This document shows, in pieces, positions 1-64,000 of a DNA stretch of 64,000 nucleotides (position 1 is the first letter of the stretch; every line of letters starts with the position of its first letter). Source of the DNA: Patescibacteria group bacterium (GTDB lineage: Bacteria; Patescibacteriota; Minisyncoccia; Phycocordibacterales; PALSA-1337). The DNA lies in contig JBBTRB010000003.1 in assembly GCA_038065395.1 (NCBI GenBank), positions 85,800 through 149,799 of the forward strand, read 5' to 3'. The translations under genes and the position numbers were made by a program. The notes below the pieces were generated by a model. That model did no database searches, had not been told where the DNA came from, and saw nothing but the letters and a program-made list of their open reading frames with translations.

Positions 1-319
1 GCTGATCTTCATGTATTTCATGTTCGAAGACTTTGATATATTTTTTGTGTATCCAGTTGTGATCATTGCTCCTAATTTCGGCAGTATCATGGAAAAGACT
101 CATCATCACGGTTTTGTATGGATCGGCCCCTTCTTCTTTTGCCAAAAACCAACTTATAACTGCTACTCGATAGGAATGAGAAGCGATATTATCTGACATA
201 TCATCCGTCAAAAGTGCCTGTCTATGCATTCGCATAAGTTTTCGCATCGTACCAACTTCATAGAGAAAATTGACGATTTTGTGCTCTTTCTTATTTTTCT
301 TTATCTTTTGAGATTTCAT
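1..319 (-). CDS. HD-domain phosphohydrolase (YfbR-like); 3' part runs off the window start
   Basis: Manual minus-strand translation from the ATG at 319: MKSQKIKKNKKEHKIVNFLYEVGTMRKLMRMHRQ...HSYRVAVISWF...SLFHDTAEIRSNDHN. This shows the H..RVA and HD motifs. It is absent from the ORF track because it leaves the window. Confidence 0.5.
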   Translation of the reverse strand, partial: MKSQKIKKNKKEHKIVNFLYEVGTMRKLMRMHRQALLTDDMSDNIASHSYRVAVISWFLAKEEGADPYKTVMMSLFHDTAEIRSNDHNWIHKKYIKVFEHEIHEDQ

Positions 320-353
320 ATCCAATTTCAAATGACCTACTTTTTTATATCTG

Positions 354-425
354 TGCCCCCGCGTGGAATCGAACCACGAATTACGGCTTAGAAGTCCGCA
401 GTTATATCCATTTAACTACAGGGGC
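354..425 (-). tRNA. tRNA-Arg (anticodon TCT)
   Basis: Hand fold of reverse complement GCCCCTGTAGTTAAATGGATATAACTGCGGACTTCTAAGCCGTAATTCGTGGTTCGATTCCACGCGGGGGCA. It has a 7-bp acceptor stem, a D stem, the T-loop GGTTCGATTCC and anticodon loop CTTCTAA. Confidence 0.7.
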
Positions 426-553
426 AAAATGAGTAAAAAGTGCGAAGTCAAAAGTCAAAAGACTCATACATCCGCACAATCACAGACTACCACGTACACC
501 TAAAAGCTCAAATGAGTAGGAAAAATGGAGCAAATGGAGATCGTGGACTAGCT

Positions 554-898
554 CTACAACGACGGATCACCAAATCCTCCATACCCCTTGATCAACACAG
601 CGCGCTCGGCAGCACGAGCAGAGAACCGTTCGATGATGCTCTGGAGTGTGGCTTCGTCGATCGTCTCTGGCTTCTTGGCAGTGTCGAGGTTGGATGCATC
701 GGAGAGACGATGTTCGCGTGTCATATAGGCATATCCACCCAAGGCAATGAGAGCGAGCGTGATCACAACCACCGTACCGAACATGCCACCCCAGTCCATA
801 TATGGATCACGACCGATACGGTGGAAGAACCCGCCACGCGTCGAGTTGAGCACTGCGCTGTTGGTACTATTCTTTTTGTGTGAGAAAAATGATTTCAT
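554..898 (-). CDS. hypothetical membrane protein (last gene of the pilM/N/O-like operon)
   Basis: ORF track, 114 aa. It has one hydrophobic helix and is packed tightly behind the pilO-like gene. Confidence 0.35.
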   Translation of the reverse strand: MKSFFSHKKNSTNSAVLNSTRGGFFHRIGRDPYMDWGGMFGTVVVITLALIALGGYAYMTREHRLSDASNLDTAKKPETIDEATLQSIIERFSARAAERAVLIKGYGGFGDPSL

Positions 899-902
899 AT
901 GA

Positions 903-1469
903 TTATGGATTGCGCGCAGGTGAAGACGACGCTTTGGACAGGAGCACCTCTACGGTGAAGGTTGCTCTCCATGAGCGTCCTTTGGCCGGCTCGGCCGAAG
1001 AGTCCAGACGTGCATCGCGTATCGTCACTGCATACGGGAGATTCTCAGTCAATGACAGTGCTCTCATGACTCCCGTCCAAGTGCCCGTCACCTGGACACT
1101 GGCACGAGCAAGCCCGTATATACTCCCCTCTATTTCTCCCGGTGCAACATCACTCAACCCCGAAAGCGACACGACACTCCCTGACTGTGGCCCAAGAGCC
1201 TCGAGCGCCTCGATGAATTCAACCACACGATCTGCAGGGATCAGGAACTTCGCAAGCGCTTTGCGATCGTCGAGGGTGCGTGCATGCAAAGCCTTCACGT
1301 CTTCTTCACGGCCACTGTTGGCTCGCTCGAGAGCTACAATGTCACGCGCTGTTGCGGCACGTTGGATCGATACGGTGACTACGTAGTGCATATAGGCGTA
1401 CACACCGATCACCAAAGTGACTACCGATATCGCCAGGAACAATAGGAATAAGTGATGATTTTTCTTCAT
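903..1469 (-). CDS. type IV pilus assembly protein PilO-like
   Basis: 188 aa with an N-terminal transmembrane helix. It overlaps the upstream PilN-like gene by 4 nt; position in the pilM-pilN-pilO order supports the call. Confidence 0.4.
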   Translation of the reverse strand: MKKNHHLFLLFLAISVVTLVIGVYAYMHYVVTVSIQRAATARDIVALERANSGREEDVKALHARTLDDRKALAKFLIPADRVVEFIEALEALGPQSGSVVSLSGLSDVAPGEIEGSIYGLARASVQVTGTWTGVMRALSLTENLPYAVTIRDARLDSSAEPAKGRSWRATFTVEVLLSKASSSPARNP

Positions 1470-2008
1470 TTGAATGTTTGGGTGATCCTCATCGAGAATA
1501 CGAGGTCTTTACTCTTGGCCAAATCCGAGACTGGTAGTTCAACCGCACCGCCAGGGACGAGCTCTTCGAGGCGTGCCTTGAAGGCAAGGAGCGTGTCGCG
1601 GTTCGGTGCAACTCCTTGGATGATGACCTCGAGTGCATCAGGTACCGGACTATTGACCGAGATCGAGTTGAGCTTGACTGTCCCACGAACACCGACAACA
1701 CTCTGGATACTGACCGACGGACGTGGAGTCTTGGGTACCTGCGACAATGCATTGATCGTATGGTTGTCACGCTGGAAGTCGAGCTCGAGTGTCGTCACAC
1801 TGATGTCCTCTGCATCTTTCTTGATCGACTTCAACAACTCGAACTGAGTTTCTTCTTCATGAACCGCAAAGAGGAATGTTGGGAAGAGTGTCCCTACTCC
1901 GATCAATCCTGACACCGACACAAGGAAACAAAATACGATGAATACGCGGATGCGATACTCTCGCCTGAGGATGCTGCGCTCTTTACTTGGAAGGAGTGTG
2001 TGTTGCAT
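1466..2008 (-). CDS. type IV pilus assembly protein PilN-like
   Basis: 180 aa with a single N-terminal transmembrane helix, immediately downstream of the PilM-like gene. Confidence 0.45.
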   Translation of the reverse strand: MQHTLLPSKERSILRREYRIRVFIVFCFLVSVSGLIGVGTLFPTFLFAVHEEETQFELLKSIKKDAEDISVTTLELDFQRDNHTINALSQVPKTPRPSVSIQSVVGVRGTVKLNSISVNSPVPDALEVIIQGVAPNRDTLLAFKARLEELVPGGAVELPVSDLAKSKDLVFSMRITQTFK

Positions 2009-2011
2009 ATA

Positions 2012-2935
2012 TTAATGATCCATCGCCAGTCCCGCCGCGACCACGTAGGCCAGAGAATCATTCTTGGAGATCGGTGGTACATAGTGGTTGAGGTCGAGCG
2101 TATTTTGCCAGGTATTGGCGACGCCGATAGGGACTCGGATATCTTGAGAAGCATCGATCAGGGCATGTTCATGCTCCACGGCATCTTGGCCCACCAAGAC
2201 GATCCTACTGATCGACGACGTATTGCCCTCTCGAGAACCCCAGTAGGAATACACACGAGCGATCTCTCGCGACAAGAGGTCGGTATATGACGGATGACCT
2301 TCTTCGACCTGTATACGACTGCCGAGTCCGATCGTCGAAGTGAACGACACCACTCCCCCAGAGACGATATATATACCCGTCTTACGATTCATCATGTGCA
2401 AGATGAGGAGTGTTTCTTCCGAATGTGGAGGCACGATCGCACGTGCGATCGCTTTGGGAACAACTTCGAACGAGACTGGGAACAAGTTGGCCTTGGAGAG
2501 GAGTTCGATATGATGTTCGATATATGTACGAGGTACGACCGAGACACTAGCACGCAATACTCCACCGGTGACCGACATTGGCAAGAGATCGTAGTAGAAG
2601 ACTGCATCTGCCGCCGCCAAAGGTACGTTTTCTTCTAGTTTGAATTCGATATTCTGACGAATCTCATTGATCGTTCCTCCGGGCACATTGGTCTGGAAGA
2701 GGTAGGCTTTTTCTTCAGGGATAGAGACTTTCACATACGAGAGTCCGGCTTTCTTGCCAAAATCGACCAGAAGGTCGGTGAACTTTTGAGTGTCTTTGAT
2801 GTCGCCATCTTGGATGACATTCTCTGGTACTGATAGTGCCGAGAATGTGCCGATGATCTCTTTGCCGCCCGCAGAATGCGCGTACTTGAGACAATGGATC
2901 TCGTCATCAGAAATATCGAGACCAGCATGCCTCAT
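2012..2935 (-). CDS. pilM: type IV pilus assembly protein PilM (actin-like ATPase fold)
   Basis: ORF track 2012-2986. Start chosen at MRHAGLDISDDEIHC (ATG at 2935), which matches the PilM N-terminus GLDIGS pattern; the upstream ATG at 2986 is an alternative. Confidence 0.6.
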   Translation of the reverse strand: MRHAGLDISDDEIHCLKYAHSAGGKEIIGTFSALSVPENVIQDGDIKDTQKFTDLLVDFGKKAGLSYVKVSIPEEKAYLFQTNVPGGTINEIRQNIEFKLEENVPLAAADAVFYYDLLPMSVTGGVLRASVSVVPRTYIEHHIELLSKANLFPVSFEVVPKAIARAIVPPHSEETLLILHMMNRKTGIYIVSGGVVSFTSTIGLGSRIQVEEGHPSYTDLLSREIARVYSYWGSREGNTSSISRIVLVGQDAVEHEHALIDASQDIRVPIGVANTWQNTLDLNHYVPPISKNDSLAYVVAAGLAMDH

Positions 2936-3014
2936 CACCAGGAACTTTGGTGGCGGGAACAGGCGAAAGAACGTCGACATATGCATGCGTACAAGTATAG
3001 CAAATAAATTCTGC

Positions 3015-3656
3015 TTAGTTTTCCCGAGGAGAGGAAAATGAACTCATCAACTCCTTCCTGTTGCGCCATATTTCACGAAGTGCTGGAAAGGACGAGACCG
3101 CGATGATCACGAGTACGACAGGGATAATATATCTGTCCGGATTGGGTATGAGCGATCCGAGTCCATAGCCGAGCCAGACCATCCCCCATGTCCACAGAAG
3201 TCCACCGATAACATTGAAAGCCAAGAATGTGCGGTAGTTCATGTTCCCTATTCCTGCCACAACCGGTGCGAAGGTACGGATGATCGGCATGAAACGTGCC
3301 AGGATGATCGTCTTCTTGCCATGCTTCTCATAGAACTGTTGTGCACGAGCGATATGTTTCTTGTTAAAAAAGAGAGAATCTTCCCGAGTAAAAATCGCGG
3401 GGCCGATCTTGCGTCCGATATGATATCCGACCGTGTCACCGACGACTGCCGCCAAGAATGTCCCGATGAGCAATCCCCACAGCGACACATAGCCTTGTGA
3501 TGCAAAGAATCCCGCCGTGAAAAGCAACGAATCTCCCGGCAAGAAAAACCCGATGAGAAGTCCCGTCTCGGTAAAGATGATGCCGATGACTCCGAGCGTC
3601 CCTACCGTAGAGATGATCGTGCTCGGATCGAGAAATGTGTGGAGGAAGTCGAACAT
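3015..3656 (-). CDS. DedA/SNARE-associated (VTT domain) membrane protein
   Basis: 213 aa, multi-TM, with typical DedA motifs (GLLIGFFLPGDSLLFTAG, RFMPIIRTFAPVVAG). Confidence 0.75.
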   Translation of the reverse strand: MFDFLHTFLDPSTIISTVGTLGVIGIIFTETGLLIGFFLPGDSLLFTAGFFASQGYVSLWGLLIGTFLAAVVGDTVGYHIGRKIGPAIFTREDSLFFNKKHIARAQQFYEKHGKKTIILARFMPIIRTFAPVVAGIGNMNYRTFLAFNVIGGLLWTWGMVWLGYGLGSLIPNPDRYIIPVVLVIIAVSSFPALREIWRNRKELMSSFSSPREN

Positions 3657-3659
3657 ATA

Positions 3660-4046
3660 TTATCCAGCCTGTGTGCCGGGAGGGATATCGCCATGCGGTT
3701 CGAGTAGTGAAAAAGCTCCCGCTTCTGTAGACACAGCGAAGATCATACCCTGACTCTCGAAGCCACGGATCGTGCGTGGTTCGAGGTTGGTGACGAACAT
3801 ACAGGTCTTGCCTGCAAGGATGGTGATATCAGGAAAATAGAGTGCAATCCCTGAAATGATCTGCCGAGGCTTCAAGACGACTTCCTTGGTTCCATCAGGT
3901 AGCAGGTTCTCGATCTTCTCGCCGAAGTCCACGGATAATTTCAAGAGTTTATCCGTGTCAGGAACTTTCTCAACAGAAAGGATCTTGCCTGCGCGTATTT
4001 CGACCTTTTTGAATTCATCGTAAGTGATCATGGGTGGATTATACAT
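3660..4046 (-). CDS. tRNA-binding protein (CsaA/EMAP-type OB fold)
   Basis: 128 aa: YDEFKKVEIRAGKILSVEKVPDTDKLLKLSVDFGE...MIFAV matches the CsaA/MetRS C-terminal tRNA-binding domain. Confidence 0.7.
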   Translation of the reverse strand: MYNPPMITYDEFKKVEIRAGKILSVEKVPDTDKLLKLSVDFGEKIENLLPDGTKEVVLKPRQIISGIALYFPDITILAGKTCMFVTNLEPRTIRGFESQGMIFAVSTEAGAFSLLEPHGDIPPGTQAG

Positions 4047-4053
4047 GAGAAAC

Positions 4054-4109
4054 GTAACTAGTAAAAAGTAACTCGAAAGATGCTTGTGATTTTCTAGTTA
4101 CGAGTTACT
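4054..4109. repeat. divergent copy of the GTAACTMG palindromic motif element (related to the 99-bp repeat at 41321 and 42049)
   Basis: Contains gtaactagtaaaaagtaactcg and ttctagttacgagttac, the same inverted half-sites as the 99-bp repeat. It lies directly upstream of the csaA-like start. Confidence 0.4.
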
Positions 4110-4118
4110 TATTACCTG

Positions 4119-4493
4119 TTACTTCTTGTCCAAATAACTCTGTAGTATCAACGCCGCAGCCGATGCATCCGTGAGCTCAGTCTTCCCCTGGAATCGTTCA
4201 GCTTGCACACTGGTCATGAACTCTGGTTCCCAGTGAACAACGAATCCTACCACCTCGAGACTCTTCTTGAGCTCAGTTGCCGCCGGCAAGATGGCATTTG
4301 CCCCGCCTTTGTAGTTTCGCGACTCCCCTATCACGATCTCTGTGACACCATTCTTCTCTGCAATCTCCTGTATTTCTGAAATAAGTTTCGCAGAAGTCGC
4401 GATCACGACTGCAGGAAATGCAAACTTCGCTTCTTCATCCGAAAGCGCGATACCGACTCTTTTGGTGCCATAGTCTATGCCGAGGAGTTTCAT
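4119..4493 (-). CDS. ruvX: Holliday junction resolvase-like protein RuvX/YqgF
   Basis: 124 aa: MKLLGIDYGTKRVGIALSD is the canonical YqgF N-terminus. Confidence 0.8.
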   Translation of the reverse strand: MKLLGIDYGTKRVGIALSDEEAKFAFPAVVIATSAKLISEIQEIAEKNGVTEIVIGESRNYKGGANAILPAATELKKSLEVVGFVVHWEPEFMTSVQAERFQGKTELTDASAAALILQSYLDKK

Positions 4494-4573
4494 AACAGAA
4501 CATTAACACGGTGCATATACTCTGACCAATTGCGAAACCATGACTTTTGCTTTATGATGGCAAAACACTCTTA

Positions 4574-4660
4574 GGATGGGTGGCTGAGCGGTTTAAGGCA
4601 ACAGTCTTGAAAACTGTCGTCCTCGCAAGGGGACCGTGAGTTCGAATCTCACCCCATCCG
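4574..4660 (+). tRNA. tRNA-Ser (anticodon TGA)
   Basis: GGATGGGTGGCTGAGCGGTTTAAGGCAACAGTCTTGAAAACTGTCGTCCTCGCAAGGGGACCGTGAGTTCGAATCTCACCCCATCCG. It has a long variable arm and anticodon loop CTTGAAA. Confidence 0.8.
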
Positions 4661-4731
4661 CAGATTATATAAAAGAAAATCCTCTCGACATTACATCGAG
4701 AGGACGAGATTACATGCAATCTCGAAAGTGA

Positions 4732-5391
4732 CTAGGATTTTGCAGTGGCTTTGAGTTCGGCAGCGTTCATCTGATCACGAACGCTCTGAAGCATCGACTT
4801 CCGATCGAACGACAGATCGATCTCATGAGCTCTGCCTGTAGCATTGTTCATCCGATCGCGAGCCTTCCTGATATGATCAGAAATGTTGAAATCAAACCTG
4901 ACAACACCCTTATCCTTGAGTTGCTGGAGAAACTCATCCCCGACGATTATCTGTCTGGCAAGATCACGCACATTTTCTTCAGCCAATTCTTTGGTGAGAA
5001 ACGAATCATCTCCATCGTACGACCGGAAGAGGTTGATGAGTTTCTTGAATTCATCCAACTGGGATTGAGCATCTTGGGAAGCAGTATGATACTTATCAAC
5101 CTGCCTACTAATCCATAAAATGATTCCAACGACGCTGATGCCGTATAACGCATGAATGATTCCAAACTCATATCCTGAGGGCGTGTACCTCAGAAGCACT
5201 ACGTTCAAGATGACGAGACCGGCAAGACCCAAGAGTATACTTATCGGGCAAAGGAAGTAAAACCTGTTACACTTGAGTCGATTTTCCTGATACACCCGCC
5301 CCACTTGCAACAGATTAACCCCGCTCTTCTTTTGATACGCATCGACCAACTCGGTAGACACACGACTGAGCATGTATTCGTTCTTATTCAT
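4732..5391 (-). CDS. hypothetical membrane protein
   Basis: 219 aa with two transmembrane helices; no recognisable domain. Confidence 0.4.
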   Translation of the reverse strand: MNKNEYMLSRVSTELVDAYQKKSGVNLLQVGRVYQENRLKCNRFYFLCPISILLGLAGLVILNVVLLRYTPSGYEFGIIHALYGISVVGIILWISRQVDKYHTASQDAQSQLDEFKKLINLFRSYDGDDSFLTKELAEENVRDLARQIIVGDEFLQQLKDKGVVRFDFNISDHIRKARDRMNNATGRAHEIDLSFDRKSMLQSVRDQMNAAELKATAKS

Positions 5392-5621
5392 TTTTCAATG
5401 CCTTTTTGAGGACCAAGGGGGTTCAATCCCATTTGTATGGATTTCGGCCCATACAAATACTTCTTGTATCCCGAACAGTTCGGCAGCTATTCTGTGTATA
5501 TTATAGCACACTGTATCCATACCTGTCAAATATATAAAGGCCTTAGCCTTGCAATTCAAATGACGAGGTCCGACCTTACCGAGGAACAATTCACATATCG
5601 ACACACACGCTCATCCTGCCA

Positions 5622-6098
5622 ATGCTATACTTATCCCATATGGAACCACTCATCTCCTGGCACGCACCTACCCACATCCACAGAGAGAAGCGCTCCGACT
5701 GGTATTGGGTCGTCGGTATCATCACACTGGCACTGGCGGCAGTGGCCTTTATGTTCGGCGAGGTTATCACCGGCATATTCGTGATCGTAGCGGCAGTTGC
5801 ACTGATCCTCCACGCCTCTCACCCACCACACACCGTCTCCTATCACATCAACGACCGTGGGATCCTGGCCAACGACACTCTCTATCCATTCCTGACACTA
5901 GAGTCGTTCTGTATCCCTCATGACCATGTGCCACCGAGATTGATCATCAAGTCACGCAAAGTATTCATGCCACTGATCGTCATATACATAGACGACGTCG
6001 AACCTGAAGAAGTCCGTCGCACACTCCTACGCTACATCGCCGAGACTGAACATCGTGAACCGATCCTGAAGTTGCTGTTGGAGAGGCTTGGGTTTTAA
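5622..6098 (+). CDS. hypothetical membrane protein
   Basis: 158 aa ORF with two transmembrane helices; it abuts the RhuM-family gene. Confidence 0.35.
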   Translation: MLYLSHMEPLISWHAPTHIHREKRSDWYWVVGIITLALAAVAFMFGEVITGIFVIVAAVALILHASHPPHTVSYHINDRGILANDTLYPFLTLESFCIPHDHVPPRLIIKSRKVFMPLIVIYIDDVEPEEVRRTLLRYIAETEHREPILKLLLERLGF

Positions 6099-6099
6099 A

Positions 6100-7119
6100 C
6101 TATTCGTTATTCTTAAGGATCTTTTTCACCTCCCTGTCGAAATCTGATTCGATCTTTTGATGTTTATTGAACTCTTTGTATTCCTCGATCGCTTTGGTAT
6201 CTGCATCCACCTTTGAGATCTGTCCTTTGCCAGCGAGGATTTTGTATTCGTTAAATGTCAGGAATTTATCGACACTCCCGGCGAACTCCTTCATGGTAAA
6301 CGTATTGTTACGTGCAATAAGACCTTCGATATAATCAAAAAAGCCTGTAACCGTCCGCTCGAGCTGTTTGATCTCGGATACTCCCAAATAATTCTTGGCG
6401 ATCGTCACGTCAGACTGCAACACTCTACCCTCCGGAGAGTTTTTCCATGTTGTAAGACCCATGTGTGGTGATCGTGCATTTGCCTTGGCGTGAATGATTT
6501 CCGGGCCAGTCTTGCCTGTTATAGCGAAGTGAAATTTGTTTTGTACCATGGCATAAAAATCCTGACTGACGGATGACTCGCGATCGTAGTCGATGCTACA
6601 TTCTGCAAAAATATCGGTGATCTGTTGGTACACTCGCCGTTCGCTCGCACGGATGGAACGTACACGCTCCAAAAGTTCTCGGAAATAATCCACGCTGAAT
6701 AGTTTTTTACCCTGTTTGAGCCTCTCATCGTCCAGTGCGAATCCTTTGATGATAAATTCTCGCAACACCTGGGTTGCCCATATACGAAACTGTGTGGCTC
6801 TTTTAGAGTTTACTCTGTAGCCTACGGCAATGACGGCATCGAGGTTGTAGTGTTGGGTATCGTACGATTTACCGTCATCTGCAGTTATCCGGAAAATCCG
6901 GACAACTGAATCTTCGCTCAATTCACTGCTTCTAAAGATGTTTTGAAGGTGTTCGCTGATCGTGCGCGTGTTGGCATCAAAAAGTTCGGCCATAAGCTTC
7001 TGAGTGAGCCAGACCATCTCTCCTTCTACACGAACCTCGATCTTGGGATTACCAGCCCCGGCAGTAAAGATCAGGAATTCGGCGGTGGTATTTCTTTGTA
7101 GGCCTTTATCATTCTTCAT
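6100..7119 (-). CDS. virulence RhuM family protein
   Basis: 339 aa: VWLTQKLMAELFDANTRTISEHLQNIF...DGKSYDTQHYNLDAVIAVGYRVNSKRATQFRIWATQVLREFIIKGFALDDERL matches the conserved RhuM core. Confidence 0.75.
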   Translation of the reverse strand: MKNDKGLQRNTTAEFLIFTAGAGNPKIEVRVEGEMVWLTQKLMAELFDANTRTISEHLQNIFRSSELSEDSVVRIFRITADDGKSYDTQHYNLDAVIAVGYRVNSKRATQFRIWATQVLREFIIKGFALDDERLKQGKKLFSVDYFRELLERVRSIRASERRVYQQITDIFAECSIDYDRESSVSQDFYAMVQNKFHFAITGKTGPEIIHAKANARSPHMGLTTWKNSPEGRVLQSDVTIAKNYLGVSEIKQLERTVTGFFDYIEGLIARNNTFTMKEFAGSVDKFLTFNEYKILAGKGQISKVDADTKAIEEYKEFNKHQKIESDFDREVKKILKNNE

Positions 7120-7254
7120 ACAAAGACTATTATACCACGCGACTCAAAATACTCAGGGCTTTCTCGGTGACATTGGTCGGAGAAGTTTGGGTTTTAAATA
7201 AAAATTCGGCCACCAGTTGCTTGGTGACCGATTATCTTTAGTGAGAAGAGCACC

Positions 7255-7515
7255 CTAATCAGGATGGGCCTTGCAATAAGGTTCATCCCAATCCTCTGGG
7301 CCACCTCCTCCTGACGCTTGACGATAGTGGTCAAAATTCAAAAAACGGATCTCTTTATCCTCTTTCGGAATTATATTTTCCGAATTTGCCACGATCATTG
7401 TTGAGCCTTCGGGTATCTTCGAGCCACAACAATTGCACTTTTTGTCATCACCGACCACCGTTTTCTCGAAATAGAAACCTATTTCTCTTTTCTCAAATCT
7501 TTTAACATCTGACAT
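7255..7515 (-). CDS. hypothetical small protein with a CxxC motif
   Basis: 86 aa ORF; contains KKCNCCGSKIP. Confidence 0.3.
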   Translation of the reverse strand: MSDVKRFEKREIGFYFEKTVVGDDKKCNCCGSKIPEGSTMIVANSENIIPKEDKEIRFLNFDHYRQASGGGGPEDWDEPYCKAHPD

Positions 7516-7642
7516 ATCCTGAGTTTGGTGAATTGTTTCAGGTCACCACGGCCTCCTTTCAAGAGCCAGCCTTATTTTTCAAAAACTGTTCTCAGTTAAA
7601 CATAATAGAGGTGTCTTGTCAAAAATCAAGGAATCAGTACCT

Positions 7643-8650
7643 TTATACGGGCAACATATCCCGCACCCCCTCCGCATTTAGTGTATACGCCCTGACGAAT
7701 GAGTCGTCTACATGAGCATACAGTACACCTTCGTCTTTCGTCGTCTGTACGAATTGACTTGCGAAAGTTATCGTCCGAGCTTCTGTATCACGGATGAATG
7801 GTTCGGGAGAGACCCATTCTATGATTCCCTTCTCGTAGTTGTATATAAAAAGTCCTACAGAAAATATTCCGTATAAGGTCTGTGTGCCAACCTTCTTGTT
7901 CGCTTCTCGTCCATTCATAATACCCACAAGTCTCCCCTCTCCGATATCGATGAACTCCCTAGAGAAAAGTGGTCCTGGAGATGCATGTCCCCCGATCCAC
8001 GGGATAGCGTGTTCTTTGGGATGGAAAAGTATGCCACCGAACTTCCACGGTTTCCCCATATCTTCGGCAACGGCAAGTCTCACTACAGAATACGTAAAGT
8101 CACTTTCCTTCTTGCTGGATTCGACCAGGTTGAGACGAATACCATTCGTATTCACCGGAGCAACCGACAACTCTTTGGCACCTCCGATAGAATCTGCAAG
8201 GAGTGTGGGCTCGGTCATCTCGAGCGAATCCAGATCTCTCCCAACCGCATGACCGAGATGGATCTTGTTCTTGCTGTGATGTGCATGGTCGATCAGTGGC
8301 AAGGTGAAGTAGAGATGCAAAAAGCCACTAGCATGATCGACCCATATATCCGGATCTTCCAGACCGATGAAGTCGAGGTTACCCTTGAGACTCTCAGTCA
8401 CTTCGGCTTCGTGTTTGATCTCGAGTCTCTCTCCTATCTCGAAACTTCCCTGAGCGTTCTTCTTGATCTTATGGAGCTCGCTCCTGTCGACATATCCACT
8501 GACTGACACATCACCTTCTCTACTGGTAATGCAACGGATCACACCTTCCTGATGATCTGTTCGTGGATCGAGTGCGATGGCCATGACATGAGTGAAGGTC
8601 GAGTCTGTCTGCACTACTTTGCCTTCGTGTTGGATGTAGGGAGTGTTCAT
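7643..8650 (-). CDS. hypothetical beta-propeller protein, possibly GH130/DUF377 glycosidase-like
   Basis: 335 aa: GLEDPDIWVDHASGFLHLYFT resembles the EDPR..Y.M.YT segment of GH130-family enzymes. This is a weak assignment. Confidence 0.4.
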   Translation of the reverse strand: MNTPYIQHEGKVVQTDSTFTHVMAIALDPRTDHQEGVIRCITSREGDVSVSGYVDRSELHKIKKNAQGSFEIGERLEIKHEAEVTESLKGNLDFIGLEDPDIWVDHASGFLHLYFTLPLIDHAHHSKNKIHLGHAVGRDLDSLEMTEPTLLADSIGGAKELSVAPVNTNGIRLNLVESSKKESDFTYSVVRLAVAEDMGKPWKFGGILFHPKEHAIPWIGGHASPGPLFSREFIDIGEGRLVGIMNGREANKKVGTQTLYGIFSVGLFIYNYEKGIIEWVSPEPFIRDTEARTITFASQFVQTTKDEGVLYAHVDDSFVRAYTLNAEGVRDMLPV

Positions 8651-9858
8651 TTTTTTATTTTATTCAAGACAAAGATACTTACAACCAAGAGTACCGCGAG
8701 TGATATTATTCCTGATTGGTACCCTCGAGCCCCTTCCCCCATAGCGATGAGGGCGACACTCCACACCATCGGTCCGATAAGTGTGGCGAATCGTTCGGCG
8801 ACGACATAATAACTATACGAGGAAGCAGTCAGGTGCTGAGGAGAAAGTTCTCCTACGAGCGAGCGACTTATCGCCCACACGGGACCATATAATATTCCTG
8901 CGAAAAGAAAGAGTGGTACCAATAGTTTGAAGTTCGTAATAAGTACCATACACAGGAAGATGAGACACCAGACACTGAGAATTAGTTTCAATGTTTTGAG
9001 ATTCCCTTTCTTGTCTGCGATCTTGCCAAATACAAGTGCTCCAAGTGCAGCCAAAACGAGGATGGATGCCGATAAGATCGATTTGGTCGTATCAGTAACT
9101 CCGTGAACCACTTCCAGATAGAGTGGAAAATTATTGGAAAATGTCAGTAGCGCATCACTGAACAAGAAATATCCGATGAAAAATAGTGCGAGTGCCTTGT
9201 GAGAAAATACTTCTTTGAACAGAAGAAAGATATTGGACGAATTGCCGATCTTGGAAGTCCTTGCGGAAATTTTATCTTCTCTGTAAGAAATGAGCATCGG
9301 CAATGACAACAACCCGAAAACGAGTGTGGCTGGGAGAAGAGCCTGTGCCCTTCCCGGGTCACCGAACAGTGTGATCCCATTTGCAAATGGCAACGCAATC
9401 AATATTCCGAAAACTTGTCCGATGGAATTGGCACCTTGACCAATACCTGATTTCCAGGATCGATCACTACCGTCCGATAAGTCGTTCAGCATTGGTGTGA
9501 AGTACAAAAAGCAGACGAGATACGCATATGTAGAAAGCGTATACAAAACCGTGACCAGAATCTCGGCATCACCAGAAAGCATGACAAGGAGAGATACTAC
9601 GACATAACCAATGAATGCGAGGAGTGACCAGAATCTAAGACCTTTTATTTTTGACTTGCCCGCATCAATCCTCTTGCTCACGATAGGAGCCGTAATAATG
9701 AAAAGTGCCGACGAAATGATGAGTGCCAGGTTATACCACCATGCCGGCTTCCCTTGATCAATCACCAACCACTGAGAAAAGTAAAAGAGGAAAGCTATCA
9801 AAACGATCGAATTTGCAAAATCATAGAGAGACCACAAAAATAGGTTCTTTTTGTTCAT
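8647..9858 (-). CDS. MFS transporter
   Basis: Twelve predicted transmembrane helices. Start moved to MNKKNLFLWSLYDF (ATG at 9858) because the longer ORF runs into the tRNA at 9893-9965. Confidence 0.7.
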   Translation of the reverse strand: MNKKNLFLWSLYDFANSIVLIAFLFYFSQWLVIDQGKPAWWYNLALIISSALFIITAPIVSKRIDAGKSKIKGLRFWSLLAFIGYVVVSLLVMLSGDAEILVTVLYTLSTYAYLVCFLYFTPMLNDLSDGSDRSWKSGIGQGANSIGQVFGILIALPFANGITLFGDPGRAQALLPATLVFGLLSLPMLISYREDKISARTSKIGNSSNIFLLFKEVFSHKALALFFIGYFLFSDALLTFSNNFPLYLEVVHGVTDTTKSILSASILVLAALGALVFGKIADKKGNLKTLKLILSVWCLIFLCMVLITNFKLLVPLFLFAGILYGPVWAISRSLVGELSPQHLTASSYSYYVVAERFATLIGPMVWSVALIAMGEGARGYQSGIISLAVLLVVSIFVLNKIKK

Positions 9859-9892
9859 GGGATGAATTATATCATTCCCTTGCCCCTTTTTG

Positions 9893-9965
9893 TGCCCTCG
9901 GTAGGAATCGAACCTACATTGCAGGATCCGCAATCCTGCGTCCTATCCATTGAACGACGAGGGCG
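9893..9965 (-). tRNA. tRNA-Arg (anticodon GCG by manual fold)
   Basis: Reverse complement GCCCTCGTCGTTCAATGGATAGGACGCAGGATTGCGGATCCTGCAATGTAGGTTCGATTCCTACCGAGGGCA. It has a 7-bp acceptor stem, the T-loop GGTTCGATTCC and anticodon loop TTGCGGA. Confidence 0.6.
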
Positions 9966-10026
9966 ATAAAAGTCAAATCACACATTCACAGACTAACACG
10001 TACACACAAAAGCTCAAACGAAGTGT

Positions 10027-10290
10027 TTAAACTAGCTTCTTGAGGGCGGCCATTGCACGAGACTTGGTACGTGCAGCAGTATTGGCCTTGATGTAACCGG
10101 TTTTGACGGCTTTATCGAGTGCCTGATAGATGGTAGGGATGAGTTTGGTTGCATCTGCCGTGTTTTTTGCAGCGAGGAGTTTGCGGAAATCCTTCATCTG
10201 CTTCTCGACCGTGCCCTTGCGGCGAAGGTTGAAAACGCGCTTCTTCTTTGAGGCGCGGAGGGCTTTCTTGGCTGATGAAGTGATTGCCAT
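10027..10290 (-). CDS. rpsT: 30S ribosomal protein S20
   Basis: 87 aa, basic; MAITSSAKKALRASKKKRVFNLRRKG matches the S20 family. Confidence 0.85.
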   Translation of the reverse strand: MAITSSAKKALRASKKKRVFNLRRKGTVEKQMKDFRKLLAAKNTADATKLIPTIYQALDKAVKTGYIKANTAARTKSRAMAALKKLV

Positions 10291-10368
10291 ATATGTGTGT
10301 ATGAAGTTACCATAGCCTTGAAATAAAGTAAAGGAGCGTACTGTTGTATTCTTGGTATACTAGTGACT

Positions 10369-10944
10369 ATGATCTCTTCCCTACGCGGTACCATCATCGA
10401 ATCCGGCGACAAGCATGTCACGATCGACGTCAACGGCATTGGTTACAAAGTGTACGTGACCGACTCGACCCTCCATACCCTCTCCAAAGAGACTTCAGTG
10501 TCGCTCTGGACGTATCTCGCTGTCCGAGAGAACGCTCTCGATCTCTATGGTTTCATCTCCCAGAAAGAACGTGGCCTCTTCGAACTCCTGATCACGATAT
10601 CAGGTATCGGGCCCAAGTCTGCACTCGGTATCATCTCACTCATCGATGCTGACACGCTCGTCCGCGCAGTCCGTAGTGGCTCGACATCGCATCTGGTCAA
10701 AGTCTCGGGTATCGGCAAGAAGACTGCCGAGAAGATCGTACTCGAGCTCAAGGATAAACTCGGTGGTCTCTCTGATATGAGTGAAGAATTCAGCACCGAC
10801 ATGTCGAGCGATGCCGACACCATATCTGCCCTGGTTGCTCTCGGCTACGATGCCGGCGAAGCACGTGACGCTCTCAAGAAAATCTCCAAGGATCTTACGG
10901 ATACGGGTGCCAAGGTCAAGGCTGTGCTCAAACTGTTAAGCTGA
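10369..10944 (+). CDS. ruvA: Holliday junction branch migration protein RuvA
   Basis: MISSLRGTIIESGDKHVTIDVNGIGYKVYV...ISGIGPKSALGIIS...VSGIGKKTAEKIVLELKDK shows the OB domain and tandem HhH motifs. Confidence 0.85.
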   Translation: MISSLRGTIIESGDKHVTIDVNGIGYKVYVTDSTLHTLSKETSVSLWTYLAVRENALDLYGFISQKERGLFELLITISGIGPKSALGIISLIDADTLVRAVRSGSTSHLVKVSGIGKKTAEKIVLELKDKLGGLSDMSEEFSTDMSSDADTISALVALGYDAGEARDALKKISKDLTDTGAKVKAVLKLLS

Positions 10945-11050
10945 TTCTCCACAGGTTGTCCACATCGTTTGGGATGGCGACGGGAGTATACTTTTGTAAA
11001 CCCGCTCTTTTCAAAGGAGCTCCTCGTAAACCAGTACATTAGGTGAACAT

Positions 11051-11854
11051 ATGAATACACTCGAGATGGCGATTGAACCTCTATCGGTTACTCAATCAAT
11101 CCAAAAAAATGGCTACGCATTGATTCCGTGGCCGAAACATGAACTCGAATCACTGGCCCAACGTGTCATGATGGGCTGGAACAAGTTCCTCGCTGAACCC
11201 TTGGAATCGAAAATAAAATGGTCGATCCCAAGCAAACATGCAGAAGGAACTGACAACGGGTACATGTCTCGCAATCATGAGAAAAAGCTGGATGGCAAGA
11301 AACATGACGACAAGGAATTCTTCCACTACCGTCGACATCTAAGCTCACTTCTGGAGGAACAAAATCTTGTGACGGGCGATCATCGCCAATTCCTCCTGGA
11401 CTGCGACAGACTCTTCATTGCGTGTCGGAACAAGGCACTAGAGGTTGCAGGACATCTCAGTGAGCTGGTACCAAACATGGATTTCTGTTCCATGATGCAA
11501 CATCCGTTCGCTGAATGTCGTCACGTCATGAGACTCCTCTCATACACAGCTCAACCCGTAAAGGGCAAGAAACTGGCAGAAGGCCACGAAGACCGATGCG
11601 CCTTCACGCTTCATGTTTGGGAGAACAAACCTGGTTTGTTCATCACAACTCCAGACAAGGGGGTCGTAGAATACACCGCAACACCCGGAATGATTGCTAC
11701 CTTCCCTGGCGCCAAGATGGCCCTCATCACAGAAGGGCTCCTCTCTGCTCGATACCATGGAGTCGTTGGTCGCGAAGAATCCGCCGGGGAACGCCGGCAG
11801 TCGATCGTCTTCTTTTCTCACGTGGAGCGAGAAGATATCAAATTGTTTGTGTGA
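11051..11854 (+). CDS. 2OG-Fe(II) oxygenase superfamily protein
   Basis: 267 aa with the H-x-D...H...R-x-S arrangement: EGHEDRCAFTLH, ARYHGV, RQSIVFF. Confidence 0.45.
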   Translation: MNTLEMAIEPLSVTQSIQKNGYALIPWPKHELESLAQRVMMGWNKFLAEPLESKIKWSIPSKHAEGTDNGYMSRNHEKKLDGKKHDDKEFFHYRRHLSSLLEEQNLVTGDHRQFLLDCDRLFIACRNKALEVAGHLSELVPNMDFCSMMQHPFAECRHVMRLLSYTAQPVKGKKLAEGHEDRCAFTLHVWENKPGLFITTPDKGVVEYTATPGMIATFPGAKMALITEGLLSARYHGVVGREESAGERRQSIVFFSHVEREDIKLFV

Positions 11855-11927
11855 CATTTTGCTCCTGGCCGGTCTCTCACGAGGCCGGCTTTTTGATTAT
11901 TCCCCCCACACTCTATATACTAGTTTC

Positions 11928-13229
11928 ATGCTCGACACCACTCTCAACAAAATCCGCTCTTTCATTCCAGTGAAACTCTTTCGATCACTCCAGCCGATAT
12001 ATCATTTCTCCTTGTCTTTCGTGGCGGCGCTGGTCTACCGATTCCCTTCACGTCATATCAAGATCATCGGAGTCACCGGTACCAAGGGCAAGAGTTCGAC
12101 CGTAGAGATACTCAGTGCCATCCTCGAAGAGTCTGGATACAAGACAGCGCTGTCGAACACGATCCGATTCAAGATCGGCGCGGCTTCTTCGGAAAATCTC
12201 TACAAGATGAGCATGCCCGGAAGATTCTTCGTCCAGCATCTCATCCGTCAGGCTGTCGATGCGCAGTGTGACTACTTGATATTAGAGATGACGTCACAAG
12301 GCGCATTGCTGCACCGACACAGGTTCATCAATCTCGACGCGCTCGTCTTCACCAATCTTTCACCAGAACACATCGAGGCTCATGGTTCGTACGAGAACTA
12401 TCGCGATTCCAAGCTTTCGATCTGTCGTACCTTGAAGTCCTCTTCGAAGAAAGGTTGCGCCATCATCGCCAACGGTGACGATCCTGAGAGTTCACACTTC
12501 CTCGCTTGCGAAGCCGATACCAAGACCACCTTCGGTCTCTCCGACGCCGAACCTTACACGATCAAGAAAGACGGCATCGACTTTACCTATCAGGGACAAA
12601 AGATATCTTCCCCTCTGTCTGGACTCTTCAACCTCTACAATATTCTCGCCGCCGCAACTGCCGCACGGAGCCAACAGGTACTACCCGAGACAGTTGCACG
12701 CGCTGTTTCGAAATTCTCCGGCATCCTTGGCCGTGTACAAAAGATCGAAGCAGATCCCGCCTTCGCCAAGGCTTCGGCGGGCAAGCAGGATTTCACCGTC
12801 ATTGTCGACTATGCACATACGCCCGACTCACTCGAGAAACTCTATCAGGTCTTCCAATCCTCACGCAAAATATGCGTGCTCGGTGGCACCGGCGGTGGTC
12901 GCGATACGTGGAAGCGTACAGAGATGGGGCGTATCGCCGACACCTACTGTGACGAGATCATCCTGACCGACGAAGACCCCTATGACGAAGATCCGAAGAA
13001 GATAGTAGACGATGTTGCTAGTGGTATCACCACCAAAAAGCCGACCATCCTCATGGACAGACGCGAGGCTATCCGCGAAGCTATCACTCGTGCAAAAACA
13101 GGAGACACCGTACTCATAAGCGGCAAAGGCACTGACCCCTATATCATGGGACCAGAGGGCACAAAGACTGAGTGGAGTGATGCGAAAGTTGCGAGAGAGG
13201 AGCTAGAGAAGATACTCGGGAAGAACTAG
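11928..13229 (+). CDS. murE: Mur ligase, UDP-MurNAc-tripeptide synthetase (MurE-like)
   Basis: IIGVTGTKGKSST P-loop, DYLILEMTSQG, DYAHTP. The ATG at 11928 (MLDTT) was chosen to avoid overlap with the upstream gene; the track ORF starts at 11694. Confidence 0.75.
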   Translation: MLDTTLNKIRSFIPVKLFRSLQPIYHFSLSFVAALVYRFPSRHIKIIGVTGTKGKSSTVEILSAILEESGYKTALSNTIRFKIGAASSENLYKMSMPGRFFVQHLIRQAVDAQCDYLILEMTSQGALLHRHRFINLDALVFTNLSPEHIEAHGSYENYRDSKLSICRTLKSSSKKGCAIIANGDDPESSHFLACEADTKTTFGLSDAEPYTIKKDGIDFTYQGQKISSPLSGLFNLYNILAAATAARSQQVLPETVARAVSKFSGILGRVQKIEADPAFAKASAGKQDFTVIVDYAHTPDSLEKLYQVFQSSRKICVLGGTGGGRDTWKRTEMGRIADTYCDEIILTDEDPYDEDPKKIVDDVASGITTKKPTILMDRREAIREAITRAKTGDTVLISGKGTDPYIMGPEGTKTEWSDAKVAREELEKILGKN

Positions 13230-14507
13230 CTATATCACCTCGACGCCGAAGGTACGATTGAGAACTTCGATGGTCTTGCTGCCCACTCTGTCTTTCTCAT
13301 CGGTGATACCGTGTTTCTTTTGGAACAGATCGAGAGACTTTTTGGTACAGACGCCGAGCTTGCCCGTTCGAGGACAGTCGTTCTTGCTCATCGGTACCGG
13401 AGGATATACCCCATCGAGCATCAGTGCGGTCTGGAGTGCGAACACATCTATCCCCTCTGTACTCTGACCTGCAACCTCGTTCTTCCAGGTATGGGGTAGA
13501 GCAACGGTGTCATAGAAACGATCATAGTTCACTGCGCTCTCTGGATCGAAAAAGTCTGACATGCCGATATATGTCTGGTATGCGATATCTCGGATAGCGA
13601 GCGGTCGTATCTCTGCATTCATGAAATGTGGTTCGTATATATAGCCATACTCGATCAACATACTGGCGGCACCGACCGTGTTGTAAGGACCGATAGCGAT
13701 GAGCTCCTGATCTTCGACGATACCCGTACTCTCTGGAGCAAAATCACTGATCGGTGAGTATTTCGAAAGTCTACCGAAGATCGTACTCGCCAATGCACGT
13801 GTCGTCGTACTGTTGATGTATTGTTTCTCAGGTACATAGATAGAGAAACCGGAGTACGAGCCCGGCTCAGATATTCTACGGCGCGGATAATCATTGAGAT
13901 GGAGATGGAGCACGATGTCGATATCATTATCTTGTACCCATTTGTTGATGCCATAGAGACGGATCGCCACATTGTTCGGAGCAGTCACATGCTCGACCGG
14001 CGGAACACTGAGTTCGAACTTGCCTATTTCCATGAGCTCGATCGTTTCGGATTTGTGAGCGTCTTTCCAGGCAATGATCTCCTCCCAGTTATTCTTGAAA
14101 TATTCTTGGAACTCTGGTTTCCATGACACCGTATCGCGCGTCACGAAGACCTGGTAGCGTGGATTCTTGCTCAAAAGTGCCGAGATCTCATCGGCAATAG
14201 AGACAACCACATCTCGCTCTTTGACTACACCGAACTCGGTCCCTCCGAAGTCTGGCTCATGTCCAGGCACAAGGAGGACGCGGACCTGGGTACGAGGTCG
14301 TCTGCGATCGACGTCGTATCTGGAGCGGAGGTCATCGACCGTCTTAGCACGGCCAACCATGATGATCGATGCGATCTGGTCGCCCACCCGGTCAAACGCT
14401 GACATGATCGATCCGATCACACCGGGTGTCTGTGGCGAATAGTGATCGGCCACCCACGGTGCACCCAATAACAAAAGTGCTATGCTCGTCGCCAAGAGAT
14501 ATCTCAT
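13230..14507 (-). CDS. N-acetylmuramoyl-L-alanine amidase with C-terminal peptidoglycan-binding domain
   Basis: Signal peptide MRYLLATSIALLLLGA. LVPGHEPDFGG fits the MurNAc-LAA amidase type, and the C-terminal CPRTGKLGVCTKKSLDLFQKKHGI fits a PG-binding motif. Confidence 0.65.
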   Translation of the reverse strand: MRYLLATSIALLLLGAPWVADHYSPQTPGVIGSIMSAFDRVGDQIASIIMVGRAKTVDDLRSRYDVDRRRPRTQVRVLLVPGHEPDFGGTEFGVVKERDVVVSIADEISALLSKNPRYQVFVTRDTVSWKPEFQEYFKNNWEEIIAWKDAHKSETIELMEIGKFELSVPPVEHVTAPNNVAIRLYGINKWVQDNDIDIVLHLHLNDYPRRRISEPGSYSGFSIYVPEKQYINSTTTRALASTIFGRLSKYSPISDFAPESTGIVEDQELIAIGPYNTVGAASMLIEYGYIYEPHFMNAEIRPLAIRDIAYQTYIGMSDFFDPESAVNYDRFYDTVALPHTWKNEVAGQSTEGIDVFALQTALMLDGVYPPVPMSKNDCPRTGKLGVCTKKSLDLFQKKHGITDEKDRVGSKTIEVLNRTFGVEVI

Positions 14508-14526
14508 ATGTAATAGTATACCCCAT

Positions 14527-15468
14527 ATGCCCGAATTGCCCGAAGTACAAACAACCGTCAACGGTCTCAACCGTACGATCGTCGGCCTGCGCATTGCCAA
14601 TGTCTGGTCGAATTACGACAGTTCATATTTCAAAGATTCACAAACCATCAAAGATCCTGCATACTTTGTGGTTTTCAAAAAGATCGTCATGGGAAGTACA
14701 GTAGTGTCAGCAGAGAGACGTGCCAAGAATATACTCATCCATCTCGACAACGGTCAGACCATCCTTATCCACATGAAAATGACCGGTCACCTCCTCTACG
14801 GCACCTATAGGTTCGATGCCTCCCTGCCGAAAGATCCGTGGCAGCCTGTCGAGCCCGAGAGTCTCAAAGATCCTTTCAACCGTCACGTTCGCTTCCTGAT
14901 CTCCTTCGACGATGGCACGTCGCTGGCACTCTCTGATGTGCGCAAATTCGCCAAGGTCACGGCGAGCCCCTCGGCCATCCTCCACGAGTCAGAACATCTC
15001 CGAGAGATCGGTCCAGAACCTCTCGATCCTGATTTCACCTTCGAGGCATTCACCACACGCATCGACAAAAGACCGAATGGCAAGATCAAACAAGTTCTGA
15101 TGGATCAGAGTATCCTCGCCGGTATCGGCAACATCTATGCCGACGAGTCCTTGTGGCGCGCAAGTATCCACCCGCTCACTCAGGTAAAGTCTGTTTCGAC
15201 CCTTCAACGCAGAGAATTATTCCAAGCAATCCTCCAGACCCTTTCACGAGGAATTGATTTTGGTGGCGACTCCACATCTGACTATCGCAATATCGATGGC
15301 GAGAAAGGTTCTTTCCACGAGCAGCACTACGCCTATCGCATGACAGGTACTCCCTGCCAGAAAAAAGATTGCATCGGCACCATCACCCGCATCGTCCTTG
15401 GCGGCAGAGGTACACACTTTTGTAGTGAGCATCAGAAATACGTGAAGAAAAAGGCTGCACACAAGTAA
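14527..15468 (+). CDS. mutM: formamidopyrimidine-DNA glycosylase (Fpg/MutM)
   Basis: MPELPEVQTTVNGL N-terminus and a C-terminal zinc finger (C...C...C..C); ATG at 14527. Confidence 0.85.
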   Translation: MPELPEVQTTVNGLNRTIVGLRIANVWSNYDSSYFKDSQTIKDPAYFVVFKKIVMGSTVVSAERRAKNILIHLDNGQTILIHMKMTGHLLYGTYRFDASLPKDPWQPVEPESLKDPFNRHVRFLISFDDGTSLALSDVRKFAKVTASPSAILHESEHLREIGPEPLDPDFTFEAFTTRIDKRPNGKIKQVLMDQSILAGIGNIYADESLWRASIHPLTQVKSVSTLQRRELFQAILQTLSRGIDFGGDSTSDYRNIDGEKGSFHEQHYAYRMTGTPCQKKDCIGTITRIVLGGRGTHFCSEHQKYVKKKAAHK

Positions 15469-15525
15469 TTGCTGACCCTCTTCGCAGGCGCCACGTTCAA
15501 TACTTGTCACCCTCAGTTAATATAT

Positions 15526-15905
15526 GTCATCCCCGCGAAAGCGGGGATCCAGGATCATACCACTGACATGATAGATCCTTCCATTGAGGATTAGACTTCT
15601 CGATCAATTCAAGTTTCCACTTCCTACTCCACTTCTTAAGCTGTTTTTCTCTTGTCAAAGCAGCATTCACATCTATGGTTTCTTCAAAATATACTAATTG
15701 AGATATATCATATTTTTCAGTGAATCCAGGTATTATTTTGTGTATATGTTCGTATATACGACGTTCGAGATTATTGGTTACTCCAATATATAATGTTCCG
15801 TTTCTTTTGTTAGTGAGAATATAGATGTAGTAACTCATACCTACGATTGTAGCTAACTAACATACGGGATGCTAATCCTGGATTCCCGCTTTCGCGGGAA
15901 TGACA
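15526..15905. mobile_element. GIY-YIG gene bounded by 31-bp inverted hairpin repeats (candidate autonomous member of the hairpin-TIR repeat family)
   Basis: Left TIR 15526-15556 tgtcatccccgcgaaagcggggatccaggat; right TIR 15875-15905 atcctggattcccgctttcgcgggaatgaca, its reverse complement with two T/C changes. The subterminal aggatcaY is shared with the MITE-like copies at 35259 and 62618. Confidence 0.5.
15527..15838 (-). CDS. GIY-YIG nuclease family protein (YhbQ/COG2827-like URI domain)
   Basis: 103 aa: YIYILTNKRNGTLYIGVTNNLERRIYEH is the GIY-YIG core. The last 9 codons and the stop lie inside the left hairpin repeat. Confidence 0.7.
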   Translation of the reverse strand: MSYYIYILTNKRNGTLYIGVTNNLERRIYEHIHKIIPGFTEKYDISQLVYFEETIDVNAALTREKQLKKWSRKWKLELIEKSNPQWKDLSCQWYDPGSPLSRG

Positions 15906-15916
15906 CCAGGAGAAAA

Positions 15917-16399
15917 CTACCTGTCCAAAATTCGATACAAGAAAATCCCCGCAGATACTGAAACGTTGAGCGACTCCTTGTGCCCCGCAAGAGGGATCTC
16001 GGCGATCACATCTGCCATCTTGAGAATTTCTTTTGAGACTCCTTCAACTTCATTACCCAAAATAATTACCGCCTTATCACCAACTTCAACGTCTTTATAA
16101 TCAGCAGAATTCTCCGCTTGCTCAAGGGCAATGATCTCAAATCCTTCTTGTTTTAATTTCTCCAGAAGTGTCGTAGCCTCTGAAACTAGTTCCCAGGCAA
16201 CAGTCTCCTCTGCCCCGAGTGATACTTTGGCGAAATCTTTCCTTTTATTCTTGAATCGATCGAGCGGCGTCGGTGTTGTGCCGATACAATAGATACGAGA
16301 TATGCCGAGCGTATCAGCCGTACGGAATATCGAGCCAACATTGTGAACACTGCGGATATTGTCGAGCACCAGGCGTATATCTCTCTTTTTTGCTATCAT
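15917..16399 (-). CDS. TrmH/SpoU family RNA 2'-O-methyltransferase
   Basis: VLDNIRSVHNVGSIFRTADTLGI...ALEQAENS...AIILGNEVEGVS...IPLAGHKESLNVSVSAGIFLY shows SPOUT motifs. Confidence 0.75.
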   Translation of the reverse strand: MIAKKRDIRLVLDNIRSVHNVGSIFRTADTLGISRIYCIGTTPTPLDRFKNKRKDFAKVSLGAEETVAWELVSEATTLLEKLKQEGFEIIALEQAENSADYKDVEVGDKAVIILGNEVEGVSKEILKMADVIAEIPLAGHKESLNVSVSAGIFLYRILDR

Positions 16400-16433
16400 A
16401 CACATACATTACCCAACCATAACCAATACATCA

Positions 16434-16796
16434 ATGCTTTCTCTTTTTCCATCGCTCTTGAGTTGGGGCCAACTCTCCCCTTTCATCCTCCGCATTATCC
16501 TCGGCTGTGTATTCCTCTACTGGGCATATACCGCGATCCGTAGCAAAAACATTTCTACTATCGAATACGTATTCGGATATATCGAAGGGGTCGCAGGACT
16601 TCTTCTCATCGCTGGTCTTTGGGTCCAGGGCGCGGCACTCGTTGCCTGTATCAAACTTGTAGGGTGCATCATCGGTAAGATCCGCACAGGCGCCTTCCTG
16701 ACCGATGGAGTCAACTACTATCTGATCCTCCTTGCGATCGCAGTCTCTCTTCTTCTGACAGGTGCAGGTTTCTTTGCTTTTGACTTGCCCCTCTAA
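16434..16796 (+). CDS. DoxX-like small membrane protein
   Basis: About 120 aa with four hydrophobic helices; start set at the internal ATG (MLSLFPSLLSWGQLSPF). Confidence 0.4.
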   Translation: MLSLFPSLLSWGQLSPFILRIILGCVFLYWAYTAIRSKNISTIEYVFGYIEGVAGLLLIAGLWVQGAALVACIKLVGCIIGKIRTGAFLTDGVNYYLILLAIAVSLLLTGAGFFAFDLPL

Positions 16797-16855
16797 GGAG
16801 CGATCCGACAACGCATATTGACGAAAGGGTCAAATTGCTAGTATATTGTTGAAAC

Positions 16856-16928
16856 GCGCCCATAGCTCAGGTGGTAGAGCAACTCCCTTTTAAGGAGTGG
16901 GTCCTTGGTTCGAATCCAAGTGGGCGCA
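16856..16928 (+). tRNA. tRNA-Lys (anticodon TTT)
   Basis: GCGCCCATAGCTCAGGTGGTAGAGCAACTCCCTTTTAAGGAGTGGGTCCTTGGTTCGAATCCAAGTGGGCGCA; anticodon loop CTTTTAA. Confidence 0.85.
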
Positions 16929-17009
16929 CATTGCATCTATGTAGCATTATGCTACTATAATAGGCATATATGGCTTCGGCCTTCCCCTGAACAGGGGTTA
17001 ATACGAAAA

Positions 17010-17046
17010 GGCGTATCATCCTATAATAGCGATGATGCGCTTTTTT
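17010..17046. terminator. bidirectional intrinsic terminator between tRNA-Lys and the MazF-like gene
   Basis: Hairpin ggcgtatcatc-ctataatag-cgatgatgcgc followed by tttttt on plus, with an A-run before it (T-run on minus). It overlaps the last codons of the MazF-like ORF. Confidence 0.4.
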
Positions 17047-17426
17047 AATTCCTCAAAATCTTTCGTGGACATAGAACCTATTTTATATTTAAGTCTCTTA
17101 CTATCTATCAAACGAAGCTGGGACAGATTTGCCGTACTCACGGAGTCTATTCCGTGTCGAAATTCAAAGTAATATTTTCCAGACTTATTTCTTGAAGTCA
17201 GGGGTATGCCCCACAAAGTCTCCTTGTTGAATTTCTTTAAAATGACAACGGGTCGTAAAAATTCTTCGCCTTTACCATCCTGTTCAAAGCCCACATTCAT
17301 TCTCAGCAAGGAAAACCAAACATCCTTTTCATTGAAAAATGGAACTCTCGAGCCATTCTCATGGAGATCATACTTTTGGATATGCCACTTTTGAAAATCC
17401 TTTTTCATTGCGCACAAGTATATCAA
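17016..17426 (-). CDS. MazF/PemK family endoribonuclease toxin (apparently orphan)
   Basis: RPVVILKKF...LWGIPLTS...GKYYFEF...VSTANLSQLRLIDSKRL...IGSMSTKDFEELKKRIIAIIG aligns with E. coli MazF (RPAVVLSPF...YPFEVVL...ADQVKSIAWRARGATKKGTVAPEELQLIKAKINVLIG). Confidence 0.6.
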   Translation of the reverse strand: MIYLCAMKKDFQKWHIQKYDLHENGSRVPFFNEKDVWFSLLRMNVGFEQDGKGEEFLRPVVILKKFNKETLWGIPLTSRNKSGKYYFEFRHGIDSVSTANLSQLRLIDSKRLKYKIGSMSTKDFEELKKRIIAIIG

Positions 17427-17457
17427 CCGTGCACATAGAAAGCTACCTATAGTGATC

Positions 17458-18192
17458 CTATCCCCTCAACTCCAACATCACTCTCTCCACTGCCAATTCA
17501 GAATCCCTCATCCCTCGATGAGCGTCGTGATATATGACGACCAGCCGTTCGAGAAGTCCTGATAATTCTTCCTTGGAATAATTCTGTGCATGTTTTTTTG
17601 CCTTGGAAAAAACAAAAGGGCTCAAGCCTGATGCAGGAGCAGTCGAGGCACTCTGCGCGACGATCATCGACTTCACCTGCCAGAACAACGTACCGATAAT
17701 ACTCTCAGCTTCGATCCCCTGTTCGACTGCCTGACGATAGAGTGTCCATGACATGAGAGAGTTACGCGAGCCGAGTGCATCAGCGAGCGCAAAGATATTA
17801 AAAGTTTCTTTACTTGAATCTTGAATCTTGTCTCTTGAATCTCCTGTCTCTACTATTTTCTCTGCATATTTCTCGAATCCTTTCTTAAGCTCAGCGACAA
17901 CCTTGCCTTCCAGGATGATAAAAATATTCGTCGACTCTTTCATGAGCGGAAGCAGATCGACCAACTCTTCCTTAGCTGTCCGATCCTCTGTTACACGATC
18001 GAGAAAGACGATGTACTTACTAGAAAAAAGACCTTGGCCTCCGGTATTTTCTTCGACGGCTCCACGACTCCAGCTATCAGCATCGATCTTCACGAAAGAA
18101 GCATCAGGGCGTTTTGTGCGTAGTGAACTCACCAACGCATGAGCCTTGTCGACACTCGTCTGTGTATCTGTTCCATGGAAGACGTAAAGCAT
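17458..18192 (-). CDS. holA: DNA polymerase III subunit delta (HolA)
   Basis: 244 aa, MLYVFHGTD...LYRQAVEQGIEAESIIGTLFWQVKSM; its stop lies 3 nt from the polA start. Confidence 0.6.
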   Translation of the reverse strand: MLYVFHGTDTQTSVDKAHALVSSLRTKRPDASFVKIDADSWSRGAVEENTGGQGLFSSKYIVFLDRVTEDRTAKEELVDLLPLMKESTNIFIILEGKVVAELKKGFEKYAEKIVETGDSRDKIQDSSKETFNIFALADALGSRNSLMSWTLYRQAVEQGIEAESIIGTLFWQVKSMIVAQSASTAPASGLSPFVFSKAKKHAQNYSKEELSGLLERLVVIYHDAHRGMRDSELAVERVMLELRG

Positions 18193-18195
18193 GTG

Positions 18196-20721
18196 TTATT
18201 TGAGATCTCCCCAATTCGCACCGACCGCCATCTCTGAGGTCAGTGTGATCCCTGCGATATCCTTGGGGTCAATGATCGATTCCATGATCGAGCGGATTTT
18301 CTCCCCTATTTCGTGTGCACGATCTTCGCGGATCTCATAGACCAGTTCGTCGTGCACCTGGAGTATCGGAAATGCCACATCAGTGAGACCTGCCTCCTTG
18401 AGCCAGCTGTCTACCTTGATCAATGCCAGCTTTACCACATCGGCTTCTGTCCCCTGGATCGGGGCATTGAAAGCCATGCGTTCGGCCTGTGCACGAATAT
18501 ACGGAATCTTGGAATTGATCCCCTCAAAATATCGACGACGACCAAAGAAGGTTTCTGTATACCCGGTACGAGCGGCGTCAGCCTTGACCTGGTCAATGTA
18601 TGCGGCGAGTGTAGAAAATGTCGCGAAATAATCATCCATGAATTTCTGAGCTTCGGCGCGATCGGTGCCGAGATTTTGTTTGAGCGCCATAACGCCCATG
18701 CCGTACAGGATGCCGAAGTTGATGACCTTGGCCTTGCGACGCATATCAGAAGTCACCTCGGTCAGTGGAACTTTGAATACCGAACTTGCAACCGACGTAT
18801 GGACATCTGTGCCATTTTTGAAAATATCGATCAACGTTTGATCCTTGGAGAGAAATGCTGCGATACGCAACTCGATCTGAGAATAGTCGAGTGACACCAG
18901 AGCAAAACCTTTCTCAGCTACGAACGCTTTGCGAATAGCTTTGCCCAGCTCGGACTTCACCGGGATATTTTGCAGATTCGGGTCGAGAGATGCCATACGA
19001 CCTGTCGTTGTCCCTGCGGGAATAAAGTCCGAATGCAGACGGTTGTTGCTATCGAGTTGTGGTGGGATAGCATCGATATAGGTAGAGAGGAGCTTTTGTA
19101 GTTCGCGATATTCGAAGATCATCGGAATGATCGGGTGCAGGTCACGGAGCTTCTCGAGTTCTGACTCACGTGTCGAACGTGCTCCCCCACTCGTCTTCTT
19201 CATGTTCTTGCCGACGAGTCCGAGCTTGTCGAACAGGATCTCACCGAGCTGTTTGGGTGAATTGATATTGAACTCAACCCCTGCGGCTGCAGTGATGTTT
19301 TTCTCCAAGAGTGCAAGTTCCTTGTGATATTTCTTGGAAAGATCTGCCAAGAATACTTTGTCGATCTTGACCCCACGCTCTTCCATCCGGTGCGTGATCG
19401 GGAGCAGGGGTAGCTCGAGTGTTTCGTATACGGTGCGGAGATTGCGCCTGTCGAGCTCTTCGAAGATCATTTTTTTGGCGACTTCATAGTCGTCAGTATT
19501 AGCGAAATTCAATATGTCTTCGAGTTGAGGATTGGTGGCATTGGAGTTTATGAGCCATAGTGCCACTCCGGTTTTCTCGATCTCTTCCTTGGAAACAAGA
19601 GGTGATTCTGCACCGCGGATCCCCGCCTGCGCGGGGATGACAGAAAATATGTCACCTTGCCCTCCCGTTTTGTCATCCCCGCGCAGGCGGGGATCTGCGC
19701 TCCCGACAGTAACTACACTCATTGCACTACTCTTCTTCCCTGCCAAGACATTTTCCAACCTTTGCCCGAGAGTTCGGAATTCCAACACATTCCACAACGC
19801 CTTTACCTTCTTGAGGTCAACGTTCTCTTTGAATGTCTTTTCTGGGAAGACGAAATCGATCGGTGCATCACGACGGATAGTCGCCAGCATCTTACTGAAC
19901 ATCGCCTCGTCTTTGTTATCTTTCAGGAGTTGTACGATACGTGGCGTGATCCCGGCTTTGATGAATGCATCTTCATGTCCTGCCTCAAGTTCCACATACA
20001 TATTCTCGAGTGTTCCGAATGAGGTGATGAGGATGGTCGCCGTCTTCTCGCCGACACCTTTGATCCCAGGAATATTGTCAGACGGATCGCCGCGAAGTCC
20101 TTTGTAGTCAGGGATGAGCTCTGGTCCAAAGCCAAATCTTTCCTGTACGGCTTTCTCGTCGTACATGATCGTATCTTTGATCCCCTTCTTGAGAGTGAAT
20201 ACTTTGACCTGCGTACCCGAGATCAGTTGCAACGTATCCATATCGCCAGAAGCGATGATGATCTCTAAATCTTCATCCGACCCGCGGATCCCCGCCTTCG
20301 CGGGGATGACAGGGTTCTTTTCCTCGCTTCCTGAATCTTGAATCATGAATCCCGCATTCTTGAGCTGCTCCACGATCGTCCCCAACATATCGTCAGCCTC
20401 AAAGCCTGCTTTGTCATAGATGGGAATATTGAGAGCCTCGAATACTTGCCGAGACGTATTGAGCTGACGGATCAGAGCATCATCGGTCTTTTGTCTACCC
20501 GCTTTGTATTCTTTGAAGACTTCATGTCGATGAGTCGGCCCTGCCAAGTCGTACGCAGCCACTATATAGTCTGGTTTGAGATCCTCAATGGTCTTGATCA
20601 GCATCGTTGAGAGTCCATATAGAGCTCCTGTCGGTTCGCCTTGTGCAGTCGAAAAGTCTGGCAATGCATGATATGCACGATGCAATATGGCATGCGAGTC
20701 GAGCAAAATGAGTCTTTTCAT
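18196..20721 (-). CDS. polA: DNA polymerase I
   Basis: 841 aa with an N-terminal 5'-3' exonuclease (GFEADDMLGT) and the C-terminal family A polymerase motifs (DYSQIELR, RRKAKVINFGILYG, QVHDELV). It carries repeat-encoded in-frame insertions. Confidence 0.9.
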   Translation of the reverse strand: MKRLILLDSHAILHRAYHALPDFSTAQGEPTGALYGLSTMLIKTIEDLKPDYIVAAYDLAGPTHRHEVFKEYKAGRQKTDDALIRQLNTSRQVFEALNIPIYDKAGFEADDMLGTIVEQLKNAGFMIQDSGSEEKNPVIPAKAGIRGSDEDLEIIIASGDMDTLQLISGTQVKVFTLKKGIKDTIMYDEKAVQERFGFGPELIPDYKGLRGDPSDNIPGIKGVGEKTATILITSFGTLENMYVELEAGHEDAFIKAGITPRIVQLLKDNKDEAMFSKMLATIRRDAPIDFVFPEKTFKENVDLKKVKALWNVLEFRTLGQRLENVLAGKKSSAMSVVTVGSADPRLRGDDKTGGQGDIFSVIPAQAGIRGAESPLVSKEEIEKTGVALWLINSNATNPQLEDILNFANTDDYEVAKKMIFEELDRRNLRTVYETLELPLLPITHRMEERGVKIDKVFLADLSKKYHKELALLEKNITAAAGVEFNINSPKQLGEILFDKLGLVGKNMKKTSGGARSTRESELEKLRDLHPIIPMIFEYRELQKLLSTYIDAIPPQLDSNNRLHSDFIPAGTTTGRMASLDPNLQNIPVKSELGKAIRKAFVAEKGFALVSLDYSQIELRIAAFLSKDQTLIDIFKNGTDVHTSVASSVFKVPLTEVTSDMRRKAKVINFGILYGMGVMALKQNLGTDRAEAQKFMDDYFATFSTLAAYIDQVKADAARTGYTETFFGRRRYFEGINSKIPYIRAQAERMAFNAPIQGTEADVVKLALIKVDSWLKEAGLTDVAFPILQVHDELVYEIREDRAHEIGEKIRSIMESIIDPKDIAGITLTSEMAVGANWGDLK
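19617..19695. repeat. inverted pair of hairpin repeats inside polA (CAGG-loop variant)
   Basis: ggatccccgcctgcgcggggatgaca (19617-19642) and tgtcatccccgcgcaggcggggatc (19671-19695). Read in the polA frame they give ADPRLRGDDK...VIPAQAGIRG. Confidence 0.8.
20286..20311. repeat. single hairpin repeat inside the polA 5'-3' exonuclease domain (GAAGGC-loop variant)
   Basis: ggatccccgccttcgcggggatgaca; in the polA frame it encodes VIPAKAGIRG. Confidence 0.8.
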
Positions 20722-20798
20722 AGAGCTATTGTACTCTCTGTTGTGAGTAATTCACAGATCTTCACAAAGATCGATCGATATCGTGTTAAAATATCCGC

Positions 20799-20933
20799 AT
20801 GCCAACGAACACATATCTCAATCCACAAATTTTCCCTTCACAAAAAGATCTCAAACCTGCCGACCATCATCGTATCCTCTATAGTGCCGTAGCCATCCTC
20901 CTCTGTGCCACTATCGTCGGGAGTGTGTACTGA
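20799..20933 (+). CDS. possible small membrane protein (44 aa)
   Basis: Manual translation MPTNTYLNPQIFPSQKDLKPADHHRILYSAVAILLCATIVGSVY in an otherwise empty 385-bp gap; low support. Confidence 0.2.
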   Translation: MPTNTYLNPQIFPSQKDLKPADHHRILYSAVAILLCATIVGSVY

Positions 20934-21106
20934 TGGAGAATACCTGGAGACAAACCTCCGGAAGAACCGGTCAATCTTCGCGCAGAAGCCGTCGCCAGAC
21001 TCAGAAATACATCATCTATCCAACCCATTAGCACCTCAACATCAGAAGCTCGAGCCCGTTCAATAGAAAGATTACGTTTACAAAGTAACAATTAATATCA
21101 ACTAAT

Positions 21107-21961
21107 ATGAATAAAAACTTTACTCTTCGAAAGGTTGCCTCGGTTGTCGGTTTGATGGGAGGAGCTTTTGCACTCAGTGTCGCCGCTCAGACAGTTCCTT
21201 GGACAGCGGCTCCGTCATCTCCACCAAACTGTAACCTCCCTGGATGTAACGCCCCTCTCAATACAGGTACGGGCGCTCAAATCAAACAAGGCGACTTATC
21301 AATTGGGCTTGATGATACCTATAATCCAACAATTAATGGTGGCTTGATTTTTACAAAGGGCCTTTTAGTCCTTAGTGATGCCTTCTATTTCAACCCTGAT
21401 CCTAATGTAACAATCGCACCCGGATCTGTCCTAACTACTCCGTCTGGCGATGGGACGATATCATGGCAAGCACCCGCTGGTGCGACCGCCAGCGGTGTTC
21501 GAGTATATGATTCTCCTGGTATCTGGACAGTTCCTGCTGGTGTGACCAAGGTCAATGTAGAGGTATGGAGTGCAGGACAAACCAATGGTCGCTCTGGCGG
21601 ATATGCTTACAAGCATGCCATACCAGTAACTCCAGGCGGTACGCAAACCATTGTCGTTGGTACAAATGCAGCTCCTGCCTCATGGTTCGGTGGTGCCTCA
21701 TATGGAGCTTCTGCTGCCGGAGTTGCTGCAGATGGTCTATCAGGAAGAGGTGACTACACGATACAAGGCAGTCGTGGATTCGGAGGATACGCCAACGGCA
21801 ACGGTGGTGATGCGCCTCGTGGCGGATCTGGTGCCAAAGTAGAAGGAAATGCACCTGGCACATGCTACCCAGCACGTATTCCTGGAGGCGGTGGAGGTGG
21901 TGCTCCGTGTTTCAATGGCGACGAAAAAGGTGCTAACGGTCGCGTCATTATCTGGTACTAG
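21107..21961 (+). CDS. secreted glycine-rich domain protein
   Basis: Signal peptide; the C-terminal half (VNVEVWSAGQ...GG.G...GGGGG...GANGRVIIWY) resembles the glycine-rich domains of phage tail-fibre-like proteins. Confidence 0.5.
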   Translation: MNKNFTLRKVASVVGLMGGAFALSVAAQTVPWTAAPSSPPNCNLPGCNAPLNTGTGAQIKQGDLSIGLDDTYNPTINGGLIFTKGLLVLSDAFYFNPDPNVTIAPGSVLTTPSGDGTISWQAPAGATASGVRVYDSPGIWTVPAGVTKVNVEVWSAGQTNGRSGGYAYKHAIPVTPGGTQTIVVGTNAAPASWFGGASYGASAAGVAADGLSGRGDYTIQGSRGFGGYANGNGGDAPRGGSGAKVEGNAPGTCYPARIPGGGGGGAPCFNGDEKGANGRVIIWY

Positions 21962-22053
21962 ACCTTTTCTCAAAGAGAATTTGTAAAAATCCCCAGAAGT
22001 TATCATGGGGATTTTTTGTTACATAGATACTATTTCAATGCCACTACAATAGA

Positions 22054-22497
22054 TCACTGTACCGAGATCCTATGCACCCCCTCCTTTATTTCAAAAGAAA
22101 GCTGCGCGTGCAGGACGAACTCCTTCAAGCCCACATTCTCCGGCCATTCTATCAAGATCAGATTGTGCCGATCAGCGATGAGTTGTTCCCACTTCAACAC
22201 TTCGAGCTCTTCCCTCCTCTCTAGTCTGTAGGCATCGATATGGACGAGTCGCTTCCATTGACCCTGACTGATATCGTACAACTTCATGATCACAAACGTC
22301 GGACTAGTAACGTCTCCGCTGATGCCCAGATGTTTCGCCACAGCTTTCACAAAAGCGGTTTTTCCCGCTCCGAGATGTCCAGAGAGTCCAACAACGAGCG
22401 CTTCGTCTCTCTCACCGTATTTCGCCGAGATATCCGTGAGCCACTGCCCTGCAATGTCATGCGTCTCATCGAGTGAATGTGAGGTGTAGGATTTCAT
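22054..22497 (-). CDS. tsaE: tRNA threonylcarbamoyladenosine biosynthesis protein TsaE
   Basis: GLSGHLGAGKTAFVKAVAKHLG P-loop, HIDAYRL and ILIEWPE motifs. Confidence 0.75.
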   Translation of the reverse strand: MKSYTSHSLDETHDIAGQWLTDISAKYGERDEALVVGLSGHLGAGKTAFVKAVAKHLGISGDVTSPTFVIMKLYDISQGQWKRLVHIDAYRLERREELEVLKWEQLIADRHNLILIEWPENVGLKEFVLHAQLSFEIKEGVHRISVQ

Positions 22498-22599
22498 GGA
22501 AGAAATATAGCACAAAGCCTGCCGAACCCTAGGGTAGACCTAGGGACAAAAAACAGCCCCGCCTTCCGAAGAAAGTGGGGCCGTGTGATATAGAACTGC

Positions 22600-23160
22600 T
22601 CACCTCGATAGGTGAGGTTGCCAACCAGAACGAGGAGGTGGCTGACCGGGTAGATGTGGCGACTTGTAAGTATTGCCGCGGTGCCCTCCATGCGATGAGG
22701 TGCCGTAGGCCTCCTGTGTATTTTTCCAATGCTGATCCTGATAGTTGGCAGGAGTGACGATGACTTCGATCTCTGATGAGGTTGAGAAGACTGGCTGGGA
22801 TCGGCGTTGTTCACGTTCCCTCACCCACCAGGGTTCGGAACTGACATAACCACCCATTGCTGCTTCGGTCGCAACTGCTGCTGCCCATGGATTGCCTCGC
22901 GGATGAACCGATGAACCGTAAGCTGGATCGACGGTACTGAAGCGCTGGTAACTACCATAACCACGATAGTCTCCGGCGAACACCGTCGTGTCACCCCCCA
23001 CCCCGAGTAGTCCGATACCGACTTTGAAGGAAGTGTCACTGAACTTCTCGGCACCACAGGCAGTGACTTCACGATGAACGTTCTTGCGTTCAACATGTGC
23101 ACAACCTGTACTGAACATCGCCATGAGCGCGATACCGAGGATATAGATATATGTTTTCAA
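22600..23160 (-). CDS. hypothetical lipoprotein
   Basis: Signal peptide with lipobox FSTGC; Gly/Tyr-rich mature part. Confidence 0.45.
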   Translation of the reverse strand: MKTYIYILGIALMAMFSTGCAHVERKNVHREVTACGAEKFSDTSFKVGIGLLGVGGDTTVFAGDYRGYGSYQRFSTVDPAYGSSVHPRGNPWAAAVATEAAMGGYVSSEPWWVREREQRRSQPVFSTSSEIEVIVTPANYQDQHWKNTQEAYGTSSHGGHRGNTYKSPHLPGQPPPRSGWQPHLSR

Positions 23161-23296
23161 GTAGCAAACCTTTCGTTATGTCCCAACACGTTGTCAGGAC
23201 TATGGGTATATTATAGCATGTTTTATGTGTACAAGTCAATACCCTCTCCGAATAGTGAGCGTATCGCTCGTATTCTTGATATACTTAGACGCACAT

Positions 23297-24970
23297 ATGA
23301 CACTCGTATTCGATGAAGACAAGCAGAATCGCAAACTCAACGATCTTTTGCACAAAGAAGAAGAAGACCTCGTACAGATGCTCGGGGGCAAATACAACGT
23401 CGAATACGTGAACCTCCTCGTCACCCCGATCAGTACCGACGCCCTACGCCTCGTCGAAGAAAAGGCCGCTCGAGATGCCCAGGTCGCCCCGTATGCCCTC
23501 ATCAACAAACGAGTCAAAGTCGCCGCTCGCAACCCTACCGACCCCAAGACTCTAGTAGTCCTCGAGGCTATTCGGGCCAAGAAATACGAACCTGAGCTCC
23601 ATATCACCTCTACCCAAAGCCTGGAGAAGGCCTGGAAGATGTACAAAGACCTTTCGTTCGCCTACGAGAGCAAGGCTGGCTCACTCGAAATATCGAGCGA
23701 GGACATCTCCTCTATCATCGAACAGGCCAAAAGTCTTCCCGAGGTTATCGCTATCCTCGAAAGTGCAACCTCCAACAAGAAGAGTTACCGTGTATCACGT
23801 ATCCTCGAGACCGTAGTGGCTGGAGCCCTTTCGATCGGTGCATCTGACATTCATTTTGAACCAGAAGAGTCTTACATTCGTTTGCGTTATCGTCTCGACG
23901 GTGTGCTCCAGGACGTCATGCGTTTCGATATAGAGACCTATGCCCTACTCCTCTCGAGACTCAAACTTATTTCAGGGATGAAGCTCAATATCAAGAAAGA
24001 CTCTCAGGACGGACGCTTCAGTATCAAACTCGCGATCGGTGATGTCGAAGTCCGCGCATCGATCCTCCCTGGTGCCTACAACGAGTCGGTCGTGTTGCGC
24101 CTCCTCAACCCAACGTCCATCGACGTACCACTGGAGAGTCTCGGTATCCACGAAAAGCTTCTCAAGATCATCATGACCGAGATCACTCGTCCCGACGGCA
24201 TGATATTGACCACTGGTCCAACAGGCTCGGGCAAGACCACGACTCTGTATTCATTCATAAAAAAGGTTCACTCTTCTGACGTGAAGATCATCACCATCGA
24301 AGACCCGATCGAGTATCACCTCCCTGGCATCGTCCAGACTCAGGTCAACGACAAAGGCTATACGTTCCTCGAGGGACTTCGTGCGGCGGTGCGTCAAGAT
24401 CCGGACATCATCATGATCGGTGAGATCCGTGACAACGAGACTGCCGGCATCGCCGTCAACTCTGCTCTGACCGGACACCTGGTCTTCTCGACACTTCATA
24501 CCAATGACGCCGCAGGCACCTTCCCTCGTCTCTCAGATCTCGGCATTAACTCGACCATCCTCCCTTCTGCCCTGCGCGTATCGATGGCACAACGTCTGAT
24601 GCGTCGTCTCTGTAATACCTGCAAAAAAGAAACGTCTCCTACAGGAGACGCACAAAAACACATCGAGGAGGTACTAGCCTCGATTGTCGACAGAACCCTT
24701 CTCCCGAAAGATCTTTCGAGGATGTGGGTTGCTGTCGGCTGCCCGGCCTGCAACAACACCGGATACAAAGGACGTATCGGTGTCTACGAAGCGATCCTCA
24801 TGGATCAGAGTGTCGAAAAAGCCGTCCAGTCCGGAGCCAGTGACCGAGATATCTGGGAAGTAGCGAAATCTCAAGGTATTCTCACTATGAAGCAGGATGG
24901 TGTATTGAAAATATTGAAAGGAATCACCTCCCTCGACGAGCTGGAGCGAGTGATTTCATTACGAGATTAG
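23297..24970 (+). CDS. pilB: type IV pilus assembly ATPase PilB/GspE family
   Basis: LTTGPTGSGKTTTLYS Walker A, Asp box and the tetracysteine motif CNTC...CPAC; ATG at 23297 (MTLVFDED). Confidence 0.85.
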   Translation: MTLVFDEDKQNRKLNDLLHKEEEDLVQMLGGKYNVEYVNLLVTPISTDALRLVEEKAARDAQVAPYALINKRVKVAARNPTDPKTLVVLEAIRAKKYEPELHITSTQSLEKAWKMYKDLSFAYESKAGSLEISSEDISSIIEQAKSLPEVIAILESATSNKKSYRVSRILETVVAGALSIGASDIHFEPEESYIRLRYRLDGVLQDVMRFDIETYALLLSRLKLISGMKLNIKKDSQDGRFSIKLAIGDVEVRASILPGAYNESVVLRLLNPTSIDVPLESLGIHEKLLKIIMTEITRPDGMILTTGPTGSGKTTTLYSFIKKVHSSDVKIITIEDPIEYHLPGIVQTQVNDKGYTFLEGLRAAVRQDPDIIMIGEIRDNETAGIAVNSALTGHLVFSTLHTNDAAGTFPRLSDLGINSTILPSALRVSMAQRLMRRLCNTCKKETSPTGDAQKHIEEVLASIVDRTLLPKDLSRMWVAVGCPACNNTGYKGRIGVYEAILMDQSVEKAVQSGASDRDIWEVAKSQGILTMKQDGVLKILKGITSLDELERVISLRD

Positions 24971-25285
24971 GAGGTCTTCGTTAAGACAGACCTTGGATAG
25001 TGGTGTCAATTGATTTTTCGCTGTGTATAGCGCTAGGATGATATGCAGATATCGAGGGAAAAGAGTGACGATAGCATTTCAAGCTCATGGATCTCTAAGC
25101 AATATCTTATCGCGCGATGCGTTAAGCGAGGTAGAGTCCCGAGGATGGTTTCAGTACGGATCGCCGAAGCGAAACAACCAAAACGTCCTTAGAACTATAC
25201 CCAAACCTGGGAAGGCCATTGCTTAGAGGTTCATGATCTCAAATCGAAAGAGCACAGTGTAAGATCCTATCATATATAAAACTGT

Positions 25286-26296
25286 ATGTCAAGCACGTCC
25301 TCACAACCCTTACAGGAGACGAAGGAGGCGGGTTTTCTAGACCAGACCCTGCGTCCTTCGCGCTGGGACGAGTATATTGGGCAAAGTACGATCAAAGACA
25401 ACCTCCATATCCTCCTGACTGCCGCCAAAGAACGCGAACATCCCCCTGAACATATCCTTTTTTATGGTCCTCCAGGACTTGGCAAGACCACACTGGCACA
25501 CCTTATCGCCAAAGAAACCCAAACTCAGATCAAAGTCACTTCCGGTCCCGCTATCGTCAAAGTCGGCGATCTTGCATCTATCCTCACCAACCTCTCTGCA
25601 GGTGACATCCTCTTTATCGACGAGATCCACCGTCTCAACAAAGCCATAGAAGAAGTCCTCTACCCTGCTATGGAGTCGGGTGTACTCGATATCATCATCG
25701 GCAAGGGCCCTTCTGCACGTACGATCCAGCTCGACCTGCCAGCTTTCACCCTGATCGCGGCCACTACTCGTATCGCTATGATCTCTGCGCCATTGCGTTC
25801 GAGATTCTCTGGTGGCGTGTTCAAGCTCGAGTTCTATACCAATGAAGAGATCGGCAAGATCATCAAACGCTCTGCCAAGATCCTCGGTATCGAGATCCAC
25901 GAAGACGCCGTACATGAGATCGCCACTCGTTCCCGTTTCACCCCACGTACAGCCAACTATCATCTCAAGCGTTGTCGTGACTATGCACAGATCCACAAGG
26001 TTCCCCTGTCACGCGAAGTCGTCGAGAAGGCCTTGGCGATGCTCGGTGTAGATACCATGGGACTGACTGCTGCTGACCGTGAGATCCTCAAGGTGATCAT
26101 TACGAAGTTTGGTGGTGGTCCTGTCGGTCTCAACACGATCGCTGCGGCACTTTCGGAAGAACAAGCCACTGTCGAAGAGGTCTACGAGCCATACCTGATC
26201 CAACTCGGCCTCCTCGAACGCACTCCCCGTGGACGTATCGCTACTGACAAGGCTTATGCGCATCTGGGTGAAAAAGGTTCAGCGAAGTTGTTGTGA
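25286..26296 (+). CDS. ruvB: Holliday junction DNA helicase RuvB
   Basis: [28 protein letters not shown] and a winged-helix C-terminus. Confidence 0.9.
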
Positions 26297-26649
26297 GGCA
26301 CATTCTTAAAGTGGGGTATTGGTTTTGATTTCATATAATCGATTGGGAAATTATTAGTGTTCGAGACCTGGCAGGCACCCTTAGTATACGCTTACATCTT
26401 CTCAGAAGAAACTCATGTGAAGTGGGGCGCTTTTCTCAGAAAGAAAGGTTGTTAATCATGACGACATGTCTTTTTTCACATTTCGTGAAAACACCCCAAA
26501 GTGACGGAAAACCCGTCACTTTGACCTATATGGAGAAAGTCGAAAAACGACACCTCCCACACCTACCATTTTCCCTTCTTTTCTATTTGAATGCGATTGT
26601 ATTTTCATGCAAAATCAGATACATTTTGTGTACTAATTATACAGAGCAT

Positions 26650-27180
26650 ATGGCCGGCCATAACAAATACTCAAAGATCAAACATATCAAAGCCAAGAAC
26701 GACGCTCAAAAAAGCAAAGCGTTCGGCAAGCTCGTGCGTCTCATATCGGTAGAAGCCAAGAAGTCGGGAGGCAACCTCTCTTCCCCGAGTCTAGCTACTG
26801 CCATCGAGAAAGCTCGCAAAGAGAACATGCCCAATGACACCATCGACCGAGCGATCAAAAAGGCCACGACCGACAACAGCGCCGCCATGGAAGCCATCCT
26901 CTACGAAGCCTACGGCCCAGGCGGAGTAGCGATCCTGATAAGCACCCTGACCGACAACCGCAACAAAACCGCCCAAGAGATCAAGCATATTCTCTCGCTT
27001 AACGAAACTGCTCTTGCCGCACAAGGAAGCGCTGCATGGGCTTTCACCAAGAGCAACGAAGGCTGGGAACCGACCATGACCACCCCACTCGAAGACACAG
27101 ATATAGAAAAGCTCACCAAACTCGTAGAAGATCTGGAGAACCACGACGACGTGCAAGATGTGTATACAAACGCGGAATAA
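26650..27180 (+). CDS. yebC: YebC/PmpR family protein (short variant)
   Basis: MAGHNKYSKIKHIKA...DRAIKKAT...ILYEAYGPGGVAILISTLTDNRNKT...DDVQDVYTN; only 176 aa. Confidence 0.7.
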   Translation: MAGHNKYSKIKHIKAKNDAQKSKAFGKLVRLISVEAKKSGGNLSSPSLATAIEKARKENMPNDTIDRAIKKATTDNSAAMEAILYEAYGPGGVAILISTLTDNRNKTAQEIKHILSLNETALAAQGSAAWAFTKSNEGWEPTMTTPLEDTDIEKLTKLVEDLENHDDVQDVYTNAE

Positions 27181-27270
27181 GTTCAACATTCAACTATTCA
27201 ACCATCACACCATTGAAAGATTCGTGTTTCTTGTTGTTGAATAGTTATATTGTTCAATAGTTAAATATGC
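27181..27270. repeat. AT-rich palindromic repeat, copy upstream of ruvC
   Basis: attcaactattcaa...cattgaaagattc...ttgaatagtt...ttgttcaatagttaaatat. Confidence 0.6.
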
Positions 27271-27282
27271 TACATTTCTCAG

Positions 27283-27783
27283 ATGATCATCCTCGGCATT
27301 GACCCCGGTTACGATAGACTTGGCATTGCAGTCATCGAGAAGCCGGCTCGAGGCAAAGAGCTTGTCTTGTATTCGGATTGTTTCCAAACGTCCGCGACCG
27401 ACACTATATACGAACGATTCCGCCAACTCGGCTCAGAGATGTCTCGAGTCTTGGAGCAATTCAAACCCGACGTCATGGCACTCGAAACCCTCTTCATGTC
27501 CAAGAACCAAAAGACCGGCATGCGCGTATCAGAAGCCCGTGGCATCATCATCCATGAAGCAGTCAAGAGAGACGTGCCTGTCCATGAATACAGTCCGGGC
27601 CAGATCAAGATGGCGGTAACCGGAGACGGAACGAGCGACAAAACCCGGATGATCCGCATGGTGCATATGCTCGTATCACTTCCAGAGAAAAAAACCCGCG
27701 ATGATGAGTATGACGCGATAGCGGTAGCGCTTACCTGTAGTGCGCACCAAAAAAATTCAACTATTCAAGCATTGAAAGATTGA
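27283..27783 (+). CDS. ruvC: crossover junction endodeoxyribonuclease RuvC
   Basis: MIILGIDPGYDRLGIAVIE...; the yebC-ruvC arrangement is the common one. Confidence 0.85.
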   Translation: MIILGIDPGYDRLGIAVIEKPARGKELVLYSDCFQTSATDTIYERFRQLGSEMSRVLEQFKPDVMALETLFMSKNQKTGMRVSEARGIIIHEAVKRDVPVHEYSPGQIKMAVTGDGTSDKTRMIRMVHMLVSLPEKKTRDDEYDAIAVALTCSAHQKNSTIQALKD

Positions 27784-27835
27784 GGGTTTCGAATTGTTTA
27801 ATTGTTAAATAGTTCAATATATAACTATCCCCAGC
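27752..27835. repeat. AT-rich palindromic repeat, copy overlapping the ruvC 3' end
   Basis: attcaactattcaagcattgaaagattga...ttgttaaatagttcaatat. It shares 13-mer and 12-mer exact blocks with the upstream copy and encodes the last 10 codons of ruvC. Confidence 0.6.
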
Positions 27836-27911
27836 TTCTTTTTCTTGCAAAAAATACTGAGCTTTGTTACAACTGTGGCATATCCCTATTATTGAGTATT
27901 AAGCCCCGAGC

Positions 27912-28145
27912 ATGCCGAGAATAAAAACGACAAAAGCAAAAGAGACGAGCGCTTCATCTGAACCAGAAAAAATCGATGAGAAAATTCTTGAAGATGCCAC
28001 AGAAGTTGAAACAGCTGACATCGAGGACAAGACCGATGTTCCTATCGTTCCGATCGTGGACGCAGAAGAAGATGAGCTCGCTGAAGATGAAGATACTCTC
28101 GACACAGAAGAGATTGACCCCTTTGGTGATACATGGGAACAATAA
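27912..28145 (+). CDS. hypothetical small acidic protein
   Basis: 77 aa, very acidic (D/E-rich), upstream of the PBP gene. Confidence 0.3.
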   Translation: MPRIKTTKAKETSASSEPEKIDEKILEDATEVETADIEDKTDVPIVPIVDAEEDELAEDEDTLDTEEIDPFGDTWEQ

Positions 28146-28173
28146 GTTCCGCCGAGTGGTATACTATATATCT

Positions 28174-30696
28174 ATGATACGAAAACGCATCCGGAAGCAT
28201 CATCTGCGATCCGGTCTTTTGCTTGGAATCTCCTTTGGTCTGATAGTGACCGGTTTTGTGGCACTTTGGGTCGCTACACTACCGATGCCCGACCTTCACT
28301 CTTTCGAGAATCGCCAGATGCCGGAATCAACCAAGATTTATGATCGCACAGGCACGATCCTCCTCTATGATACCGGTACGAATGCAAAACGCACCGCCGT
28401 TCCCCTCTCCGAAATATCTCCTCTGATCCAAAATGCAACTATCGCCATAGAAGACTCAGACTTTTATACGAATATCGGTATCGAACCAATGTCGATCATT
28501 CGTGCGGTCTTGGCCAACATTGTATCCGGTGAATACGCACAAGGTGCCTCGACGATCACCCAACAAGTAGTCAAAAATTCTCTCCTGACTAAAGACAAGA
28601 CTATCACTCGTAAGATCAAAGAATGGGTCCTCGCTATCAAGCTCACCCGTGTCCTGAGCAAAGACGACATCCTCGAAACATATCTCAACGAAACTCCGTA
28701 TGGAGGCACTATCTATAGTGTCGAAGAAGCCAGTCGTGCATTCTTCGGCAGACCTGCGAAAGACGTCACTCTGGCACAGGCGGCATATCTCGGTGCGATC
28801 CCTCAGGCACCTACCTACTATTCTCCGTATGGCACACACAGAGAAGATCTCGATGCACGCAAGAACCTCGTCCTCTCACGCATGAAGACGCTCGGCATGA
28901 TATCAGAAGAAGAATACACCCAAGCAAAAGAAGAGGTTGTGCAGTTCTTGTCCAAAAATGAAGGCATACGTGCCCCCCACTTTGTGATGATGGTACGTGA
29001 ATATATCACCCAAAAATACGGCGAAGAACGTGCGAGCCGCGGCGGACTCCGCGTGATCACCTCTCTCGACTATACGATGCAAGAGAAGATGCAAGGCACT
29101 ATATCTCGATTCGCACCATCGCTTGAGACCAACTTCAATGCCAGTAACACTGCAATGGTCGCGCTCGACCCCAAGACTGGTGATATCTGGGCACTGGTCG
29201 GCTCTCGAGATTATTTTGATGCCGCAATCGACGGCAACTACAACATCGCACTAGCAAAACGCCAGCCAGGTTCGACCTTCAAGCCTTTTGTCTACGCCAA
29301 TATGTTTGCACTCGGCTATACCCCAGACACCGTACTCTTTGACGTAAAGACGGAATTCTCCACGCTCTGTACTGTGGAGGGTAAACCCAAGAAGTCCGAA
29401 GATGATCCCAAGAAGGTCTGTTACTCACCGGTTGAATATGACGGTCTATTCCCAGGGCCTATGTCGATCCGTGAAGCATTGGCGCATTCTCGTAACGTAC
29501 CTGCCGTCAAAGCCTTGTACCTCAGTGGTATTCCTCGGGCGCTCAAGATCGCGCGCGACATGGGTATCACCACCTTCACCGATCCAGATCGCTACGGCCT
29601 TACTCTCGTTCTTGGAGGCGGAGAGGTTACTCTTCTCGATCTGACCAGTGCTTATGGAGTCTTCGCCAATGATGGTGTCCGCAACCCATATCGATATGTT
29701 CTCGAAGTCTGGGATGGCGACCAGAAGCTCGAAGAAGCAGGCACTCGACCGAACCAGGTGATCCCTCCAGAGATAGCCCGCCAAGTATCGGATATCTTGT
29801 CTGACAACAAAGTCCGCATGGATAGTCTCAAACCGATCGCTGACAGTGTCGGAAGACAAGTCGCCATCAAAACCGGTACTACCAACGACTTCCGTGATGT
29901 ATGGACGCTCGGATACACACCAAATCTTGTGGTTGGTGCATGGGCTGGCAAGAACGACAACACAGCGATGGATCACAATGTTGCAGGTCTCATCATCTCT
30001 CCTGTCTGGGGTGCATTCGTATCCGATGCAGTCAAAGACCTCTCTCGTGAGAATTTCAAAACTCCTCCTGCACCGATCACCGACAACAAGCCAGTTCTCC
30101 ATGGTGTCTGGCAAGGAGGCGTATCATATTGGATCGACTCAGTATCCGGAAAATTGGCCACAGAATACACCCCAACCGAAACCAGACGAGAGGTCGTCGC
30201 CAACAGTGTACATTCCATACTCCACTGGGTAGACAAGGACGATCCGTCTGGCCCTGCACCCAAAGATCCCAAAGACGACTCTCAATACGAATATTGGGAA
30301 TATGGTGTACGTGCATGGTTCGACACTTGGAAACAAAGTAACCCTTCCTTCATAGAGAACAACACCGTAGTCATCCCCAAAGACAAAGACGACATCCATG
30401 GTCCTGATAAAGCCATCTCGATCAGGATCATAAGTCCAACCGCAAGTACCACTGTGGATCGCCACAATCTCCTTTCGATGCGTCTCCAGGCGGCATCAAG
30501 CAAGAATAAAATAGTTAAAACAGAAGTCTACCTCAACAACAAGTACGTACTGACTGCTGAGAGAGATCCTCTCAACTTCTCTTTCGTACCGAATGATGCA
30601 GGCGCCGTGTCTGGCAAGAATACCCTCCTCGTCCGCACATACGACGATGTATACAACAAGGGCGAAGCTACTCTCGAGTTCAACGTATCTCAGTAA
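28174..30696 (+). CDS. penicillin-binding protein 1A (bifunctional glycosyltransferase/transpeptidase)
   Basis: N-terminal transmembrane helix; GT51 motifs (IAIEDSDFY, GASTITQQ) and a transpeptidase domain (STFKP, SRN, KTGT); ATG at 28174. Confidence 0.85.
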   Translation: MIRKRIRKHHLRSGLLLGISFGLIVTGFVALWVATLPMPDLHSFENRQMPESTKIYDRTGTILLYDTGTNAKRTAVPLSEISPLIQNATIAIEDSDFYTNIGIEPMSIIRAVLANIVSGEYAQGASTITQQVVKNSLLTKDKTITRKIKEWVLAIKLTRVLSKDDILETYLNETPYGGTIYSVEEASRAFFGRPAKDVTLAQAAYLGAIPQAPTYYSPYGTHREDLDARKNLVLSRMKTLGMISEEEYTQAKEEVVQFLSKNEGIRAPHFVMMVREYITQKYGEERASRGGLRVITSLDYTMQEKMQGTISRFAPSLETNFNASNTAMVALDPKTGDIWALVGSRDYFDAAIDGNYNIALAKRQPGSTFKPFVYANMFALGYTPDTVLFDVKTEFSTLCTVEGKPKKSEDDPKKVCYSPVEYDGLFPGPMSIREALAHSRNVPAVKALYLSGIPRALKIARDMGITTFTDPDRYGLTLVLGGGEVTLLDLTSAYGVFANDGVRNPYRYVLEVWDGDQKLEEAGTRPNQVIPPEIARQVSDILSDNKVRMDSLKPIADSVGRQVAIKTGTTNDFRDVWTLGYTPNLVVGAWAGKNDNTAMDHNVAGLIISPVWGAFVSDAVKDLSRENFKTPPAPITDNKPVLHGVWQGGVSYWIDSVSGKLATEYTPTETRREVVANSVHSILHWVDKDDPSGPAPKDPKDDSQYEYWEYGVRAWFDTWKQSNPSFIENNTVVIPKDKDDIHGPDKAISIRIISPTASTTVDRHNLLSMRLQAASSKNKIVKTEVYLNNKYVLTAERDPLNFSFVPNDAGAVSGKNTLLVRTYDDVYNKGEATLEFNVSQ

Positions 30697-30944
30697 CTCT
30701 GGTCTTGCCCAACAATGTATTGATCTCTGCGATCAATCCATTCCTTTTGATGAAAATCTCATTACGAGCCGCCTGACTGATGCCTTGTAGAGTCACCTTT
30801 GTGGATTGTATGTGTATAGCCTCTAGAGGTACTTCTATAGAAATGTGTTTTTTTACGACCTCTGCTATGGTCGCATGGATGAAGAAGCTCCCTGCACGTG
30901 CGTTTTGTATCTTCTTGAAGAAGTCTCCGATACTGCGCATAGTG

Positions 30945-32048
30945 TTAGCGGTTCATCGGCATCGCGAGATACATGAAGGTCTGATCCCCTGACACAGGTC
31001 GGATGACCATAGGACGATTCGGCCCACTGATCTGGAACGATACACTGTCAGCGTCGATCGACTGGAAACAATCGGCGATATATTTGCAGTTAAAATTGAT
31101 CTCTACCTTATCCCCTGTCAAAGCCGCATCTATGGTCGTACTGTTCTCACCAATATCACTGTTCTTGGTCTGAATTTCGAGCGTCTTGTTCTTGGGATCA
31201 ACGATCAGTCGTATCTGGTTGAACTTATCAGAAAATATGTTGGATATCTTGAGACTATTGAGGATGTCTTGCTTCAGGAATACCGCTTCGGTAACGAAAG
31301 ATTTTGGGATGATCTGTCGATAATCCGGGAAAACTCCGTCAGTAACGCGAGATACGAGATATATTCCCTTCGACTCGAAAGATATGAGGTTCTTGTTCAT
31401 TCGAACATCTGATGTACCCCCTATCACCTCCAAAGTTCTTACCAAGTCTGAAATATTCTTGAAAGGAACCAGGATATCATTCACATGGAGAGATTGTGGT
31501 GCTTTTATCTTCTTTTCCGCCAAGCGGAATGAGTCTGTGGCCGCAAACACGACGTTTTCCTCGTCTCGGTATATATACACACTCGAAAGTTCTGGTTTTA
31601 CACTCGATACCGAGGCGCTATACCATACCGATCGCAAACCTTTGACGAAAAGCTCTGTAGGCAAAGGAGTCGCATCCTCTGTTACCCGAGGAATACTCGG
31701 AAAATCCTCAGAAGGAACGGTTTTGATGGTGCATTTTGATTTTGCAGATGTTACGAGCATGTTTCCTGATACAAGCTCGAGAGTCACTGTAGGGTTCTGG
31801 TCAGGAAGCTGAGAAATGAAAGCTGAGATAACCTGAGCTGGTATAGCGACCACCCCTTCCCCTTCTACCTTGGCAGGAATAGTGACTTCGATACCAATGT
31901 CGAGGTTGGTTGCCCGTAGAACAACTTCGCCTTTCTTGGCCTCAAAAAGGATACAAGAAAGAACGGGTAGAGTTGCATGCTTGCCAGAAATCTTCTCTAC
32001 TAAGGAAATCGATTCTTTGAGTTTCTTTGTTTGAGTTTCTATTTTCAT
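30945..32048 (-). CDS. dnaN: DNA polymerase III subunit beta
   Basis: 367 aa with the three-domain clamp; MKIETQTKKLKESISLVEKISGKHATLPVLSCILFEAKKGEVVLRATNLDIGIEV. Confidence 0.85.
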   Translation of the reverse strand: MKIETQTKKLKESISLVEKISGKHATLPVLSCILFEAKKGEVVLRATNLDIGIEVTIPAKVEGEGVVAIPAQVISAFISQLPDQNPTVTLELVSGNMLVTSAKSKCTIKTVPSEDFPSIPRVTEDATPLPTELFVKGLRSVWYSASVSSVKPELSSVYIYRDEENVVFAATDSFRLAEKKIKAPQSLHVNDILVPFKNISDLVRTLEVIGGTSDVRMNKNLISFESKGIYLVSRVTDGVFPDYRQIIPKSFVTEAVFLKQDILNSLKISNIFSDKFNQIRLIVDPKNKTLEIQTKNSDIGENSTTIDAALTGDKVEINFNCKYIADCFQSIDADSVSFQISGPNRPMVIRPVSGDQTFMYLAMPMNR

Positions 32049-32286
32049 AAGTATTCTTTATATTAAACAAAACTTTTCGTTATTAGGGATGTGGAAAAGT
32101 GGATAACGTGATAAAAAGGCTCAACGGTAAGGTCAAATGAGAAGATCTATTCTGGGTATAACCTGAAGATCTTCGGGTGGTGTGTGAGTAGGTTCTCATG
32201 GTGGTGAAGTTATACTATTCTTATTCCTGATTTGTTCCGTACTTATTATCGACTTTTCCTTGAGATAACCACAGGTTAATCCACAG
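32049..32286. promoter_or_regulatory. putative oriC segment: DnaA-box cluster in the dnaA-dnaN gap
   Basis: tgtggaaaa, agtggataa, ataaccaca and taatccaca (each 1-2 mismatches from TTATCCACA/TGTGGATAA), plus the AT-rich stretch tctttatattaaacaaaac. Confidence 0.5.
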
Positions 32287-33618
32287 TTATATCATCGACC
32301 GGATCTGTGTGACCTCCTGAGTCAGGACACTGTCGGACTTGAGTTCTTCTTTGACCTTCTCGTAGGAGTGGATGACGGTAGTATGGTCTCTTCCTCCGAG
32401 TTTCTCCCCTATTGAAGGGAAAGATATGCCAAAGTCTTCTCGGAGGATATACATGACCATTTGTCGTGGGCGTACGATCTCTTTGCGGCGAGTCTTGTCG
32501 TATATGCTTTGTTCGTCGATATTGTAGAAATCAGACACGATCTTGACGACTTCCTTCACCGAGACCATCTTTTTTGGTCGAGTGTTGTTCTTGAGGATGT
32601 TCTTGATCTCATTGAGGTTGAGCTCTTTGTTCTTGAGCTGTGTCTGGCAGGCCACGATGTTCACTACTCCCTCTATCTCACGGATATTGTCCTGGATCGA
32701 AGAAGCGAGGAACTCCATGAGCTCCAAAGGAAGGGTTATGTTGTGTGTGGCGCATTTGGTACGGACGATGGCCATACGAGACTCTTGGTCTGGTTCGGGG
32801 ATATCGACCGACATGCCGGCATTGAAACGGCTACGAACACGCTCCTCGAGGCCAGGAATGACGTTGGGGTGTTTGTCAGATGAGAAGATGAGCTGTCTCC
32901 CTGAGTCTTTGAAGGTATTGAATAGGTGGAAGAATTCTTCTTGGAATTTCTCTTTGCTCGAGAAGAACTGCACGTCGTCCATGATGACTACGTCGTATTT
33001 GCGATATTTCTCCTTGAAAGCCTGAGCCTTGCCTTCTTGGAGGGCACTGAGGAACTCGGAACCAAATCGTTCTGAAGTGAGGTAGTAGATCTTCTTGTTC
33101 GGGAATGCAGTCTTGATCTGATTGCCGATGGCTTGGATAAGGTGTGTTTTGCCACGACCAGGACCTCCATATATGAGGAGTGGGTTGTACATCTGGCCGG
33201 GACTCTTGATGACGGTCTGAGAGGCGGCATGAGCGAGCTCATTGAATGGTCCAACAATGAAATTTTCGAAGGTATAGCGAGGGTTGAGGTTGTTCTCCTT
33301 GTCGATATAGAAATCCTGCAGTGGCATGGCCATCGTCGGCATCATGACGGGCTTCTTGCCACGAGAAGAGTCGCCTTTTGAGCCGGATTCTTTCTCGATA
33401 ACATACTCGAGAGCTCTTACCTGTTCATTTGTCTGGCGCAAAATACGCAAAATCGAGTTGTGGAACTTCTTGACCAGCCATTCTTGAGTGAAAGAGTTAG
33501 GAACTCCGAGATATACTACCCCCTCTTCTTCTTTGATGATGCGAGTTTCTTTGAACCACGTGGAGAAGTTAGCCTGCGAAACAGCAGTTTCTATTTCTAC
33601 GAGAGCAGTCTGCCACAT
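32287..33618 (-). CDS. dnaA: chromosomal replication initiator protein DnaA
   Basis: GGPGRGKTHLIQAIGN Walker A, the DnaA signature and a C-terminal HTH; start taken at MWQTALVEIE. Confidence 0.9.
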   Translation of the reverse strand: MWQTALVEIETAVSQANFSTWFKETRIIKEEEGVVYLGVPNSFTQEWLVKKFHNSILRILRQTNEQVRALEYVIEKESGSKGDSSRGKKPVMMPTMAMPLQDFYIDKENNLNPRYTFENFIVGPFNELAHAASQTVIKSPGQMYNPLLIYGGPGRGKTHLIQAIGNQIKTAFPNKKIYYLTSERFGSEFLSALQEGKAQAFKEKYRKYDVVIMDDVQFFSSKEKFQEEFFHLFNTFKDSGRQLIFSSDKHPNVIPGLEERVRSRFNAGMSVDIPEPDQESRMAIVRTKCATHNITLPLELMEFLASSIQDNIREIEGVVNIVACQTQLKNKELNLNEIKNILKNNTRPKKMVSVKEVVKIVSDFYNIDEQSIYDKTRRKEIVRPRQMVMYILREDFGISFPSIGEKLGGRDHTTVIHSYEKVKEELKSDSVLTQEVTQIRSMI

Positions 33619-33747
33619 TTTGGAGTAGTCATGCATAAAATAGGTGCTATAAGTATATACCTGTTTATAGTTCTGCAAACTTGTGGAGGACGTAAAGTTA
33701 TGTTGATAAGTTGGGGACACGAAGTTTTGTTGTTTATTATGTCATTC

Positions 33748-33916
33748 GCGCCGGCGCAGGAGGCGTGTTGTCTCAACCCACGATCGACTTTGCTCACAAG
33801 AACTGAACTGTTCGCAAAGTCGTCTTTTCTCGGCGACGTCTAAGGTAGTCATTATTATCCTTGTGGACACGTCGCCTGCGAAGAGGGTTTCGTCAACACG
33901 CCTCCTGCGCCGGCGC
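33748..33916. repeat. three-stem structured element, copy A (23-bp perfect terminal inverted repeats GCGCCGGCGCAGGAGGCGTGTTG)
   Basis: Outer stem 33748-33770 with 33894-33916. The inner hairpins GACTTTGC...GCAAAGTC and GGCGACGT...ACGTCGCC are homologous to copy B at 49657-49808. Confidence 0.6.
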
Positions 33917-33951
33917 TTGCCTTTTTAGCAAAATAATGTAATATTCTACAC

Positions 33952-34086
33952 ATGTCAGTCACGTATCAACCAAAGAAACGCAAGCGCGCAAAGACACACG
34001 GCTTCCGTGTGCGCATGAAGACCACCTCAGGTCGCAAGGCTATTGCTCGCCGTCGTGCGAAAGGTCGCAAGCGCCTCGCTGTATAA
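33952..34086 (+). CDS. rpmH: 50S ribosomal protein L34
   Basis: Manual translation [44 protein letters not shown] (44 aa); below the ORF-track size cutoff. Confidence 0.8.
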
Positions 34087-34089
34087 GGC

Positions 34090-34425
34090 ATGCTTCCACG
34101 CTCACACAAACTTTCGGCTCACGATGTTGTGTATATTATGGAAAAGGGACGAGTAGCACACTCTCCCCTTTTTACGTTACGGTGGGTACCTGCCGAAGGT
34201 CATACTCGTATCTCGGCGATCGTCCCCAAGAAAACCGCCAAGATGGCTGTCGGACGCACTGGTCTCCGACGCAAGATATATCATGCTCTACGAGAGCTCT
34301 ATCCACGGATCGTCTCTGGCTTCAAGATCGCTGTTCTTGCGAAAACATCAGCGACAGATCTTACTCAAGAAGAAATCGCTCGTGGTATTACCGAGGCTTT
34401 CTCCAAAGCCAGACTCATAGCTTAG
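34090..34425 (+). CDS. rnpA: ribonuclease P protein component
   Basis: 111 aa, basic, directly after rpmH (conserved rpmH-rnpA-yidC order). Confidence 0.8.
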   Translation: MLPRSHKLSAHDVVYIMEKGRVAHSPLFTLRWVPAEGHTRISAIVPKKTAKMAVGRTGLRRKIYHALRELYPRIVSGFKIAVLAKTSATDLTQEEIARGITEAFSKARLIA

Positions 34426-34474
34426 GCTAACCCACTATCTTCACCTGCTTCGATAGTGTATATTTATCTTCTAT

Positions 34475-35233
34475 ATGTACCACGAACTCATCTTTCGCCC
34501 CCTCTACAACGGCCTGATCGGCATCATGGATATCCTTCCATTTGTTGATATCGGCATAGCCGTTATCATATTTACAGTTGTGGTGAAGGTCATCCTCTTC
34601 CCTCTTTCCAAATCCTCGATCCTCACCCAGATCCGCATGAAGGAAGTTGAACCTGAGATGAACAAGATCAAAGCCGAATACGCCAAAGATCGTCAGCTCC
34701 AAGCCATGAAGGTCATGGAACTCTACAAGACAAAGGGTATCCGTCCATTCGCAGGCATTCTTCTCCTTTTCATACAGCTCCCCTTCCTCTTTGCCCTCAT
34801 CTCAGTCTTTTACAAGATCATACCTACAGTGAACCCAGATTTCCTCTATAGCTTCATCTCTGCGCCAGACATCTCGACACGAATATACTTCTTGGGACTG
34901 ATCGATCTCTCTCAGAAGAGCTTCATCCTCGCGCTCCTGACAGGAGTATTGCAGTTCCTCCAGATCCACTATTCCCCTGCGATGCGTCAGAGCAAAAAGG
35001 CTGTGGTTGTTCCAGGAACCGAGAATGATTTCTCCACACAACTCGCTGGCTCTATGCAAAAGCAGATGAAGTTCATGCTCCCTATCATCGCATTCGCCTC
35101 TACCTACTGGCTGATCCCGATGAGTTTCCCTCAGGCGGCCGCGATCATCGCTATATATTGGTCTACAAGTACCGTTTTCACTCTGGCACAAGAGATCTAT
35201 ATTCGCAGACAGTATGAGAAGAAGAGGGTTTAG
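34475..35233 (+). CDS. yidC: membrane protein insertase YidC (short, Gram-positive-like)
   Basis: Five-TM core with KVMELYKTKGIRPFAGILLLFIQLPFLFALI; 252 aa. Confidence 0.85.
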   Translation: MYHELIFRPLYNGLIGIMDILPFVDIGIAVIIFTVVVKVILFPLSKSSILTQIRMKEVEPEMNKIKAEYAKDRQLQAMKVMELYKTKGIRPFAGILLLFIQLPFLFALISVFYKIIPTVNPDFLYSFISAPDISTRIYFLGLIDLSQKSFILALLTGVLQFLQIHYSPAMRQSKKAVVVPGTENDFSTQLAGSMQKQMKFMLPIIAFASTYWLIPMSFPQAAAIIAIYWSTSTVFTLAQEIYIRRQYEKKRV

Positions 35234-35258
35234 GGTGTCTGTGTCATTCCTGCTTCTC

Positions 35259-35446
35259 TTGTCATCCCCGCGAAAGCGGGGATCCAGAGGCAAGGGCGTG
35301 GCTACTGACTTATATCTATATCATCACAAACTATTAGGGACCATCCCTGTAATTGCATGCCGAACCTGTCACGTTCAGCGAAGATATAGATTAATCGGAC
35401 TATATACTGGAAGTGATCCTGGATCCCCGCTTTCGCGGGGATGACA
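35259..35446. mobile_element. MITE-like element: hairpin TIRs around a 125-bp ORF-less core
   Basis: tgtcatccccgcgaaagcggggatccagagg ... atcctggatccccgctttcgcggggatgaca; the core is about 78% identical to the reverse complement of the 62618-62804 core. Confidence 0.6.
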
Positions 35447-35451
35447 CAGTA

Positions 35452-36747
35452 CTAATTACTGGACACCAGATCCAACGACCACAATGATAGGTCGTTTTTG
35501 TTCATGAAGAAAAGGAAGTCGTCACGTTCGTCGAGTTGAAGATTGAAAGAGTTGATGATTCGATCTGCCTTGTCAGAGAGCGAAGTCACAAGACGCACCT
35601 CACCTGTCGTTGCATTCACATCCCATATTTTGTCACTGGTTGATACAGTCCCCTTGTACCAGTCATCTGGATACGAAGCGTCGGGGAAAGATGTAGGAAC
35701 CCCACAATAGACGATGTGTTTGTAGAAATTACCCCAGACACATTTCTCGGCAAGCGTTTTGATACCTGGATCGAGGGTCTTTTCGGTACTGACAGTGTAG
35801 AGTGCCGAAGAGATCATTCCTGCCTGGTCGGTGAATGAAGCGAAGACCTGTTTTGCATCATGACTAGTACGAGTGGTAAGACCGACGGTTGGGCCGAGGA
35901 CTTTCTTCCATATACCGGTCTTTGGATTGACGAAATAGAGGAAGCCGCTTTGTTGAGAAGATGCTTTTGTAGTAAGGGTGATGGTGTTCTCTTCTGGCCA
36001 TTCGGCTACGAGCTGTGTCAGAGGTGTGTCGAATATACGTGTGATAGCCGAACCCTGGAATGTAGAGACGTACCCAACTCCCCTACCGTTCTCCTCGATG
36101 AGCATGAATACCTTGTCCTTTCGGGGTGAGGTTGCATACGAGATGATATTCGGAGGGAGTTTTTGACCCTTGAGTTCATACGGAGTTGTGCCAAGAGACT
36201 CTGGTGTCGAGGTGCCAACAGTCTTGGTTCGGATCAGTCCTGCATAAAGAGTTGTTGCTACCTCGGTGGTTTCTTCGAGTACAGAGGCGATGAATGCTGA
36301 CAGGTCTCTGTTCCATAGGCTCGTATAGGTGCGCGGTACAACTGTGTTGGAGAGTACGGAGGTGTCGAGTGTGTCACTGTGAGCTTCGATGACATTGCCA
36401 CGACCACGATCTACCCAGCGTACGAAGGTGGTCCGGGCAGTGGTGCTCGCACCGTACCCACCGACAGGTGTGTCACTCAAGAGTCGTAGGCTTGGAATAA
36501 CGACGACAGGCTGTTGCTGGGTCGAAGTTGCCTGTGAGGTCGGTTCGCCGGTACTCGGTGTCTGGGTCGGCATGTTCCCTGTTGAAGGACGGTTGAGAGG
36601 TTGGAAACCCGTGATACGACCGATCGGGTCAATGGTCTGGGTTACGGAGTTGCTTGTAGGTGCAATGAACCAATACGCAAAACCCGCAAGGATGATTACC
36701 AGGAGAAGTGTTGCTATAAGAAGGATTGTTTTTTTCTTTGATGACAT
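35452..36747 (-). CDS. hypothetical membrane-anchored secreted protein (T4SS operon)
   Basis: 431 aa with an N-terminal transmembrane helix and a Thr/Ser-rich linker. Confidence 0.5.
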   Translation of the reverse strand: MSSKKKTILLIATLLLVIILAGFAYWFIAPTSNSVTQTIDPIGRITGFQPLNRPSTGNMPTQTPSTGEPTSQATSTQQQPVVVIPSLRLLSDTPVGGYGASTTARTTFVRWVDRGRGNVIEAHSDTLDTSVLSNTVVPRTYTSLWNRDLSAFIASVLEETTEVATTLYAGLIRTKTVGTSTPESLGTTPYELKGQKLPPNIISYATSPRKDKVFMLIEENGRGVGYVSTFQGSAITRIFDTPLTQLVAEWPEENTITLTTKASSQQSGFLYFVNPKTGIWKKVLGPTVGLTTRTSHDAKQVFASFTDQAGMISSALYTVSTEKTLDPGIKTLAEKCVWGNFYKHIVYCGVPTSFPDASYPDDWYKGTVSTSDKIWDVNATTGEVRLVTSLSDKADRIINSFNLQLDERDDFLFFMNKNDLSLWSLDLVSSN

Positions 36748-36749
36748 GG

Positions 36750-37967
36750 TTATAACGTTTTTGCTTTTGCGACGAGTGCCCGAGTGGCTTCTACTGCCTC
36801 ATTTGCTTTTTTCATAAGGAAAATCCGTGTTTCTTCATTGGGGTTATTGATTATCCTGTCTGTTCGAATTTTCTGAATACGATCTTCGATGATAGCGTTC
36901 TTCTGTGTTAGGTCTGCCACAAGAGCCTTCTTCGCCGCCTCTGTTTTCAACATACCTGTTTGGTTATCGTATTCAACTTGTATCTGGAATACCATCGATG
37001 CTTCTTGGCCGATAGCAAGTTCTACAAGTTTTCTCTCTTTGTATTTCTCCAGCGCCTGTAGTTGATCGGGATCAGGAGCAAGGTTCTCCAGCTGACTCTT
37101 TTGGACTTCGTATACCTTCTCAACCTCTTGTACGGCTTTTGTCCAGTTAACGTTAAGGAAGCCATCTTTGTAATTGTAAGGACGAGCAGTCACATCTAAG
37201 GCAGTTTTTCCGATAACCAGTTTGCTGTTCGCGGTGTCGCGGCGTATTTCATCACTGAGTGAGTCGATCTCTGCTTCGAGGGTTTCGATTTCTTTTGCAA
37301 GTTCTTCGTCGGATAAGGATGAATTCTTCTTGAGCTCCTCTATTTCAGTAGCGGCACGAACGATGAGTGCTGTACGTTCAGCGTTTTTCTTCTCTGTATC
37401 AGTAAGCATTTTCTGAGTTTCGGCCATATTGGTACGGAAAGCAGAGGCCTCTTTGCTCAATTCACTGAATATTCCTGCTGACACGCTCTCATACCGTATA
37501 CTCAACGGAGGCACCAACGTCGTCGGTATTGCCACCAGTCTCGGGTCTATCGTGCGGAGGATAATATATGAAGTAAGGACGAGGAGTAGTCCGAGTGCAG
37601 CGTTCTTGACCTTCTCGAGGCCGGCACCCTTGCCCTGCCATGAGTCCGTACTCATATATTGGAATCCTCCCCAGACGATCATGAACACTGCCGATACTGC
37701 AGCCAGAGCGATGGCAAGGTTGAAGAGATATTGTACGTAGTATTTGAAGTTGAGTTGCGTCTGGGGTTGACCAGCAGTACTTGCGGTACATGGGTCATCT
37801 GCCTCAGGGTTCTGACTCGGCACACACGGGAGCGGTTCGAGCAATGTATATGTGGGCAGTGGGTTGTTCGCAGGATTGCCGCCAGTATTGCCCCCTACTG
37901 TTGACTGAGCATACACAGAAGTCCCGAGAGACAAGGCGATGATCGTGAGGATAAAGATTTTTTTCAT
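36750..37967 (-). CDS. VirB2/TrbC pilin-like protein with long coiled-coil C-terminal extension
   Basis: Signal peptide followed by two hydrophobic helices (AIALAAVSAVFMIVWGGFQYM and LGLLLVLTSYIIL), then about 250 aa of heptad-rich sequence. Confidence 0.4.
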   Translation of the reverse strand: MKKIFILTIIALSLGTSVYAQSTVGGNTGGNPANNPLPTYTLLEPLPCVPSQNPEADDPCTASTAGQPQTQLNFKYYVQYLFNLAIALAAVSAVFMIVWGGFQYMSTDSWQGKGAGLEKVKNAALGLLLVLTSYIILRTIDPRLVAIPTTLVPPLSIRYESVSAGIFSELSKEASAFRTNMAETQKMLTDTEKKNAERTALIVRAATEIEELKKNSSLSDEELAKEIETLEAEIDSLSDEIRRDTANSKLVIGKTALDVTARPYNYKDGFLNVNWTKAVQEVEKVYEVQKSQLENLAPDPDQLQALEKYKERKLVELAIGQEASMVFQIQVEYDNQTGMLKTEAAKKALVADLTQKNAIIEDRIQKIRTDRIINNPNEETRIFLMKKANEAVEATRALVAKAKTL

Positions 37968-37973
37968 AGGATT

Positions 37974-38999
37974 TTAGAATGAAATAAGGCTTCTCTCGTC
38001 CGGCTTCGAGAAAGAAGCGGTGAACGAAGTCGCTGCTTCCTGGAGGATGTTGAGGTTATGTTTGATCTGGAGTTCGATCGACGAGCGACCTTCTTCTTCG
38101 GGTGCACGGAGGACGATCGACTGGTTCTTCGCCAGATCTTCTCGGAGTGATCCGTTGACTGTCCAGAGGTAAGAGAGGTTCCCTGCCCCTTCGACAGGTT
38201 TGTTGAAACCATACGGTACTGCCAAGATAGAACTCTCACGTTGTCGGCCGAGATTGATATTGCTGCTGGCGGATTTATTGAAAAGAGGTCCATAGAGAGG
38301 GTCATCGATATACAAGAGTAACGATGCTGCCTGTGGAGATACGGATATATACCCTGTTGTTGCGGCACTGTTGTCTCTGGTGCGAGCGGTGACACTGATG
38401 GTATAAGGCCGAGGTACGATACCACCTTCGACTATCACGGAATTCTTGCCATAGCCAGATTGGTCACTGATAGCACGGTCGTTGCGTTGCCATTCGTAGA
38501 TCAGAGTTTTGGGGTCGTATTCGACTCCTGCACTATTGGCAAGATGCGGTATGGCGACGATCTTGACGTTATTTTCGAAGACGGGACTGATCTTGCCCAG
38601 GAAAAGTGGCGGAACATAGCCATCTGACTCGAGGATCAGGTCGACCGATCCAGAGCCGATAGTGATGGACTCTGCGAGCTGTTTGCCACTCGGAGCGATC
38701 ACGACGACACCGACCGCCACCTTTTTGCCCAGTGCTGGGGCGGTGACTTCTACTGTGTCTGCACCGAGTCCACGACGTCTCTCCTTGCCTTCGACGATCC
38801 ATACTACCGTGGATCCGCGGATATCTTCGACATAACTACGTACGGTCACGGTGATGGTCTGACCTGGTACAGGGTTGCTCGAAGACAGGGATAGGTCGAG
38901 TCCCCCTACCGAAGCAGGTACAGTCTGCGCGAACGTGACCGAAGAGAAGAACAGAGAGAAAATACAGACAAAAAAGATATAAAAAGACTTACCTTGCAT
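37974..38999 (-). CDS. hypothetical secreted protein (T4SS operon)
   Basis: 341 aa with a signal peptide. Confidence 0.5.
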   Translation of the reverse strand: MQGKSFYIFFVCIFSLFFSSVTFAQTVPASVGGLDLSLSSSNPVPGQTITVTVRSYVEDIRGSTVVWIVEGKERRRGLGADTVEVTAPALGKKVAVGVVVIAPSGKQLAESITIGSGSVDLILESDGYVPPLFLGKISPVFENNVKIVAIPHLANSAGVEYDPKTLIYEWQRNDRAISDQSGYGKNSVIVEGGIVPRPYTISVTARTRDNSAATTGYISVSPQAASLLLYIDDPLYGPLFNKSASSNINLGRQRESSILAVPYGFNKPVEGAGNLSYLWTVNGSLREDLAKNQSIVLRAPEEEGRSSIELQIKHNLNILQEAATSFTASFSKPDERSLISF

Positions 39000-39020
39000 G
39001 CATATATTGTAGCATAGAGA

Positions 39021-39488
39021 CTACGCAGCTTCTTCGTAATCCTGTGGAGCACGAACTCCGTCACTCACGAGGGGCTGGATGCTAGAGCGACTTGGTGCTG
39101 AGGGTTGAGGTTGGCTCGGTTGACGGACACCACCGGCATTAAAGGTTGGTTGTTTAGTGAATTTGCCATGAGTTGCGTCTTTGAGAGAGATACCTGTTTT
39201 TTCTTGAACCTTGAGAAATGCGAGCAGAATGATCATGCCCACTACGATCGTTGGCAAGGATTGCACGATAGGTAGTATCTCTGCGAGACCAGAAACTACC
39301 ATTGGCGCCAAACGACGGGCATTGAGGAGACCAAAACCTTTGTAATAGAAGTACCACGCTACACAGAACCAAAACGCCGGTCCAACCGCGATACCTACTC
39401 CAGGAATGATGCTCAAGAGGTCTGCTAGAAGCGCCACGAACACGAGTATGATCATGGCCATAATGCCTATCTGTGGAGGATTGTTCAT
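39021..39488 (-). CDS. hypothetical small membrane protein (T4SS operon)
   Basis: 155 aa with three hydrophobic helices and a Pro/Ser-rich tail. Confidence 0.45.
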   Translation of the reverse strand: MNNPPQIGIMAMIILVFVALLADLLSIIPGVGIAVGPAFWFCVAWYFYYKGFGLLNARRLAPMVVSGLAEILPIVQSLPTIVVGMIILLAFLKVQEKTGISLKDATHGKFTKQPTFNAGGVRQPSQPQPSAPSRSSIQPLVSDGVRAPQDYEEAA

Positions 39489-39504
39489 GTGAGGTAGTAT
39501 ACCA

Positions 39505-41316
39505 TTACCCTACCTGCTCCAACTCCTTCTTGGCTTGCTGGATCTGCATGACCTGAGCTGGGTTGGTGGTGATGATCTGGTCTTCGGTGTAGGATGCCAC
39601 GATCTTGATCGCAACGTGCTTGAGGCCGACGAAGAATATACCCTCCCCTACGTCTGACTCGAGCAAGAGATACTTTTCCTCATCGGTGAGGTTGAAGGTC
39701 TTCTGGATACTGTCGATAACTGCTGGGGATTGCTTGAGGAGGATCTGGATCGATGAGTTGGTGACGATCGGTAGGCCATACGGCGAGTTCAGGAAGTCCC
39801 CTACGTCCTGGGTGATTGTCATCAGTCCCAAGAAGTATTTGCGACCTCTTTTTGCCAGACTAAAGAGGAACGAAGCGGTGTCTTCGGATTTCATCATCCA
39901 CCATGCTTCATCGATGACCAGGAGGCGTTTCTTGAGGTTCTTGCGGACAGCGTTCCATATATAGTGCGTGACGATGTACATGGCAACTGGTTTGAGCTCG
40001 TCTTCCATGTCGCGCAGTGAGAACACCACGAACTTTTTGTTGATGTCGACGTTCGAAGGACGGTTGATGAAGCCAGACCAGGTACCTTTTGTGTATTTGC
40101 CGAGACGCTCTACCAGAGAGCTTGCCCCTTCCATGCCGGCAAGTACGAGCTCGAAGTCAGAGAGGAGTGGTGGTTCGACATTGCGGAAGTCGGACTCCGG
40201 TGTGATGTCTTTGAGGGCATATGTCTCGGTGATGGCGCGGTCGATGAGCGCATCTTCTTCCTGGGTGAGACCTCCCAACATGATACGGAAGAGACCGACG
40301 AGGTTGATGGTGTTGGAGCGCAGGATGTCAGCCGCGGACTCGTCTTGCCCAGGGATCGGCAGATCAAAAGGGTTGATATGGTGTTCGGAGTTCAGAGATA
40401 TATTGAAATATTTGCCTCCCGTAGCCTCGGCCATATACTCGTATTCTTTTTCTGGATCAATGACGATGACATCGGTATCGAACATCAGTGTTCGTAGGAT
40501 CTCGAGTTTGGTGCAGTAGGACTTACCTGCACCAGCTACGGCGAACGTCACAGAGTTATAGTTGCCCAGCAAGAATCTGTCAAAAAGCACCAACGAGGAG
40601 TTGTGACGGTTGATACCATAGAGGATGCCTTTGTCTGAGGTCAGGTCAAAAGAGACAAATGGGAAAAGGCTCGAAAGGGGCGAAGAGTTGAGCTTGGAAT
40701 GTACGGCGAGCTGGTCGTCCCCTGTTGGGATCACACTCTTGAACCCTTGCTCTTGTTGGAAGAGAGCTGGTTTGACGTAGATGAGTTTGGATTCGAGGAT
40801 GGACTTGATCTCGGACTCGAGCTTGTCGAGTTCGCCTTCGTTGTCTGCAAAGAGGGTGATGTAGACGCCAACATCGAAGAGGTGTTCTTGCGCTTGCATC
40901 AGTTGGTCGCGGAGCGCCTCGAGATCTTGGTAGGCGGTATCGAGTGCAGGGTCGCGTACGAGTCCTTTGCTCTCTCGGCGAGAGATCTGACTCTGAACCT
41001 CGGCAACTTTCTTTTGGAAATGACGGAGCACCTTGGCGGTATCGATCGGATGTACGAAAATAGAGACGTTGAAGACCTTGTCGAGGTTGATGATCGGGGC
41101 GAACCAGCTCTCATCGAGGAATCGTGGATATGAGATGACGAAGAGTGTTCGACCGACCTTCTCGCCGAGGTTGATGTCTTTGGAGCTGACCTTGAGTGCC
41201 GAAGGAGCGATGACATCCTTGAGCTCGAGCACGCCAGCCTGGTATATCTCCTCGGGCAGGATGGAGACGATCGGACTGGCTTCTTTTTTACCTAATAATT
41301 TTGAAAATATGGACAT
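39505..41316 (-). CDS. VirB4/TrsE/PrgJ-like T4SS ATPase, C-terminal 603-aa ORF
   Basis: Walker A AVAGAGKSY and Walker B LLVIDEAWWM. The Walker A sits only about 260 aa from the N-terminus, so roughly 200 aa of a normal VirB4 N-terminus are missing. Confidence 0.8.
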   Translation of the reverse strand: MSIFSKLLGKKEASPIVSILPEEIYQAGVLELKDVIAPSALKVSSKDINLGEKVGRTLFVISYPRFLDESWFAPIINLDKVFNVSIFVHPIDTAKVLRHFQKKVAEVQSQISRRESKGLVRDPALDTAYQDLEALRDQLMQAQEHLFDVGVYITLFADNEGELDKLESEIKSILESKLIYVKPALFQQEQGFKSVIPTGDDQLAVHSKLNSSPLSSLFPFVSFDLTSDKGILYGINRHNSSLVLFDRFLLGNYNSVTFAVAGAGKSYCTKLEILRTLMFDTDVIVIDPEKEYEYMAEATGGKYFNISLNSEHHINPFDLPIPGQDESAADILRSNTINLVGLFRIMLGGLTQEEDALIDRAITETYALKDITPESDFRNVEPPLLSDFELVLAGMEGASSLVERLGKYTKGTWSGFINRPSNVDINKKFVVFSLRDMEDELKPVAMYIVTHYIWNAVRKNLKKRLLVIDEAWWMMKSEDTASFLFSLAKRGRKYFLGLMTITQDVGDFLNSPYGLPIVTNSSIQILLKQSPAVIDSIQKTFNLTDEEKYLLLESDVGEGIFFVGLKHVAIKIVASYTEDQIITTNPAQVMQIQQAKKELEQVG

Positions 41317-41320
41317 GGGA

Positions 41321-41419
41321 AAGTGTAATTGGAACCTAGTAACTCGTAACTAGAAAAACACACACATGGCTTTTTCTAGTTACAAATTTCTTTTTACGAG
41401 TTACGGTGTTCATGTGATT
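41321..41419. repeat. 99-bp repeat, copy 1 (inside the split VirB4 gene)
   Basis: Character-by-character identical to 42049-42147. Internal inverted half-sites tagtaactcgtaactag / ctagttac...cgagttac; contains stops in the VirB4 frame. Confidence 0.85.
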
Positions 41420-42048
41420 TGTATCGGCTTCTCGGTCTCGCCCGGGTTGAAGATTTTGTAGAATAATTCTACCACTTCTTCGGTTCCGAGTTCTGCACTG
41501 CGGACGCCGCAGCGTACCAGTCCCTGTTCGACTACTGATACTCGCTGTTCGAGCTGACTCCTGTATTCCTGGAATTTGTCATCGAGCGATCCGGCATCCG
41601 CTCCCTTCTTGCCCTTGGGCATCATGTTGGCGAGAGGGTTCTTGCTGGCGGTCATGAGTGGTGGATCGTACGGTATGACCACGAAGAAACTCTTGGACAT
41701 GATGTTGGTGCTCTCGACAAAGGTGCGGATGAACTCGATATATTCTCGGACCTGGATCTTCATGAGCTCAGTGAGCTGCTCTTTGTACTGCCCTTCGAGG
41801 AGGGCAATGTATGGCCTGATATCGAGCTTCTTGGACTGGATACAAATCTGGATCGAGAAATCCAGCGAGTTGAGGAAGTTCTGGAACTGCATCATGATCG
41901 AATTCTGCTCATCAGAAGACTTGAGAGCGAAGTTCAGTGACGATGCCAGGATGATGGCACGCATGCCGCCGTTCTTGAGGATGACCACACCATCGCGGAT
42001 CTCCTGGATCGGTACAAAGTTTTGGGTTGATTGGGGTGCTGTAGGCAT
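41410..42048 (-). CDS. VirB4/TrsE-like N-terminal domain ORF (212 aa)
   Basis: NFVPIQEIRDGVVILKNGGMRAIILASSLNFALKSSDEQNSIMMQFQNFLNS matches the N-terminal domain of Gram-positive VirB4 homologs (TrsE/Orf16/PrgJ-type). It is in the same reading frame as the 603-aa ORF. Confidence 0.55.
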   Translation of the reverse strand: MPTAPQSTQNFVPIQEIRDGVVILKNGGMRAIILASSLNFALKSSDEQNSIMMQFQNFLNSLDFSIQICIQSKKLDIRPYIALLEGQYKEQLTELMKIQVREYIEFIRTFVESTNIMSKSFFVVIPYDPPLMTASKNPLANMMPKGKKGADAGSLDDKFQEYRSQLEQRVSVVEQGLVRCGVRSAELGTEEVVELFYKIFNPGETEKPIQIT

Positions 42049-42147
42049 AAGTGTAATTGGAACCTAGTAACTCGTAACTAGAAAAACACACACATGGCTT
42101 TTTCTAGTTACAAATTTCTTTTTACGAGTTACGGTGTTCATGTGATT
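42049..42147. repeat. 99-bp repeat, copy 2 (between the PrgI-like gene and the VirB4 N-terminal ORF)
   Basis: Identical to 41321-41419. Confidence 0.85.
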
Positions 42148-42580
42148 ACTTCTGGTTACGGTTAGAATACATACTCTCTTTGATATCCAAACTCCAGGTC
42201 ATGTCTTTGAGTTTGCTGTTGGAGATCTTGGGGATCATGACAGACGCATAGGTCTTGGCATCTTTGAGTGCAGTACGCGTGTCGGTTGGTCGTGGCTTGT
42301 CTTCTTTTTTCCAAATATAGAGCTTGGCATTGCTGTAGTATTTGAATGCTGACTCGGCGATGTTTATGAAAGGTCTGTTATGGAGCTTGAAGAAAGCGAG
42401 CGCCGCAGAGATACCGAGGATCACCATGATGGGAATGAGCGAGAGGACAAAACTCTTGAGGAAAACATATACCAGGAATGAAAGGCCTCCCCCACCCGCG
42501 AGATATATGAACTGTTTGAGAGTCAGTGGTCCGAAGATCTTATCTTCGACTTCGATGAATTGAGGAACTTGGAAACGCAT
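42146..42580 (-). CDS. PrgI family protein (VirB3-like, Gram-positive T4SS)
   Basis: 144 aa: MRFQVPQFIEVEDKIFGPLTLKQFIYLAGGGGLSFLVY followed by a second transmembrane helix, as in the PrgI family (PF12666). Confidence 0.5.
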   Translation of the reverse strand: MRFQVPQFIEVEDKIFGPLTLKQFIYLAGGGGLSFLVYVFLKSFVLSLIPIMVILGISAALAFFKLHNRPFINIAESAFKYYSNAKLYIWKKEDKPRPTDTRTALKDAKTYASVMIPKISNSKLKDMTWSLDIKESMYSNRNQK

Positions 42581-42608
42581 CGATAGTATTATACCTCACC
42601 CCCACTCC

Positions 42609-43331
42609 TTATTCTATTGCCTCGCGGTACGGATCTGGTCCCGGGGCAACCTTCGGTGCCGGAGGAGTTGCCTTTGGGGTTTCTTTGGTTGGAGCTCCGA
42701 CTACCTTGACCACTTTCTCCTCGGGGATCGAGGTCGGCTTGTTCATCAAGAGATCAACCAAGGGCTCTGTATGAACATCCACCCTCGCTGGCGCTATCGG
42801 CTGTGGTGTAGGTTCTGGATTCTCGAGCGCATCGAGGAGTGCTTCCCTGTGAGTACTGGTCGCAGTCTCATCAGACATAGTCTTGAGTGACTCCGTCTTC
42901 TCCTCTGCTCCCTCTTTCTGAGGCTCTTCGATGGTGAAGTTACCGATCTTCTCGAGATCAGAGATGGAGGAGGTGTATGTAGGATCAGTGAGATCTTTGT
43001 CTTGTTCGAACTTTTCTTCCAAAGATTGCATGGCAGATTTTATCTTCGAGAATATTTCCTTGTTAACGTCATCCGCAATTTCGGCAGATACACTTTCTCG
43101 GATGTTTGCTTGGTTAGATAAGTTTTTCACAAATTCTTTTGAGGGAATAAGGCCAAGCATCACCAAACCAATGAGATCAACAAGTTCTCCCAGTTGATCG
43201 ATGTGGAGTGAATGCTTATCCCCTATCGCTTGAATGGCAGTGTTTATCTCAGGTGAAGAAATAGCCTCCTGAAGATCTTTTGGAAGTTGCTCGAAGCGTT
43301 CTTGAATTTGTTCGGCGCTAAATTGTTTCAT
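42609..43331 (-). CDS. hypothetical acidic protein (T4SS operon)
   Basis: ORF track 42609-43400; start moved to MKQFSAEQIQ (ATG at 43331) to remove the overlap. Confidence 0.4.
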   Translation of the reverse strand: MKQFSAEQIQERFEQLPKDLQEAISSPEINTAIQAIGDKHSLHIDQLGELVDLIGLVMLGLIPSKEFVKNLSNQANIRESVSAEIADDVNKEIFSKIKSAMQSLEEKFEQDKDLTDPTYTSSISDLEKIGNFTIEEPQKEGAEEKTESLKTMSDETATSTHREALLDALENPEPTPQPIAPARVDVHTEPLVDLLMNKPTSIPEEKVVKVVGAPTKETPKATPPAPKVAPGPDPYREAIE

Positions 43332-43332
43332 A

Positions 43333-45213
43333 TTATTTTTTATCGGATCCAGACTTCTTTTCCTCGTCACCACCCTTCTCTTCCTTGTTACTATCGCCAA
43401 CCTTCTTCACCAGATCATCAAAAGATTCCTTGCTCTTAGCCTCTTCTCCTTCCTTGATTTTGTCTTCCAAATCCTTAATTCCTTTCTTTAGAGTATCAAT
43501 TTTAGCAATACTCTCTATTTTTGGAGGTTTCGGTCTTCCAAAACCTACGGGATTAGAATCACTATCCATTTCCTTTTCAAGGTCTTTCATCTCTCGCTCC
43601 ATATCCGCCTTGAGCTTCTTATTTTTTTCCAAATCGGATTTCGCCTGTTTCTTAGCGGCTTCCTTGTTCAATTTTTCTGCAGTCTCTCTTCCGGCACGTC
43701 CATTCAACATGAAGTTGAGTACCGTATTTTCGTATGGAAGATTCCTTCTGAATTCAGCCTGCATTGCCTTGGCATCTTTCTCGGCCTGGTCAGCACTAGC
43801 CTTATCCGAATATAGACTTCTGTTCACTGTTCCAACCCTCTTGTATAGATCCTCTTGAGCTTTCTTCTGTGCTTTTAGTGTAGCTTCATAACTAGCTTTT
43901 TTGTCACCAAAACCATTGGAACTCAAAGCAGACAGTCCTTTTGAGGCCATAAGTCCCAATCCTGGAACTCTACTAGATAATCCTCTCAAGGCTTCACTTT
44001 CATTGAGTCTATAAGCAGCTCTTCCGACAGTGTTTCTGTTTGTCCATCTTCCCAAACCGCCCCACATCCCTGCTGCACCGATCTTATCTGTATTGATAAA
44101 CTTGAGTATTCCACCACTGATACTGACCGCTGCAACCAATGGGAAGTTGAGGAGAACGATCACGATCACCGCGTTGATGACGAGTGTCATGATACTGGAG
44201 TACCAGGTCGTCGAGTTCGTAGAGGCGGCGCTGGCAAGGTCGACACCAGTCAGGAGCGGTGTTGTGGTCAGGACGCTGAGTGCCAGGTACATCAGGAGTA
44301 GATACACCGGCATGAAGACGAGCATGCCCTTGTAGAGACTGGTCCACTTTTCTGCATACTTCCCTATCTCCGGGACGATATGAGATGCGAACCAGATCGG
44401 TGAGAATGCCAGGAGGAAGATCAACACTACGAAACGAATGACGAATGCTAGTGCCGCCGCGGCGAAACTCAATGCCGCAGTGATCATGATCATGATCGAG
44501 GCGATACCGATCATCATGATCTTGATCGGTGCCGTCCAGGCCCCACCAGCTGCAGCGGTCGAAGCGGCCGGAGTGATACTACCGTTGGTGTTGTAGAGCG
44601 CAGGGATCTTCAAAGACTTCATGAAGATATCAGAGAGTCCCCCGTCATTGGATGACCCTATCGATCTATTAACGAGTCCTGCGGGACTGAGGTTGCCTGC
44701 ATTGAGCGAGTTGGCAGGAGCGATCGCATTGTAGAGTTGGATCGAGACGATGTTGGAGACATCGATACCGAGTCCTGCGAAGAAGAAACTAAAGTTGATG
44801 ACGACACCAGCGATGACAATGTTCTTGATGAGCGTTCCGAACTTGGCATCTTGGAGACCGAGGATCAGTCGTAGTGCCGCATAGAGCAAGGTGAAGATGA
44901 TGAAAAGGCCAGAAATATCACGCAACGCTTTCCAGGTAGTGAAGACTGCCGGTGTCTGTTGCAAGAATGACTTCATCTGCAAGGTCAGGTTGATCGAGTA
45001 GTTGAGCAAGAATCCGGACAATGCCAGTATCCATCCTGCCCCCATCTGGATGAAGTTGATGATCTGGGCCAATATCTCGGCTACGATCATCATCAAGTTA
45101 TCAAAACCAAAAAGGTTGGCCACAATATTTTGTGCATGCGCAACGTGTGTGCCCAAGAGCCATCCTCCGAGGATAGCGAGCGAGATTATGAAGATGTTAC
45201 GGATGTTCCTCAT
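43333..45213 (-). CDS. polytopic membrane protein, VirB6/TrbL/PrgH-like
   Basis: 626 aa with a signal peptide, 8 or more transmembrane helices and a C-terminal charged coiled-coil tail (KKQAKSDLEKNKKLKADMEREMKDLEKE). Confidence 0.5.
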   Translation of the reverse strand: MRNIRNIFIISLAILGGWLLGTHVAHAQNIVANLFGFDNLMMIVAEILAQIINFIQMGAGWILALSGFLLNYSINLTLQMKSFLQQTPAVFTTWKALRDISGLFIIFTLLYAALRLILGLQDAKFGTLIKNIVIAGVVINFSFFFAGLGIDVSNIVSIQLYNAIAPANSLNAGNLSPAGLVNRSIGSSNDGGLSDIFMKSLKIPALYNTNGSITPAASTAAAGGAWTAPIKIMMIGIASIMIMITAALSFAAAALAFVIRFVVLIFLLAFSPIWFASHIVPEIGKYAEKWTSLYKGMLVFMPVYLLLMYLALSVLTTTPLLTGVDLASAASTNSTTWYSSIMTLVINAVIVIVLLNFPLVAAVSISGGILKFINTDKIGAAGMWGGLGRWTNRNTVGRAAYRLNESEALRGLSSRVPGLGLMASKGLSALSSNGFGDKKASYEATLKAQKKAQEDLYKRVGTVNRSLYSDKASADQAEKDAKAMQAEFRRNLPYENTVLNFMLNGRAGRETAEKLNKEAAKKQAKSDLEKNKKLKADMEREMKDLEKEMDSDSNPVGFGRPKPPKIESIAKIDTLKKGIKDLEDKIKEGEEAKSKESFDDLVKKVGDSNKEEKGGDEEKKSGSDKK

Positions 45214-46832
45214 GGGTTTGTAGGCGGCTTGTTACATGCGTTTTGGAATGTGGAGGCTTTTGCAGTGAGGTCTTTATTCTCTTCTTTCACCTTCTTCACA
45301 TCATCAGCCGCCATGGTTACATTCATGCGAGACTTGATGGTGGCAACGAGCTCTGATATGCCCAGATAATTCTGGAGCTGTTGGTCTGGATTGGCCTCGG
45401 TAGTTGTAGCCAGGCCACTTGTTTTGGCGCTATTGAGTTGTTGCATCTGGATCTCTGCGTTGAGTTGCTTGGCAACCATCTCTGTGAAGAGTGGCGTGAA
45501 GTCGGTCGTCAAGAAACTGTCGAGCATAGAGATCTGGCTCTGGAAATAAGGCGCCATAGCGGTATTCTCAGGGAGAGATGACTTGGTCACGAGACAGGTG
45601 CGGGCTGTGTCGAATTTTGATTTCGTCTCAGTGAGGAGGGTGACTGTCTGGTCATAGTTTGCCTTGTATGTTGTTACGACCTTGATACCAGAATCGATAT
45701 CTTTCTCCAGTTGTTTGCGAGCGATCTCCCCTTCTCTCCTCGACTCATTGAGTATACGCGCGGTATATGATCCTTTGCCTCCAGAGTCGTTATCACTGAG
45801 AGTACTCAAGCCTTTTTCGAGAGCAACACTGACCATCTTGCTCACTAGTGCATCGAAGACCGCATTGATACTATCTGCCAGCTCGAGTTCTCGTACAGAA
45901 GAGCCGAGCTGATTGGCAAGAGAATTTTCTATGACAGATCCAGGGGTTTCGGTCTTGCAACTCTGGTAGGTGACACCTCCAGTCTTTTTGTCTACTTTTT
46001 TCTTGAGACTAGTACTTTCTCCATCTTCAGCTTGGCCAGTCTGAGCAGTCTGGTTTCCGAATTGTTTAAATTGCTCACCCTGACTTTCTGAAAGTGCCAT
46101 GTCTCCCGAAGTCACATTCTCTGTCACATCCTTGCATCTATTGAATGAGAGGAAGCCTCTTCCGCGGTTGAGATCCATGTTGACCTCAGAGTGCTTCTTG
46201 GAAATACGTGACAGAAGGTCACTGTGGGCATAGAGGTACGCACCAGAATAGCTATTCTGAGGCTCGGTCGAAAGAGCGACGAAGCTTGCCCAGCCTCCTT
46301 GGGAGAAGTCGCCAGCATTGAATCCGTTGATAGTGATACCGCGTGCAGCTGCATCCTTGGTATTCTGGATGATCTTGCCCAAGGTACAAGTGTACCTTTG
46401 ACTATTACGGGCAGACATTTGCAGGGCAAGAGTCAGACGAATATCAAAACTAAAAGGAGAACATAAGTTCGATAGCGGTCCACCTCCCCCGCCCTCTAGG
46501 AATTCGCCGGTTACTTGGTCGGCCGCATCGAGGAAGAATCCGTTCGGGTTTGTGATGAATGAAGGGCTGCCTTCGAAACCGGTATTGATCCAGTTGATAA
46601 CACTCGTGGTGAGTTGGTGGAGGAGTTGTTTCGCGATCGCCGTAGCCGCTCTGTCCAAGATGAAATCCTTCGCATTACCCATGATGTTATGGAAGTTGAA
46701 GTCCGTACCAATAGGCACATTGAGCCCCTGTGCTTGTGCGGGTAATGGTTTGATCAGGGGTACAAAAACAGCAACAAATAGGCATATGATCAGGATTTTT
46801 CTGTGTAGGTTTTGATTGAGAATAGGCATCAT
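45210..46832 (-). CDS. hypothetical secreted protein (T4SS operon)
   Basis: 540 aa with a signal peptide; overlaps the upstream gene by 4 nt. Confidence 0.5.
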   Translation of the reverse strand: MMPILNQNLHRKILIICLFVAVFVPLIKPLPAQAQGLNVPIGTDFNFHNIMGNAKDFILDRAATAIAKQLLHQLTTSVINWINTGFEGSPSFITNPNGFFLDAADQVTGEFLEGGGGGPLSNLCSPFSFDIRLTLALQMSARNSQRYTCTLGKIIQNTKDAAARGITINGFNAGDFSQGGWASFVALSTEPQNSYSGAYLYAHSDLLSRISKKHSEVNMDLNRGRGFLSFNRCKDVTENVTSGDMALSESQGEQFKQFGNQTAQTGQAEDGESTSLKKKVDKKTGGVTYQSCKTETPGSVIENSLANQLGSSVRELELADSINAVFDALVSKMVSVALEKGLSTLSDNDSGGKGSYTARILNESRREGEIARKQLEKDIDSGIKVVTTYKANYDQTVTLLTETKSKFDTARTCLVTKSSLPENTAMAPYFQSQISMLDSFLTTDFTPLFTEMVAKQLNAEIQMQQLNSAKTSGLATTTEANPDQQLQNYLGISELVATIKSRMNVTMAADDVKKVKEENKDLTAKASTFQNACNKPPTNP

Positions 46833-47719
46833 GGGTTTGCAGAAATAGTTGCGAATGTTGTTCCTGGTTCAGTTGAAGTAAATGCGATGTTGTGAGTATC
46901 AAAATGATCCTTAAGATTGAGAAGTGTCGACCGTAGAGATCGTTCTGCATCAGCATATGTACCCAGTGCGATCATGGACTGCATCGGATCTGTGGAAACA
47001 TTGCGAAATTGTTGATTTATGAAACCGAGAGCACTCAGGTTGTTGATGAGCTCGATGTGAATGTTCTGTATTGAAGATGGTGTTGGTATCGAAATGAGAG
47101 CTCGTATTAGGTTTTCGTACGAGACGATAACAGGGTCGAGATCTTCGAGTATGTCCATATCCTCGTCTTCGAGTGCGCTCGTGACGATCTCGAGAGGGTT
47201 TGTACGAGGTGCATGGGTGATAAATGCAGTTGCTACAGAGTTGCCATAAATGCGCATCGATCCAGCGTCATTGTTCGAGGATGCGACGATGTCTGCCGAA
47301 GAATACGCCACAGGAACAGGGGCATGTTGGACAATATCCTCCAATGTACTCTCGACACTATTCTCCACGGCAACACTGTCACTCGACAGATTCTGTTGTC
47401 GAAGTTGCATGTAACGTTCGAAGAAATCTCGACCAAGGACGTCGGTCAGAGTCAGGGGTTCCGAAGAGGATATCTCTGAGGATCCTGATGTCGAGGCTAC
47501 CGAGAGGAGCGCTTTCTTCCAGTCGATCGAATCGTCGAGTGCGATGAGTGTATCATTCGAAGTCGATGTTCTGGCAGTTACGACGGGGGCAGTACTTGTC
47601 GATATTTCAGCATCGGAGTGTGATCGGACATACGCCACAAATCCGGTTACAACGAGAGCACATACAACGGCAATAGTAATAGTATTTGTATGCGGGTAGA
47701 GTCGGGTCATACTCTCCAA
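46829..47719 (-). CDS. hypothetical membrane-anchored protein (T4SS operon)
   Basis: 296 aa with an N-terminal transmembrane helix. Confidence 0.45.
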   Translation of the reverse strand: MESMTRLYPHTNTITIAVVCALVVTGFVAYVRSHSDAEISTSTAPVVTARTSTSNDTLIALDDSIDWKKALLSVASTSGSSEISSSEPLTLTDVLGRDFFERYMQLRQQNLSSDSVAVENSVESTLEDIVQHAPVPVAYSSADIVASSNNDAGSMRIYGNSVATAFITHAPRTNPLEIVTSALEDEDMDILEDLDPVIVSYENLIRALISIPTPSSIQNIHIELINNLSALGFINQQFRNVSTDPMQSMIALGTYADAERSLRSTLLNLKDHFDTHNIAFTSTEPGTTFATISANP

Positions 47720-47790
47720 ATTGTATCAAAAAAAGGCCGTATACACCCAGAATTATGTGGATAGTAGCGAGGTCCGACCTCGCTACTCTG

Positions 47791-48786
47791 CTATGGAGAA
47801 GTTCCGATCTTGAGAATAGTCCCCTTCGGACTTCCTTGTGCAGAACACCCTGTGCCAGCGTATACCATGCACGAAGCTCCACCAGGTGTGTAGTCTCCCA
47901 GAACATTTACCCCGATAGTAGTTACATTATAAAAAGAATGAAGAATACTCGATCCTGTTGTATATAACAAAGAAGTCATGCTTCCTCGGACATCCTGGAT
48001 ATCGAGCAGTATAGATGAGCTGCAGGTACAATACGTTATGTTATAGACCATGCCACCAAAGGTCATTGCCCCGCCTCCTCCGAGAGCTGCACCACCGAGA
48101 GCTGCACCTCCGCCGATCGCTGCACCCCCAGCTCCACCACCACCGTCGTCATCCCCGCCTCCAAAAAATGACCCGACCGTGCTAAATGTAGCTCCAGTGG
48201 GCGTTAATTTATATAACAAATCAGACATAGTTGTATCGCCAGTGAGTTGGCCGAGGCCTGCATCGAACATCCATCCCGAAACCTCACGGTCGATCTCCTC
48301 GATACTTTTGCTGTCACCGCCAGAATTCCTCGTAGTTTCGGTGCCACCTGTCGTCCTTTGTCCGGAGGTGTTGGTGTAGAAATATGACTGATTTTGCCAG
48401 GCAGGAATGTCAGAATCTTGGTTTATAGGTTGATTTTGTTGAGGTTGTTGGGTAGAAGTCGTCACGGGCTGGGTCGATGTGCTCGTAGAAGTGTTGGTTG
48501 GGCGTGTATTCGTTGTAGTGTCACGATATTCTGGTGTGTTTTGTCTTACCGGGACTACCTGTACAGACGTATCGGTGCCGGTAAAAGGGTTGATATTGAG
48601 ACCTGTCGAAGTAGCAGTGGGGACAGCATCGGGAGACAGTCCTCGGTCAACAGAGGAGAAACTAGGGTTATTCGGGTCATCGGTCTGTGTCGTAGTCGGG
48701 AAAAACAGTGAATACACATAGAGGATAACCCCGATCAGGATGAGGAGAATGACCACAAAAATCCCTAGACGTAGTGGATGTTGCAC
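47791..48786 (-). CDS. hypothetical membrane-anchored Thr/Gly-rich protein (first gene of the T4SS operon)
   Basis: 331 aa with an N-terminal transmembrane helix, a Thr-rich linker and a Gly-rich segment. Confidence 0.45.
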   Translation of the reverse strand: MQHPLRLGIFVVILLILIGVILYVYSLFFPTTTQTDDPNNPSFSSVDRGLSPDAVPTATSTGLNINPFTGTDTSVQVVPVRQNTPEYRDTTTNTRPTNTSTSTSTQPVTTSTQQPQQNQPINQDSDIPAWQNQSYFYTNTSGQRTTGGTETTRNSGGDSKSIEEIDREVSGWMFDAGLGQLTGDTTMSDLLYKLTPTGATFSTVGSFFGGGDDDGGGGAGGAAIGGGAALGGAALGGGGAMTFGGMVYNITYCTCSSSILLDIQDVRGSMTSLLYTTGSSILHSFYNVTTIGVNVLGDYTPGGASCMVYAGTGCSAQGSPKGTILKIGTSP

Positions 48787-48834
48787 CTGAATATAATACC
48801 ATAGGAGCGAGTAGCAAGGTCCGACCTCGCCACC

Positions 48835-49644
48835 TTACTTCGCGAGCGCGTTCGCAAGTTCAATCCATTTGCTCACTGGTATATCTTCGGAACGAACTTT
48901 GGGATCAAGACCTGTCTGTTGCCATGCCTGTTCAAGAGTATTTATATCAAAAAGTGCTTCGAGGTTACGGATGGTGAACTTTCTTTTGTGTGCAAAGGCG
49001 GTTTTCACGATAGTGAAGAAACGACGAGTATGCTCGGAATCTGTGAAATGCGCGACACGATCCGTAGAGTTGATACCGCTGATCTCAAGTATCGCCGAGT
49101 CGACTGTTGGCGGAGGAGTGAACGCTCCTGGCGGTACGGTTGCAACGATCCGCGGTACACCGAAAGCTTTGACGGATACGGAGAGGATGCTCTCTTTGCC
49201 GTCACGAGCGACGATGCGTTCGGCGACTTCTTTTTGTACGAGGAGGACCATACGTTGCGGTCTTGGTGCATGTTCCAGGAATGATTCGAGGATCGCTCCG
49301 GTGATGTAGTACGGAATATTGGCAACCACGGCGTATCCCCCATCTTTCAGGCCTATGGTTGCACGGTCGAGCTCGAGGATATCTCCGTGGAGAAGCTCGA
49401 GTTTCCCTGAAATGATCTCGGTTGCATATTTTTCTCCGAGGAGTGCATAGGCCCGATCGTCTTTTTCTATAGCGATGACACGGTCACTCTTCTTGAGGAG
49501 TTCATCGGTCAACACTCCTGTACCAGGACCGATCTCGAGCACTGTCTCGTCTTGGACGATCTGTGATGCATCGACGATCTTACGCAGTACTCCTGGTGAA
49601 TTCAAGAAGTGTTGCCCAAGGGATTTTTTTGGAATTATTTTCAT
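48835..49644 (-). CDS. rsmA: 16S rRNA (adenine1518/1519-N6)-dimethyltransferase RsmA/KsgA
   Basis: KKSLGQHFL, VLEIGPGTGVLT and NIPYYIT motifs; ATG at 49644. Confidence 0.85.
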   Translation of the reverse strand: MKIIPKKSLGQHFLNSPGVLRKIVDASQIVQDETVLEIGPGTGVLTDELLKKSDRVIAIEKDDRAYALLGEKYATEIISGKLELLHGDILELDRATIGLKDGGYAVVANIPYYITGAILESFLEHAPRPQRMVLLVQKEVAERIVARDGKESILSVSVKAFGVPRIVATVPPGAFTPPPTVDSAILEISGINSTDRVAHFTDSEHTRRFFTIVKTAFAHKRKFTIRNLEALFDINTLEQAWQQTGLDPKVRSEDIPVSKWIELANALAK

Positions 49645-49656
49645 ATATAAGATGAG

Positions 49657-49808
49657 GCAGTATATCCTATTCCTCACCCACGATCAGCTTTGCTCACACT
49701 ACCTAAACCGTTCGCAAAGCTGTCTTTTCTCGGCGCCACCTTACAGGGATTATATATTCAATGTGGACGTGGCGCCTGCGAAGAGGGATCGGAACAGGAC
49801 ATACTGCC
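49657..49808. repeat. three-stem structured element, copy B
   Basis: Outer stem ggcagtatatcctattcctc / gatcggaacaggacatactgcc. Inner hairpins AGCTTTGC...GCAAAGCT and GGCGCCAC...GTGGCGCC. The single-stranded blocks cccacgatc, tcttttctcggcg and cctgcgaagaggg are shared with copy A. Confidence 0.6.
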
Positions 49809-49827
49809 CCATCTTGTCACACTTACC

Positions 49828-51747
49828 CTAAAAATCAATGAAGATCGCTTTGGCTCCCGTAACACCTGAATGTCCAGGATTGTGTTCGTGGATGAGGCTC
49901 TTCTGGATGTCAGCGATGAACTCCGATGGAGTGTTCACGCGTTGAGATCCATAGATCGTTCTGACCATAGCATGGCTCAGATACAGCTTTTTACGAGCAC
50001 GGGTCAGCGCTACATAGAAGATGCGACGCTCTTCTTCCTCTTCGGCTTGGCTGATATCGGCTTCGTCCATATGTTTGAGCGGGAACAGATCCTGTTCGAG
50101 CCCTGAGATGAATACATGGTCGAACTCCAGACCCTTCGAGGCGTGTATCGTCATCAGTTTCACAGCATTGATCTCTTTCTCGAGATCGTCTTGGTCACTG
50201 GCCAGTGCCGCATTACTCAAAAATGTTTCCATGCCCTCTTCTGGAGAGAGATGGTCATACTGTGTGGCTACCGATACGAGTTCTTGCACGTTGAGGATGC
50301 GCTCCTCGTCCTCACTTGTCCCTTCGCGGAGTGCACGCTCAAGACCGGTTTCTTGGATGACGAACTTCACCGCAAGCGACGGCTTTTTCTCTTTGCATTC
50401 ACGTGCAATATCATCGAGTAGTTTCCAGAAGTTGTTGATCTTGGCCTGCATCCCTGCAGGCAATGAAGCCTGGCCTCCGGCGGCGAGTTTGGTCAGAGTG
50501 ACTTTGCCGATGCCACGAGTCGGTACGTTGATACAGCGCATGATGTCACCCCAGGCTTCCCTGTTGAGAGCAGCTCGGATATAGGAGAGTACGTCTTTGA
50601 TCTCTTTACGTTCGAAGAACCTGGTGCCGACGAGTTGGTAGGCGATATTTTTCTTGATGAAGAATTCTTCCAACACGCGTGACTGGAAGTTCGTGCGATA
50701 GAGCACAGCGATGTCTTTGGGTTCAGAACCAGCTCGTATCAGAGATCTGACCTCGTCGGCGATCGTGCGCGCCTCGTCACTTTCGGTATAGTTGACCAAC
50801 AAAGATATTTTCTCTCCATGGTCGTTGTTGGTGTACAGAGTCTTCTTCCTGCGGAGAGTGTTCTTTTCGATGATGTCGTTGGCGGCAGTGAGGATCGTCT
50901 TGGTCGAACGATAATTTTGTTCGAGGGTGATGACGGTCGCATCAGGATAGTCCTTCTCAAAATTGAGGATGTTCTCGATAGTTGCCCCGCGCCAACTGTA
51001 GATGTTCTGGTCGATATCGCCGACCACGCAGATGTTGCGATGCTCAGCAGAGAGATACTGCGCGATGCGATATTGGACTTTGTTGGTGTCCTGATATTCG
51101 TCGATGTGAACATATTTCCAGATAGCAGCATATTTTTTGCGGACGTCTGCATGTTTGCCGAGGAGTTCAGAAGTCTTCAGAAGGAGATCATCGAAGTCGA
51201 GTGACTTCTCTTTTGCCATGACGGTGTCATATATCTCCCAGATCGCTGCAACCTTCTCTTCATAGTACCCACCTGCATGGTCAGCGAATGCTAGTCGGTT
51301 GAGCCCCTCGCCTTTTGCACGAGAGATCACCCCGATGATCTTGCCCGGATCGAATACTTTGGGATCCAAAGAAAGCTTTTCCAATGCCTCTTTGATCGCG
51401 CGACGCGAGTCGGAACGGTCGGCGATCGTGAAGTGTCGATGAAGGCCGAGGAGTACTGCATTTTCTCGGATAATATGGACTCCGAGCGAGTGGAAGGTGC
51501 TCACGAAAGGCTTACCTACCGCTGTGGTGCCAGACAACAGAGAGCCTACTCGGTCGCGCATCTCCTTTGCTGCTTTGTTGGTAAAGGTGATGGCTAGTAT
51601 CGCCGAAGGAGCGACTCCCTTCTGGATCAGGTGGAGGATACGATGAGTGATGACACGGGTCTTGCCGGCACCTGCACCCGCGATGATGAGCACCGGTCCA
51701 TCGGTTGTTTTGACGGCTTTATCTTGGGCATCATTGAGTCCATTCAT
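49828..51747 (-). CDS. UvrD/PcrA/Rep family ATP-dependent DNA helicase
   Basis: LNDAQDKAVKTTDGPVLIIAGAGAGKTRVITHRILHLI, DEYQDTN and the other SF1 helicase motifs. Confidence 0.85.
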   Translation of the reverse strand: MNGLNDAQDKAVKTTDGPVLIIAGAGAGKTRVITHRILHLIQKGVAPSAILAITFTNKAAKEMRDRVGSLLSGTTAVGKPFVSTFHSLGVHIIRENAVLLGLHRHFTIADRSDSRRAIKEALEKLSLDPKVFDPGKIIGVISRAKGEGLNRLAFADHAGGYYEEKVAAIWEIYDTVMAKEKSLDFDDLLLKTSELLGKHADVRKKYAAIWKYVHIDEYQDTNKVQYRIAQYLSAEHRNICVVGDIDQNIYSWRGATIENILNFEKDYPDATVITLEQNYRSTKTILTAANDIIEKNTLRRKKTLYTNNDHGEKISLLVNYTESDEARTIADEVRSLIRAGSEPKDIAVLYRTNFQSRVLEEFFIKKNIAYQLVGTRFFERKEIKDVLSYIRAALNREAWGDIMRCINVPTRGIGKVTLTKLAAGGQASLPAGMQAKINNFWKLLDDIARECKEKKPSLAVKFVIQETGLERALREGTSEDEERILNVQELVSVATQYDHLSPEEGMETFLSNAALASDQDDLEKEINAVKLMTIHASKGLEFDHVFISGLEQDLFPLKHMDEADISQAEEEEERRIFYVALTRARKKLYLSHAMVRTIYGSQRVNTPSEFIADIQKSLIHEHNPGHSGVTGAKAIFIDF

Positions 51748-51997
51748 AGAGTGAGTATAGTAGCACACCTCCCACGGACTCGAGGAATTATTTACACATC
51801 ATTATTTGACATTACGTCAAGTAATGATGATATACACATTTCAAATTGACAATTATTGCCCAACTGTTAACCTAGATAAGTTACCTCGTGGGTAAGTCCA
51901 GATAAAAGGCTTAGTAGAGCCATTTGTCGAAAGAAAATCCTCTTCCGGTATAGTTAGAAAATGTACAGACGGACATTGCGCTATACGAAGTCTTGTT

Positions 51998-53023
51998 ATG
52001 AAATATAATCTCAATTTAATAGTGTTCGCCGTAGTGTGCACCTGCATATTATTCCCTACATCCAATGCGCATGCGGGCATGCTTTCGTACGTCTCTGCCC
52101 TCTTTGGTAGTGAGTCTGCTGTAGCACAAAGCGTACCAACGACGAACGGTCAGAATCTCCAGACGATCGCACTCCTCCAGGCGGCCGTCAATATAGATCC
52201 GAACCCAGAGAAGGTTGCCGATATTATCCCTGTTCAGGCGGGCGACACTCTGTCAGCGGACCTTGCTATGGGCAACACCGGGACGTCTCATGGCACTATC
52301 AACACTCAGGTCAGTACCTATGTGATCCAGAATGGCGACACTCTCTCGGGTATTGCGGAGATGTTCGGCGTATCGGTCAATACGATCCTCTGGGCGAACG
52401 GCATCACCAAGGCATCGGGCATCCAGCCAGGACAGTCTCTCGTCATCTTGCCTGTGTCAGGTATCGTCCACAAGGTCAAAAGTGGTGATACGATCCTCGG
52501 CATCGTCGCCCAATACAAAGCAGACATCAATGAAGTTTTGGAATACAACGATATCACCCTCTCTTCCCCACTCTCTGTCGGCCAGTCGATCATCTTGCCT
52601 GACGTCGAAATCTCCACAGCCCTCCCTACTCGTATCGTTGTCGGTGGTTCACTATCGAGTGGATCGAGCCAGACAACTTCCAAGTATTATATTCGACCAT
52701 TGAAGGTCGGTGTACGCACCCAAGGCATCCATGGATACAATGGTGTTGACCTCGCGGCCCCTGTAGGGACTTCAGTCTATGCTTCTGCCGAAGGCTCGGT
52801 GATCGTCAGTCGCAGCGGTGCCTATAACGGTGGCTATGGCAACTTCGTCATCATCGCTCATCCGAACGGCACTCAGACACTCTATGCCCACCTTTCCAAG
52901 AATCTCGTAGCCTCTGGTGACTATGTCGAACAGGGTGACAAGATCGGTCTCGTCGGTAGTACCGGCAAGTCTACTGGTCCCCACCTCCACTTCGAGATTC
53001 GAGGAGCCAAGAATCCGTTTTAA
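51998..53023 (+). CDS. LysM-domain M23 family metallopeptidase
   Basis: Signal peptide, two LysM repeats (YVIQNGDTLSGIAEMFGV, HKVKSGDTILGIVAQY) and M23 motifs (GVDLAAPVGTSVYASAEG, HLHFEIR). Confidence 0.8.
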   Translation: MKYNLNLIVFAVVCTCILFPTSNAHAGMLSYVSALFGSESAVAQSVPTTNGQNLQTIALLQAAVNIDPNPEKVADIIPVQAGDTLSADLAMGNTGTSHGTINTQVSTYVIQNGDTLSGIAEMFGVSVNTILWANGITKASGIQPGQSLVILPVSGIVHKVKSGDTILGIVAQYKADINEVLEYNDITLSSPLSVGQSIILPDVEISTALPTRIVVGGSLSSGSSQTTSKYYIRPLKVGVRTQGIHGYNGVDLAAPVGTSVYASAEGSVIVSRSGAYNGGYGNFVIIAHPNGTQTLYAHLSKNLVASGDYVEQGDKIGLVGSTGKSTGPHLHFEIRGAKNPF

Positions 53024-54537
53024 ACCTTCTTATACTGCAACGCCTCCAATATATGCTCCTTGCGTATCGTATCAGTACCCGCAAGGTCAGCGATCGTCTG
53101 AGCGACTTTGATGATACGGTGATATCCTCGGCCAGATAGTTCGAACTTTTGTGCAGAGAGTTTGAGTGTTTCGCGTGCATTCTCATCGAGAGTGACACAG
53201 AGGTCTATGTCTCGGGCATTCATTTCACTATTATAATATTTCGTCAGTCCATACTTTTTGAACCGTTGTTCTTGGCGAAGTCTTGCGACGATGATGCGTG
53301 CGCGGATATCCTTCGATGACTCCCCTGTCGGAGTTGTAGCAGAGAGCTCGTCATAGTCGACTTTGTGTACGTTCATCCAGATATCGATACGGTCGAGTAT
53401 CGGGCCAGATATTTTGCGGCGGTATTTGTCTATCTCTCGGCGAGGACAGACGCAGCCGTTCTCTATGCCTTTGCCACAGGGGCACGGGTTCATCGACGCT
53501 ACGAATATACACTGTGCGGGGAAAGTCACTGTCCCTCGTGCTCGAGATATGGTGACGCTGTGGTCTTCGAGCGGTTGGCGGAGTGCTTCGATGACGTCGC
53601 GATCGAACTCGGTGAATTCGTCGAGAAAGAGTACGCCTCTATGTGCCAAGGTTATCTCGCCTGGCTTAGGGATCGCTCCACCACCGATGACTGATGGGTA
53701 TGATGCGGTATGGTGTGGTGCACGAAAAGGTGGATGAGTGATGATATGTTCGGTCAGACTCCGGGCGGCAGAGTGTATGCCGGTGACTTCGACCGCCTGT
53801 TCGTATGAGAGCGGTGGCAAGATCGAGTGGAATGCATGTGCAAGCATAGTCTTGCCGGTGCCAGGCGGACCACTCATGATGATGTTGTGAGCACCTGCAG
53901 CAGCGATCTCCAGACTACGCTTGGCGGTTTCGTTGCCACGGACCGTCTGCATGTCGGTCGTATGTGCATAGTCGAGAGTTGGTGAGAGGGTGGCGGGACC
54001 GATCGGGCACAGAGGTTTATCGCCCGAGAGGTGCCCGATGATCTCGTCGAGCCTCGAAGCCGCATATATAGTCATGTTCTGTGCCAAGGATGCTTCGGCG
54101 ATGTTGTCCGTCGGTACGAATGCAGTAGTGAAGCCGTGTCTATGTGCCTGACATAAGAGAGGTAGAAGCCCAGATGTCTTGCGGATGTTACCCTCGAGTG
54201 ATAGTTCGCCGAACAAAAGTGCATTCCTCTCAGGTGCCTGTACGTCCCCTGTTGCGGTGAGGTATGCGATCGCCATGGCAAGGTCAAAAGAAGGACCTTC
54301 TTTGCGTAGATCTGCTGGGGCGAGAGATATGACGACCTTGTGGTTGCGTTGTTTGGGAGAAGTAAATCCGGAGTTCTTGATCGCGGCAGATATGCGGTCT
54401 TTGGCCTCATCTACCGACCGGTCTCCGAGTCCTACAATAGAAAAAGCATGGAGACCGTTCGAGATATCTACTTCGACAGATATGATCTCGATCGCCAGGC
54501 CGACTAGCTGTGCGCTATATGTTGTAGCGATACTCAT
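53020..54537 (-). CDS. YifB/ComM family ATPase (Mg-chelatase-like)
   Basis: Lon-like N-terminal domain, AAA+ core (MSGPPGTGKTMLA, VLFLDEFTEF), zinc ribbon and a C-terminal Mg-chelatase domain. Confidence 0.85.
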   Translation of the reverse strand: MSIATTYSAQLVGLAIEIISVEVDISNGLHAFSIVGLGDRSVDEAKDRISAAIKNSGFTSPKQRNHKVVISLAPADLRKEGPSFDLAMAIAYLTATGDVQAPERNALLFGELSLEGNIRKTSGLLPLLCQAHRHGFTTAFVPTDNIAEASLAQNMTIYAASRLDEIIGHLSGDKPLCPIGPATLSPTLDYAHTTDMQTVRGNETAKRSLEIAAAGAHNIIMSGPPGTGKTMLAHAFHSILPPLSYEQAVEVTGIHSAARSLTEHIITHPPFRAPHHTASYPSVIGGGAIPKPGEITLAHRGVLFLDEFTEFDRDVIEALRQPLEDHSVTISRARGTVTFPAQCIFVASMNPCPCGKGIENGCVCPRREIDKYRRKISGPILDRIDIWMNVHKVDYDELSATTPTGESSKDIRARIIVARLRQEQRFKKYGLTKYYNSEMNARDIDLCVTLDENARETLKLSAQKFELSGRGYHRIIKVAQTIADLAGTDTIRKEHILEALQYKKV

Positions 54538-54630
54538 ACCACCATCATAGGGGTACGGTATGAAGAAACGATGAATTTAGGTTAAAATCCCGATAAAAAT
54601 TCACGAGCATATCCAGATGAAGATAGTGGA

Positions 54631-54999
54631 CTAGCTCGAGTGATCGTGCTTGAGGGAGATACGTGCCGCAGGATTCGCTTCGAGGCGCTCCTTTTCTATA
54701 GGTTTCTTGCAGATTTCGCAGGTGCCATAGGTGTCCGTGTCGATCTTTTCGAGAGCAGCTTTGACGTCAGTGAGCTGTTTTTCGAGCTGGTGTGCAATAC
54801 CGATGTTATCATCGAGTTCTTCGAGTTTGTCAGCGAGTTCGTTCTCATCAGCAGGATCAACCTCCATGGCGCCTGTCGTAGCTTCCCAGCCACCTGGTGA
54901 ACTCGAGTCTTTCTGTGCGATACCACCGAGCTCTTGTTCCAGAGTGATCTTTTCCTCGAGCAGCTTCTTTTTGAAGAGTTCTAGGTCTTTTTTGTTCAT
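54631..54999 (-). CDS. TraR/DksA family protein (YocK/YteA-like)
   Basis: DTYGTCEICKKPIEKERLEANPAARISL aligns with B. subtilis YocK (GTYGICEVSGKEIPFERLEALPTATTL). Confidence 0.55.
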   Translation of the reverse strand: MNKKDLELFKKKLLEEKITLEQELGGIAQKDSSSPGGWEATTGAMEVDPADENELADKLEELDDNIGIAHQLEKQLTDVKAALEKIDTDTYGTCEICKKPIEKERLEANPAARISLKHDHSS

Positions 55000-55008
55000 G
55001 CCACCATA

Positions 55009-56946
55009 CTAACGTACAAAAGCGCGATTTTCAAGCCGGTCGAGTATCTCGATGATAGTACCTTCTTTGCCGGCCATGAGTAGTGTCTTGTTGTTGATGA
55101 ATGAGTACAAGAACAGGGTGTCTCCGGGGACTGTACGGAATACGCGAACATCCTTGTTTTGTATGATCCGGTCTTCGAATGATCCACGAATAGTAAAGTA
55201 GGTCGATGTCTCGACTGGAGCTGGAATAGTCGATGTTGCTATAGTTGAAGTTCCTGTTGGGGTTTCGGTCGGTGCAGAGATGGTTTCTCGAGCGGTTGTC
55301 GGGAGGAATGGCTTGAGATCGTCTACCATCAGCCTTTCCCATTGGAGCATACCTGCGAATGTGTTCTGGAAGAATTGAGTTGTGCCGATAACGAAGACGT
55401 CTCGTTCCCCTGTTGGGGTGGTGTATATGCCGAGAGTCCAGAGAGGTTCGAATGATCGTGCCAGGATGTCGGGCACCTCGATAGCTATGCGTGCGAGCAT
55501 ATCGGAGCTACTGACCTGAGTGTTTCCATCTGTTATGACGAGTTCATGGATCGTGCCTGGGTCGCGAGGCATTTCGATCTCGGCTCGGATCTTTTGGATA
55601 GCTGCTTGTGAAGCTAGGCCTCGTACGTCGACTCTCGACTGTGTATCAACAGGGATGATATCCGAAGCGACCACTCCTGGATCTTGTTGCTGTTGAGGGT
55701 TTTGTGATGGGAGAGGGACGAAGACGCTCTTGCTGTAGAGATAGTAAGCCCCAAAAAGTCCTGCACCGATGAAGAATGCACTCAGGAGTATGAGAATGAG
55801 CTTGAGAGTGTTGTGAGAACTGGTAGGAGTAGTTTCGGTTTGCTCGCTATCCCCCGCCTCTGCCTCCATCTCAGATGTCTTCTTTTGTGTATCTGCGGCG
55901 ATCGCAATAGAGGCCTTTGAGACTTGTTTGTGAGCCAGGATCTCGGCTACGTCGCTCTCGTAGGTACGGAGATTCTTGAGATCAGTCTTCTCCGGTGCCT
56001 GTATCTTGCTCGTTTGCTGGACAAGAGATCGGCCGCCAAGTGTTTTGGTTGCAGGATTGGCTGGAGAGTTCGGGTTACGGACGAAAGGGCTCGGACTCGG
56101 GCTCGGAGAAACGGGAGGCATATTCGCAGGGTTACCAAAAGCTGATACGAACGGCTTTGGCTGTCCCGGCATCATCGGTGTTGTAGGCTTTGTCAGAGTT
56201 GGTCCTCCGGCCGAGGGTTTTGGTGGAGGTTGCGATGGAGGTGGTGTCGACGATGGAGACATTGAAGACGTCTCAACTTTTGATGCAGTACTTGGAGCCG
56301 AAGGTGTCACTGCACCCATCCCTCCTTCGACCGGGGTGGTATTTGGGAAATTTTGCTGCAACGTAGGAGGAGTAGTGGATTTTGGAGCTGAAGGTGTGAA
56401 ATTATGAGGTTTTGCATCGAACGTGCCCTTGAAAGCCGGGATCTCTGGCAACGGCGGGAGTTTGATCTTCGGGGTCGGCTTTACCACAGGTGCGCTTTTT
56501 GTGGCGAAGACTCCAGGGGCTACATAGTTGGGGTCAAGGACATTCTTCGTCGGGGATTCTGTGGCCGTGCTCGGTTCCGTAGGCAGATTGATCGGTATAG
56601 GAGCAGACGTTTTCGGCTCAGTTGTGACTTTTGGTGGGACTGTTGGTATGGCGGACGGCGCCTTCGGTGTAGGAATAGGGGTCATGTTTACCTGTGGAGC
56701 CATTGTAGTCGCTACGATCTTCGGTGCTACGGGGATTTTCGGTAGAACCTTTTTGAGTTGGAATGTCTGCCCTGGCAAAGGCTCCGACTCTTCCTTGATC
56801 GGTGAGATGTTGTCTTCAGATATGTCGAATACCTGTTCTCCTCGAGAAACTTCCCCCTCTCCTTCTGGTGATGATGTGATGTCAGTATCTACTGGTAGTT
56901 GTGTATCTGGGTTCGGAATGAGGATGTCGTCGTTCATACGTATCAT
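55009..56946 (-). CDS. hypothetical Pro/Thr-rich single-pass membrane protein
   Basis: 645 aa with a long Pro-rich low-complexity N-terminal region, one transmembrane helix (LKLILILLSAFFIGAGLFGAYYLY) and a roughly 240-aa C-terminal domain. Confidence 0.45.
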   Translation of the reverse strand: MIRMNDDILIPNPDTQLPVDTDITSSPEGEGEVSRGEQVFDISEDNISPIKEESEPLPGQTFQLKKVLPKIPVAPKIVATTMAPQVNMTPIPTPKAPSAIPTVPPKVTTEPKTSAPIPINLPTEPSTATESPTKNVLDPNYVAPGVFATKSAPVVKPTPKIKLPPLPEIPAFKGTFDAKPHNFTPSAPKSTTPPTLQQNFPNTTPVEGGMGAVTPSAPSTASKVETSSMSPSSTPPPSQPPPKPSAGGPTLTKPTTPMMPGQPKPFVSAFGNPANMPPVSPSPSPSPFVRNPNSPANPATKTLGGRSLVQQTSKIQAPEKTDLKNLRTYESDVAEILAHKQVSKASIAIAADTQKKTSEMEAEAGDSEQTETTPTSSHNTLKLILILLSAFFIGAGLFGAYYLYSKSVFVPLPSQNPQQQQDPGVVASDIIPVDTQSRVDVRGLASQAAIQKIRAEIEMPRDPGTIHELVITDGNTQVSSSDMLARIAIEVPDILARSFEPLWTLGIYTTPTGERDVFVIGTTQFFQNTFAGMLQWERLMVDDLKPFLPTTARETISAPTETPTGTSTIATSTIPAPVETSTYFTIRGSFEDRIIQNKDVRVFRTVPGDTLFLYSFINNKTLLMAGKEGTIIEILDRLENRAFVR

Positions 56947-57012
56947 TATACTATTGTTCCTGTTGAAAAAAGAAGTGGATCAGTGGAACGTAGTATGTCA
57001 TACTTGGTACAT

Positions 57013-57636
57013 ATGGTATCTCCCCTGTTTCGATTTGCGCAAAAGAAGAATAAAAAAGGTTTTACACTCATCGAACTCCTGGTAGTCATGTCTATTATCG
57101 CAATGTTGTCGAGCGTCATCCTTGTATCTTTGAGAAGGGCTCGAGATAAGTCTCTGGATGCCAAGGTCAAACAGCAACTGAGGAATTTTAGAACAGCAGC
57201 TGAACTATACAAAGATGTGGTAGGTAATGGTACCTATGGAGGAGGGCAGGTTATGGCCGAAGATGGCAACGATGCAGGTATCACCATAGCCAACGGTTGT
57301 GCAGGTGGAATGTTTGGTCATTCAAGTATTGCTCCCTACTTTTTAAAATCAAATTATCCTGCATATGTTACAGATGCCATTACTTCGCCTCCAGATACAA
57401 ATTATGCATCTTGTATAGCAATTAGATTTCCAGATGAAGATGGAAATATTAGCACGGGTAACGCGACAAGGTATATGGTAACCGTAAGGTTGTCAGATAA
57501 TTCTTATTACTGCGTTGATTCATTGGGTAATAGTCTTACACGATTAACAAATCCAGTCAGGACTAGATCGACTATCAATGTACTAGGAGCCTTTTTTACA
57601 CTTGAAGATTGCAATAGTGTACTCAATTGTAACTAG
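57013..57636 (+). CDS. type IV pilin (prepilin-type N-terminal cleavage/methylation domain protein)
   Basis: KKGFTLIELLVVMSIIAMLSSVILVS class III signal peptide; exact start uncertain (ATG at 56995 or 57013). Confidence 0.65.
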   Translation: MVSPLFRFAQKKNKKGFTLIELLVVMSIIAMLSSVILVSLRRARDKSLDAKVKQQLRNFRTAAELYKDVVGNGTYGGGQVMAEDGNDAGITIANGCAGGMFGHSSIAPYFLKSNYPAYVTDAITSPPDTNYASCIAIRFPDEDGNISTGNATRYMVTVRLSDNSYYCVDSLGNSLTRLTNPVRTRSTINVLGAFFTLEDCNSVLNCN

Positions 57637-57656
57637 TCTTAATTAGGGCCTCGTGT

Positions 57657-59441
57657 TTACAATACCTTACCCCACTTCCCTATCCACTCCCTGAAATCTT
57701 CCCAGCCGAATTTTTTACCCTCAATACTATTCATATCTTTGAAAAAAGGTATCAGTAGTGACAGGTCGCTTTGTAAAAAGATTTCAGTTTGTTTGATGAT
57801 CTCATGTGTATCAGCATGCCAATAGTCTGGTTTGTGCGAATAGTACGCATCTAGTCGTCGATGATATTCGAGCGAATTCACGAGTCTGTGTTGTATACCA
57901 TTCAACACGAGACTTTGGATTGATGTGGTTGGATATTTCGATAATTGGCTGAGAGTCTGAGCAAGTTTTCCAATTGAGATATTTTCTTGCCCCATATTTT
58001 TCCGGATGGACTCCATCACGATCGTGGTGAGTGTCCATGTCGAATATGGTGCAGGTTTTGTATCTACGATCGGTGCGTATGCATGAGTGCGCCGATGTTC
58101 GACTGCATATGGGATAATCCCAGAGATATATTGAGGAAAACAGGTGTGTATGAGGTAGCCGAAGTTCGCATCCTCATTGGTGCCAACAGGTGGGAAAAAC
58201 GGCAACGGTTGTGAAGTGTCGAGTCCCATCACACCGAGATATTCTGCGCCACTGTACAACCTATACCCCTCTGCCATCCTCGCGATATTCGCCGATGACC
58301 TATTCTTCCTATACTCTTCCTCAGAATTTCCCCACAAGCTGTGCGGATGATCGGTATGATCTACCATCGTCGGTGGATGGGCTCGCATCCAGGAATGCCC
58401 GACGATTCCGGGGAATGTGACCGCAACTTTCTTGGAAGTGAGAGCTTGGCTGTGTATGTCTATGAATAAGGTGTTATTGATACCACCGAGTTCTGGGTCG
58501 AACTGGATATCCGCTGGTGAAATCTGTGAAATAAGCGAAGAGACGTTTTGTCCGAGTAGTTTCTCGTGCTCGCCGAGGTAGTCGACGTCCACAGTCGGGA
58601 AATAGTTCATTGCTTGTTCGTAGCTATCGAAGAACCATGAAGGCCGTGGTGGCATCGAGGAGATAGTGAGGGATTCAATGGTGGAGGTTGGCTTGTATCC
58701 GGGGAGTGTGTGCACAGTGCAGATCGTATCGTCATCCACCATGAGTATTTTTCTGCCTCGCGCATATAACATCAAGAAATTACGTAGTGCGCCGACATGG
58801 TTCTGGTCAGTATCGTCACCGCAGACAGTGAACTCGGCGATACTATACTCGACATTCTTATTCTTTGAGTACTCGTGTGCGAATTCCTTTCTCTTTGAAA
58901 TATCATGGTGAGAAATAGTCCCAGGGTATTTTTTCCTCAGTATATCTAGGGCGAGCCGATTCTTCTCCAAGAATTCCCTATCAGAATCATCCGCAACTAC
59001 AAATTCCGGTGTGCGGCCATATTTCATGACGTTTCCCATATAACTTTCGATACAACGAGCGAGTTCTGTTGGTCGGTTACGTGTTGGGATACCGATCATT
59101 TCTATCCTATTCGTCATCCCCGCATCTTTTCCTATCGAACCCACGATCTTCGCACGAATATCATCTTCAGATACGAGCAACCCAGCCTCAGCACATTTCT
59201 CTAATACCTCTACATACTGCGAAAAACTTCCCGTATGCTCTGCATAACGAGAAGTGTATATTTCGACATGACGTCGCAGAGTCTGCCAGGTATTGCTGTA
59301 GAGGAGGAGTGCCGTCTCGTCGGGTGCAAGATCGACGTATTTTCCCTGGCTGTCTATCCCTGAAACACGGTTACGTACTCCGTGATCGACCGGTTCCATA
59401 GAGATGAGATTGCATCTATATCGTTGGTCGGAGTCTTTCAT
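57657..59441 (-). CDS. glycosyltransferase family 2-like protein with large C-terminal extension
   Basis: IPTRNRPTELARCIESY...EFVVADDSDREF matches the GT2 N-terminal motif including DxD. Confidence 0.55.
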   Translation of the reverse strand: MKDSDQRYRCNLISMEPVDHGVRNRVSGIDSQGKYVDLAPDETALLLYSNTWQTLRRHVEIYTSRYAEHTGSFSQYVEVLEKCAEAGLLVSEDDIRAKIVGSIGKDAGMTNRIEMIGIPTRNRPTELARCIESYMGNVMKYGRTPEFVVADDSDREFLEKNRLALDILRKKYPGTISHHDISKRKEFAHEYSKNKNVEYSIAEFTVCGDDTDQNHVGALRNFLMLYARGRKILMVDDDTICTVHTLPGYKPTSTIESLTISSMPPRPSWFFDSYEQAMNYFPTVDVDYLGEHEKLLGQNVSSLISQISPADIQFDPELGGINNTLFIDIHSQALTSKKVAVTFPGIVGHSWMRAHPPTMVDHTDHPHSLWGNSEEEYRKNRSSANIARMAEGYRLYSGAEYLGVMGLDTSQPLPFFPPVGTNEDANFGYLIHTCFPQYISGIIPYAVEHRRTHAYAPIVDTKPAPYSTWTLTTIVMESIRKNMGQENISIGKLAQTLSQLSKYPTTSIQSLVLNGIQHRLVNSLEYHRRLDAYYSHKPDYWHADTHEIIKQTEIFLQSDLSLLIPFFKDMNSIEGKKFGWEDFREWIGKWGKVL

Positions 59442-59465
59442 CCCCGTAATGTACCATACAGGCGT

Positions 59466-59984
59466 TTATTTCCTACCACCTCTCAAGATATATTTGCTGG
59501 AGTTGACGTCAAGATCGGTGAAATGATCTGCAGCTTCGATGAGTTTGGCAGAAGTAGACTTGCCGAAAGAGACGACCTCTACTTGGCAACCTTGGTTCAT
59601 CTGGAGGTATTCGACGAGCGGTACGAAGTCCCCGTCCCCCGTTATGAGGATCACAGTGTCGAGCTTGGGTGAAAGTTTGACGGCGTCGATCGCGAGTCCG
59701 ACGTCCCAGTCGGCTTTCTTGGCACCAGAACTAAAGATCTGGAGATCTTTGACTTTGGTTTCGATACCCATCTTGGTGAGTGCGTCGAAGAAGCCACTTT
59801 CATCACCAGACTCGGTGGCGATCACGTAGGCGACTGCGCGGACAAGTTTGCGACCTTCGAGGGCATCTTTGACGATAGCACCGAAGTTGACCTTGGAATG
59901 ATAGAGATTTTTGCCACTATGATAGAGGTTCTGTGCGTCGATATATATGCCGACGCGTTGTTCTTTGTGTTTGATGACTGACAT
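59466..59984 (-). CDS. NYN domain (LabA-like) protein
   Basis: GIYIDAQNLYHS...VAYVIATESG...VILITGDGDFVPLVEYLQ matches the NYN/PIN-like signature. Confidence 0.7.
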   Translation of the reverse strand: MSVIKHKEQRVGIYIDAQNLYHSGKNLYHSKVNFGAIVKDALEGRKLVRAVAYVIATESGDESGFFDALTKMGIETKVKDLQIFSSGAKKADWDVGLAIDAVKLSPKLDTVILITGDGDFVPLVEYLQMNQGCQVEVVSFGKSTSAKLIEAADHFTDLDVNSSKYILRGGRK

Positions 59985-60104
59985 AAATTAGTTACAAGTT
60001 AAAAAGTATAAAGTAAAAGTAGACCTAAGACTCAATATATGAAAATTAATAAAAGCTCTGTAAGTATATGCGCTATCTACCTTCTTGTCACTTCGCTCAA
60101 TATT

Positions 60105-60194
60105 CGTCATCCCCGCGAAGGCGGGGATCTGCGCACAAGAATAGACAAATATTAACAGACTAGGTCATGGATCCCCGCCTTCGCGGGGATGACA
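60105..60194. repeat. bare inverted pair of hairpin repeats (GAAGGC-loop variant) with a 39-bp spacer
   Basis: cgtcatccccgcgaaggcggggatc (60105-60129) and ggatccccgccttcgcggggatgaca (60169-60194). Confidence 0.8.
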
Positions 60195-60221
60195 GGAATA
60201 TGGATGGGGTGACACACGAAA

Positions 60222-60488
60222 CTACTTCTTGAGATCGAGTTTCTTGATGATCGTAGAGTAGCGCTTTGGGTAGTTCTTCTTGAGGTAGTTGAGATGTGTC
60301 TGACGATCCGCGACCATACCGAGCAAGCCACGACGAGAATGGTTGTCTTTCTTGTGTTTCTTGAGGTGATCGGTCAACTCTACGATCTTCTTGGTGAGGA
60401 TCGCGACCTGGACTTCAGGAGAACCGGTATCCGTAGCGTGGATGCCTGTTTCTTTGATGATTTTGGTTTTTTGTCTGACACTCAACAT
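60222..60488 (-). CDS. rpsO: 30S ribosomal protein S15
   Basis: 88 aa: TGSPEVQVAILTKKIVELTDHLKKHKKDNHSRRGLLGMVADR. Confidence 0.9.
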   Translation of the reverse strand: MLSVRQKTKIIKETGIHATDTGSPEVQVAILTKKIVELTDHLKKHKKDNHSRRGLLGMVADRQTHLNYLKKNYPKRYSTIIKKLDLKK

Positions 60489-60545
60489 TGCTCAGCAATC
60501 GTAACATGAATACCTTATAAATACAAGTACTTATCAAAAATTTTA

Positions 60546-60573
60546 CCCCGGTGTGTCTTGCGACACACCGGGG
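60546..60573. promoter_or_regulatory. perfect GC hairpin in the rpsO 5' leader
   Basis: ccccggtgtgtcttgcgacacaccgggg, about 58 nt upstream of the rpsO ATG on the transcribed strand. Confidence 0.35.
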
Positions 60574-60864
60574 CGTACATTGGTTTTGTTTGGGAATGAG
60601 GCGATCAACACGGTCATCGCTGTGTAAGATGACCCAGGAGTTGTCCTCGTAGTTGACCCCCTAAGCGTCACCGGTACGGTATAAGCATAAGCGCCTTTCT
60701 CTTCGCTGGCCAGTTGGTACTGTGAGTGACGCCATAAAACAATAGGCGTCCCAATGGATGGTGTTGTGAAATTGCCACAACAAGAACATCCAGAGAGTAC
60801 AATATCATATCTAGTACTTTTGTCAAGTGCTCTCAGAAACGCATACTGCTACAATAGAGTAGTC

Positions 60865-61785
60865 ATGTCGCACAATATCTCCTCTCTCAAGCAGCAATTC
60901 CTAGAATACGTAGAGATCGAAAAGGGTCGTTCGGTCAAAACTGTTGAAAATTATGATCATTATCTCTCTGTTTTCATTCAACATTCGAAAGCCAAACAGC
61001 CGAGCGATATCACCGAGTCTGCTATCCGCGAATTCCGTCTATGGCTCAACCGCCAGTCTACAGGCAATAACCGCGCAACAGGAGCCACCCTCAAGAAAAA
61101 GACCCAGAACTACTACATGATTGCCATTCGCGCATTCCTCAAATATCTGGCCAAGTGCAATATCAAGACATTGAGCCCAGAATACATAGAGCTGGCCAAG
61201 ACGGGTGACAGACACCTCGATCTCATCTCTTCTGCAGAACTGGAGCGACTCCTTGACTGTCCCAAGGGTGACAGTCTCAGGGCGTTGAGAGATAGAGCCA
61301 TTCTTGAGATGCTTTTCTCTACAGGTTTGCGTGTATCTGAACTCTGCTCTCTCACTCGCGATATCGATATAACCGCTGACGACTTCTCTATTCGTGGCAA
61401 AGGAGACAAGATACGCGTAGTTTTCCTCTCCCCTGCCGCCAAGCAGATCCTCAAGAAATATCTCGACAAGCGTACTGATGCCGAGGACGCATTGTTCATA
61501 AAGATGGATGGTAAGGAGAATAAAGGCTCAGATTCAGGTCTTACTCGTCGCTCGATCGAGCGTATCGTCAAAGATCGCGCTGTAGAAGCTGGAATATCCA
61601 AAAAAGTCACTCCTCACGTCATTCGTCACTGTTTTGCCACCAATCTCCTTTCCAATGGTGCCGATCTGCGCTCAGTCCAGATGCTCCTCGGTCATGCCAA
61701 TATCAGTACTACGCAAATATATACCCATATCACCGACAACGAGCTCAAAAAGGTGCATCAGAAGTTTCATGGGAGGTCGAAATAG
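60865..61785 (+). CDS. tyrosine site-specific recombinase XerC/XerD family
   Basis: HVIRHCFATNLLSNGADLRSVQMLLGHANISTTQIYTH catalytic R-H-R-Y region and a XerD-like N-terminal core-binding domain; ATG at 60865. Confidence 0.8.
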   Translation: MSHNISSLKQQFLEYVEIEKGRSVKTVENYDHYLSVFIQHSKAKQPSDITESAIREFRLWLNRQSTGNNRATGATLKKKTQNYYMIAIRAFLKYLAKCNIKTLSPEYIELAKTGDRHLDLISSAELERLLDCPKGDSLRALRDRAILEMLFSTGLRVSELCSLTRDIDITADDFSIRGKGDKIRVVFLSPAAKQILKKYLDKRTDAEDALFIKMDGKENKGSDSGLTRRSIERIVKDRAVEAGISKKVTPHVIRHCFATNLLSNGADLRSVQMLLGHANISTTQIYTHITDNELKKVHQKFHGRSK

Positions 61786-61802
61786 TGTGTTATTATTTTG
61801 TC

Positions 61803-62570
61803 ATGCGAATCATCTCCTGGAATGTCAACGGAATCCGAGCAAATGCGAAGAAAGGCGGCTTCGAATGGCTCGTCAATGAGTCTGCTGACATATTCTGTGT
61901 CCAAGAAACCAAGGCACACCCAGAACAACTAGAGGAAAGTGTCAGAAATCCTGCTGGATATCACTCCTATTTTGACCATTCCAAGGGTCGCAAAGGATAC
62001 AGTGGTGTAGCAGTATTCAGTAAAATAAAGCCAGAAAAAGTCGAGTATGGACTCGGGGTAGATGAGCTCGATCAAGAGGGTCGCTTCCTCGCCCTGTTTT
62101 TCAAGGATTTTGTATTCATAAATATCTACTTTCCCAACGGTGGTGGCGGTCCAGAACGTCTGGATTTCAAACTTCGCTATTATGAGGCCTTTTTGAAATA
62201 CGTGAATAAGCTCCGCGCAGCAGGTCATGAAATCGTCTTTTGTGGCGATATCAACACTGCTCATACTGCTATAGATCTGGCTCGACCCAAAGAAAACGAA
62301 GGAAATACAGGCTTTTTGCCGATTGAGCGTGCTTGGCTCGATAGTGTAGTCAAAGAGGGCTTCGTGGACACATTCCGACACTTCTACCCTACTGACGTGG
62401 GCAGATATACCTACTGGGATCAAAAGACTTTTGCACGAGAGCGCAATGTTGGATGGAGGATAGACTACTTTTTCGTGACGCCAGGACTCCTCGAAAGGCT
62501 CAAAAGCGTGGCAATTCTCGATAACGTATTGGGCTCAGATCATTGCCCTATCGAAATAGTTCTGAGATAG
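61803..62570 (+). CDS. xth: exodeoxyribonuclease III (Xth)
   Basis: MRIISWNVNGIRA, CVQETK, GDINTAHT and GSDHCPI motifs. Confidence 0.85.
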   Translation: MRIISWNVNGIRANAKKGGFEWLVNESADIFCVQETKAHPEQLEESVRNPAGYHSYFDHSKGRKGYSGVAVFSKIKPEKVEYGLGVDELDQEGRFLALFFKDFVFINIYFPNGGGGPERLDFKLRYYEAFLKYVNKLRAAGHEIVFCGDINTAHTAIDLARPKENEGNTGFLPIERAWLDSVVKEGFVDTFRHFYPTDVGRYTYWDQKTFARERNVGWRIDYFFVTPGLLERLKSVAILDNVLGSDHCPIEIVLR

Positions 62571-62617
62571 TTCTGTGGCTTAATAAGAGGCTATTAAATG
62601 AAATACAGCATCTATCT

Positions 62618-62804
62618 TGTCATTCCCGCGAAAGCGGGAATCCAGGATCACTTCCAGTATAGAGTTGATGCAAGTCATATAAACAATGAATGTGAAGGGT
62701 TCAGCATTTACTCACAAGGATAGTTTATAGTAGTTTGCGATTATATAAATATAAGTAAGTAACCATGCCCTTGCTCCTGGATTCCCGCTTTCGCGGGAAT
62801 GACA
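62618..62804. mobile_element. MITE-like element: hairpin TIRs (T-variant) around a 125-bp core, inverted relative to the 35259 copy
   Basis: tgtcattcccgcgaaagcgggaatccaggat ... tcctggattcccgctttcgcgggaatgaca. Confidence 0.6.
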
Positions 62805-62868
62805 AAAAAAGCGAGGGTAACACATATAAAAAAATGTCTTGCAGATAGAGATTGTGGATAGCTCCAAT

Positions 62869-62921
62869 AAAAAACCGCGTTGGGTGTCTAGAGAACTAGT
62901 AAGACACGTAGCGCGGTTTTT
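62869..62921. terminator. bidirectional intrinsic terminator
   Basis: aaaaaaccgcg-ttgg-gtgtct...agacac-gtag-cgcggttttt: a nested perfect hairpin flanked by an A-run and a T-run. Confidence 0.55.
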
Positions 62922-63287
62922 GAAGTTGCTGCTCGGGGTAAAAAAGAACAAGTCTTCTTCTATCCGAACGGTTCCTTAGATACGGTGTGCATTGCCCTTT
63001 GAAAAGTGGTTCCTCCGGAGGAGGACCTAATGAGATCGTAAGACAATATATGCACCGTTGTTTCCTAAGCAACAGAAGGACGAGGAAGGTTTACGAACAA
63101 CCTCCGCATCAACTTCATGAAAAGGAGAGCAGCCTACCCTGCTGCTAATTTTGTGGAAAGAGCTTTCGGTGTTCTATCGAGAAGATATTCTCTCTTCGCG
63201 ATACCTCGGGAACATCTCGAGGTCTGCACAAAAGTATATGTCCTTTAGATCAGTGTGTAAAGGACATACTGTGGATAACCTGCAGAT

Positions 63288-64000
63288 CTAAGAGACATGA
63301 TATTTTTTACGGATCTCCTCGATGTCTTTTTTGTCTTCTTCCCTTTTTCGTTCGGCTCCAGCAGTTCCCAGTGCTTTCAAGGCTGTTTCATTCATAGAAG
63401 CGAGCTCTATAGCCCTTTTGTCTATGTATTCTGTAGTGTTGAGCTTCGGATCGGAGAGTATTTCGTCGAATATTGCATGCAGAATATAGCCCACCTTCGG
63501 TCCCGGGGCTAGATGTGTCACCTCCATGATGGCTTTACCGTCGCGTTTCATCATGGCGAGAGATATAGGGTCACGTAATGCTTCGTCTACCATGGCTTTG
63601 TACTTTCTCAGTCTATAAGGGTCTTCTTTTGGCCTACCTGTGCCGATTCGGTCGCAAATGCGTACATTCATCAGATCCCAGATGTTTTCATGGCCAACAT
63701 TGACGATCATCCTACGAACGGCAGACAAGTTTATCTGTTCAGTATCAGAGAAGAACATGTGCCAGCGTACCAATTTGACCACTTTCTCAATGATTACACG
63801 TGAAAACCTCATTCTCTCGAGTATTTTGCGTGTTTCACGTGAACCAACCACCTCGTGGCCGTAGAATGTGTATTGATTTGTCTCACGTGAAAACCTTCGG
63901 GTCTGTGGCTTGGCTATATCATGGAAGAGGGCCGCAAGACGAATATCTAGAGGCCACTCCTTGTCAGCGGCATGTTGTAGGCTACGCAAAAGGTGTTCCC
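63288..64000 (-). CDS. cca: CCA-adding enzyme / tRNA nucleotidyltransferase, HD-domain C-terminal part (N-terminus beyond window end)
   Basis: LAALFHDIAKP...YGHEVVGSRETRKILE matches the HD domain of class II CCA-adding enzymes; the ORF continues past 64000. Confidence 0.6.
   Translation of the reverse strand, partial: EHLLRSLQHAADKEWPLDIRLAALFHDIAKPQTRRFSRETNQYTFYGHEVVGSRETRKILERMRFSRVIIEKVVKLVRWHMFFSDTEQINLSAVRRMIVNVGHENIWDLMNVRICDRIGTGRPKEDPYRLRKYKAMVDEALRDPISLAMMKRDGKAIMEVTHLAPGPKVGYILHAIFDEILSDPKLNTTEYIDKRAIELASMNETALKALGTAGAERKREEDKKDIEEIRKKYHVS

What the first reader, a model, noticed from the sequence alone, without database searches (positions are those of the whole stretch)
15526..15905. 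Small GIY-YIG nuclease gene carried between 31-bp inverted hairpin repeats: candidate autonomous copy of a new repeat/mobile-element family
A 103-aa stand-alone GIY-YIG ORF (15527-15838, minus) sits exactly between two inverted copies of TGTCATYCCCGCGAAAGCGGGRATCCAGGAT (15526-15556 and 15875-15905). Each copy is itself a CCCCGCG-AAA-GCGGGG hairpin. The last nine codons of the ORF (DPGSPLSRG) and its TGA stop come from the left repeat, so gene and terminal repeat form one unit, as with IS transposase ORFs that end in their inverted repeat. The same terminal repeats, including the subterminal AGGATCAY, also bound two homologous ORF-less 125-bp cores (35259-35446, 62618-62804). They occur as bare inverted pairs at 60105-60194 and inside polA. 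That is the autonomous-element-plus-MITE pattern, but with a GIY-YIG (homing-endonuclease-type) nuclease in place of a DDE or HUH transposase. I do not know of a described IS or MITE family with this organisation.
Basis: partly seen in the sequence, partly recalled or inferred. Interest (0 to 1): 0.8.

Follow-up and report, generated by a model that had tools for sequence, protein, structure and literature searches.

The report
Ssn hairpin-cutting nuclease with its repeats
The small nuclease gene framed by inverted hairpin repeats is real, but it is a new candidate-phyla (Patescibacteria) example of the Ssn nuclease/hairpin-repeat system described in Neisseria in 2025, not a new kind of element; whether such units move by themselves is still unproven.

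Summary
A 103-aa GIY-YIG ORF (15527-15838, minus) lies between two inverted 28-31 bp hairpin repeats, and its last nine codons and stop come from the left repeat.

It is not a new family. The protein is 52% identical (E=1e-35, collinear) to the 94-aa Neisseria SsnA and keeps its catalytic Y6, Y17 and E64. The repeat matches the Neisseria NTS consensus at 27 of 28 bases. The published SRM search pattern finds 11 copies in the window against 0.4 expected.

This is therefore the Ssn/SRM system (Chenal et al. 2025). Its repeats are the "CGTC-tagged REPs" that Di Nocera et al. (2013) found to lack a dedicated transposase.

Comparative evidence supports gain of these sequences:
- The fpg-spoU site is filled in two lineages and empty in six.
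- The closest Ssn homologs sit in other contexts, each with its own repeat pair.
- A 187-bp repeat-dimer element and three in-frame repeats in polA are absent from orthologs.
- The ssn gene has 33% GC against 48% for the window.

No target-site duplication was found. GIY-YIG enzymes are hydrolases, so "transposase" is unproven.

Verdict: new member of a known kind, of moderate-to-low interest.

The parts
15527..15838 (-). ssn gene: single-domain GIY-YIG nuclease of 103 aa. The conserved core is residues 1-~94. The last 9 codons and the TGA stop are encoded by the left SRM.
   Evidence: ORF. Pfam PF01541, E=1.6e-17. 52% identity, E=1e-35, gapless over residues 1-89 to the 94-aa N. gonorrhoeae SsnA ortholog, with Y6, Y17 and E64 in place. 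GC 32.6% against 48.4% for the window.
15525..15555 (+). Left SRM/NTS-type hairpin repeat, C-type stem ATCCCCGC-GAAA-GCGGGGAT. The TGTC head faces outward. The 28-bp SRM proper is 15525-15552.
15875..15905 (-). Right SRM, T-type stem ATTCCCGC-GAAA-GCGGGAAT, head facing outward. The 28-bp SRM proper is 15878-15905. It matches the Neisseria NTS consensus at 27 of 28 bases.
   Evidence: Identical except for base 1 to the N. gonorrhoeae copy at L036:467-494.
15846..15875 (-). Promoter-like site TTAGCA-18 nt-TACAAT. It starts at the inner edge of the right SRM and ends 7 nt before the ATG, which suggests a leaderless transcript.
   Evidence: Consensus scan only. Not evidence of function.
19615..19698 (.). 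Pair of SRMs inside polA (19615-19642 minus, 19671-19698 plus), heads facing inward, 28-bp spacer. They are read in frame as ...SADPRLRGDD...VIPAQAGIRG...
   Evidence: The DPRLRGDD-coding copy falls in a gap in the close PolA orthologs; the VIPAQAGIR stretch aligns only with unrelated linker residues there.
20284..20311 (-). Solo SRM inside polA, read in frame as NPVIPAKAGIRGSD. It is part of a 14-aa insertion in a linker.
   Evidence: There is a 14-aa gap at this position in all six orthologs.
35260..35446 (.). 187-bp ORF-less element: two C-type SRMs with heads outward (35260-35287 plus, 35419-35446 minus) around a 131-bp core. It lies between the convergent genes yidC and a 431-aa gene.
   Evidence: The site is empty in the syntenic relative L031, where the two genes overlap.
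62618..62804 (.). Second 187-bp ORF-less element: two T-type SRMs with heads outward. Its core is 75% identical to that of 35260-35446, in inverted orientation.
60105..60194 (.). Bare SRM dimer (60105-60132 plus, 60167-60194 minus), GAAG loop, 34-bp spacer, heads outward.
35242..35253 (+). Half-SRM (head plus left stem arm, TGTCATTCCTGC), 6 nt outside the full SRM at 35260.
48147..48158 (+). Isolated half-SRM, CGTCATCCCCGC.
59112..59123 (+). Isolated half-SRM, CGTCATCCCCGC, inside the 594-aa ORF 57657-59441.

Best explanation
This is a Patescibacterial member of the Ssn/SRM system: a single-domain GIY-YIG site-specific ssDNA endonuclease (Ssn) together with its cognate hairpin repeats. Those repeats are known as SRM, as NTS in Neisseria, and as CGTC/TGTC-tagged REPs.

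Inferred by homology to four enzymes characterised in vitro:
- When DNA is single-stranded, each repeat folds into an 8-bp hairpin.
- Ssn binds it. Binding reads the stem sequence and the C just 3' of the stem. Cleavage depends on the three unpaired bases (GTC) just 5' of the stem.
- Ssn nicks that strand a few nucleotides 5' of the head, in the variable flank. It does not cut the complementary strand, dsDNA or RNA.
- In the ssn unit both heads point outward. The predicted nicks therefore lie just left of 15525 on the top strand and just right of 15905 on the bottom strand.

Shown here by comparison:
- The ssn unit, a 187-bp repeat dimer and in-frame repeats in polA are present in this lineage and absent at the same sites in relatives.
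- The ssn gene is compositionally foreign to this genome.

Inferred, not shown:
- The unit is a horizontally spreading selfish module.
- Its repeats multiply through host repair or recombination of Ssn-made nicks, not through transposase-type strand transfer.
For: - Protein: GIY-YIG only. It is 52% identical (E=1e-35) and collinear with the 94-aa Neisseria SsnA ortholog. Y6, Y17 and E64, the residues whose mutation abolishes cleavage in SsnA, are conserved.
- Repeat: it matches the published NTS consensus at 27 of 28 bases. The published SRM pattern gives 11 copies against 0.42 expected. The GTC head and the C after the stem are present in all 11 copies.
- Hairpin: the stem covaries across loci, with 4 of 8 pairs showing compensatory changes and 96% of cells paired.
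- Association: 13 of 15 homologs across phyla, plus the two closest homologs, are flanked by their own head-outward pair. 69 of 120 homolog C-termini read into a repeat, in all three frames, so the constraint is on the DNA and not on the peptide.
- Gain or loss at fpg-spoU: filled in the window and in L029; empty in six related lineages.
- Other contexts: the closest Ssn homologs lie next to parB or next to T4SS-like genes.
- 187-bp element: its site is empty in L031.
- polA: six PolA orthologs have gaps at the positions of two of the three repeat-coded peptides.
- Composition: ssn GC3 is 33% against 57-60% in neighbouring genes.
Against: - No biochemistry exists for this protein.
- CDD cd10448 membership could not be run.
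- No clean filled/empty junction could be derived, because the fpg-spoU spacer has diverged.
- No target-site duplication was found.
- In Neisseria the shown role is restriction of transforming ssDNA, not mobility.
- In the L031/L038 relative, 28 kb holds only the two complete ssn-flanking repeats, plus half-repeat arrays beside them, so carrying ssn does not by itself mean repeat expansion.
- Low GC of ssn is seen in 18 of 18 loci and may partly reflect its Lys/Ile/Asn-rich composition.
Confidence: 0.85

Rival explanations
1. Autonomous IS-like transposon. Ssn would itself be the transposase. It would excise and reinsert the TIR-bounded unit, and it would mobilise the ORF-less repeat dimers in trans, as MITEs or REPINs are mobilised.
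For: - TIR-gene-TIR architecture recurs across phyla.
- Two homologous 187-bp ORF-less dimers lie at unrelated loci.
- Filled and empty sites exist for the unit, for the dimer and for the intragenic copies.
- The ssn gene has foreign base composition.
- The authors of the Ssn paper raise the same analogy.
Against: - GIY-YIG enzymes hydrolyse DNA and form no covalent intermediate (established knowledge of the superfamily). They therefore cannot by themselves rejoin strands.
- Characterised Ssn enzymes cut only ssDNA and only the strand that carries the repeat in forward sense. With heads outward, each strand is cut once at opposite ends, so neither strand is excised.
- No TSD and no conserved target sequence were found.
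- The cores show no ssn remnant.
Confidence: 0.2
2. Domesticated host function, as shown in Neisseria. Ssn would cut repeat-bearing ssDNA that enters by natural transformation or arises in repair. The repeats would then mark genes whose replacement or recombination is to be limited, and the repeats would persist because they are useful.
For: - SsnA/NTS lowers integration of NTS-flanked transforming DNA in N. meningitidis.
- The window's repeat is nearly identical to the NTS.
- Relatives of this organism encode type IV pilus components near this locus: PilM-like, a T2SSE ATPase and an N-methyl pilin. DNA uptake is considered common in Patescibacteria; that point is my own knowledge.
Against: - ssn is not syntenic among close relatives, and it is absent from six lineages at this site.
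- Its composition is foreign.
- Repeats sit inside polA linkers and between convergent housekeeping genes, not around surface-protein genes.
- This view is compatible with the best explanation at the enzyme level. It differs only on who benefits.
Confidence: 0.3
3. Coincidence. The flanks would be ordinary intergenic hairpins, such as terminators, that happen to lie beside an unrelated GIY-YIG gene.
For: The unit lies between convergent genes, where terminator hairpins are expected. Relatives have other hairpins at that position.
Against: - The same head-stem-tail repeat flanks homologs in Saccharibacteria, Coxiellaceae, Bradyrhizobium, Methylophilaceae, Chloroflexota, Neisseria and others.
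- No T-run terminator is found.
- Copies occur inside polA.
- The count is 11 copies against 0.42 expected.
Confidence: 0.02

Closest known systems
Ssn / SRM system (NTS-ssnA-NTS of Neisseria meningitidis; Chenal et al. 2025, Nat Commun 16:2388, PMC11893778)
   Same: - Single-domain GIY-YIG protein of about 94 aa, 52% identical here, with the catalytic Y6/Y17/E64.
- Repeat (C/T)GTCATTCCCGCGAAAGCGGGAATCCAG, 27 of 28 bases identical to the NTS consensus.
- The gene is flanked on both sides by the repeat, and the genome holds many further copies.
   Different: - The host is a Patescibacteria (CPR) MAG, a group the paper does not mention.
- There is a simple single pair with heads outward, where Neisseria has clusters of mixed orientation.
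- The ORF borrows its stop codon from the repeat.
- 3 of 11 copies lie inside a gene, against 2% inside genes in N. meningitidis.
- Activity is untested here.
CGTC-tagged REPs, family CGTC-1 (Di Nocera et al. 2013, PMC3733652). These include Neisseria dRS3 and Rickettsia RPE-4/RPE-6.
   Same: - Unpaired CGTC/TGTC head.
- 8-bp stem that begins with A-T, T-A pairs.
- 4-nt loop and CCA tail.
- Mostly inverted dimers, located between convergent genes.
- In-frame copies in replication and repair genes, including DNA polymerase I.
   Different: That paper found no associated enzyme ('lack a dedicated transposase'). Here, and in Chenal 2025, the associated gene is ssn. Patescibacteria were not among its five phyla.
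REPIN-RAYT (REP-associated tyrosine transposase) systems
   Same: - A gene flanked by inverted copies of the very hairpin repeat that is scattered through the genome, here one copy in the 64-kb window.
- Non-autonomous repeat doublets.
- Recognition of ssDNA hairpins.
- No TSD.
   Different: - The enzyme is a GIY-YIG hydrolase, not an HUH/Y1 transposase.
- The head is CGTC/TGTC, not GTAG.
- RAYTs are mostly inherited vertically, whereas ssn here is non-syntenic and compositionally foreign.
IS200/IS605 family (IS608, ISDra2)
   Same: Acts on ssDNA and recognises hairpins at the element ends. No TSD.
   Different: - IS200/IS605 has no terminal inverted repeats.
- Both of its cuts are on the same strand.
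- It uses covalent Y1 chemistry for strand transfer.
- None of these three holds here.
GIY-YIG homing endonucleases (I-TevI type) and DDE-type IS/MITE pairs (for example Correia elements)
   Same: GIY-YIG catalytic fold; TIR-bounded short non-coding copies.
   Different: - No C-terminal DNA-binding domain and no intron. The NCBIfam group I intron endonuclease model scores 25.6 bits against a cut-off of 56.
- No DDE transposase and no TSD.

Membership tests
Ssn nuclease family / SRM system | Single-domain GIY-YIG protein of about 94-100 aa with no extra DNA-binding domain | tested here: met
   103 aa. Pfam GIY-YIG covers residues 3-76; the only other Pfam hit is a marginal, overlapping one to the related T5orf172 domain (E=8.9e-4, 20.2 bits against a cut-off of 20). 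The last 9 residues are repeat-encoded.
Ssn nuclease family / SRM system | Homology to Neisseria SsnA (the paper's criterion is E < 1e-10) | tested here: met
   52% identity, E=1e-35, over the full length of the 94-aa N. gonorrhoeae ortholog L036:601-885. The N. meningitidis protein itself was not available.
Ssn nuclease family / SRM system | Catalytic residues Y6 and Y17 (GIY/YIG tyrosines) and E64 (cofactor site) | tested here: met
   The alignment is gapless over residues 1-89, and Y6, Y17 and E64 are identical in both proteins. The mutants are described.
Ssn nuclease family / SRM system | Assignment to CDD cd10448 (GIY-YIG_unchar_3) | not testable with these tools
   No CDD library was available. 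NCBIfam has no specific model.
Ssn nuclease family / SRM system | Gene flanked 5' and 3' by repeats matching HGTCWYN(0-2)YYVSBRHN(0-5)WNVSBRGN(0-2)RNCYNB | tested here: met
   Matches at 15525-15552(+) and 15878-15905(-).
Ssn nuclease family / SRM system | Many further repeat copies in the genome, enriched over shuffled sequence | tested here: met
   11 copies in 64 kb against a mean of 0.42 (maximum 2) in 100 dinucleotide shuffles. The whole genome was not available.
Ssn nuclease family / SRM system | Strand-specific cleavage of ssDNA only, a few nt 5' of the repeat | not testable with these tools
   This needs purified protein. The bases reported as critical (GTC head, C after the stem) are present in all 11 copies.
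CGTC-tagged REP superfamily (CGTC-1) | Unpaired CGTC/TGTC head, 8-bp stem starting A-T/T-A, 4-nt loop, 3-nt CCA-type tail | tested here: met
   tgtc-ATCCCCGC-gaaa-GCGGGGAT-ccag.
CGTC-tagged REP superfamily (CGTC-1) | Mainly inverted dimers, with intragenic in-frame units in replication and repair genes | tested here: met
   5 inverted pairs and 1 solo copy. 3 copies are in frame in polA.
REPIN-RAYT | Associated enzyme is an HUH/Y1 (IS200/IS605 TnpA-like) transposase, and the repeat carries a GTAG head | tested here: not met
   The protein is GIY-YIG and the head is TGTC/CGTC.
IS200/IS605 | Y1 transposase, no TIRs, both cleavage hairpins on the same strand | tested here: not met
   The ends are perfect inverted repeats on opposite strands. 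There is no Y1 domain.
Classical IS/MITE (DDE) | TIRs plus target-site duplication, with a DDE transposase in the autonomous copy | tested here: not met
   TIRs are present, but no TSD is seen at any of 4 elements or 3 further copies. The only ORF is GIY-YIG.
GIY-YIG homing endonucleases | GIY-YIG domain plus a C-terminal DNA-binding domain, intron-borne or free-standing in phage | tested here: not met
   TIGR01453 scores 25.6 bits against a cut-off of 56.05, over residues 5-33 only. Phage records give only 3 weak hits.

The most novel reading that the evidence does not exclude
The SRM-ssn-SRM unit and its ORF-less repeat dimers could be a genuinely mobile, horizontally transferred element class. 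It would be driven by a GIY-YIG ssDNA nickase, not by a transposase, and it would have been recently active in this Patescibacterial lineage. The window and its relatives give comparative filled-site/empty-site evidence for the whole unit, for a 187-bp dimer and for in-frame copies in polA. That would supply the 'missing enzyme' for the CGTC-REP and RPE-type repeats and would imply a new, repair-dependent mode of repeat propagation.
Probability: 0.45. Interest if true: 0.6.

Novelty: new member of a known kind. Interest (0 to 1): 0.3.

Why it matters
The case links three literatures on one object: dRS3/NTS in Neisseria, RPE in Rickettsia and CGTC-REPs in Alphaproteobacteria. It extends that object to the candidate phyla radiation.

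It shows near-identical repeats (27 of 28 bases) and Ssn proteins about 50-70% identical in hosts as far apart as Patescibacteria and Betaproteobacteria. That argues for horizontal spread.

The filled and empty sites found here are the kind of evidence still missing for the published hypothesis that NTS-ssnA-NTS is, or was, a mobile element. They identify a small, tractable natural system for testing it: one gene and two repeat variants.

For annotation:
- Peptide tails such as DPGSPLSRG, WIPAFAGMT and VIPAKAGIR are repeat read-through, not protein features.
- The 35 extra residues in this PolA are repeat insertions.

Tried and rejected
- Literature searches for GIY-YIG with MITE/inverted repeats, with REPIN/RAYT, and for the repeat-encoded peptides as literal strings found nothing relevant. 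The key paper surfaced only with 'CGTC' + 'REP' + 'GIY-YIG'.
- The search for COG2827/UPF0213/YhbQ/YazA was swamped by author names.
- Search of PDB sequences gave no hit at E <= 0.01.
- I tested whether the 125-131 bp cores of the 187-bp elements are internally deleted ssn genes. tblastn with 120 Ssn homologs hits only the repeat-encoded ends, so this is rejected.
- Target-site duplications: none at any copy.
- A nucleotide-exact insertion junction for the ssn unit could not be obtained. The window and relative L026 share only ~20 bp (ACCCTCTTCGCAGGCGCCAC) after the fpg stop. The rest of the spacer, including two terminator-like hairpins, is replaced.
- Phage carriage: only 3 weak hits. Plasmid hits are mostly megaplasmids, chromids or mislabelled chromosomes.
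- The published SRM pattern misses some true variants, for example L029 with stem CCCTGC. I therefore also used a generic GTC-stem-loop-stem finder.
- The supplementary tables of the Ssn paper are not held, so its taxon list could not be checked for CPR.

Full report
**Observation**

ORF 15527-15838 (minus strand) encodes 103 aa. Its only clear Pfam domain is GIY-YIG, PF01541, E=1.6e-17, residues 3-76; a marginal overlapping hit to T5orf172 is the only other.

The 31-bp repeat TGTCATYCCCGCGAAAGCGGGRATCCAGGAT lies at 15525-15555 (+) and 15875-15905 (-).

The reverse complement of the left copy reads GAT CCT GGA TCC CCG CTT TCG CGG GGA TGA. The last nine codons (DPGSPLSRG) and the stop codon therefore do come from the repeat.

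Each copy folds as ssDNA into an 8-bp stem with a GAAA loop, -9 to -9.8 kcal/mol, z about -5.5.

The pattern has 7 matches in the window against none in 100 shuffles.

**Other copies in the window**

- Two 187-bp ORF-less elements lie at 35260-35446 and 62618-62804. Their cores are 75% identical over 130 bp, in opposite orientation.
- A bare dimer lies at 60105-60194.
- Three copies lie inside polA: a pair at 19615-19698 with heads inward, and a solo copy at 20284-20311.
- Only one end of each 187-bp element carries the subterminal AGGATCAC.

**What it is**

The homolog list was the first clue. The protein has thousands of relatives at about 70% identity in Patescibacteria, Ignavibacteria, Margulisbacteria and Deltaproteobacteria.

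In 69 of the top 120, the C-terminus reads into a hairpin repeat. All three reading frames occur: WIPAFAGMT/WIPDQVGND in 54, GFPLSRE/GSPLSRG in 12, and LDSR.../LDPR... in 3. That shows a DNA-level constraint, not a peptide-level one.

Twenty-two loci were fetched from reference genomes. In 13 of the 15 homologs with 53-72% identity, the gene lies between an inverted pair of (C/T)GTCAT-stem-loop-stem-ATCCAG repeats with heads pointing outward. Each pair has its own stem sequence. The hosts are Saccharibacteria, Coxiellaceae, Bradyrhizobium, Rhizomicrobium, Methylophilaceae, Desulfobacterales, Dehalococcoidales, another Chloroflexota MAG and one unclassified bacterial MAG.

Across 16 such repeats the stem is 96% paired, and 4 of 8 pairs show compensatory changes.

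**Literature**

The CGTC/TGTC head identifies the repeats as the 'CGTC-tagged REPs' of Di Nocera et al. 2013 (PMC3733652). These have:
- 8-9 bp stems beginning with A-T pairs;
- 4-5 nt loops and a CCA tail;
- mostly inverted dimers;
- intragenic copies in replication and repair genes, including DNA polymerase I.

That paper states that they 'lack a dedicated transposase'. It equates them with Neisseria dRS3 and Rickettsia RPE-4/RPE-6.

Chenal et al. 2025 (PMC11893778) then supplied the enzyme:
- The Neisseria NTS repeat is CGTCATTCCCGCGMAVGCGGGAATCYRG.
- It is bound as ssDNA by SsnA, a 94-aa single-domain GIY-YIG protein (CDD cd10448).
- SsnA nicks that strand a few nucleotides 5' of the repeat. 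It does not cut the reverse strand, dsDNA or RNA.
- The Y6A, Y17A and E64A mutants bind but do not cut.
- 71% of homolog genes have at least one such repeat (SRM) nearby, and 42% have one on both sides.
- The authors note that NTS-ssnA-NTS looks like an IS and like REP/RAYT. They show only an effect on natural transformation.

**Membership tests**

- The published SRM pattern finds 11 copies in the window against 0.42 expected. Three copies match the NTS consensus at 27 of 28 bases.
- A mislabelled N. gonorrhoeae chromosome in the plasmid collection gave the 94-aa SsnA ortholog. The window protein is 52% identical to it (E=1e-35), gapless over residues 1-89. Y6, Y17 and E64 therefore coincide.
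- One gonococcal repeat (L036:467-494) equals the window copy at 15878-15905 except for its first base.
- CDD assignment and enzyme activity could not be tested.
- It fails the defining tests for RAYT and IS200/IS605 (no HUH/Y1 domain), for DDE IS/MITE (no TSD), and for homing endonucleases (TIGR01453 scores 25.6 bits against a cut-off of 56).

**Is it mobile? Comparative evidence**

The window comes from contig CAYHKE010000001.1 (761,713 bp) of the Patescibacteria MAG GCA_964357315.1.

*The ssn unit.* It fills the spacer between the convergent genes fpg and spoU.
- Six related lineages keep the local gene order, with Fpg or PolA 66-76% identical. Their spacer is 0-170 bp and has no ssn. Where DNA was held, it also has no repeat. 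These are L026-28, L033/34, L035, the P0123 contig (gene table only), L038 and L040.
- The closest relative, L029 (Fpg 84%), does carry an ssn unit at this site. Its repeat has a different stem (CCCTGC/GCAGGG). It starts 9 bp after the fpg stop, against 56 bp in the window. Its Ssn C-terminal part is only 64% identical. This suggests turnover or independent arrival.
- The two closest Ssn homologs sit next to parB (77% identity) and next to TraG/TraC/PrgI-like genes (70% identity). Each is framed by its own matched repeat pair.

*The 187-bp element.* Contig L031 is syntenic with the window around yidC. There yidC and the convergent 432-aa gene overlap, so the site of element 35260-35446 is empty.

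*polA.* Six PolA orthologs (62-81% identity) have gaps exactly where this PolA carries NPVIPAKAGIRGSD and SADPRLRGDDKT. They are up to 59 residues shorter.

*Composition.* The ssn gene has 32.6% GC and 33% GC3. The window has 48.4% GC, and neighbouring genes have GC3 of 57-60%. The ssn value is the lowest of all 282-bp windows. ssn is below its flanks in 18 of 18 loci.

*Limits.*
- There is no TSD.
- No exact junction could be derived, because the spacer has diverged.
- The cores are not ssn remnants.
- In the L031/L038 organism, 28 kb holds only the two complete ssn-flanking repeats, plus half-repeat arrays next to them.

**How it most likely works**

By homology, Ssn binds the folded repeat on ssDNA and nicks a few nucleotides 5' of the TGTC head.

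With heads outward, the top strand would be nicked just left of 15525 and the bottom strand just right of 15905. That is one nick per strand at opposite ends. This differs from IS200/IS605, where both cuts are on one strand.

A GIY-YIG hydrolase cannot rejoin DNA. Any multiplication of repeats must therefore use host repair, recombination or ligation. This step is inference.

The promoter-like TTAGCA-18-TACAAT, ending 7 nt before the ATG, suggests a leaderless ssn transcript starting inside the unit. This rests on a consensus match only.

I rate membership and nuclease mechanism at 0.85. I rate the reading as a selfish, horizontally moving module whose repeats spread through nick repair at about 0.45. 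A Neisseria-like domesticated role in limiting ssDNA recombination remains possible and is not exclusive.

**Verdict**

Novelty: a new member, in Patescibacteria, of a known kind. Interest is moderate-to-low. The filled/empty-site evidence bears on the still-open question of whether Ssn units are mobile.

Noticed in passing
window 35242-35253, 48147-48158, 59112-59123; L031 about 5918-5939 and 6318-6400: Half-repeats consisting of the head plus the left stem arm only. One lies 6 nt outside the full repeat at 35260, and two are isolated. In L031 the ssn unit is bordered by tandem 22-bp half-units (TGTCATCCYCGCGAATTATCTK), one upstream and four downstream. The junctions between them fall where Ssn is reported to cut. 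This may be a footprint of repeated nicking and repair.
   Followed up: partly
window 15525-15552 vs 15878-15905: The two repeats flanking ssn differ by a compensated pair (ATCCCCGC/GCGGGGAT against ATTCCCGC/GCGGGAAT). Both variants occur elsewhere as homodimers: the C-type at 35260/35419 and the T-type at 62618/62777. The ssn unit is thus a heterodimer of the two repeat subfamilies in this genome.
   Followed up: partly
window 17016-17426 (minus): A PemK-type toxin gene lies between holA and tRNA-Lys. The syntenic relative L026 has no gene called at that position; it has a 352-bp gap between the 120-aa gene and holA. This is a second indel of a mobile-type gene in the same neighbourhood.
   Followed up: partly
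window 60754-61785 (plus): A tyrosine recombinase (Phage_integrase with SAM-like N-terminal domain, XerC/D-like) starts 560 bp from the bare repeat dimer at 60105-60194. No link between the two was tested.
   Followed up: no
L031 + L038 (contig Ga0163150_10001280, 43 kb): A related Patescibacterium carries an ssn unit beside TraG/TraC/PrgI-like (type IV secretion) genes near dnaA-rpmH-rnpA-yidC. In the 28 kb sampled it has no complete repeat other than the two flanking ssn, only half-repeat arrays beside them. The window has 11 copies in 64 kb. Repeat expansion is therefore lineage-specific.
   Followed up: partly
L036 (NZ_CP119140.1, PLSDB): A 2.17-Mb N. gonorrhoeae chromosome is filed as a 'plasmid' in PLSDB with almost no annotation. 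It supplied the SsnA ortholog, surrounded by at least 7 NTS copies in 1.5 kb in mixed orientations.
   Followed up: yes
window 15846-15875 (minus): A promoter-like TTAGCA-18-TACAAT lies only 7 nt upstream of the ssn ATG, with no Shine-Dalgarno spacing. This suggests a leaderless mRNA.
   Followed up: no

Follow-up and report, generated by a model that had tools for sequence, protein, structure and literature searches.

The polA gene of this Patescibacteria/Paceibacterota MAG raises the question of how an essential replication gene in a small genome came to carry hairpin repeats within its reading frame, and of whether these repeats serve the polymerase in any way. A sequence-only reading of the window (the whole 64-kb stretch of DNA analysed here) had described two such units as hairpin repeats that are dispersed and tolerated in coding sequences, here added in-frame in a lineage-specific manner, and this core reading is supported by the present analysis. 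The polA copies are very probably a tolerated selfish insertion, in which a head-to-head dimer occupies a flexible linker and a solo copy a surface turn.

The polA product is a 100% match to the NCBI entry "MAG: DNA polymerase [Patescibacteria group bacterium]", and Taq Pol I is its top structural match. It is organised as a 5'-nuclease domain, a very short linker or vestigial-exonuclease region and a family-A polymerase domain (Pfam matches PF02739, PF01367 and PF00476). The positions of the gene, of its repeat units and of the related elements of the window are collected in Table 1.

Table 1. Location of polA, of the ssnA-like gene and of the repeat units and composite elements of the window
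Feature	Position	Strand	Remarks
polA (DNA polymerase I, 841 aa)	18196..20721	minus	ORF and translation; host of three SRM units
SRM/CGTC-1 unit, arm 1 of head-to-head dimer	19671..19698	plus	TGTCATCCCCGCGCAGGCGGGGATCTGC on plus strand; exact SRM pattern match
SRM/CGTC-1 unit, arm 2 of head-to-head dimer	19615..19642	minus	TGTCATCCCCGCGCAGGCGGGGATCCGC on coding strand
28-nt dimer spacer	19643..19670	minus	encodes part of KTGGQGDIFS
Whole inverted repeat	19607..19706		arms 19607-19645 and 19668-19706, 39 nt, 87% complementary
Third, solo SRM unit in polA	20284..20311	minus	PVIPAKAGIRG, aa 137-146; overlooked by the sequence-only reading
ssnA-like gene, 103-aa single-domain GIY-YIG nuclease	15527..15838	minus	ORF; Pfam GIY-YIG 1.6e-17
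SRM unit, 3' flank of ssnA-like gene, head outward	15525..15552	plus	SRM pattern match
SRM unit, 5' flank of ssnA-like gene, head outward	15878..15905	minus	one position off Neisseria NTS consensus
Composite tail-to-tail element (SRM, ~131 nt, SRM)	35260..35446	plus	convergent intergenic region
Composite tail-to-tail element, second copy, opposite orientation	62618..62804	minus	
Mini tail-to-tail SRM pair, 34-nt spacer	60105..60194		divergent intergenic region

The two inverted hairpins first reported at 19617-19695 are borne out by the sequence and, under the 28-nt SRM definition, form a dimer whose units lie 28 nt apart with their TGTC heads facing each other. Arm 1 is read by polA in reverse, as ADPRLRGDDK (aa 342-351; frame r1, codon phase 0), and arm 2 in the forward direction, as (S)VIPAQAGIRG (aa 360-370), in the peptide stretches ...GSADPRLRGDDK... 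and ...VIPAQAGIR... respectively. The claim that the reading frame is preserved holds, the translation of the 841-aa ORF running unbroken through the pair (...GSADPRLRGDDKTGGQGDIFSVIPAQAGIRGAESP...). Six-frame translation likewise agrees with the statement that five of the six frames of the unit are free of stops: the sole stop is the TGA within ATGAC, in frame r3, and the GIY-YIG ORF at 15527 does indeed end in this frame (...DPGSPLSRG, then the stop). Pfam boundaries also place the pair where it had been proposed, between the exonuclease and polymerase regions, since the 5_3_exonuc match extends to aa 294 and that of DNA_pol_A begins at aa 458. The inverted repeat, whose 39-nt arms reach beyond the span first reported, contains a perfect 25-bp inter-arm stem and can be folded in two ways, as one long hairpin or as two small ones. 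Folded as DNA, 19607-19706 has an energy of -42.2 kcal/mol (z -8.6); for RNA the value is -67.1 kcal/mol (z -8.1). Both arms carry a GCAG loop, which is found in no other copy of the window.

In the AlphaFold model of PolA, pLDDT drops below 50 over two long stretches (aa 127-149 and 330-374), both of which are modelled as coil and match the positions of the units, while the domains on either side of them are confidently folded. Alignment with Taq Pol I puts the dimer in the interdomain linker and the solo unit in a helix-strand turn of the 5'-nuclease domain, between Taq residues 128-137 and immediately ahead of a metal-binding strand. In this model the units thus lie exclusively in segments of predicted disorder, at sites that appear compatible with the fold, and the surface loop suggested by the sequence-only reading is recovered as low-confidence coil outside the conserved domains.

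The nearest PolA orthologs (P0002-P0005) are 80-81% identical, share the TsaE-PolA-HolA synteny and lack all three units, and no SRM was detected in 4 x 22 kb of their sequence. The alignment therefore upholds the proposal of a lineage-specific insertion and shows the units as additions of this lineage, presumably read through in stop-free frames. It is barely conceivable that the segment arose as an artefact of assembly or is a conserved ancestral PolA sequence with a mere resemblance to the repeat. Assemblers may be misled by repeats, and the genome at hand was assembled from a metagenome, but misassembly is unlikely because the 841-aa protein appears unchanged on 5 contigs (NCBI, ENA), the longest of 761,713 bp (GCA_964357315.1, CAYHKE010000001.1). 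Moreover, the frame is intact across three separate units, and relatives whose genomes were assembled independently have comparable in-frame units; an ancestral origin, for its part, is contradicted by the orthologs without the segment.

The same alignment bears on the manner in which the dimer arrived. PolA is longer than its nearest orthologs by only ~14 aa net, and GGQGDIFS is encoded by the spacer where their linker has (A/V)GQGDTVGS at the aligned position. The likeness between the GQGD of the spacer and the QGD of the orthologs leaves the origin of the spacer uncertain and, together with the small gain, implies that the dimer may not have arrived as one unit. Two solo units could have been inserted separately, flanking an ancestral linker segment (GQGD...), their arms being later equalised by gene conversion or cruciform-templated repair; the gain is about twice the 7-9 aa encoded per unit, and solo units are known, the third polA copy being an example. 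Even if credible, this scenario is rather unlikely, for the arms share a loop that is unique in the window and are complementary over a perfect 25 bp (87% over 39 nt), while the GQGD match extends to just 4 residues, whose GGTGAC also forms the GTCACC motif lying 5' of other copies. In addition, the family is elsewhere repeated as a rule in the form of head-to-head homodimers with this very loop pair. A scan of a set of genomes returned 109 dimers of this variant in head-to-head arrangement, mostly in Proteobacteria with some in Gemmatimonadetes and Bacteroidetes and none from this MAG, which is apparently no species representative; the commonest loop pair was CTGC/GCAG (31/109). In many phyla these dimers are repeated units with conserved spacers specific to each genome. 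Neither insertion borders nor a target-site duplication could be defined by comparing the polA DNA with L001-L004, or that of the SRM-bearing relative L116 with L117 (83% nt), because the linkers are too diverged (~80% identity, no close empty-site allele).

The affiliation of the units was established with the SRM search pattern HGTCWYN(0-2)YYVSBRHN(0-5)WNVSBRGN(0-2)RNCYNB (Chenal et al. 2025, Nat Commun 16:2388), which has 11 exact matches in the window against 0.22 expected in Markov-1 random sequences; the hairpin core alone gives 8 matches at <=3 mismatches, against 0 in 100 shuffles. The head is TGTC in 10 copies and CGTC in 1, and all 11 copies contain the stem-loop AT(C/T)CCCGC - NNNN - GCGGG(G/A)AT, with an 8-bp stem and a 4-nt loop. 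The tail is CCAG or CCAT in 7/11 copies and CCGC or CTGC in the three polA copies and in the copy at 60105. Three copies are one position off the Neisseria NTS consensus. Head, stem and loop correspond to the anatomy of the CGTC-1 repeats (Di Nocera, De Gregorio & Rocco 2013, BMC Genomics 14:522): a CGTC or TGTC head, an 8-bp stem beginning with AT (A-T pairs at stem positions one and two), a 4-nt loop and a short unpaired tail CCA. The unit is therefore no new repeat, since all 11 copies fit the published SRM/NTS motif and the CGTC-1 family. By its sequence, it belongs to the CGTC-1 REP family, identical with SRM and NTS, which comprises dRS3 of Neisseria and RPE-6 of Rickettsia conorii; the equivalence of CGTC-1 with these last two was already drawn by Di Nocera et al. 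(2013). An Rfam scan of the whole window at the gathering threshold returned four tRNAs only.

Head, stem, loop, dispersal, head-to-head dimer and in-frame copies are all shared with CGTC-1, and the short tail fits in 7 of the 11 copies. The differences lie in the stem variant, which is here ATCCCCGC, in the CCGC or CTGC tail of the polA copies in place of CCA, in the balance of the pairs, and in a host that belongs to the Patescibacteria/Paceibacterota. Di Nocera et al. (2013) found CGTC repeats in 5 phyla, mostly alpha-Proteobacteria, with dispersed copies located for the most part between genes in convergent or unidirectional orientation and forming mostly head-to-head homodimers, tail-to-tail dimers being rare. 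In the window, by contrast, tail-to-tail pairs account for 4/5 and the polA dimer is the single head-to-head pair. The same authors described in-frame intragenic REPs encoding 20-30 aa, often in replication or repair genes, with DNA polymerase I on their list. The in-frame behaviour in polA is therefore already known for this family, for which the insertion is in itself ordinary, and only the host group is new. Among the papers searched, none linked Patescibacteria/CPR with REP or RPE repeats, and Patescibacteria are not mentioned in the main text of Chenal et al. (2025).

Two of the tail-to-tail pairs are the composite elements of Table 1, which are ~75% identical across ~210 nt. The possibility that they are internally deleted ssnA genes was considered and rejected, as they aligned to the full cassette with no higher score than shuffled interiors did; a tblastn comparison with ssnA yielded only insignificant YIYIITN and YIYIIAN remnants, which are suggestive at most. 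The architecture of the mini tail-to-tail pair is also observed in and after the polA gene of the relative L006.

The likeness to Rickettsia palindromic elements (RPE; Ogata et al. 2000) and to Neisseria Correia elements invoked by the sequence-only reading stands for the former and falls for the latter. In Rickettsia, in-frame palindromic insertions are likewise found in essential genes of a small genome, and the short RPE-6 of R. conorii belongs to the same CGTC-1 family. RPE-4 and RPE-6 are, however, the only RPE members of the CGTC super-family, and the classic RPE-1, of about 100-150 bp, is unrelated in sequence to the polA units. Like RPE insertions, which are translated, surface-exposed and compatible with the fold, the polA insertions lie in predicted loops and are presumably translated. 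Correia elements (NEMIS) are MITEs of about 100-155 bp that are bounded by terminal inverted repeats of ~26 bp and duplicate a TA target. The units described here, in contrast, are 28-nt hairpins whose true Neisseria counterpart is dRS3/NTS; what they share with Correia elements is a loose likeness, that of small dispersed inverted repeats which affect neighbouring genes in a small genome.

The assignment to SRM/NTS draws attention to the ssnA-like gene, located 4 kb from the polA units. It is the sole gene of the window flanked by SRM units, and its TGA stop codon falls within the head of the downstream one. Pfam detects a GIY-YIG domain alone in its product, NCBIfam gives only a sub-threshold match to a group-I-intron endonuclease, and the best matches of a PDB sequence search are weak and concern UPF0213 GIY-YIG proteins. 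Small homologs are counted in thousands, many of them in Patescibacteria. The NTS-ssnA-NTS arrangement of Chenal et al. (2025) is matched in several respects: the units fit the SRM pattern exactly, a single-domain GIY-YIG gene of ~100 aa is likewise flanked by units on both sides, and the catalytic residues Y6, Y17 and E64 are in place, at the sites where N. meningitidis SsnA was mutated. The GIY-YIG ORF is thus the predicted partner of the repeat, a putative Ssn nuclease, and not an incidental neighbour.

Another candidate agent would be a RAYT, the IS200/IS605-type tyrosine transposase that mobilises classical REP/REPIN sequences, with no involvement of the GIY-YIG protein. Inverted doublets that can be folded into one long hairpin do recall the REPINs of the GTAG REPs (Bertels & Rainey 2011; Nunvar 2010), in which the doublet is the replicative unit and a single-copy gene is flanked by units, as is also the case here. 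This explanation is nevertheless highly improbable. The tag is TGTC or CGTC instead of GTAG, the only gene flanked by units encodes a GIY-YIG nuclease and no Y1 transposase, and Di Nocera et al. (2013) found no RAYT flanked by CGTC repeats. A Pfam scan of 39 ORFs of the 64-kb window, polA included, detected no Y1_Tnp or other transposase domain.

The cassette formed by the ssnA-like gene and its two units shows signs of displacement. The junction between SpoU and Fpg measures 448 nt here because the cassette sits in it, against 8 nt, 21 nt or an overlap in relatives. Conversely, the ssn gene of a relative is located at the VirB4-side junction, which is only 16 nt long in the present genome. 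The two genomes therefore differ in the site of the cassette, each site being empty in the other genome, and this suggests that the SRM-ssnA-SRM cassette is mobile. Cleavage by Ssn, and not transposition, was demonstrated by Chenal et al. (2025), who put forward the mobility of NTS-ssnA-NTS only as a hypothesis. The reciprocal empty and filled sites, along with the composite element that occurs twice, are indications of mobility and bring modest comparative support to the question that they raised.

By analogy with the Neisseria system, in which the motif is bound sequence-specifically as single-stranded DNA and cut a few nt upstream (Chenal et al. 2025), the Ssn nuclease would bind the hairpin in single-stranded DNA and nick it on the 5' side of the TGTC head, at a distance of a few nt, its predicted target in the window being the single-stranded sequence TGTCATCCCCGCGMAGGCGGGGATC. 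In the polA dimer, both cut positions, each at that distance from its head, would then fall within the spacer. The SRM-ssnA-SRM cassette, like single units and dimers, would spread by nick-and-repair or by a transposition-like process involving a single strand. Selection would purge the copies that reach coding sequences unless the frame is kept, the stop-containing frame avoided and a tolerant loop hit. The polA copies would accordingly be tolerated passengers, with no function of their own.

This lineage is not alone in bearing such copies. SRM peptides are present at the same two PolA sites in 6/120 homologs, with confirmation at the DNA level in L006-L009 and L116; other Paceibacteria PolAs also carry copies of their own. 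Each SRM-bearing homolog has closer relatives that are free of SRMs. The arrangement varies by lineage (head-to-head, tail-to-tail or solo, with spacings of 56 to 115 nt), and all the length variation of PolA in the clade is confined to the two unit-bearing sites. The codon phase, on the other hand, is identical (phase 0) in all 13 units of the six polA genes, which a simple selection tolerating any stop-free frame does not predict.

Two further explanations have to be weighed against this recurrence. It is unlikely that the SRM-ssnA-SRM cassette and its hairpin derivatives constitute an active mobile element of Patescibacteria driven by the GIY-YIG nuclease, with non-random insertion in a fixed codon phase and a preference for two loops of Pol I, the latter perhaps because Pol I itself would process the nick or gap made by Ssn during insertion. 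If true, such mobility would define a class of transposons without a conventional transposase, and the recurrent polA copies would be the footprint of its mechanism, beyond tolerance. A domestication of the polA copies is quite unlikely. They would act as Ssn targets limiting recombination or transformation, as a 25-bp mRNA stem controlling translation or recognised by RNase III, or as functional peptides. Their recurrence at two identical sites, invariably in a single codon phase, across several lineages of Paceibacteria would be accounted for in this manner, as would the very stable RNA stem (-67 kcal/mol); Neisseria NTS/SsnA does modulate transformation, and Di Nocera et al. (2013) saw intragenic REPs enriched in replication and repair genes. 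A conserved role is nonetheless difficult to reconcile with the low proportion of SRM-bearing homologs (6/120), with their absence from the nearest relatives and with arrangements that differ between lineages. Furthermore, the two sites are generic hypervariable loops of PolA, and the peptides encoded there are predicted to be disordered.

The tolerated selfish insertion remains the preferred reading of the polA copies, and it extends to the ultra-small genomes of Patescibacteria a repeat-nuclease pair already known as SRM/NTS with Ssn, or as CGTC REPs. The expansion of the repeat is that of a single lineage: the 64-kb window holds 11 copies, whereas ~90 kb from the closest relatives contain none. 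Variation in PolA length within the clade can be regarded largely as insertion debris at two loops. In annotation, peptides such as VIPAKAGIQ, DSRLRGND or IPAFAGMT in CPR proteins are best taken as translated repeat units rather than conserved motifs.

Inside polA, as the sequence-only reading had reported, two inverted hairpin units are separated by 28 nt; their TGTC ends are turned towards each other, and the PolA translation runs straight across both without a break (...GSADPRLRGDDKTGGQGDIFSVIPAQAGIRGAESP...). The inverted repeat itself stands, but its extent had been drawn too short, since the arms reach 39 nt with 87% complementarity. Paired with each other, these arms could form a perfect 25-bp stem, and the fold energy of the dimer is -42 kcal/mol for the DNA and -67 kcal/mol for the RNA (z ~ -8). 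A third in-frame unit, absent from the earlier account, lies in a segment that exceeds its counterpart in the nearest PolA orthologs by about 21 aa. The identical PolA is on record in five contigs, which makes a misassembly unlikely. Six-frame translation of the unit agrees with the earlier claim of five open frames and a single stop, the TGA in ATGAC; it is this stop that terminates the GIY-YIG ORF at 15527.

Principal features in the window and in related loci
Feature	Position	Strand	Description
polA	18196-20721	minus	841 aa
PolA 5'-nuclease N domain	aa 3-125
PolA 5'-nuclease SAM fold	aa 200-294
PolA family-A polymerase domain	aa 458-839
polA dimer unit	19671-19698	plus	TGTCATCCCCGCGCAGGCGGGGATCTGC
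polA dimer unit	19615-19642	minus	TGTCATCCCCGCGCAGGCGGGGATCCGC
Third in-frame SRM unit in polA	20284-20311		PVIPAKAGIRG, aa 137-146; 5'-nuclease domain turn
GIY-YIG ORF, ssnA-like	15527-15838	minus	103 aa; Pfam E = 1.6e-17
SRMs flanking GIY-YIG ORF	15525-15552 and 15878-15905		heads outward
Composite SRM-131 nt-SRM elements	35260-35446 and 62618-62804
GTCAC(C/T)-like motif regions	15500-15524, 19655-19670, 35240-35259, 60085-60104, 60195-60215
XerC/D-type tyrosine recombinase gene	60754-61785
L118 half-units	L118 3900-3970 and 4290-4405		period ~22 nt; five copies of ...GATAATTCGCGAGGATGACA...
MITE-like insert	L002 14389-14617, L003 14389-14549		terminal inverted repeats AAAGATTGTATATAGGTG

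The hairpin core occurs eight times in the window and never in shuffles, and the count rises to 11 once an ATTCCC variant is allowed. The oriented unit reads (T/C)GTC, AT(C/T)CCCGC, G(A/C)A(A/G), GCGGG(G/A)AT, C(C/T)(A/G)(G/C/T). Judged by its sequence, its anatomy is that of the CGTC-1 family of short hairpin repeats (REPs), which combine a CGTC/TGTC tag, an 8-bp stem starting with AT, a 4-nt loop and a tail close to CCA, and which are mostly head-to-head homodimers (Di Nocera et al. 2013). The likeness to Rickettsia palindromic elements (RPEs) noticed earlier holds, the CGTC-1 family being RPE-6 in R. conorii and dRS3 in Neisseria (Di Nocera et al. 2013). By the same kind of comparison, the unit is the Ssn-related motif (SRM) of Chenal et al. 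2025, whose Neisseria form, NTS, has the consensus CGTCATTCCCGCGMAVGCGGGAATCYRG: the published degenerate SRM pattern matches all 11 window copies exactly against 0.22 expected, and three of them are a single base away from the Neisseria NTS. Although the window is mostly coding, eight of these copies lie between genes or at the end of one, consistent with purifying selection on coding copies; the three truly intragenic ones are all in polA. In several copies the TGTC head is preceded, 12-15 nt to its 5' side, by a GTCAC(C/T)-like motif that is outside the published NTS/SRM definition; it may be the sign of a recognition or cleavage region larger than the unit.

The nearest PolA orthologs (P0002-P0005), which are 80-81% identical and share the TsaE-PolA-HolA synteny, lack all three units, and no SRM at all was found in their four 22-kb loci. 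On this alignment the polA units are an insertion and not ancestral sequence, in line with the earlier proposal. An AlphaFold2 model of PolA (30-sequence alignment, mean pLDDT 79) has only two long stretches of low-confidence coil (aa 127-149 and aa 330-374), and both coincide exactly with the unit-bearing regions. Relative to Taq Pol I, the solo unit falls in a helix-strand turn (Taq 128-137) whose strand bears metal-binding aspartates, and the dimer beyond Taq 281, in the linker that follows the 5'-nuclease domain; from about aa 375 the structure is again KlenTaq-like. The surface-loop position expected from the sequence agrees with the predicted coil. The units are lineage-specific, read through in open frames and confined to predicted disordered loops. 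In these Paceibacteria PolAs, including the window's (aa 319-426), the 3'-5' exonuclease domain is not recognisable: where Taq has about 130 structured residues between the linker and the polymerase domain, they have only about 60.

Among 120 PolA homologs, length variation is all at these two sites (5 to 78 aa at site 1, 21 to 106 aa at site 2), the remainder measuring 747 to 808 aa. Recognisable SRM peptides occur at these sites in 6 of the 120; besides the window's PolA, SRMs were confirmed at the DNA level in four of these homologs (loci L006-L009 of related genomes), and polA of locus L116 holds decayed copies. In these other carriers the pairs are tail-to-tail and spaced by 64 or 115 nt, and only the window has a head-to-head pair. 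Every carrier has closer PolA relatives devoid of SRM, which points to several acquisitions or to an old insertion refreshed by gene conversion. Across the six polA genes (window, L006, L007, L008, L009 and L116), the 13 units all have one codon phase, in which the GTC head is a codon and the product is VIPAKAGIQ or LDSRLRGND, yet four other frames are also stop-free. Selection on the peptide, common descent combined with gene conversion, or a bias in insertion could each account for this phase.

The nuclease partner of SRM/NTS was described in 2025 as a small single-domain GIY-YIG protein (SsnA, 94 aa) that binds NTS only as single-stranded DNA and cuts a few nucleotides upstream, ssn genes typically lying between two copies of the motif (Chenal et al. 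2025). The window ORF carries Y6, Y17 and E64 at positions mutated in SsnA, and its homologs number thousands, many Patescibacteria among them. Its stop codon lies within one flanking SRM, and the locus reproduces exactly the motif-flanked arrangement of Chenal et al. 2025. Motif and gene together place the polA units in the SRM/ssnA system. In the related locus L118, the ssn gene has tandem hairpin half-units on its flanks besides full SRMs.

In the proposed mechanism, Ssn would nick single-stranded DNA 5' of the SRM head, and the polA head-to-head dimer would have its two predicted cut sites within the 28-nt spacer, one on each strand. Spread would follow nick-dependent copying or a single-strand transposition-like route, and the copies to survive purifying selection would be those that keep the frame, contain no stop and sit in tolerant loops. 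The polA dimer may have inserted as one unit, both arms carrying identical rare loops and being perfectly complementary over 25 bp; it may also represent two solo insertions, a reading favoured by the modest net gain in PolA length and by the spacer-encoded GQGD, which matches the orthologs' linker. In other phyla, same-variant head-to-head dimers occur as repeats whose spacers and flanks are conserved within a genome and specific to it, CTGC/GCAG being their commonest loop pair.

Comparative signs of cassette mobility are new here. The convergent SpoU/Fpg junction measures 448 nt in the window because the SRM-ssnA-SRM cassette sits there, against 8 nt, 21 nt or an overlap in relatives. Conversely, the relative on the L004 contig has its ssn gene at a junction flanked by a VirB4-like gene and a gene for 157 aa, and this junction measures 16 nt in the window. 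The two composite SRM-131 nt-SRM elements are about 75% identical, with some 25 nt of further similarity 5' of one head; their interiors hold weak YIYIITN and YIYIIAN remnants at the GIY motif position, and derivation from ssnA found no statistical support. A scan of 39 window ORFs detected no transposase, RAYT (REP-associated transposase) included. The SpoU/Fpg junction seems to collect small elements: L002 and L003 carry there a MITE-like insert different from SRM, a 20-nt fragment of which (GTGGCGCCTGCGAAGAGGGT) lies beside the window cassette (15469-15524). The XerC/D-type recombinase gene lies about 560 nt from a mini SRM pair (60105-60194); dRS3 is a reported target of a phage recombinase in Neisseria (Chenal et al. 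2025).

The first descriptions of RPEs date from 2000. CGTC and GTAG REPs that lie in-frame and encode 20-30 aa, often dimers and enriched in replication and repair genes, were catalogued in 2013, DNA polymerase I included (Di Nocera et al. 2013). None of the papers searched mentions Patescibacteria/CPR together with REP/RPE terms; the Patescibacteria host and the shared codon phase of the polA units are new here.

A type IV secretion-like cluster (35452-43400) includes a T4SS pilin, its VirB4-like, TraC-like and PrgI-like genes being assigned from annotated L118 homologs. One relative shares 94.9% identity with the window in the VirB4-like protein but only about 80% in PolA, which suggests a recent horizontal transfer of the cluster. 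Synteny with L001 places dnaN and dnaA in the 30945-33720 region, so the window probably includes the replication-origin region, at a distance of about 10 kb from polA. Other genes of the window are one for a PemK/MazF-type toxin (17016-17426), which adjoins holA, and one of the RhuM family (6100-7119).

Follow-up and report, generated by a model that had tools for sequence, protein, structure and literature searches.

An SRM-type hairpin repeat, very probably a fixed solo copy, in a permissive loop of the DNA polymerase I 5′-nuclease domain in a Paceibacterota genome

Introduction

In a 64,000-nucleotide stretch of DNA from a Patescibacteria group bacterium (the window), the 5′-3′ exonuclease domain of DNA polymerase I (PolA) contains an extra segment, part of which is encoded by a short DNA hairpin. 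This raises the question of where the hairpin came from and how it persists within a polymerase gene. In the initial annotation, which recognized neither the known repeat family nor the associated nuclease gene in the window, the hairpin was regarded as an in-frame repeat insertion and possibly as the decayed relic of an older pair.

The repeats termed SRM correspond to NTS/dRS3 of Neisseria, the CGTC-1 REPs, and RPE-6 of Rickettsia (PMC3733652, PMC11893778), and among the Rickettsia elements, CGTC hairpins correspond only to RPE-6 and RPE-4 (PMC3733652). Ssn nucleases are single-domain GIY-YIG proteins of about 94 amino acid residues, marked by CDD cd10448 or by similarity to SsnA of N. meningitidis (NMV_0044). 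SsnA binds and cuts SRM/NTS as single-stranded DNA a few nucleotides upstream of the motif, and the C directly after the palindrome is the nucleotide most crucial for its binding; an IS-like origin of the Ssn system is a hypothesis only (PMC11893778).

Results

Solo hairpin copy in polA

The hairpin was confirmed at 20286–20311, with the sequence described in the initial annotation; this interval reads GGATCCCCGCCTTCGCGGGGATGACA on the plus strand and TGTCATCCCCGCGAAGGCGGGGATCC on the coding (minus) strand. The coordinates of this and the other features are listed in Table 1. The 8-bp stem (ATCCCCGC/GCGGGGAT) is perfect and encloses a GAAG loop, a variant correctly noted to be common to this copy and the pair at 60105/60167. 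PolA codons 138–147, located at 20281–20310, are in frame and derive from the repeat, which encodes the ten residues VIPAKAGIRG as had been proposed. The copy scored 51.1 bits with a covariance model, and its DNA was predicted to fold into the 8-bp stem with −12.3 kcal/mol (z −2.7). Over 32 nt, the nearest copy was the polA-linker arm at 19615–19642, with 29/32 identical positions and a CCGCGG tail in common. The solo was rightly treated as separate from the linker insertion (19615–19698), which lies in another loop about 580 nt away and has another tetraloop.

The repeat-derived part of the lineage-specific segment, approximately G124–S148 (25 codons), is restricted to 20281–20310. The 14 codons upstream of it hold three tandem GATTCAN heptamers, possibly generated by slippage. 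When the 41 nt upstream of the hairpin were compared with every SRM-bounded element of the window by Smith-Waterman alignment with shuffle controls, no similarity above that of shuffles was detected.

Table 1. Coordinates of the repeat copies, genes, and loop segments discussed in this study (window numbering)
Feature	Position	Strand	Description
NTS-ssnA-NTS unit	15525..15905		SRM arms 15525-15552 (plus) and 15878-15905 (minus)
ssnA homolog	15527-15838	minus	103-aa single-domain GIY-YIG gene; TGA stop within SRM tag
polA	18196..20721	minus	841 aa; 5′-3′ exonuclease N and C domains, family A polymerase domain
SRM dimer, PolA inter-domain linker	19615..19698		tags inside (TT); arms 19615-19642 (minus) and 19671-19698 (plus)
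Lineage-specific loop-coding segment	20278..20352	minus	codons G124-S148; GFMIQDSGSEEKNPVIPAKAGIRGS
Peptide across PolA insert			EEKNPVIPAKAGIRGSDEDLE
Solo SRM / CGTC-1-type REP hairpin	20284..20311	minus	TGTCATCCCCGCGAAGGCGGGGATCCGC
Parts of solo hairpin	stem 20300-20307 with 20288-20295; loop 20296-20299	minus	TGTCAT tag; tail CCGC
Three tandem GATTCAN heptamers	20329..20352	minus	non-repeat part of insert; GGATTCATGATTCAAGATTCAGG, read directly
Intergenic element, 187 nt	35260..35446		SRMs at both ends, tags outside (HH)
Intergenic SRM dimer, 90 nt	60105..60194		HH; GAAG loops
Second copy of 187-nt element	62618..62804		SRM-bounded; ~80% identical, opposite orientation

Repeat family in the window

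The pattern ATCCCCGCNNNCGCGGGGAT, with up to two mismatches, gave 19 strand-matches corresponding to 11 loci in the window, while 0.02 was expected from shuffles. The covariance model detected 11 copies at 51–60 bits; the best score of any other site in the window was 14.8 bits. The published SRM motif, HGTCWYN(0-2)YYVSBRHN(0-5)WNVSBRGN(0-2)RNCYNB, was matched by all 11 copies, including the solo (shuffled mean, 0.33). The N. meningitidis NTS consensus was matched at 27/27 positions by three window copies, and the arms of the element at 62618..62804 show this 27/27 match. In the alignment of the 11 copies, GTCAT and the C after GGGGAT were invariant, and every copy had the stem and a 4-nt loop. 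Seven copies have a CCA tail, and the solo has CCG. CGTC as the initial tetranucleotide is confined to the copy at 60105; in the ten others, among them the solo, it is TGTC, and the more recently published SRM motif accepts A, C, or T as its first nucleotide.

Ten of the 11 copies are paired, and four of the five dimers have their tags outside (HH), with the polA-linker dimer as the only one with tags inside. Three copies are located entirely within a real gene, and one more overlaps the ssnA stop codon. Apart from this overlap, PolA is the only gene in the window with intragenic SRMs, the other three pairs being intergenic. A gathering-threshold Rfam scan of the whole window returned four tRNAs only and no family for the hairpin. 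A weak candidate at 8553–8594 (14.8 bits), with TGTCAT at its head and ATCCA at its tail but no hairpin, was attributed to chance.

Nuclease gene flanked by repeats

The 103-aa protein encoded between two SRM arms matched Pfam GIY-YIG over residues 3–76 (E 1.6e-17), and its only other domain match was a weak overlapping one to T5orf172 (E 8.9e-4). It had no sequence match in the PDB, and NCBIfam gave only a sub-threshold match to group-I-intron endonuclease. At least 7992 homologs were found; the best 120 were 92–145 aa long with 61–77% identity. Their sources were Patescibacteria, Ignavibacteriae, Margulisbacteria, and Deltaproteobacteria, and the C-termini of many homologs run into SRM-like sequence. 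Judging from its sequence and setting, the product of 15527–15838 is predicted to be the cognate SsnA-type nuclease of the window SRMs. In relatives, the syntenic SpoU-Fpg spacer lacks the NTS-ssnA-NTS unit. Clean junctions or target-site duplications were not definable for the unit, the relatives having an 8-nt spacer or another repeat element that is mostly missing from the window.

Comparison with orthologs and related loci

The closest PolA orthologs (P0002–P0007, 71–79% identity) have a loop of 5–8 residues without the SRM peptide, which upholds the view that the insertion in the 5′-3′ exonuclease domain is genuine and in frame. Since the insert is absent from these orthologs, the finding that would speak against an insertion, namely the same 26 residues in orthologs of repeat-free relatives, was not obtained. 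The figure of about 26 extra residues holds in comparison with Taq, whereas in comparison with the closest orthologs the segment replaces the 5–8-residue loop with a net gain of 18–21 residues. DEDLE at the C-terminal end of the insert is ancestral, its counterpart in the closest orthologs being KDEELE or HVEELE.

Among 120 orthologs, the length of this loop ranged from 0 to about 75 residues, and the loop site is permissive. SRM-derived peptides were found in 6 of the 120, confined to the 5′-nuclease loop and the inter-domain linker. The same loop contains a dimer in L027 and a solo of opposite orientation in L028 (P0053), at different nucleotide positions; it has been struck independently by SRMs in at least two further lineages. 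Of the five open frames, only two are used by the SRM arms that lie within the genes of PolA orthologs. In several Paceibacterota lineages, the frames of PolA SRMs always read VIPAxAGI and D(P/S)R(L/F)RG(N/D)D.

The syntenic 22-kb loci L024, L025, L026, and L149 contained no SRM. In the genome of L149, SRM-ssnA-SRM is present at another place on that contig (L150), so the polA site is empty in a relative that does bear SRMs. These comparisons indicate that the insert is derived, the copy very probably having been fixed in polA once this lineage had separated from the closest relatives sampled. With the nearest relative at 79% PolA identity, the insertion is datable only coarsely, and a clean empty-site/filled-site junction was not definable; neither clean junctions nor target-site duplications were definable at the polA loop, which is too diverged in the nearest relatives.

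Location of the insert in the PolA protein

The catalytic residues of PolA align to E117, D119, D120, D142, and D144 of Taq and are invariant across the orthologs. The insert is located in the length-hypervariable loop of the 5′-nuclease domain that leads from helix 109–122 to strand 152–157. Residues 130–148 were modelled by AF2 as coil with pLDDT below 50 and with well-modelled flanks, and the loop is predicted to be disordered; the linker residues 332–372 also had pLDDT below 50. Helix 109–122 starts at the catalytic E108, D110, and D111, and strand 152–157 ends at the catalytic D160 and D162. Because the loop joins these elements, whose helix start and strand end carry the catalytic residues, it is predicted from the topology to occupy the end of the α/β sandwich that faces away from the active site.

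Discussion

Origin and persistence of the insert

The feature is very probably a recent solo SRM copy that became fixed in the polA of this Paceibacterota genome and persists as a near-neutral insert. SRMs are oriented hairpin repeats of 28–30 nt that proliferate in genomes with a small GIY-YIG single-stranded DNA nuclease, SsnA, and the repeat may have been spread by SsnA itself or by host repair acting on SsnA-cut single-stranded DNA. The insert probably persists for four reasons: the reading frame was preserved by the net change in length, five of the six frames of the repeat lack stop codons, the frame used gives the small Pro/Ala/Gly-rich peptide VIPAKAGIRG, and the surface loop that received it is disordered and hypervariable in length. 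Most likely, it is translated and has almost no effect on function, as "selfish DNA in a protein." The TGTC tag of 10 of the 11 copies, the CCG tail of the solo in a family with CCA, and the fact that the repeat supplies only about 10 of the approximately 25 lineage-specific residues count against this explanation.

Alternative explanations

The solo could instead be the remainder of a REPIN-like SRM pair, older than the linker pair, whose second arm and spacer decayed or were deleted. Many REP singletons of P. fluorescens are remnants of HH dimers (Di Nocera et al., PMC3733652), and the pairing of 10 of the 11 window copies agrees with such an origin, as do the roughly 41 nt of unexplained origin upstream of the hairpin and a weak 3′-half-like site, GAATGCGGGATTCATGATTC, at the 5′ edge of the insert. 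However, the search of the flanks for a degenerate partner, using the covariance model without filters at E ≤ 10, PWM scans with the full motif and each half, and Smith-Waterman alignment, was negative or at noise level: the covariance model found no second copy in 20200–20450, and the best half-site (20359, minus) had a log-odds of −0.7, compared with 26–34 for true copies. This half-site ranked 20th among non-copy sites and partly overlaps conserved codons (L-K-N-A), the predominant tags-outside geometry would place the partner in the conserved DEDLEIIIASGD codons, and the 41 nt upstream resembled the window elements no better than shuffled sequences did. The solo is itself undecayed, with its perfect stem, 51 bits, and match to the SRM motif; a clean solo also occurs in this loop in ortholog P0053, and singletons are normal for the SRM family (PMC3733652, PMC11893778). 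We therefore regard the decayed older pair of the initial annotation as unlikely. An accidental resemblance or an assembly artefact is still harder to credit and has a very small probability. The source is indeed a metagenome-assembled genome, but the copy matches a 28-nt family motif for which 0.02–0.33 occurrences are expected per window, it is in frame with intact flanks, and it is shorter than a sequencing read. Moreover, the identical 841-aa protein occurs on four contigs in two archives, and independent assemblies of other lineages contain a similar insert in the same loop.

A selected function, in which the intragenic SRM is kept as useful, appears improbable. It could serve as an SsnA-cleavage mark on incoming homologous single-stranded DNA, as in the Neisseria transformation-restriction model, as an mRNA hairpin tuning polA, or as a useful loop. 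The recurrence of SRMs at two PolA sites in several lineages is in line with this possibility, as is their restriction, within the window, to PolA among genes (the ssnA stop overlap apart) and the use of just two of five open frames by the arms in PolA orthologs. REPs are reported to be enriched in genes for DNA replication, synthesis, and repair, which are sometimes the sole decorated ORFs of a genome (PMC3733652). In addition, the strand of the solo predicted to be recognized by SsnA is the lagging-strand template, and the hairpin is stable as RNA (centroid, −16 kcal/mol). On the other hand, SRMs are present in only 6 of 120 orthologs and are lacking in those of the closest relatives; position, orientation, and copy number vary among lineages; the loop, predicted to be disordered, takes unrelated insertions of 0 to about 75 residues; and the 91-nt context of the solo folds no better than shuffles (z −0.36). 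Recurrence in PolA is expected from a selection filter on permissive loops, and it is improbable to a similar degree that it reflects targeted insertion or selection beyond survivorship in such loops. If insertion were targeted, Ssn-dependent mobilization would be coupled to the lagging-strand-template single-stranded DNA of origin-proximal, co-oriented genes such as polA, the origin lying at about 33.7–34 kb of the window. If selection were involved, in-gene SRMs would be SsnA "restriction marks" against transformational allelic replacement of core replication genes, and this would apply to DNA-scavenging bacteria with reduced genomes.

Relationship to known repeat systems

The fixed-copy explanation preferred here agrees with the described properties of related repeats. 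As in SRM/NTS with SsnA (Chenal et al., 2025; PMC11893778), the window copies combine a (C/T)GTCAT tag with an ATYCCCGC stem and a 4-nt loop, the palindrome is followed by C, and the NTS-ssnA-NTS architecture is also present. The host differs, being a member of Patescibacteria/CPR, and the main text of PMC11893778 does not mention Patescibacteria or "candidate phyla." Relative to Neisseria NTS, a T-A pair of the stem is replaced in a compensatory manner by C-G in most window copies, and 3 of 11 copies are wholly intragenic, compared with 2% in N. meningitidis (PMC11893778). In CGTC-1 REPs (Di Nocera et al., 2013; PMC3733652), likewise, the stem is 8 bp long and begins with AT, the loop has 4 nt, and the tail has 3 nt; HH dimers predominate and TT dimers are rare, as in the window (4/5 HH). 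They also occur as in-frame intragenic singles and dimers, with DNA polymerase I among the decorated proteins, and the DNA polymerase I of R. palustris has a CGTC-3 dimer at aa 338–367. The octapeptide VIPAKAGI is identical to that of R. conorii RC1048 and RC1080, and R. conorii CGTC-1 singletons encoding it are located in real genes (PMC3733652). The differences are the CCG tail of the solo in place of CCA, the TGTC tag of 10 of the 11 copies, the new phylum, and the new insertion site, the 5′-nuclease loop. Rickettsia palindromic elements such as RPE-1 are also in-frame palindromes in essential protein genes that leave the gene intact, and the polA solo, too, is an in-frame palindrome in a conserved gene and absent from orthologs; RPE-1 differs in being a longer insertion than the REP-sized RPE-4 and RPE-6 (PMC3733652). 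A full-text literature search found none of the encoded peptides (IPAKAGI, RFRGND, PAFAGMT, and others), the peptide being contained in a supplementary table of PMC3733652. A literature search combining palindromic elements, in-frame insertions, and the Candidate Phyla Radiation gave nothing specific.

REP/REPIN elements are mobilized by RAYT (IS200/IS605-type Y1) transposases. Similar to these, the window SRMs are short GC-rich hairpins, often in inverted pairs flanking their own enzyme gene, with single-stranded DNA as the presumed substrate and no recognizable target-site duplications. In contrast, their tag is (C/T)GTC instead of GTAG and the flanked gene encodes a GIY-YIG protein, not an HUH/Y1 transposase, which places them outside the REPIN/RAYT group. 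To our knowledge, GIY-YIG nucleases do not act as transposases, and we know of no transposition chemistry for Ssn.

Implications

The polA SRM insert does not reveal a new mechanism; in-frame VIPAKAGI-encoding copies and hits in DNA polymerase I have already been published (Di Nocera 2013; Chenal 2025), and the host phylum is new. The empty-site comparisons show mobility of both the repeat and the NTS-ssnA-NTS unit on a timescale of about 20–25% protein divergence. Where VIPAKAGI and DPRLRGDD occur in proteins of Patescibacteria, they are traces of SRM/CGTC-REPs, not lineage-specific protein motifs, and should be masked in alignments and phylogenies. The insertions map two naturally permissive sites of family-A polymerases, the helix-to-strand loop of the 5′-nuclease domain and the inter-domain linker, which may be of use in protein engineering. 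The findings also place the recently defined Ssn/SRM system in a genome of Patescibacteria (CPR).

A solo Ssn-related hairpin within polA

The 64-kb window contained 11 copies of a hairpin repeat (chance expectation, 0.02 matches), and a covariance model made from these copies scored them at 51–60 bits and the runner-up site at 14.8 bits. Ten of the 11 copies were arranged in five inverted pairs, and only the copy in the 5′-nuclease region of polA was single. The polA product contained the Pfam domains 5_3_exonuc_N (E 1.5e-43), 5_3_exonuc (6e-25), and DNA_pol_A (1.3e-134), and an identical protein from a Patescibacteria-group MAG is annotated as DNA polymerase. The solo copy consists of a GAAG tetraloop on an 8-bp stem, and codons 138–147 (20310–20281) are translated as VIPAKAGIRG. 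The feature described in the initial annotation, an unpaired hairpin repeat within polA, is thus real and was correctly located. Of the six frames in which the repeat can be read, five are free of stop codons, and in-frame survival therefore requires little except a length divisible by three. A stable local hairpin was predicted at the repeat in the polA mRNA (centroid −16 kcal/mol); its 91-nt RNA context folded no better than shuffles.

Features of the window discussed in the text
Feature	Position	Strand or orientation	Remark
polA	18196–20721	minus	ORF, 841 aa
Solo SRM hairpin	20311–20284	minus (coding strand)	reads TGTCATCCCCGCGAAGGCGGGGATCCGC
NTS-ssnA-NTS unit	15525–15905		complete; GIY-YIG gene exactly between two SRMs
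GIY-YIG ORF (ssnA unit)	15527–15838	minus	103 aa; Pfam E 1.6e-17
187-nt SRM-bounded element, two copies	35260–35446, 62618–62804	opposite orientation	~80% identical; both intergenic
~112-nt repeated element, two full copies	33776–33887, 49676–49787		ACCCACGATC...GTGGCGCCTGCGAAGAGGG
22-nt fragment of ~112-nt element	15476–15497	minus	adjoins ssnA unit
Perfect 99-nt direct repeat	41321–41419, 42049–42147		728 nt apart
dnaN	30945–32048	minus	named by synteny with L026, not domain scan
dnaA	32287–33720	minus	named by synteny with L026, not domain scan
rpmH	from 33955	plus	named by synteny with L026 and reading of translation, not domain scan

Chenal et al. 2025 (PMC11893778) defined the Neisseria NTS as CGTCATTCCCGCGMAVGCGGGAATCYRG and described a broader Ssn-related motif (SRM) flanking the genes of small single-domain GIY-YIG nucleases (SsnA). 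These enzymes bind the hairpin in its single-stranded DNA form only, with cleavage a few nucleotides upstream. All 11 window copies fitted the degenerate SRM pattern given there (mean in shuffles, 0.33). Three copies matched the NTS consensus at 27/27 positions, and in the remaining ones a T-A pair of the stem was replaced by C-G, a compensatory change. The C following the palindrome, reportedly the nucleotide most crucial for binding (PMC11893778), was invariant across the window copies. The same hairpins were classed earlier as CGTC-tagged REPs by Di Nocera et al. 2013 (PMC3733652), whose CGTC-1 family is the same as dRS3 of Neisseria and RPE-6 of R. conorii. Members of this family have a stem of 8 bp that opens with AT, a loop of 4 nt, and a CCA tail, and their dimers mostly carry the tags outside. 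The window dimers resemble CGTC-1 in that the tags-outside geometry predominates (four of five). The conclusion drawn in 2013, that CGTC REPs have no dedicated enzyme (PMC3733652), has its answer in the 2025 work on Ssn (PMC11893778). Exact GTCATYCCCGCGMAVGCGGGRATC matches were also observed on at least 120 stretches of IMG/VR viral contigs, some as arrays of 5–13 copies, and the motif is therefore common on phage or prophage DNA as well.

Derived status of the polA insertion

PolA was aligned with 120 orthologs having 62–79% identity to the query, among which the loop between the helix end ...GTIVEQLK and the strand LEIIIASGDMD varied from 0 to about 75 residues. In the six closest orthologs, P0002–P0007 (71–79% identity), this loop had 5–8 residues, e.g., QLIHPKVKHVEELEIII, and no SRM-derived peptide was present anywhere in their PolA. 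At the DNA level, the segment was about 75 nt (codons G124–S148) in the window versus 15–24 nt in L024 and L026, two syntenic polA loci of close relatives, and the DEDLE codons after the insert are ancestral. The relatives' syntenic 22-kb loci (TsaE-polA-holA...SpoU-Fpg) contained no SRM. The genome encoding P0005 (75% identity) had its own SRM-ssnA-SRM unit on the same contig as polA at a different site, with an SRM-free polA locus and short PolA loops. Because the closest orthologs and loci, including those of this SRM-bearing genome, are without SRM, the polA insertion is derived and postdates the split from the sampled relatives, in a lineage with an active repeat.

Many REP singletons are remnants of dimers according to Di Nocera et al. 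(PMC3733652), and the initial annotation had likewise considered the solo copy to be a possible decayed older insertion. However, the copy is intact, and no second arm was detected within 20200–20450 by the covariance model with filters off (E ≤ 10). Scanning with PWMs of the full motif and of each half gave as the best site GAATGCGGGATTCATGATTC at 20359 (minus), with a log-odds of −0.7 versus 26–34 for true copies; this half-site ranked 20th among background sites and lies partly inside conserved codons. The hairpin's upstream flank (41 nt) was no more similar to any SRM-bounded element of the window than shuffled versions were. The loss of a partner is thus unsupported. The closest relative of the solo copy in the window was the linker arm at 19615–19642 of the other polA insertion (29/32 identical, versus 27/32 for the 60105/60167 pair), and a CCGCGG tail was common to these two copies and found in no other. 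This identity and the exclusive tail suggest that both polA insertions came from one repeat sub-lineage, which may have spread locally. Within the part of the insert that is not repeat, 20329–20352 consists of three tandem GATTCAN heptamers encoding GFMIQDSG. A similar RIQDSGSRIQDS was observed in the same loop of the ortholog P0090.

A recurrent and permissive landing site

SRM-derived peptides were found in 6 of the 120 PolA orthologs, only at the 5′-nuclease loop (P0001, the window's own protein, solo; P0107, dimer; P0053, solo in the opposite orientation) and the inter-domain linker (P0001, P0012, P0031, and P0037). In the corresponding DNA (L027 and L028), the loop hits differed in nucleotide position, orientation, and copy number; they are independent events. 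In other orthologs, the same loop held unrelated insertions, among them a further repeat-like family that encodes SPFEKGGGR. Long insertions aligned to window residues 124–148 in P0013 and P0036 encoded SPFEKGGGR and PLFQRGTLQRDS, and look like a translated different repeat family.

The AlphaFold2 model from a 76-sequence alignment was confident (mean pLDDT 83) and contained exactly two long low-confidence coils, residues 130–148 and 332–372. These are the two segments that bear SRMs, and the former lies between helix 109–122 and strand 152–157. By alignment with Taq polymerase, E108/D110/D111 at the start of this helix correspond to Taq E117/D119/D120, and D160/D162 directly past the strand to Taq D142/D144; all five residues were invariant across the orthologs. 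On the basis of standard alpha/beta topology, the loop between helix and strand would lie at the sheet end away from the metal site. The landing site is permissive.

The intragenic SRM arms of the six carriers used only two frames, tag-first VIPAxAGI and reverse D(P/S)(R/G)(L/F)R(G/R)(N/D)D. Given five stop-free frames, such a restriction could stem from selection for the peptide or from a bias in insertion phase, in a small sample of at least five independent events.

The ssnA unit and other repeats

The TGA stop of the GIY-YIG gene lies within the SRM tag. Its product had at least 7992 homologs at E ≤ 1e-5; the best 120 of these shared 61–77% identity and came from several phyla, and in many of them the C-terminus continues into SRM-like sequence, e.g., GFPLSRE*, GSPLSRG*, and WIPAFAGMT. 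The SpoU-Fpg spacer was without the ssnA unit in all four relatives' loci (just 8 nt in L026), which argues that the NTS-ssnA-NTS unit behaves as a mobile unit too. In L150, the ssnA locus of the P0005 relative, the SRM-ssnA-SRM unit (3934–4323) adjoined TraG/TraC/PrgI-like type IV secretion genes, a hint at possible carriage by a conjugative element.

Both arms of each 187-nt element shared a stem variant, ATCCCC/GGGGAT versus ATTCCC/GGGAAT, suggesting concerted or compensatory change. The full window copies of the ~112-nt element could be aligned without gaps in two segments, at 85% and 80% identity; its sites gave no Rfam hit above threshold, and the dnaA-rpmH copy lies within a perfect 23-bp inverted repeat (33748–33770/33894–33916). 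The SpoU-Fpg spacers of L024 and L025 contained a full copy. The 99-nt direct repeat was related to short TTTTCTAGTTAC... repeats at 4090 and 41372.

Possible mechanism and precedents

The analysis established the identity of the repeat, an ssnA unit in the same window, the mobility of both relative to close genomes, and a permissive site. The SRM presumably spreads via a single-strand DNA process in which SsnA or host repair takes part; the authors of the Ssn paper went no further than hypothesising an IS200/IS605-like origin (PMC11893778). The cumulative GC-skew minimum at about 30–34 kb and the gene content place the replication origin neighbourhood at 30945–34086, and polA is therefore co-oriented with the leftward fork. 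The solo copy in the SsnA-recognised orientation (TGTCAT...) is on the lagging-strand template and thus transiently single-stranded. This fits a single-strand DNA mechanism, one solo copy being an anecdote only.

In-frame palindromic repeats within essential genes constitute the classic Rickettsia RPE phenomenon. The VIPAKAGI of the window PolA is identical to the peptide encoded by the R. conorii CGTC-1 singletons RC1048 and RC1080, and the DNA polymerase I of R. palustris has a CGTC-3 dimer at residues 338–367 (PMC3733652), a position equivalent to the window linker insertion. Such inserts were reported to be in excess in DNA synthesis and repair genes (PMC3733652). The advance over this literature is modest. 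The repeat resides in a genome of the Patescibacteria (CPR), which go unnamed in the main text of PMC11893778; three of the 11 window copies were intragenic versus 2% in N. meningitidis (PMC11893778); the 5′-nuclease loop is a recurrent landing site; and recent mobility is backed by empty-site evidence.
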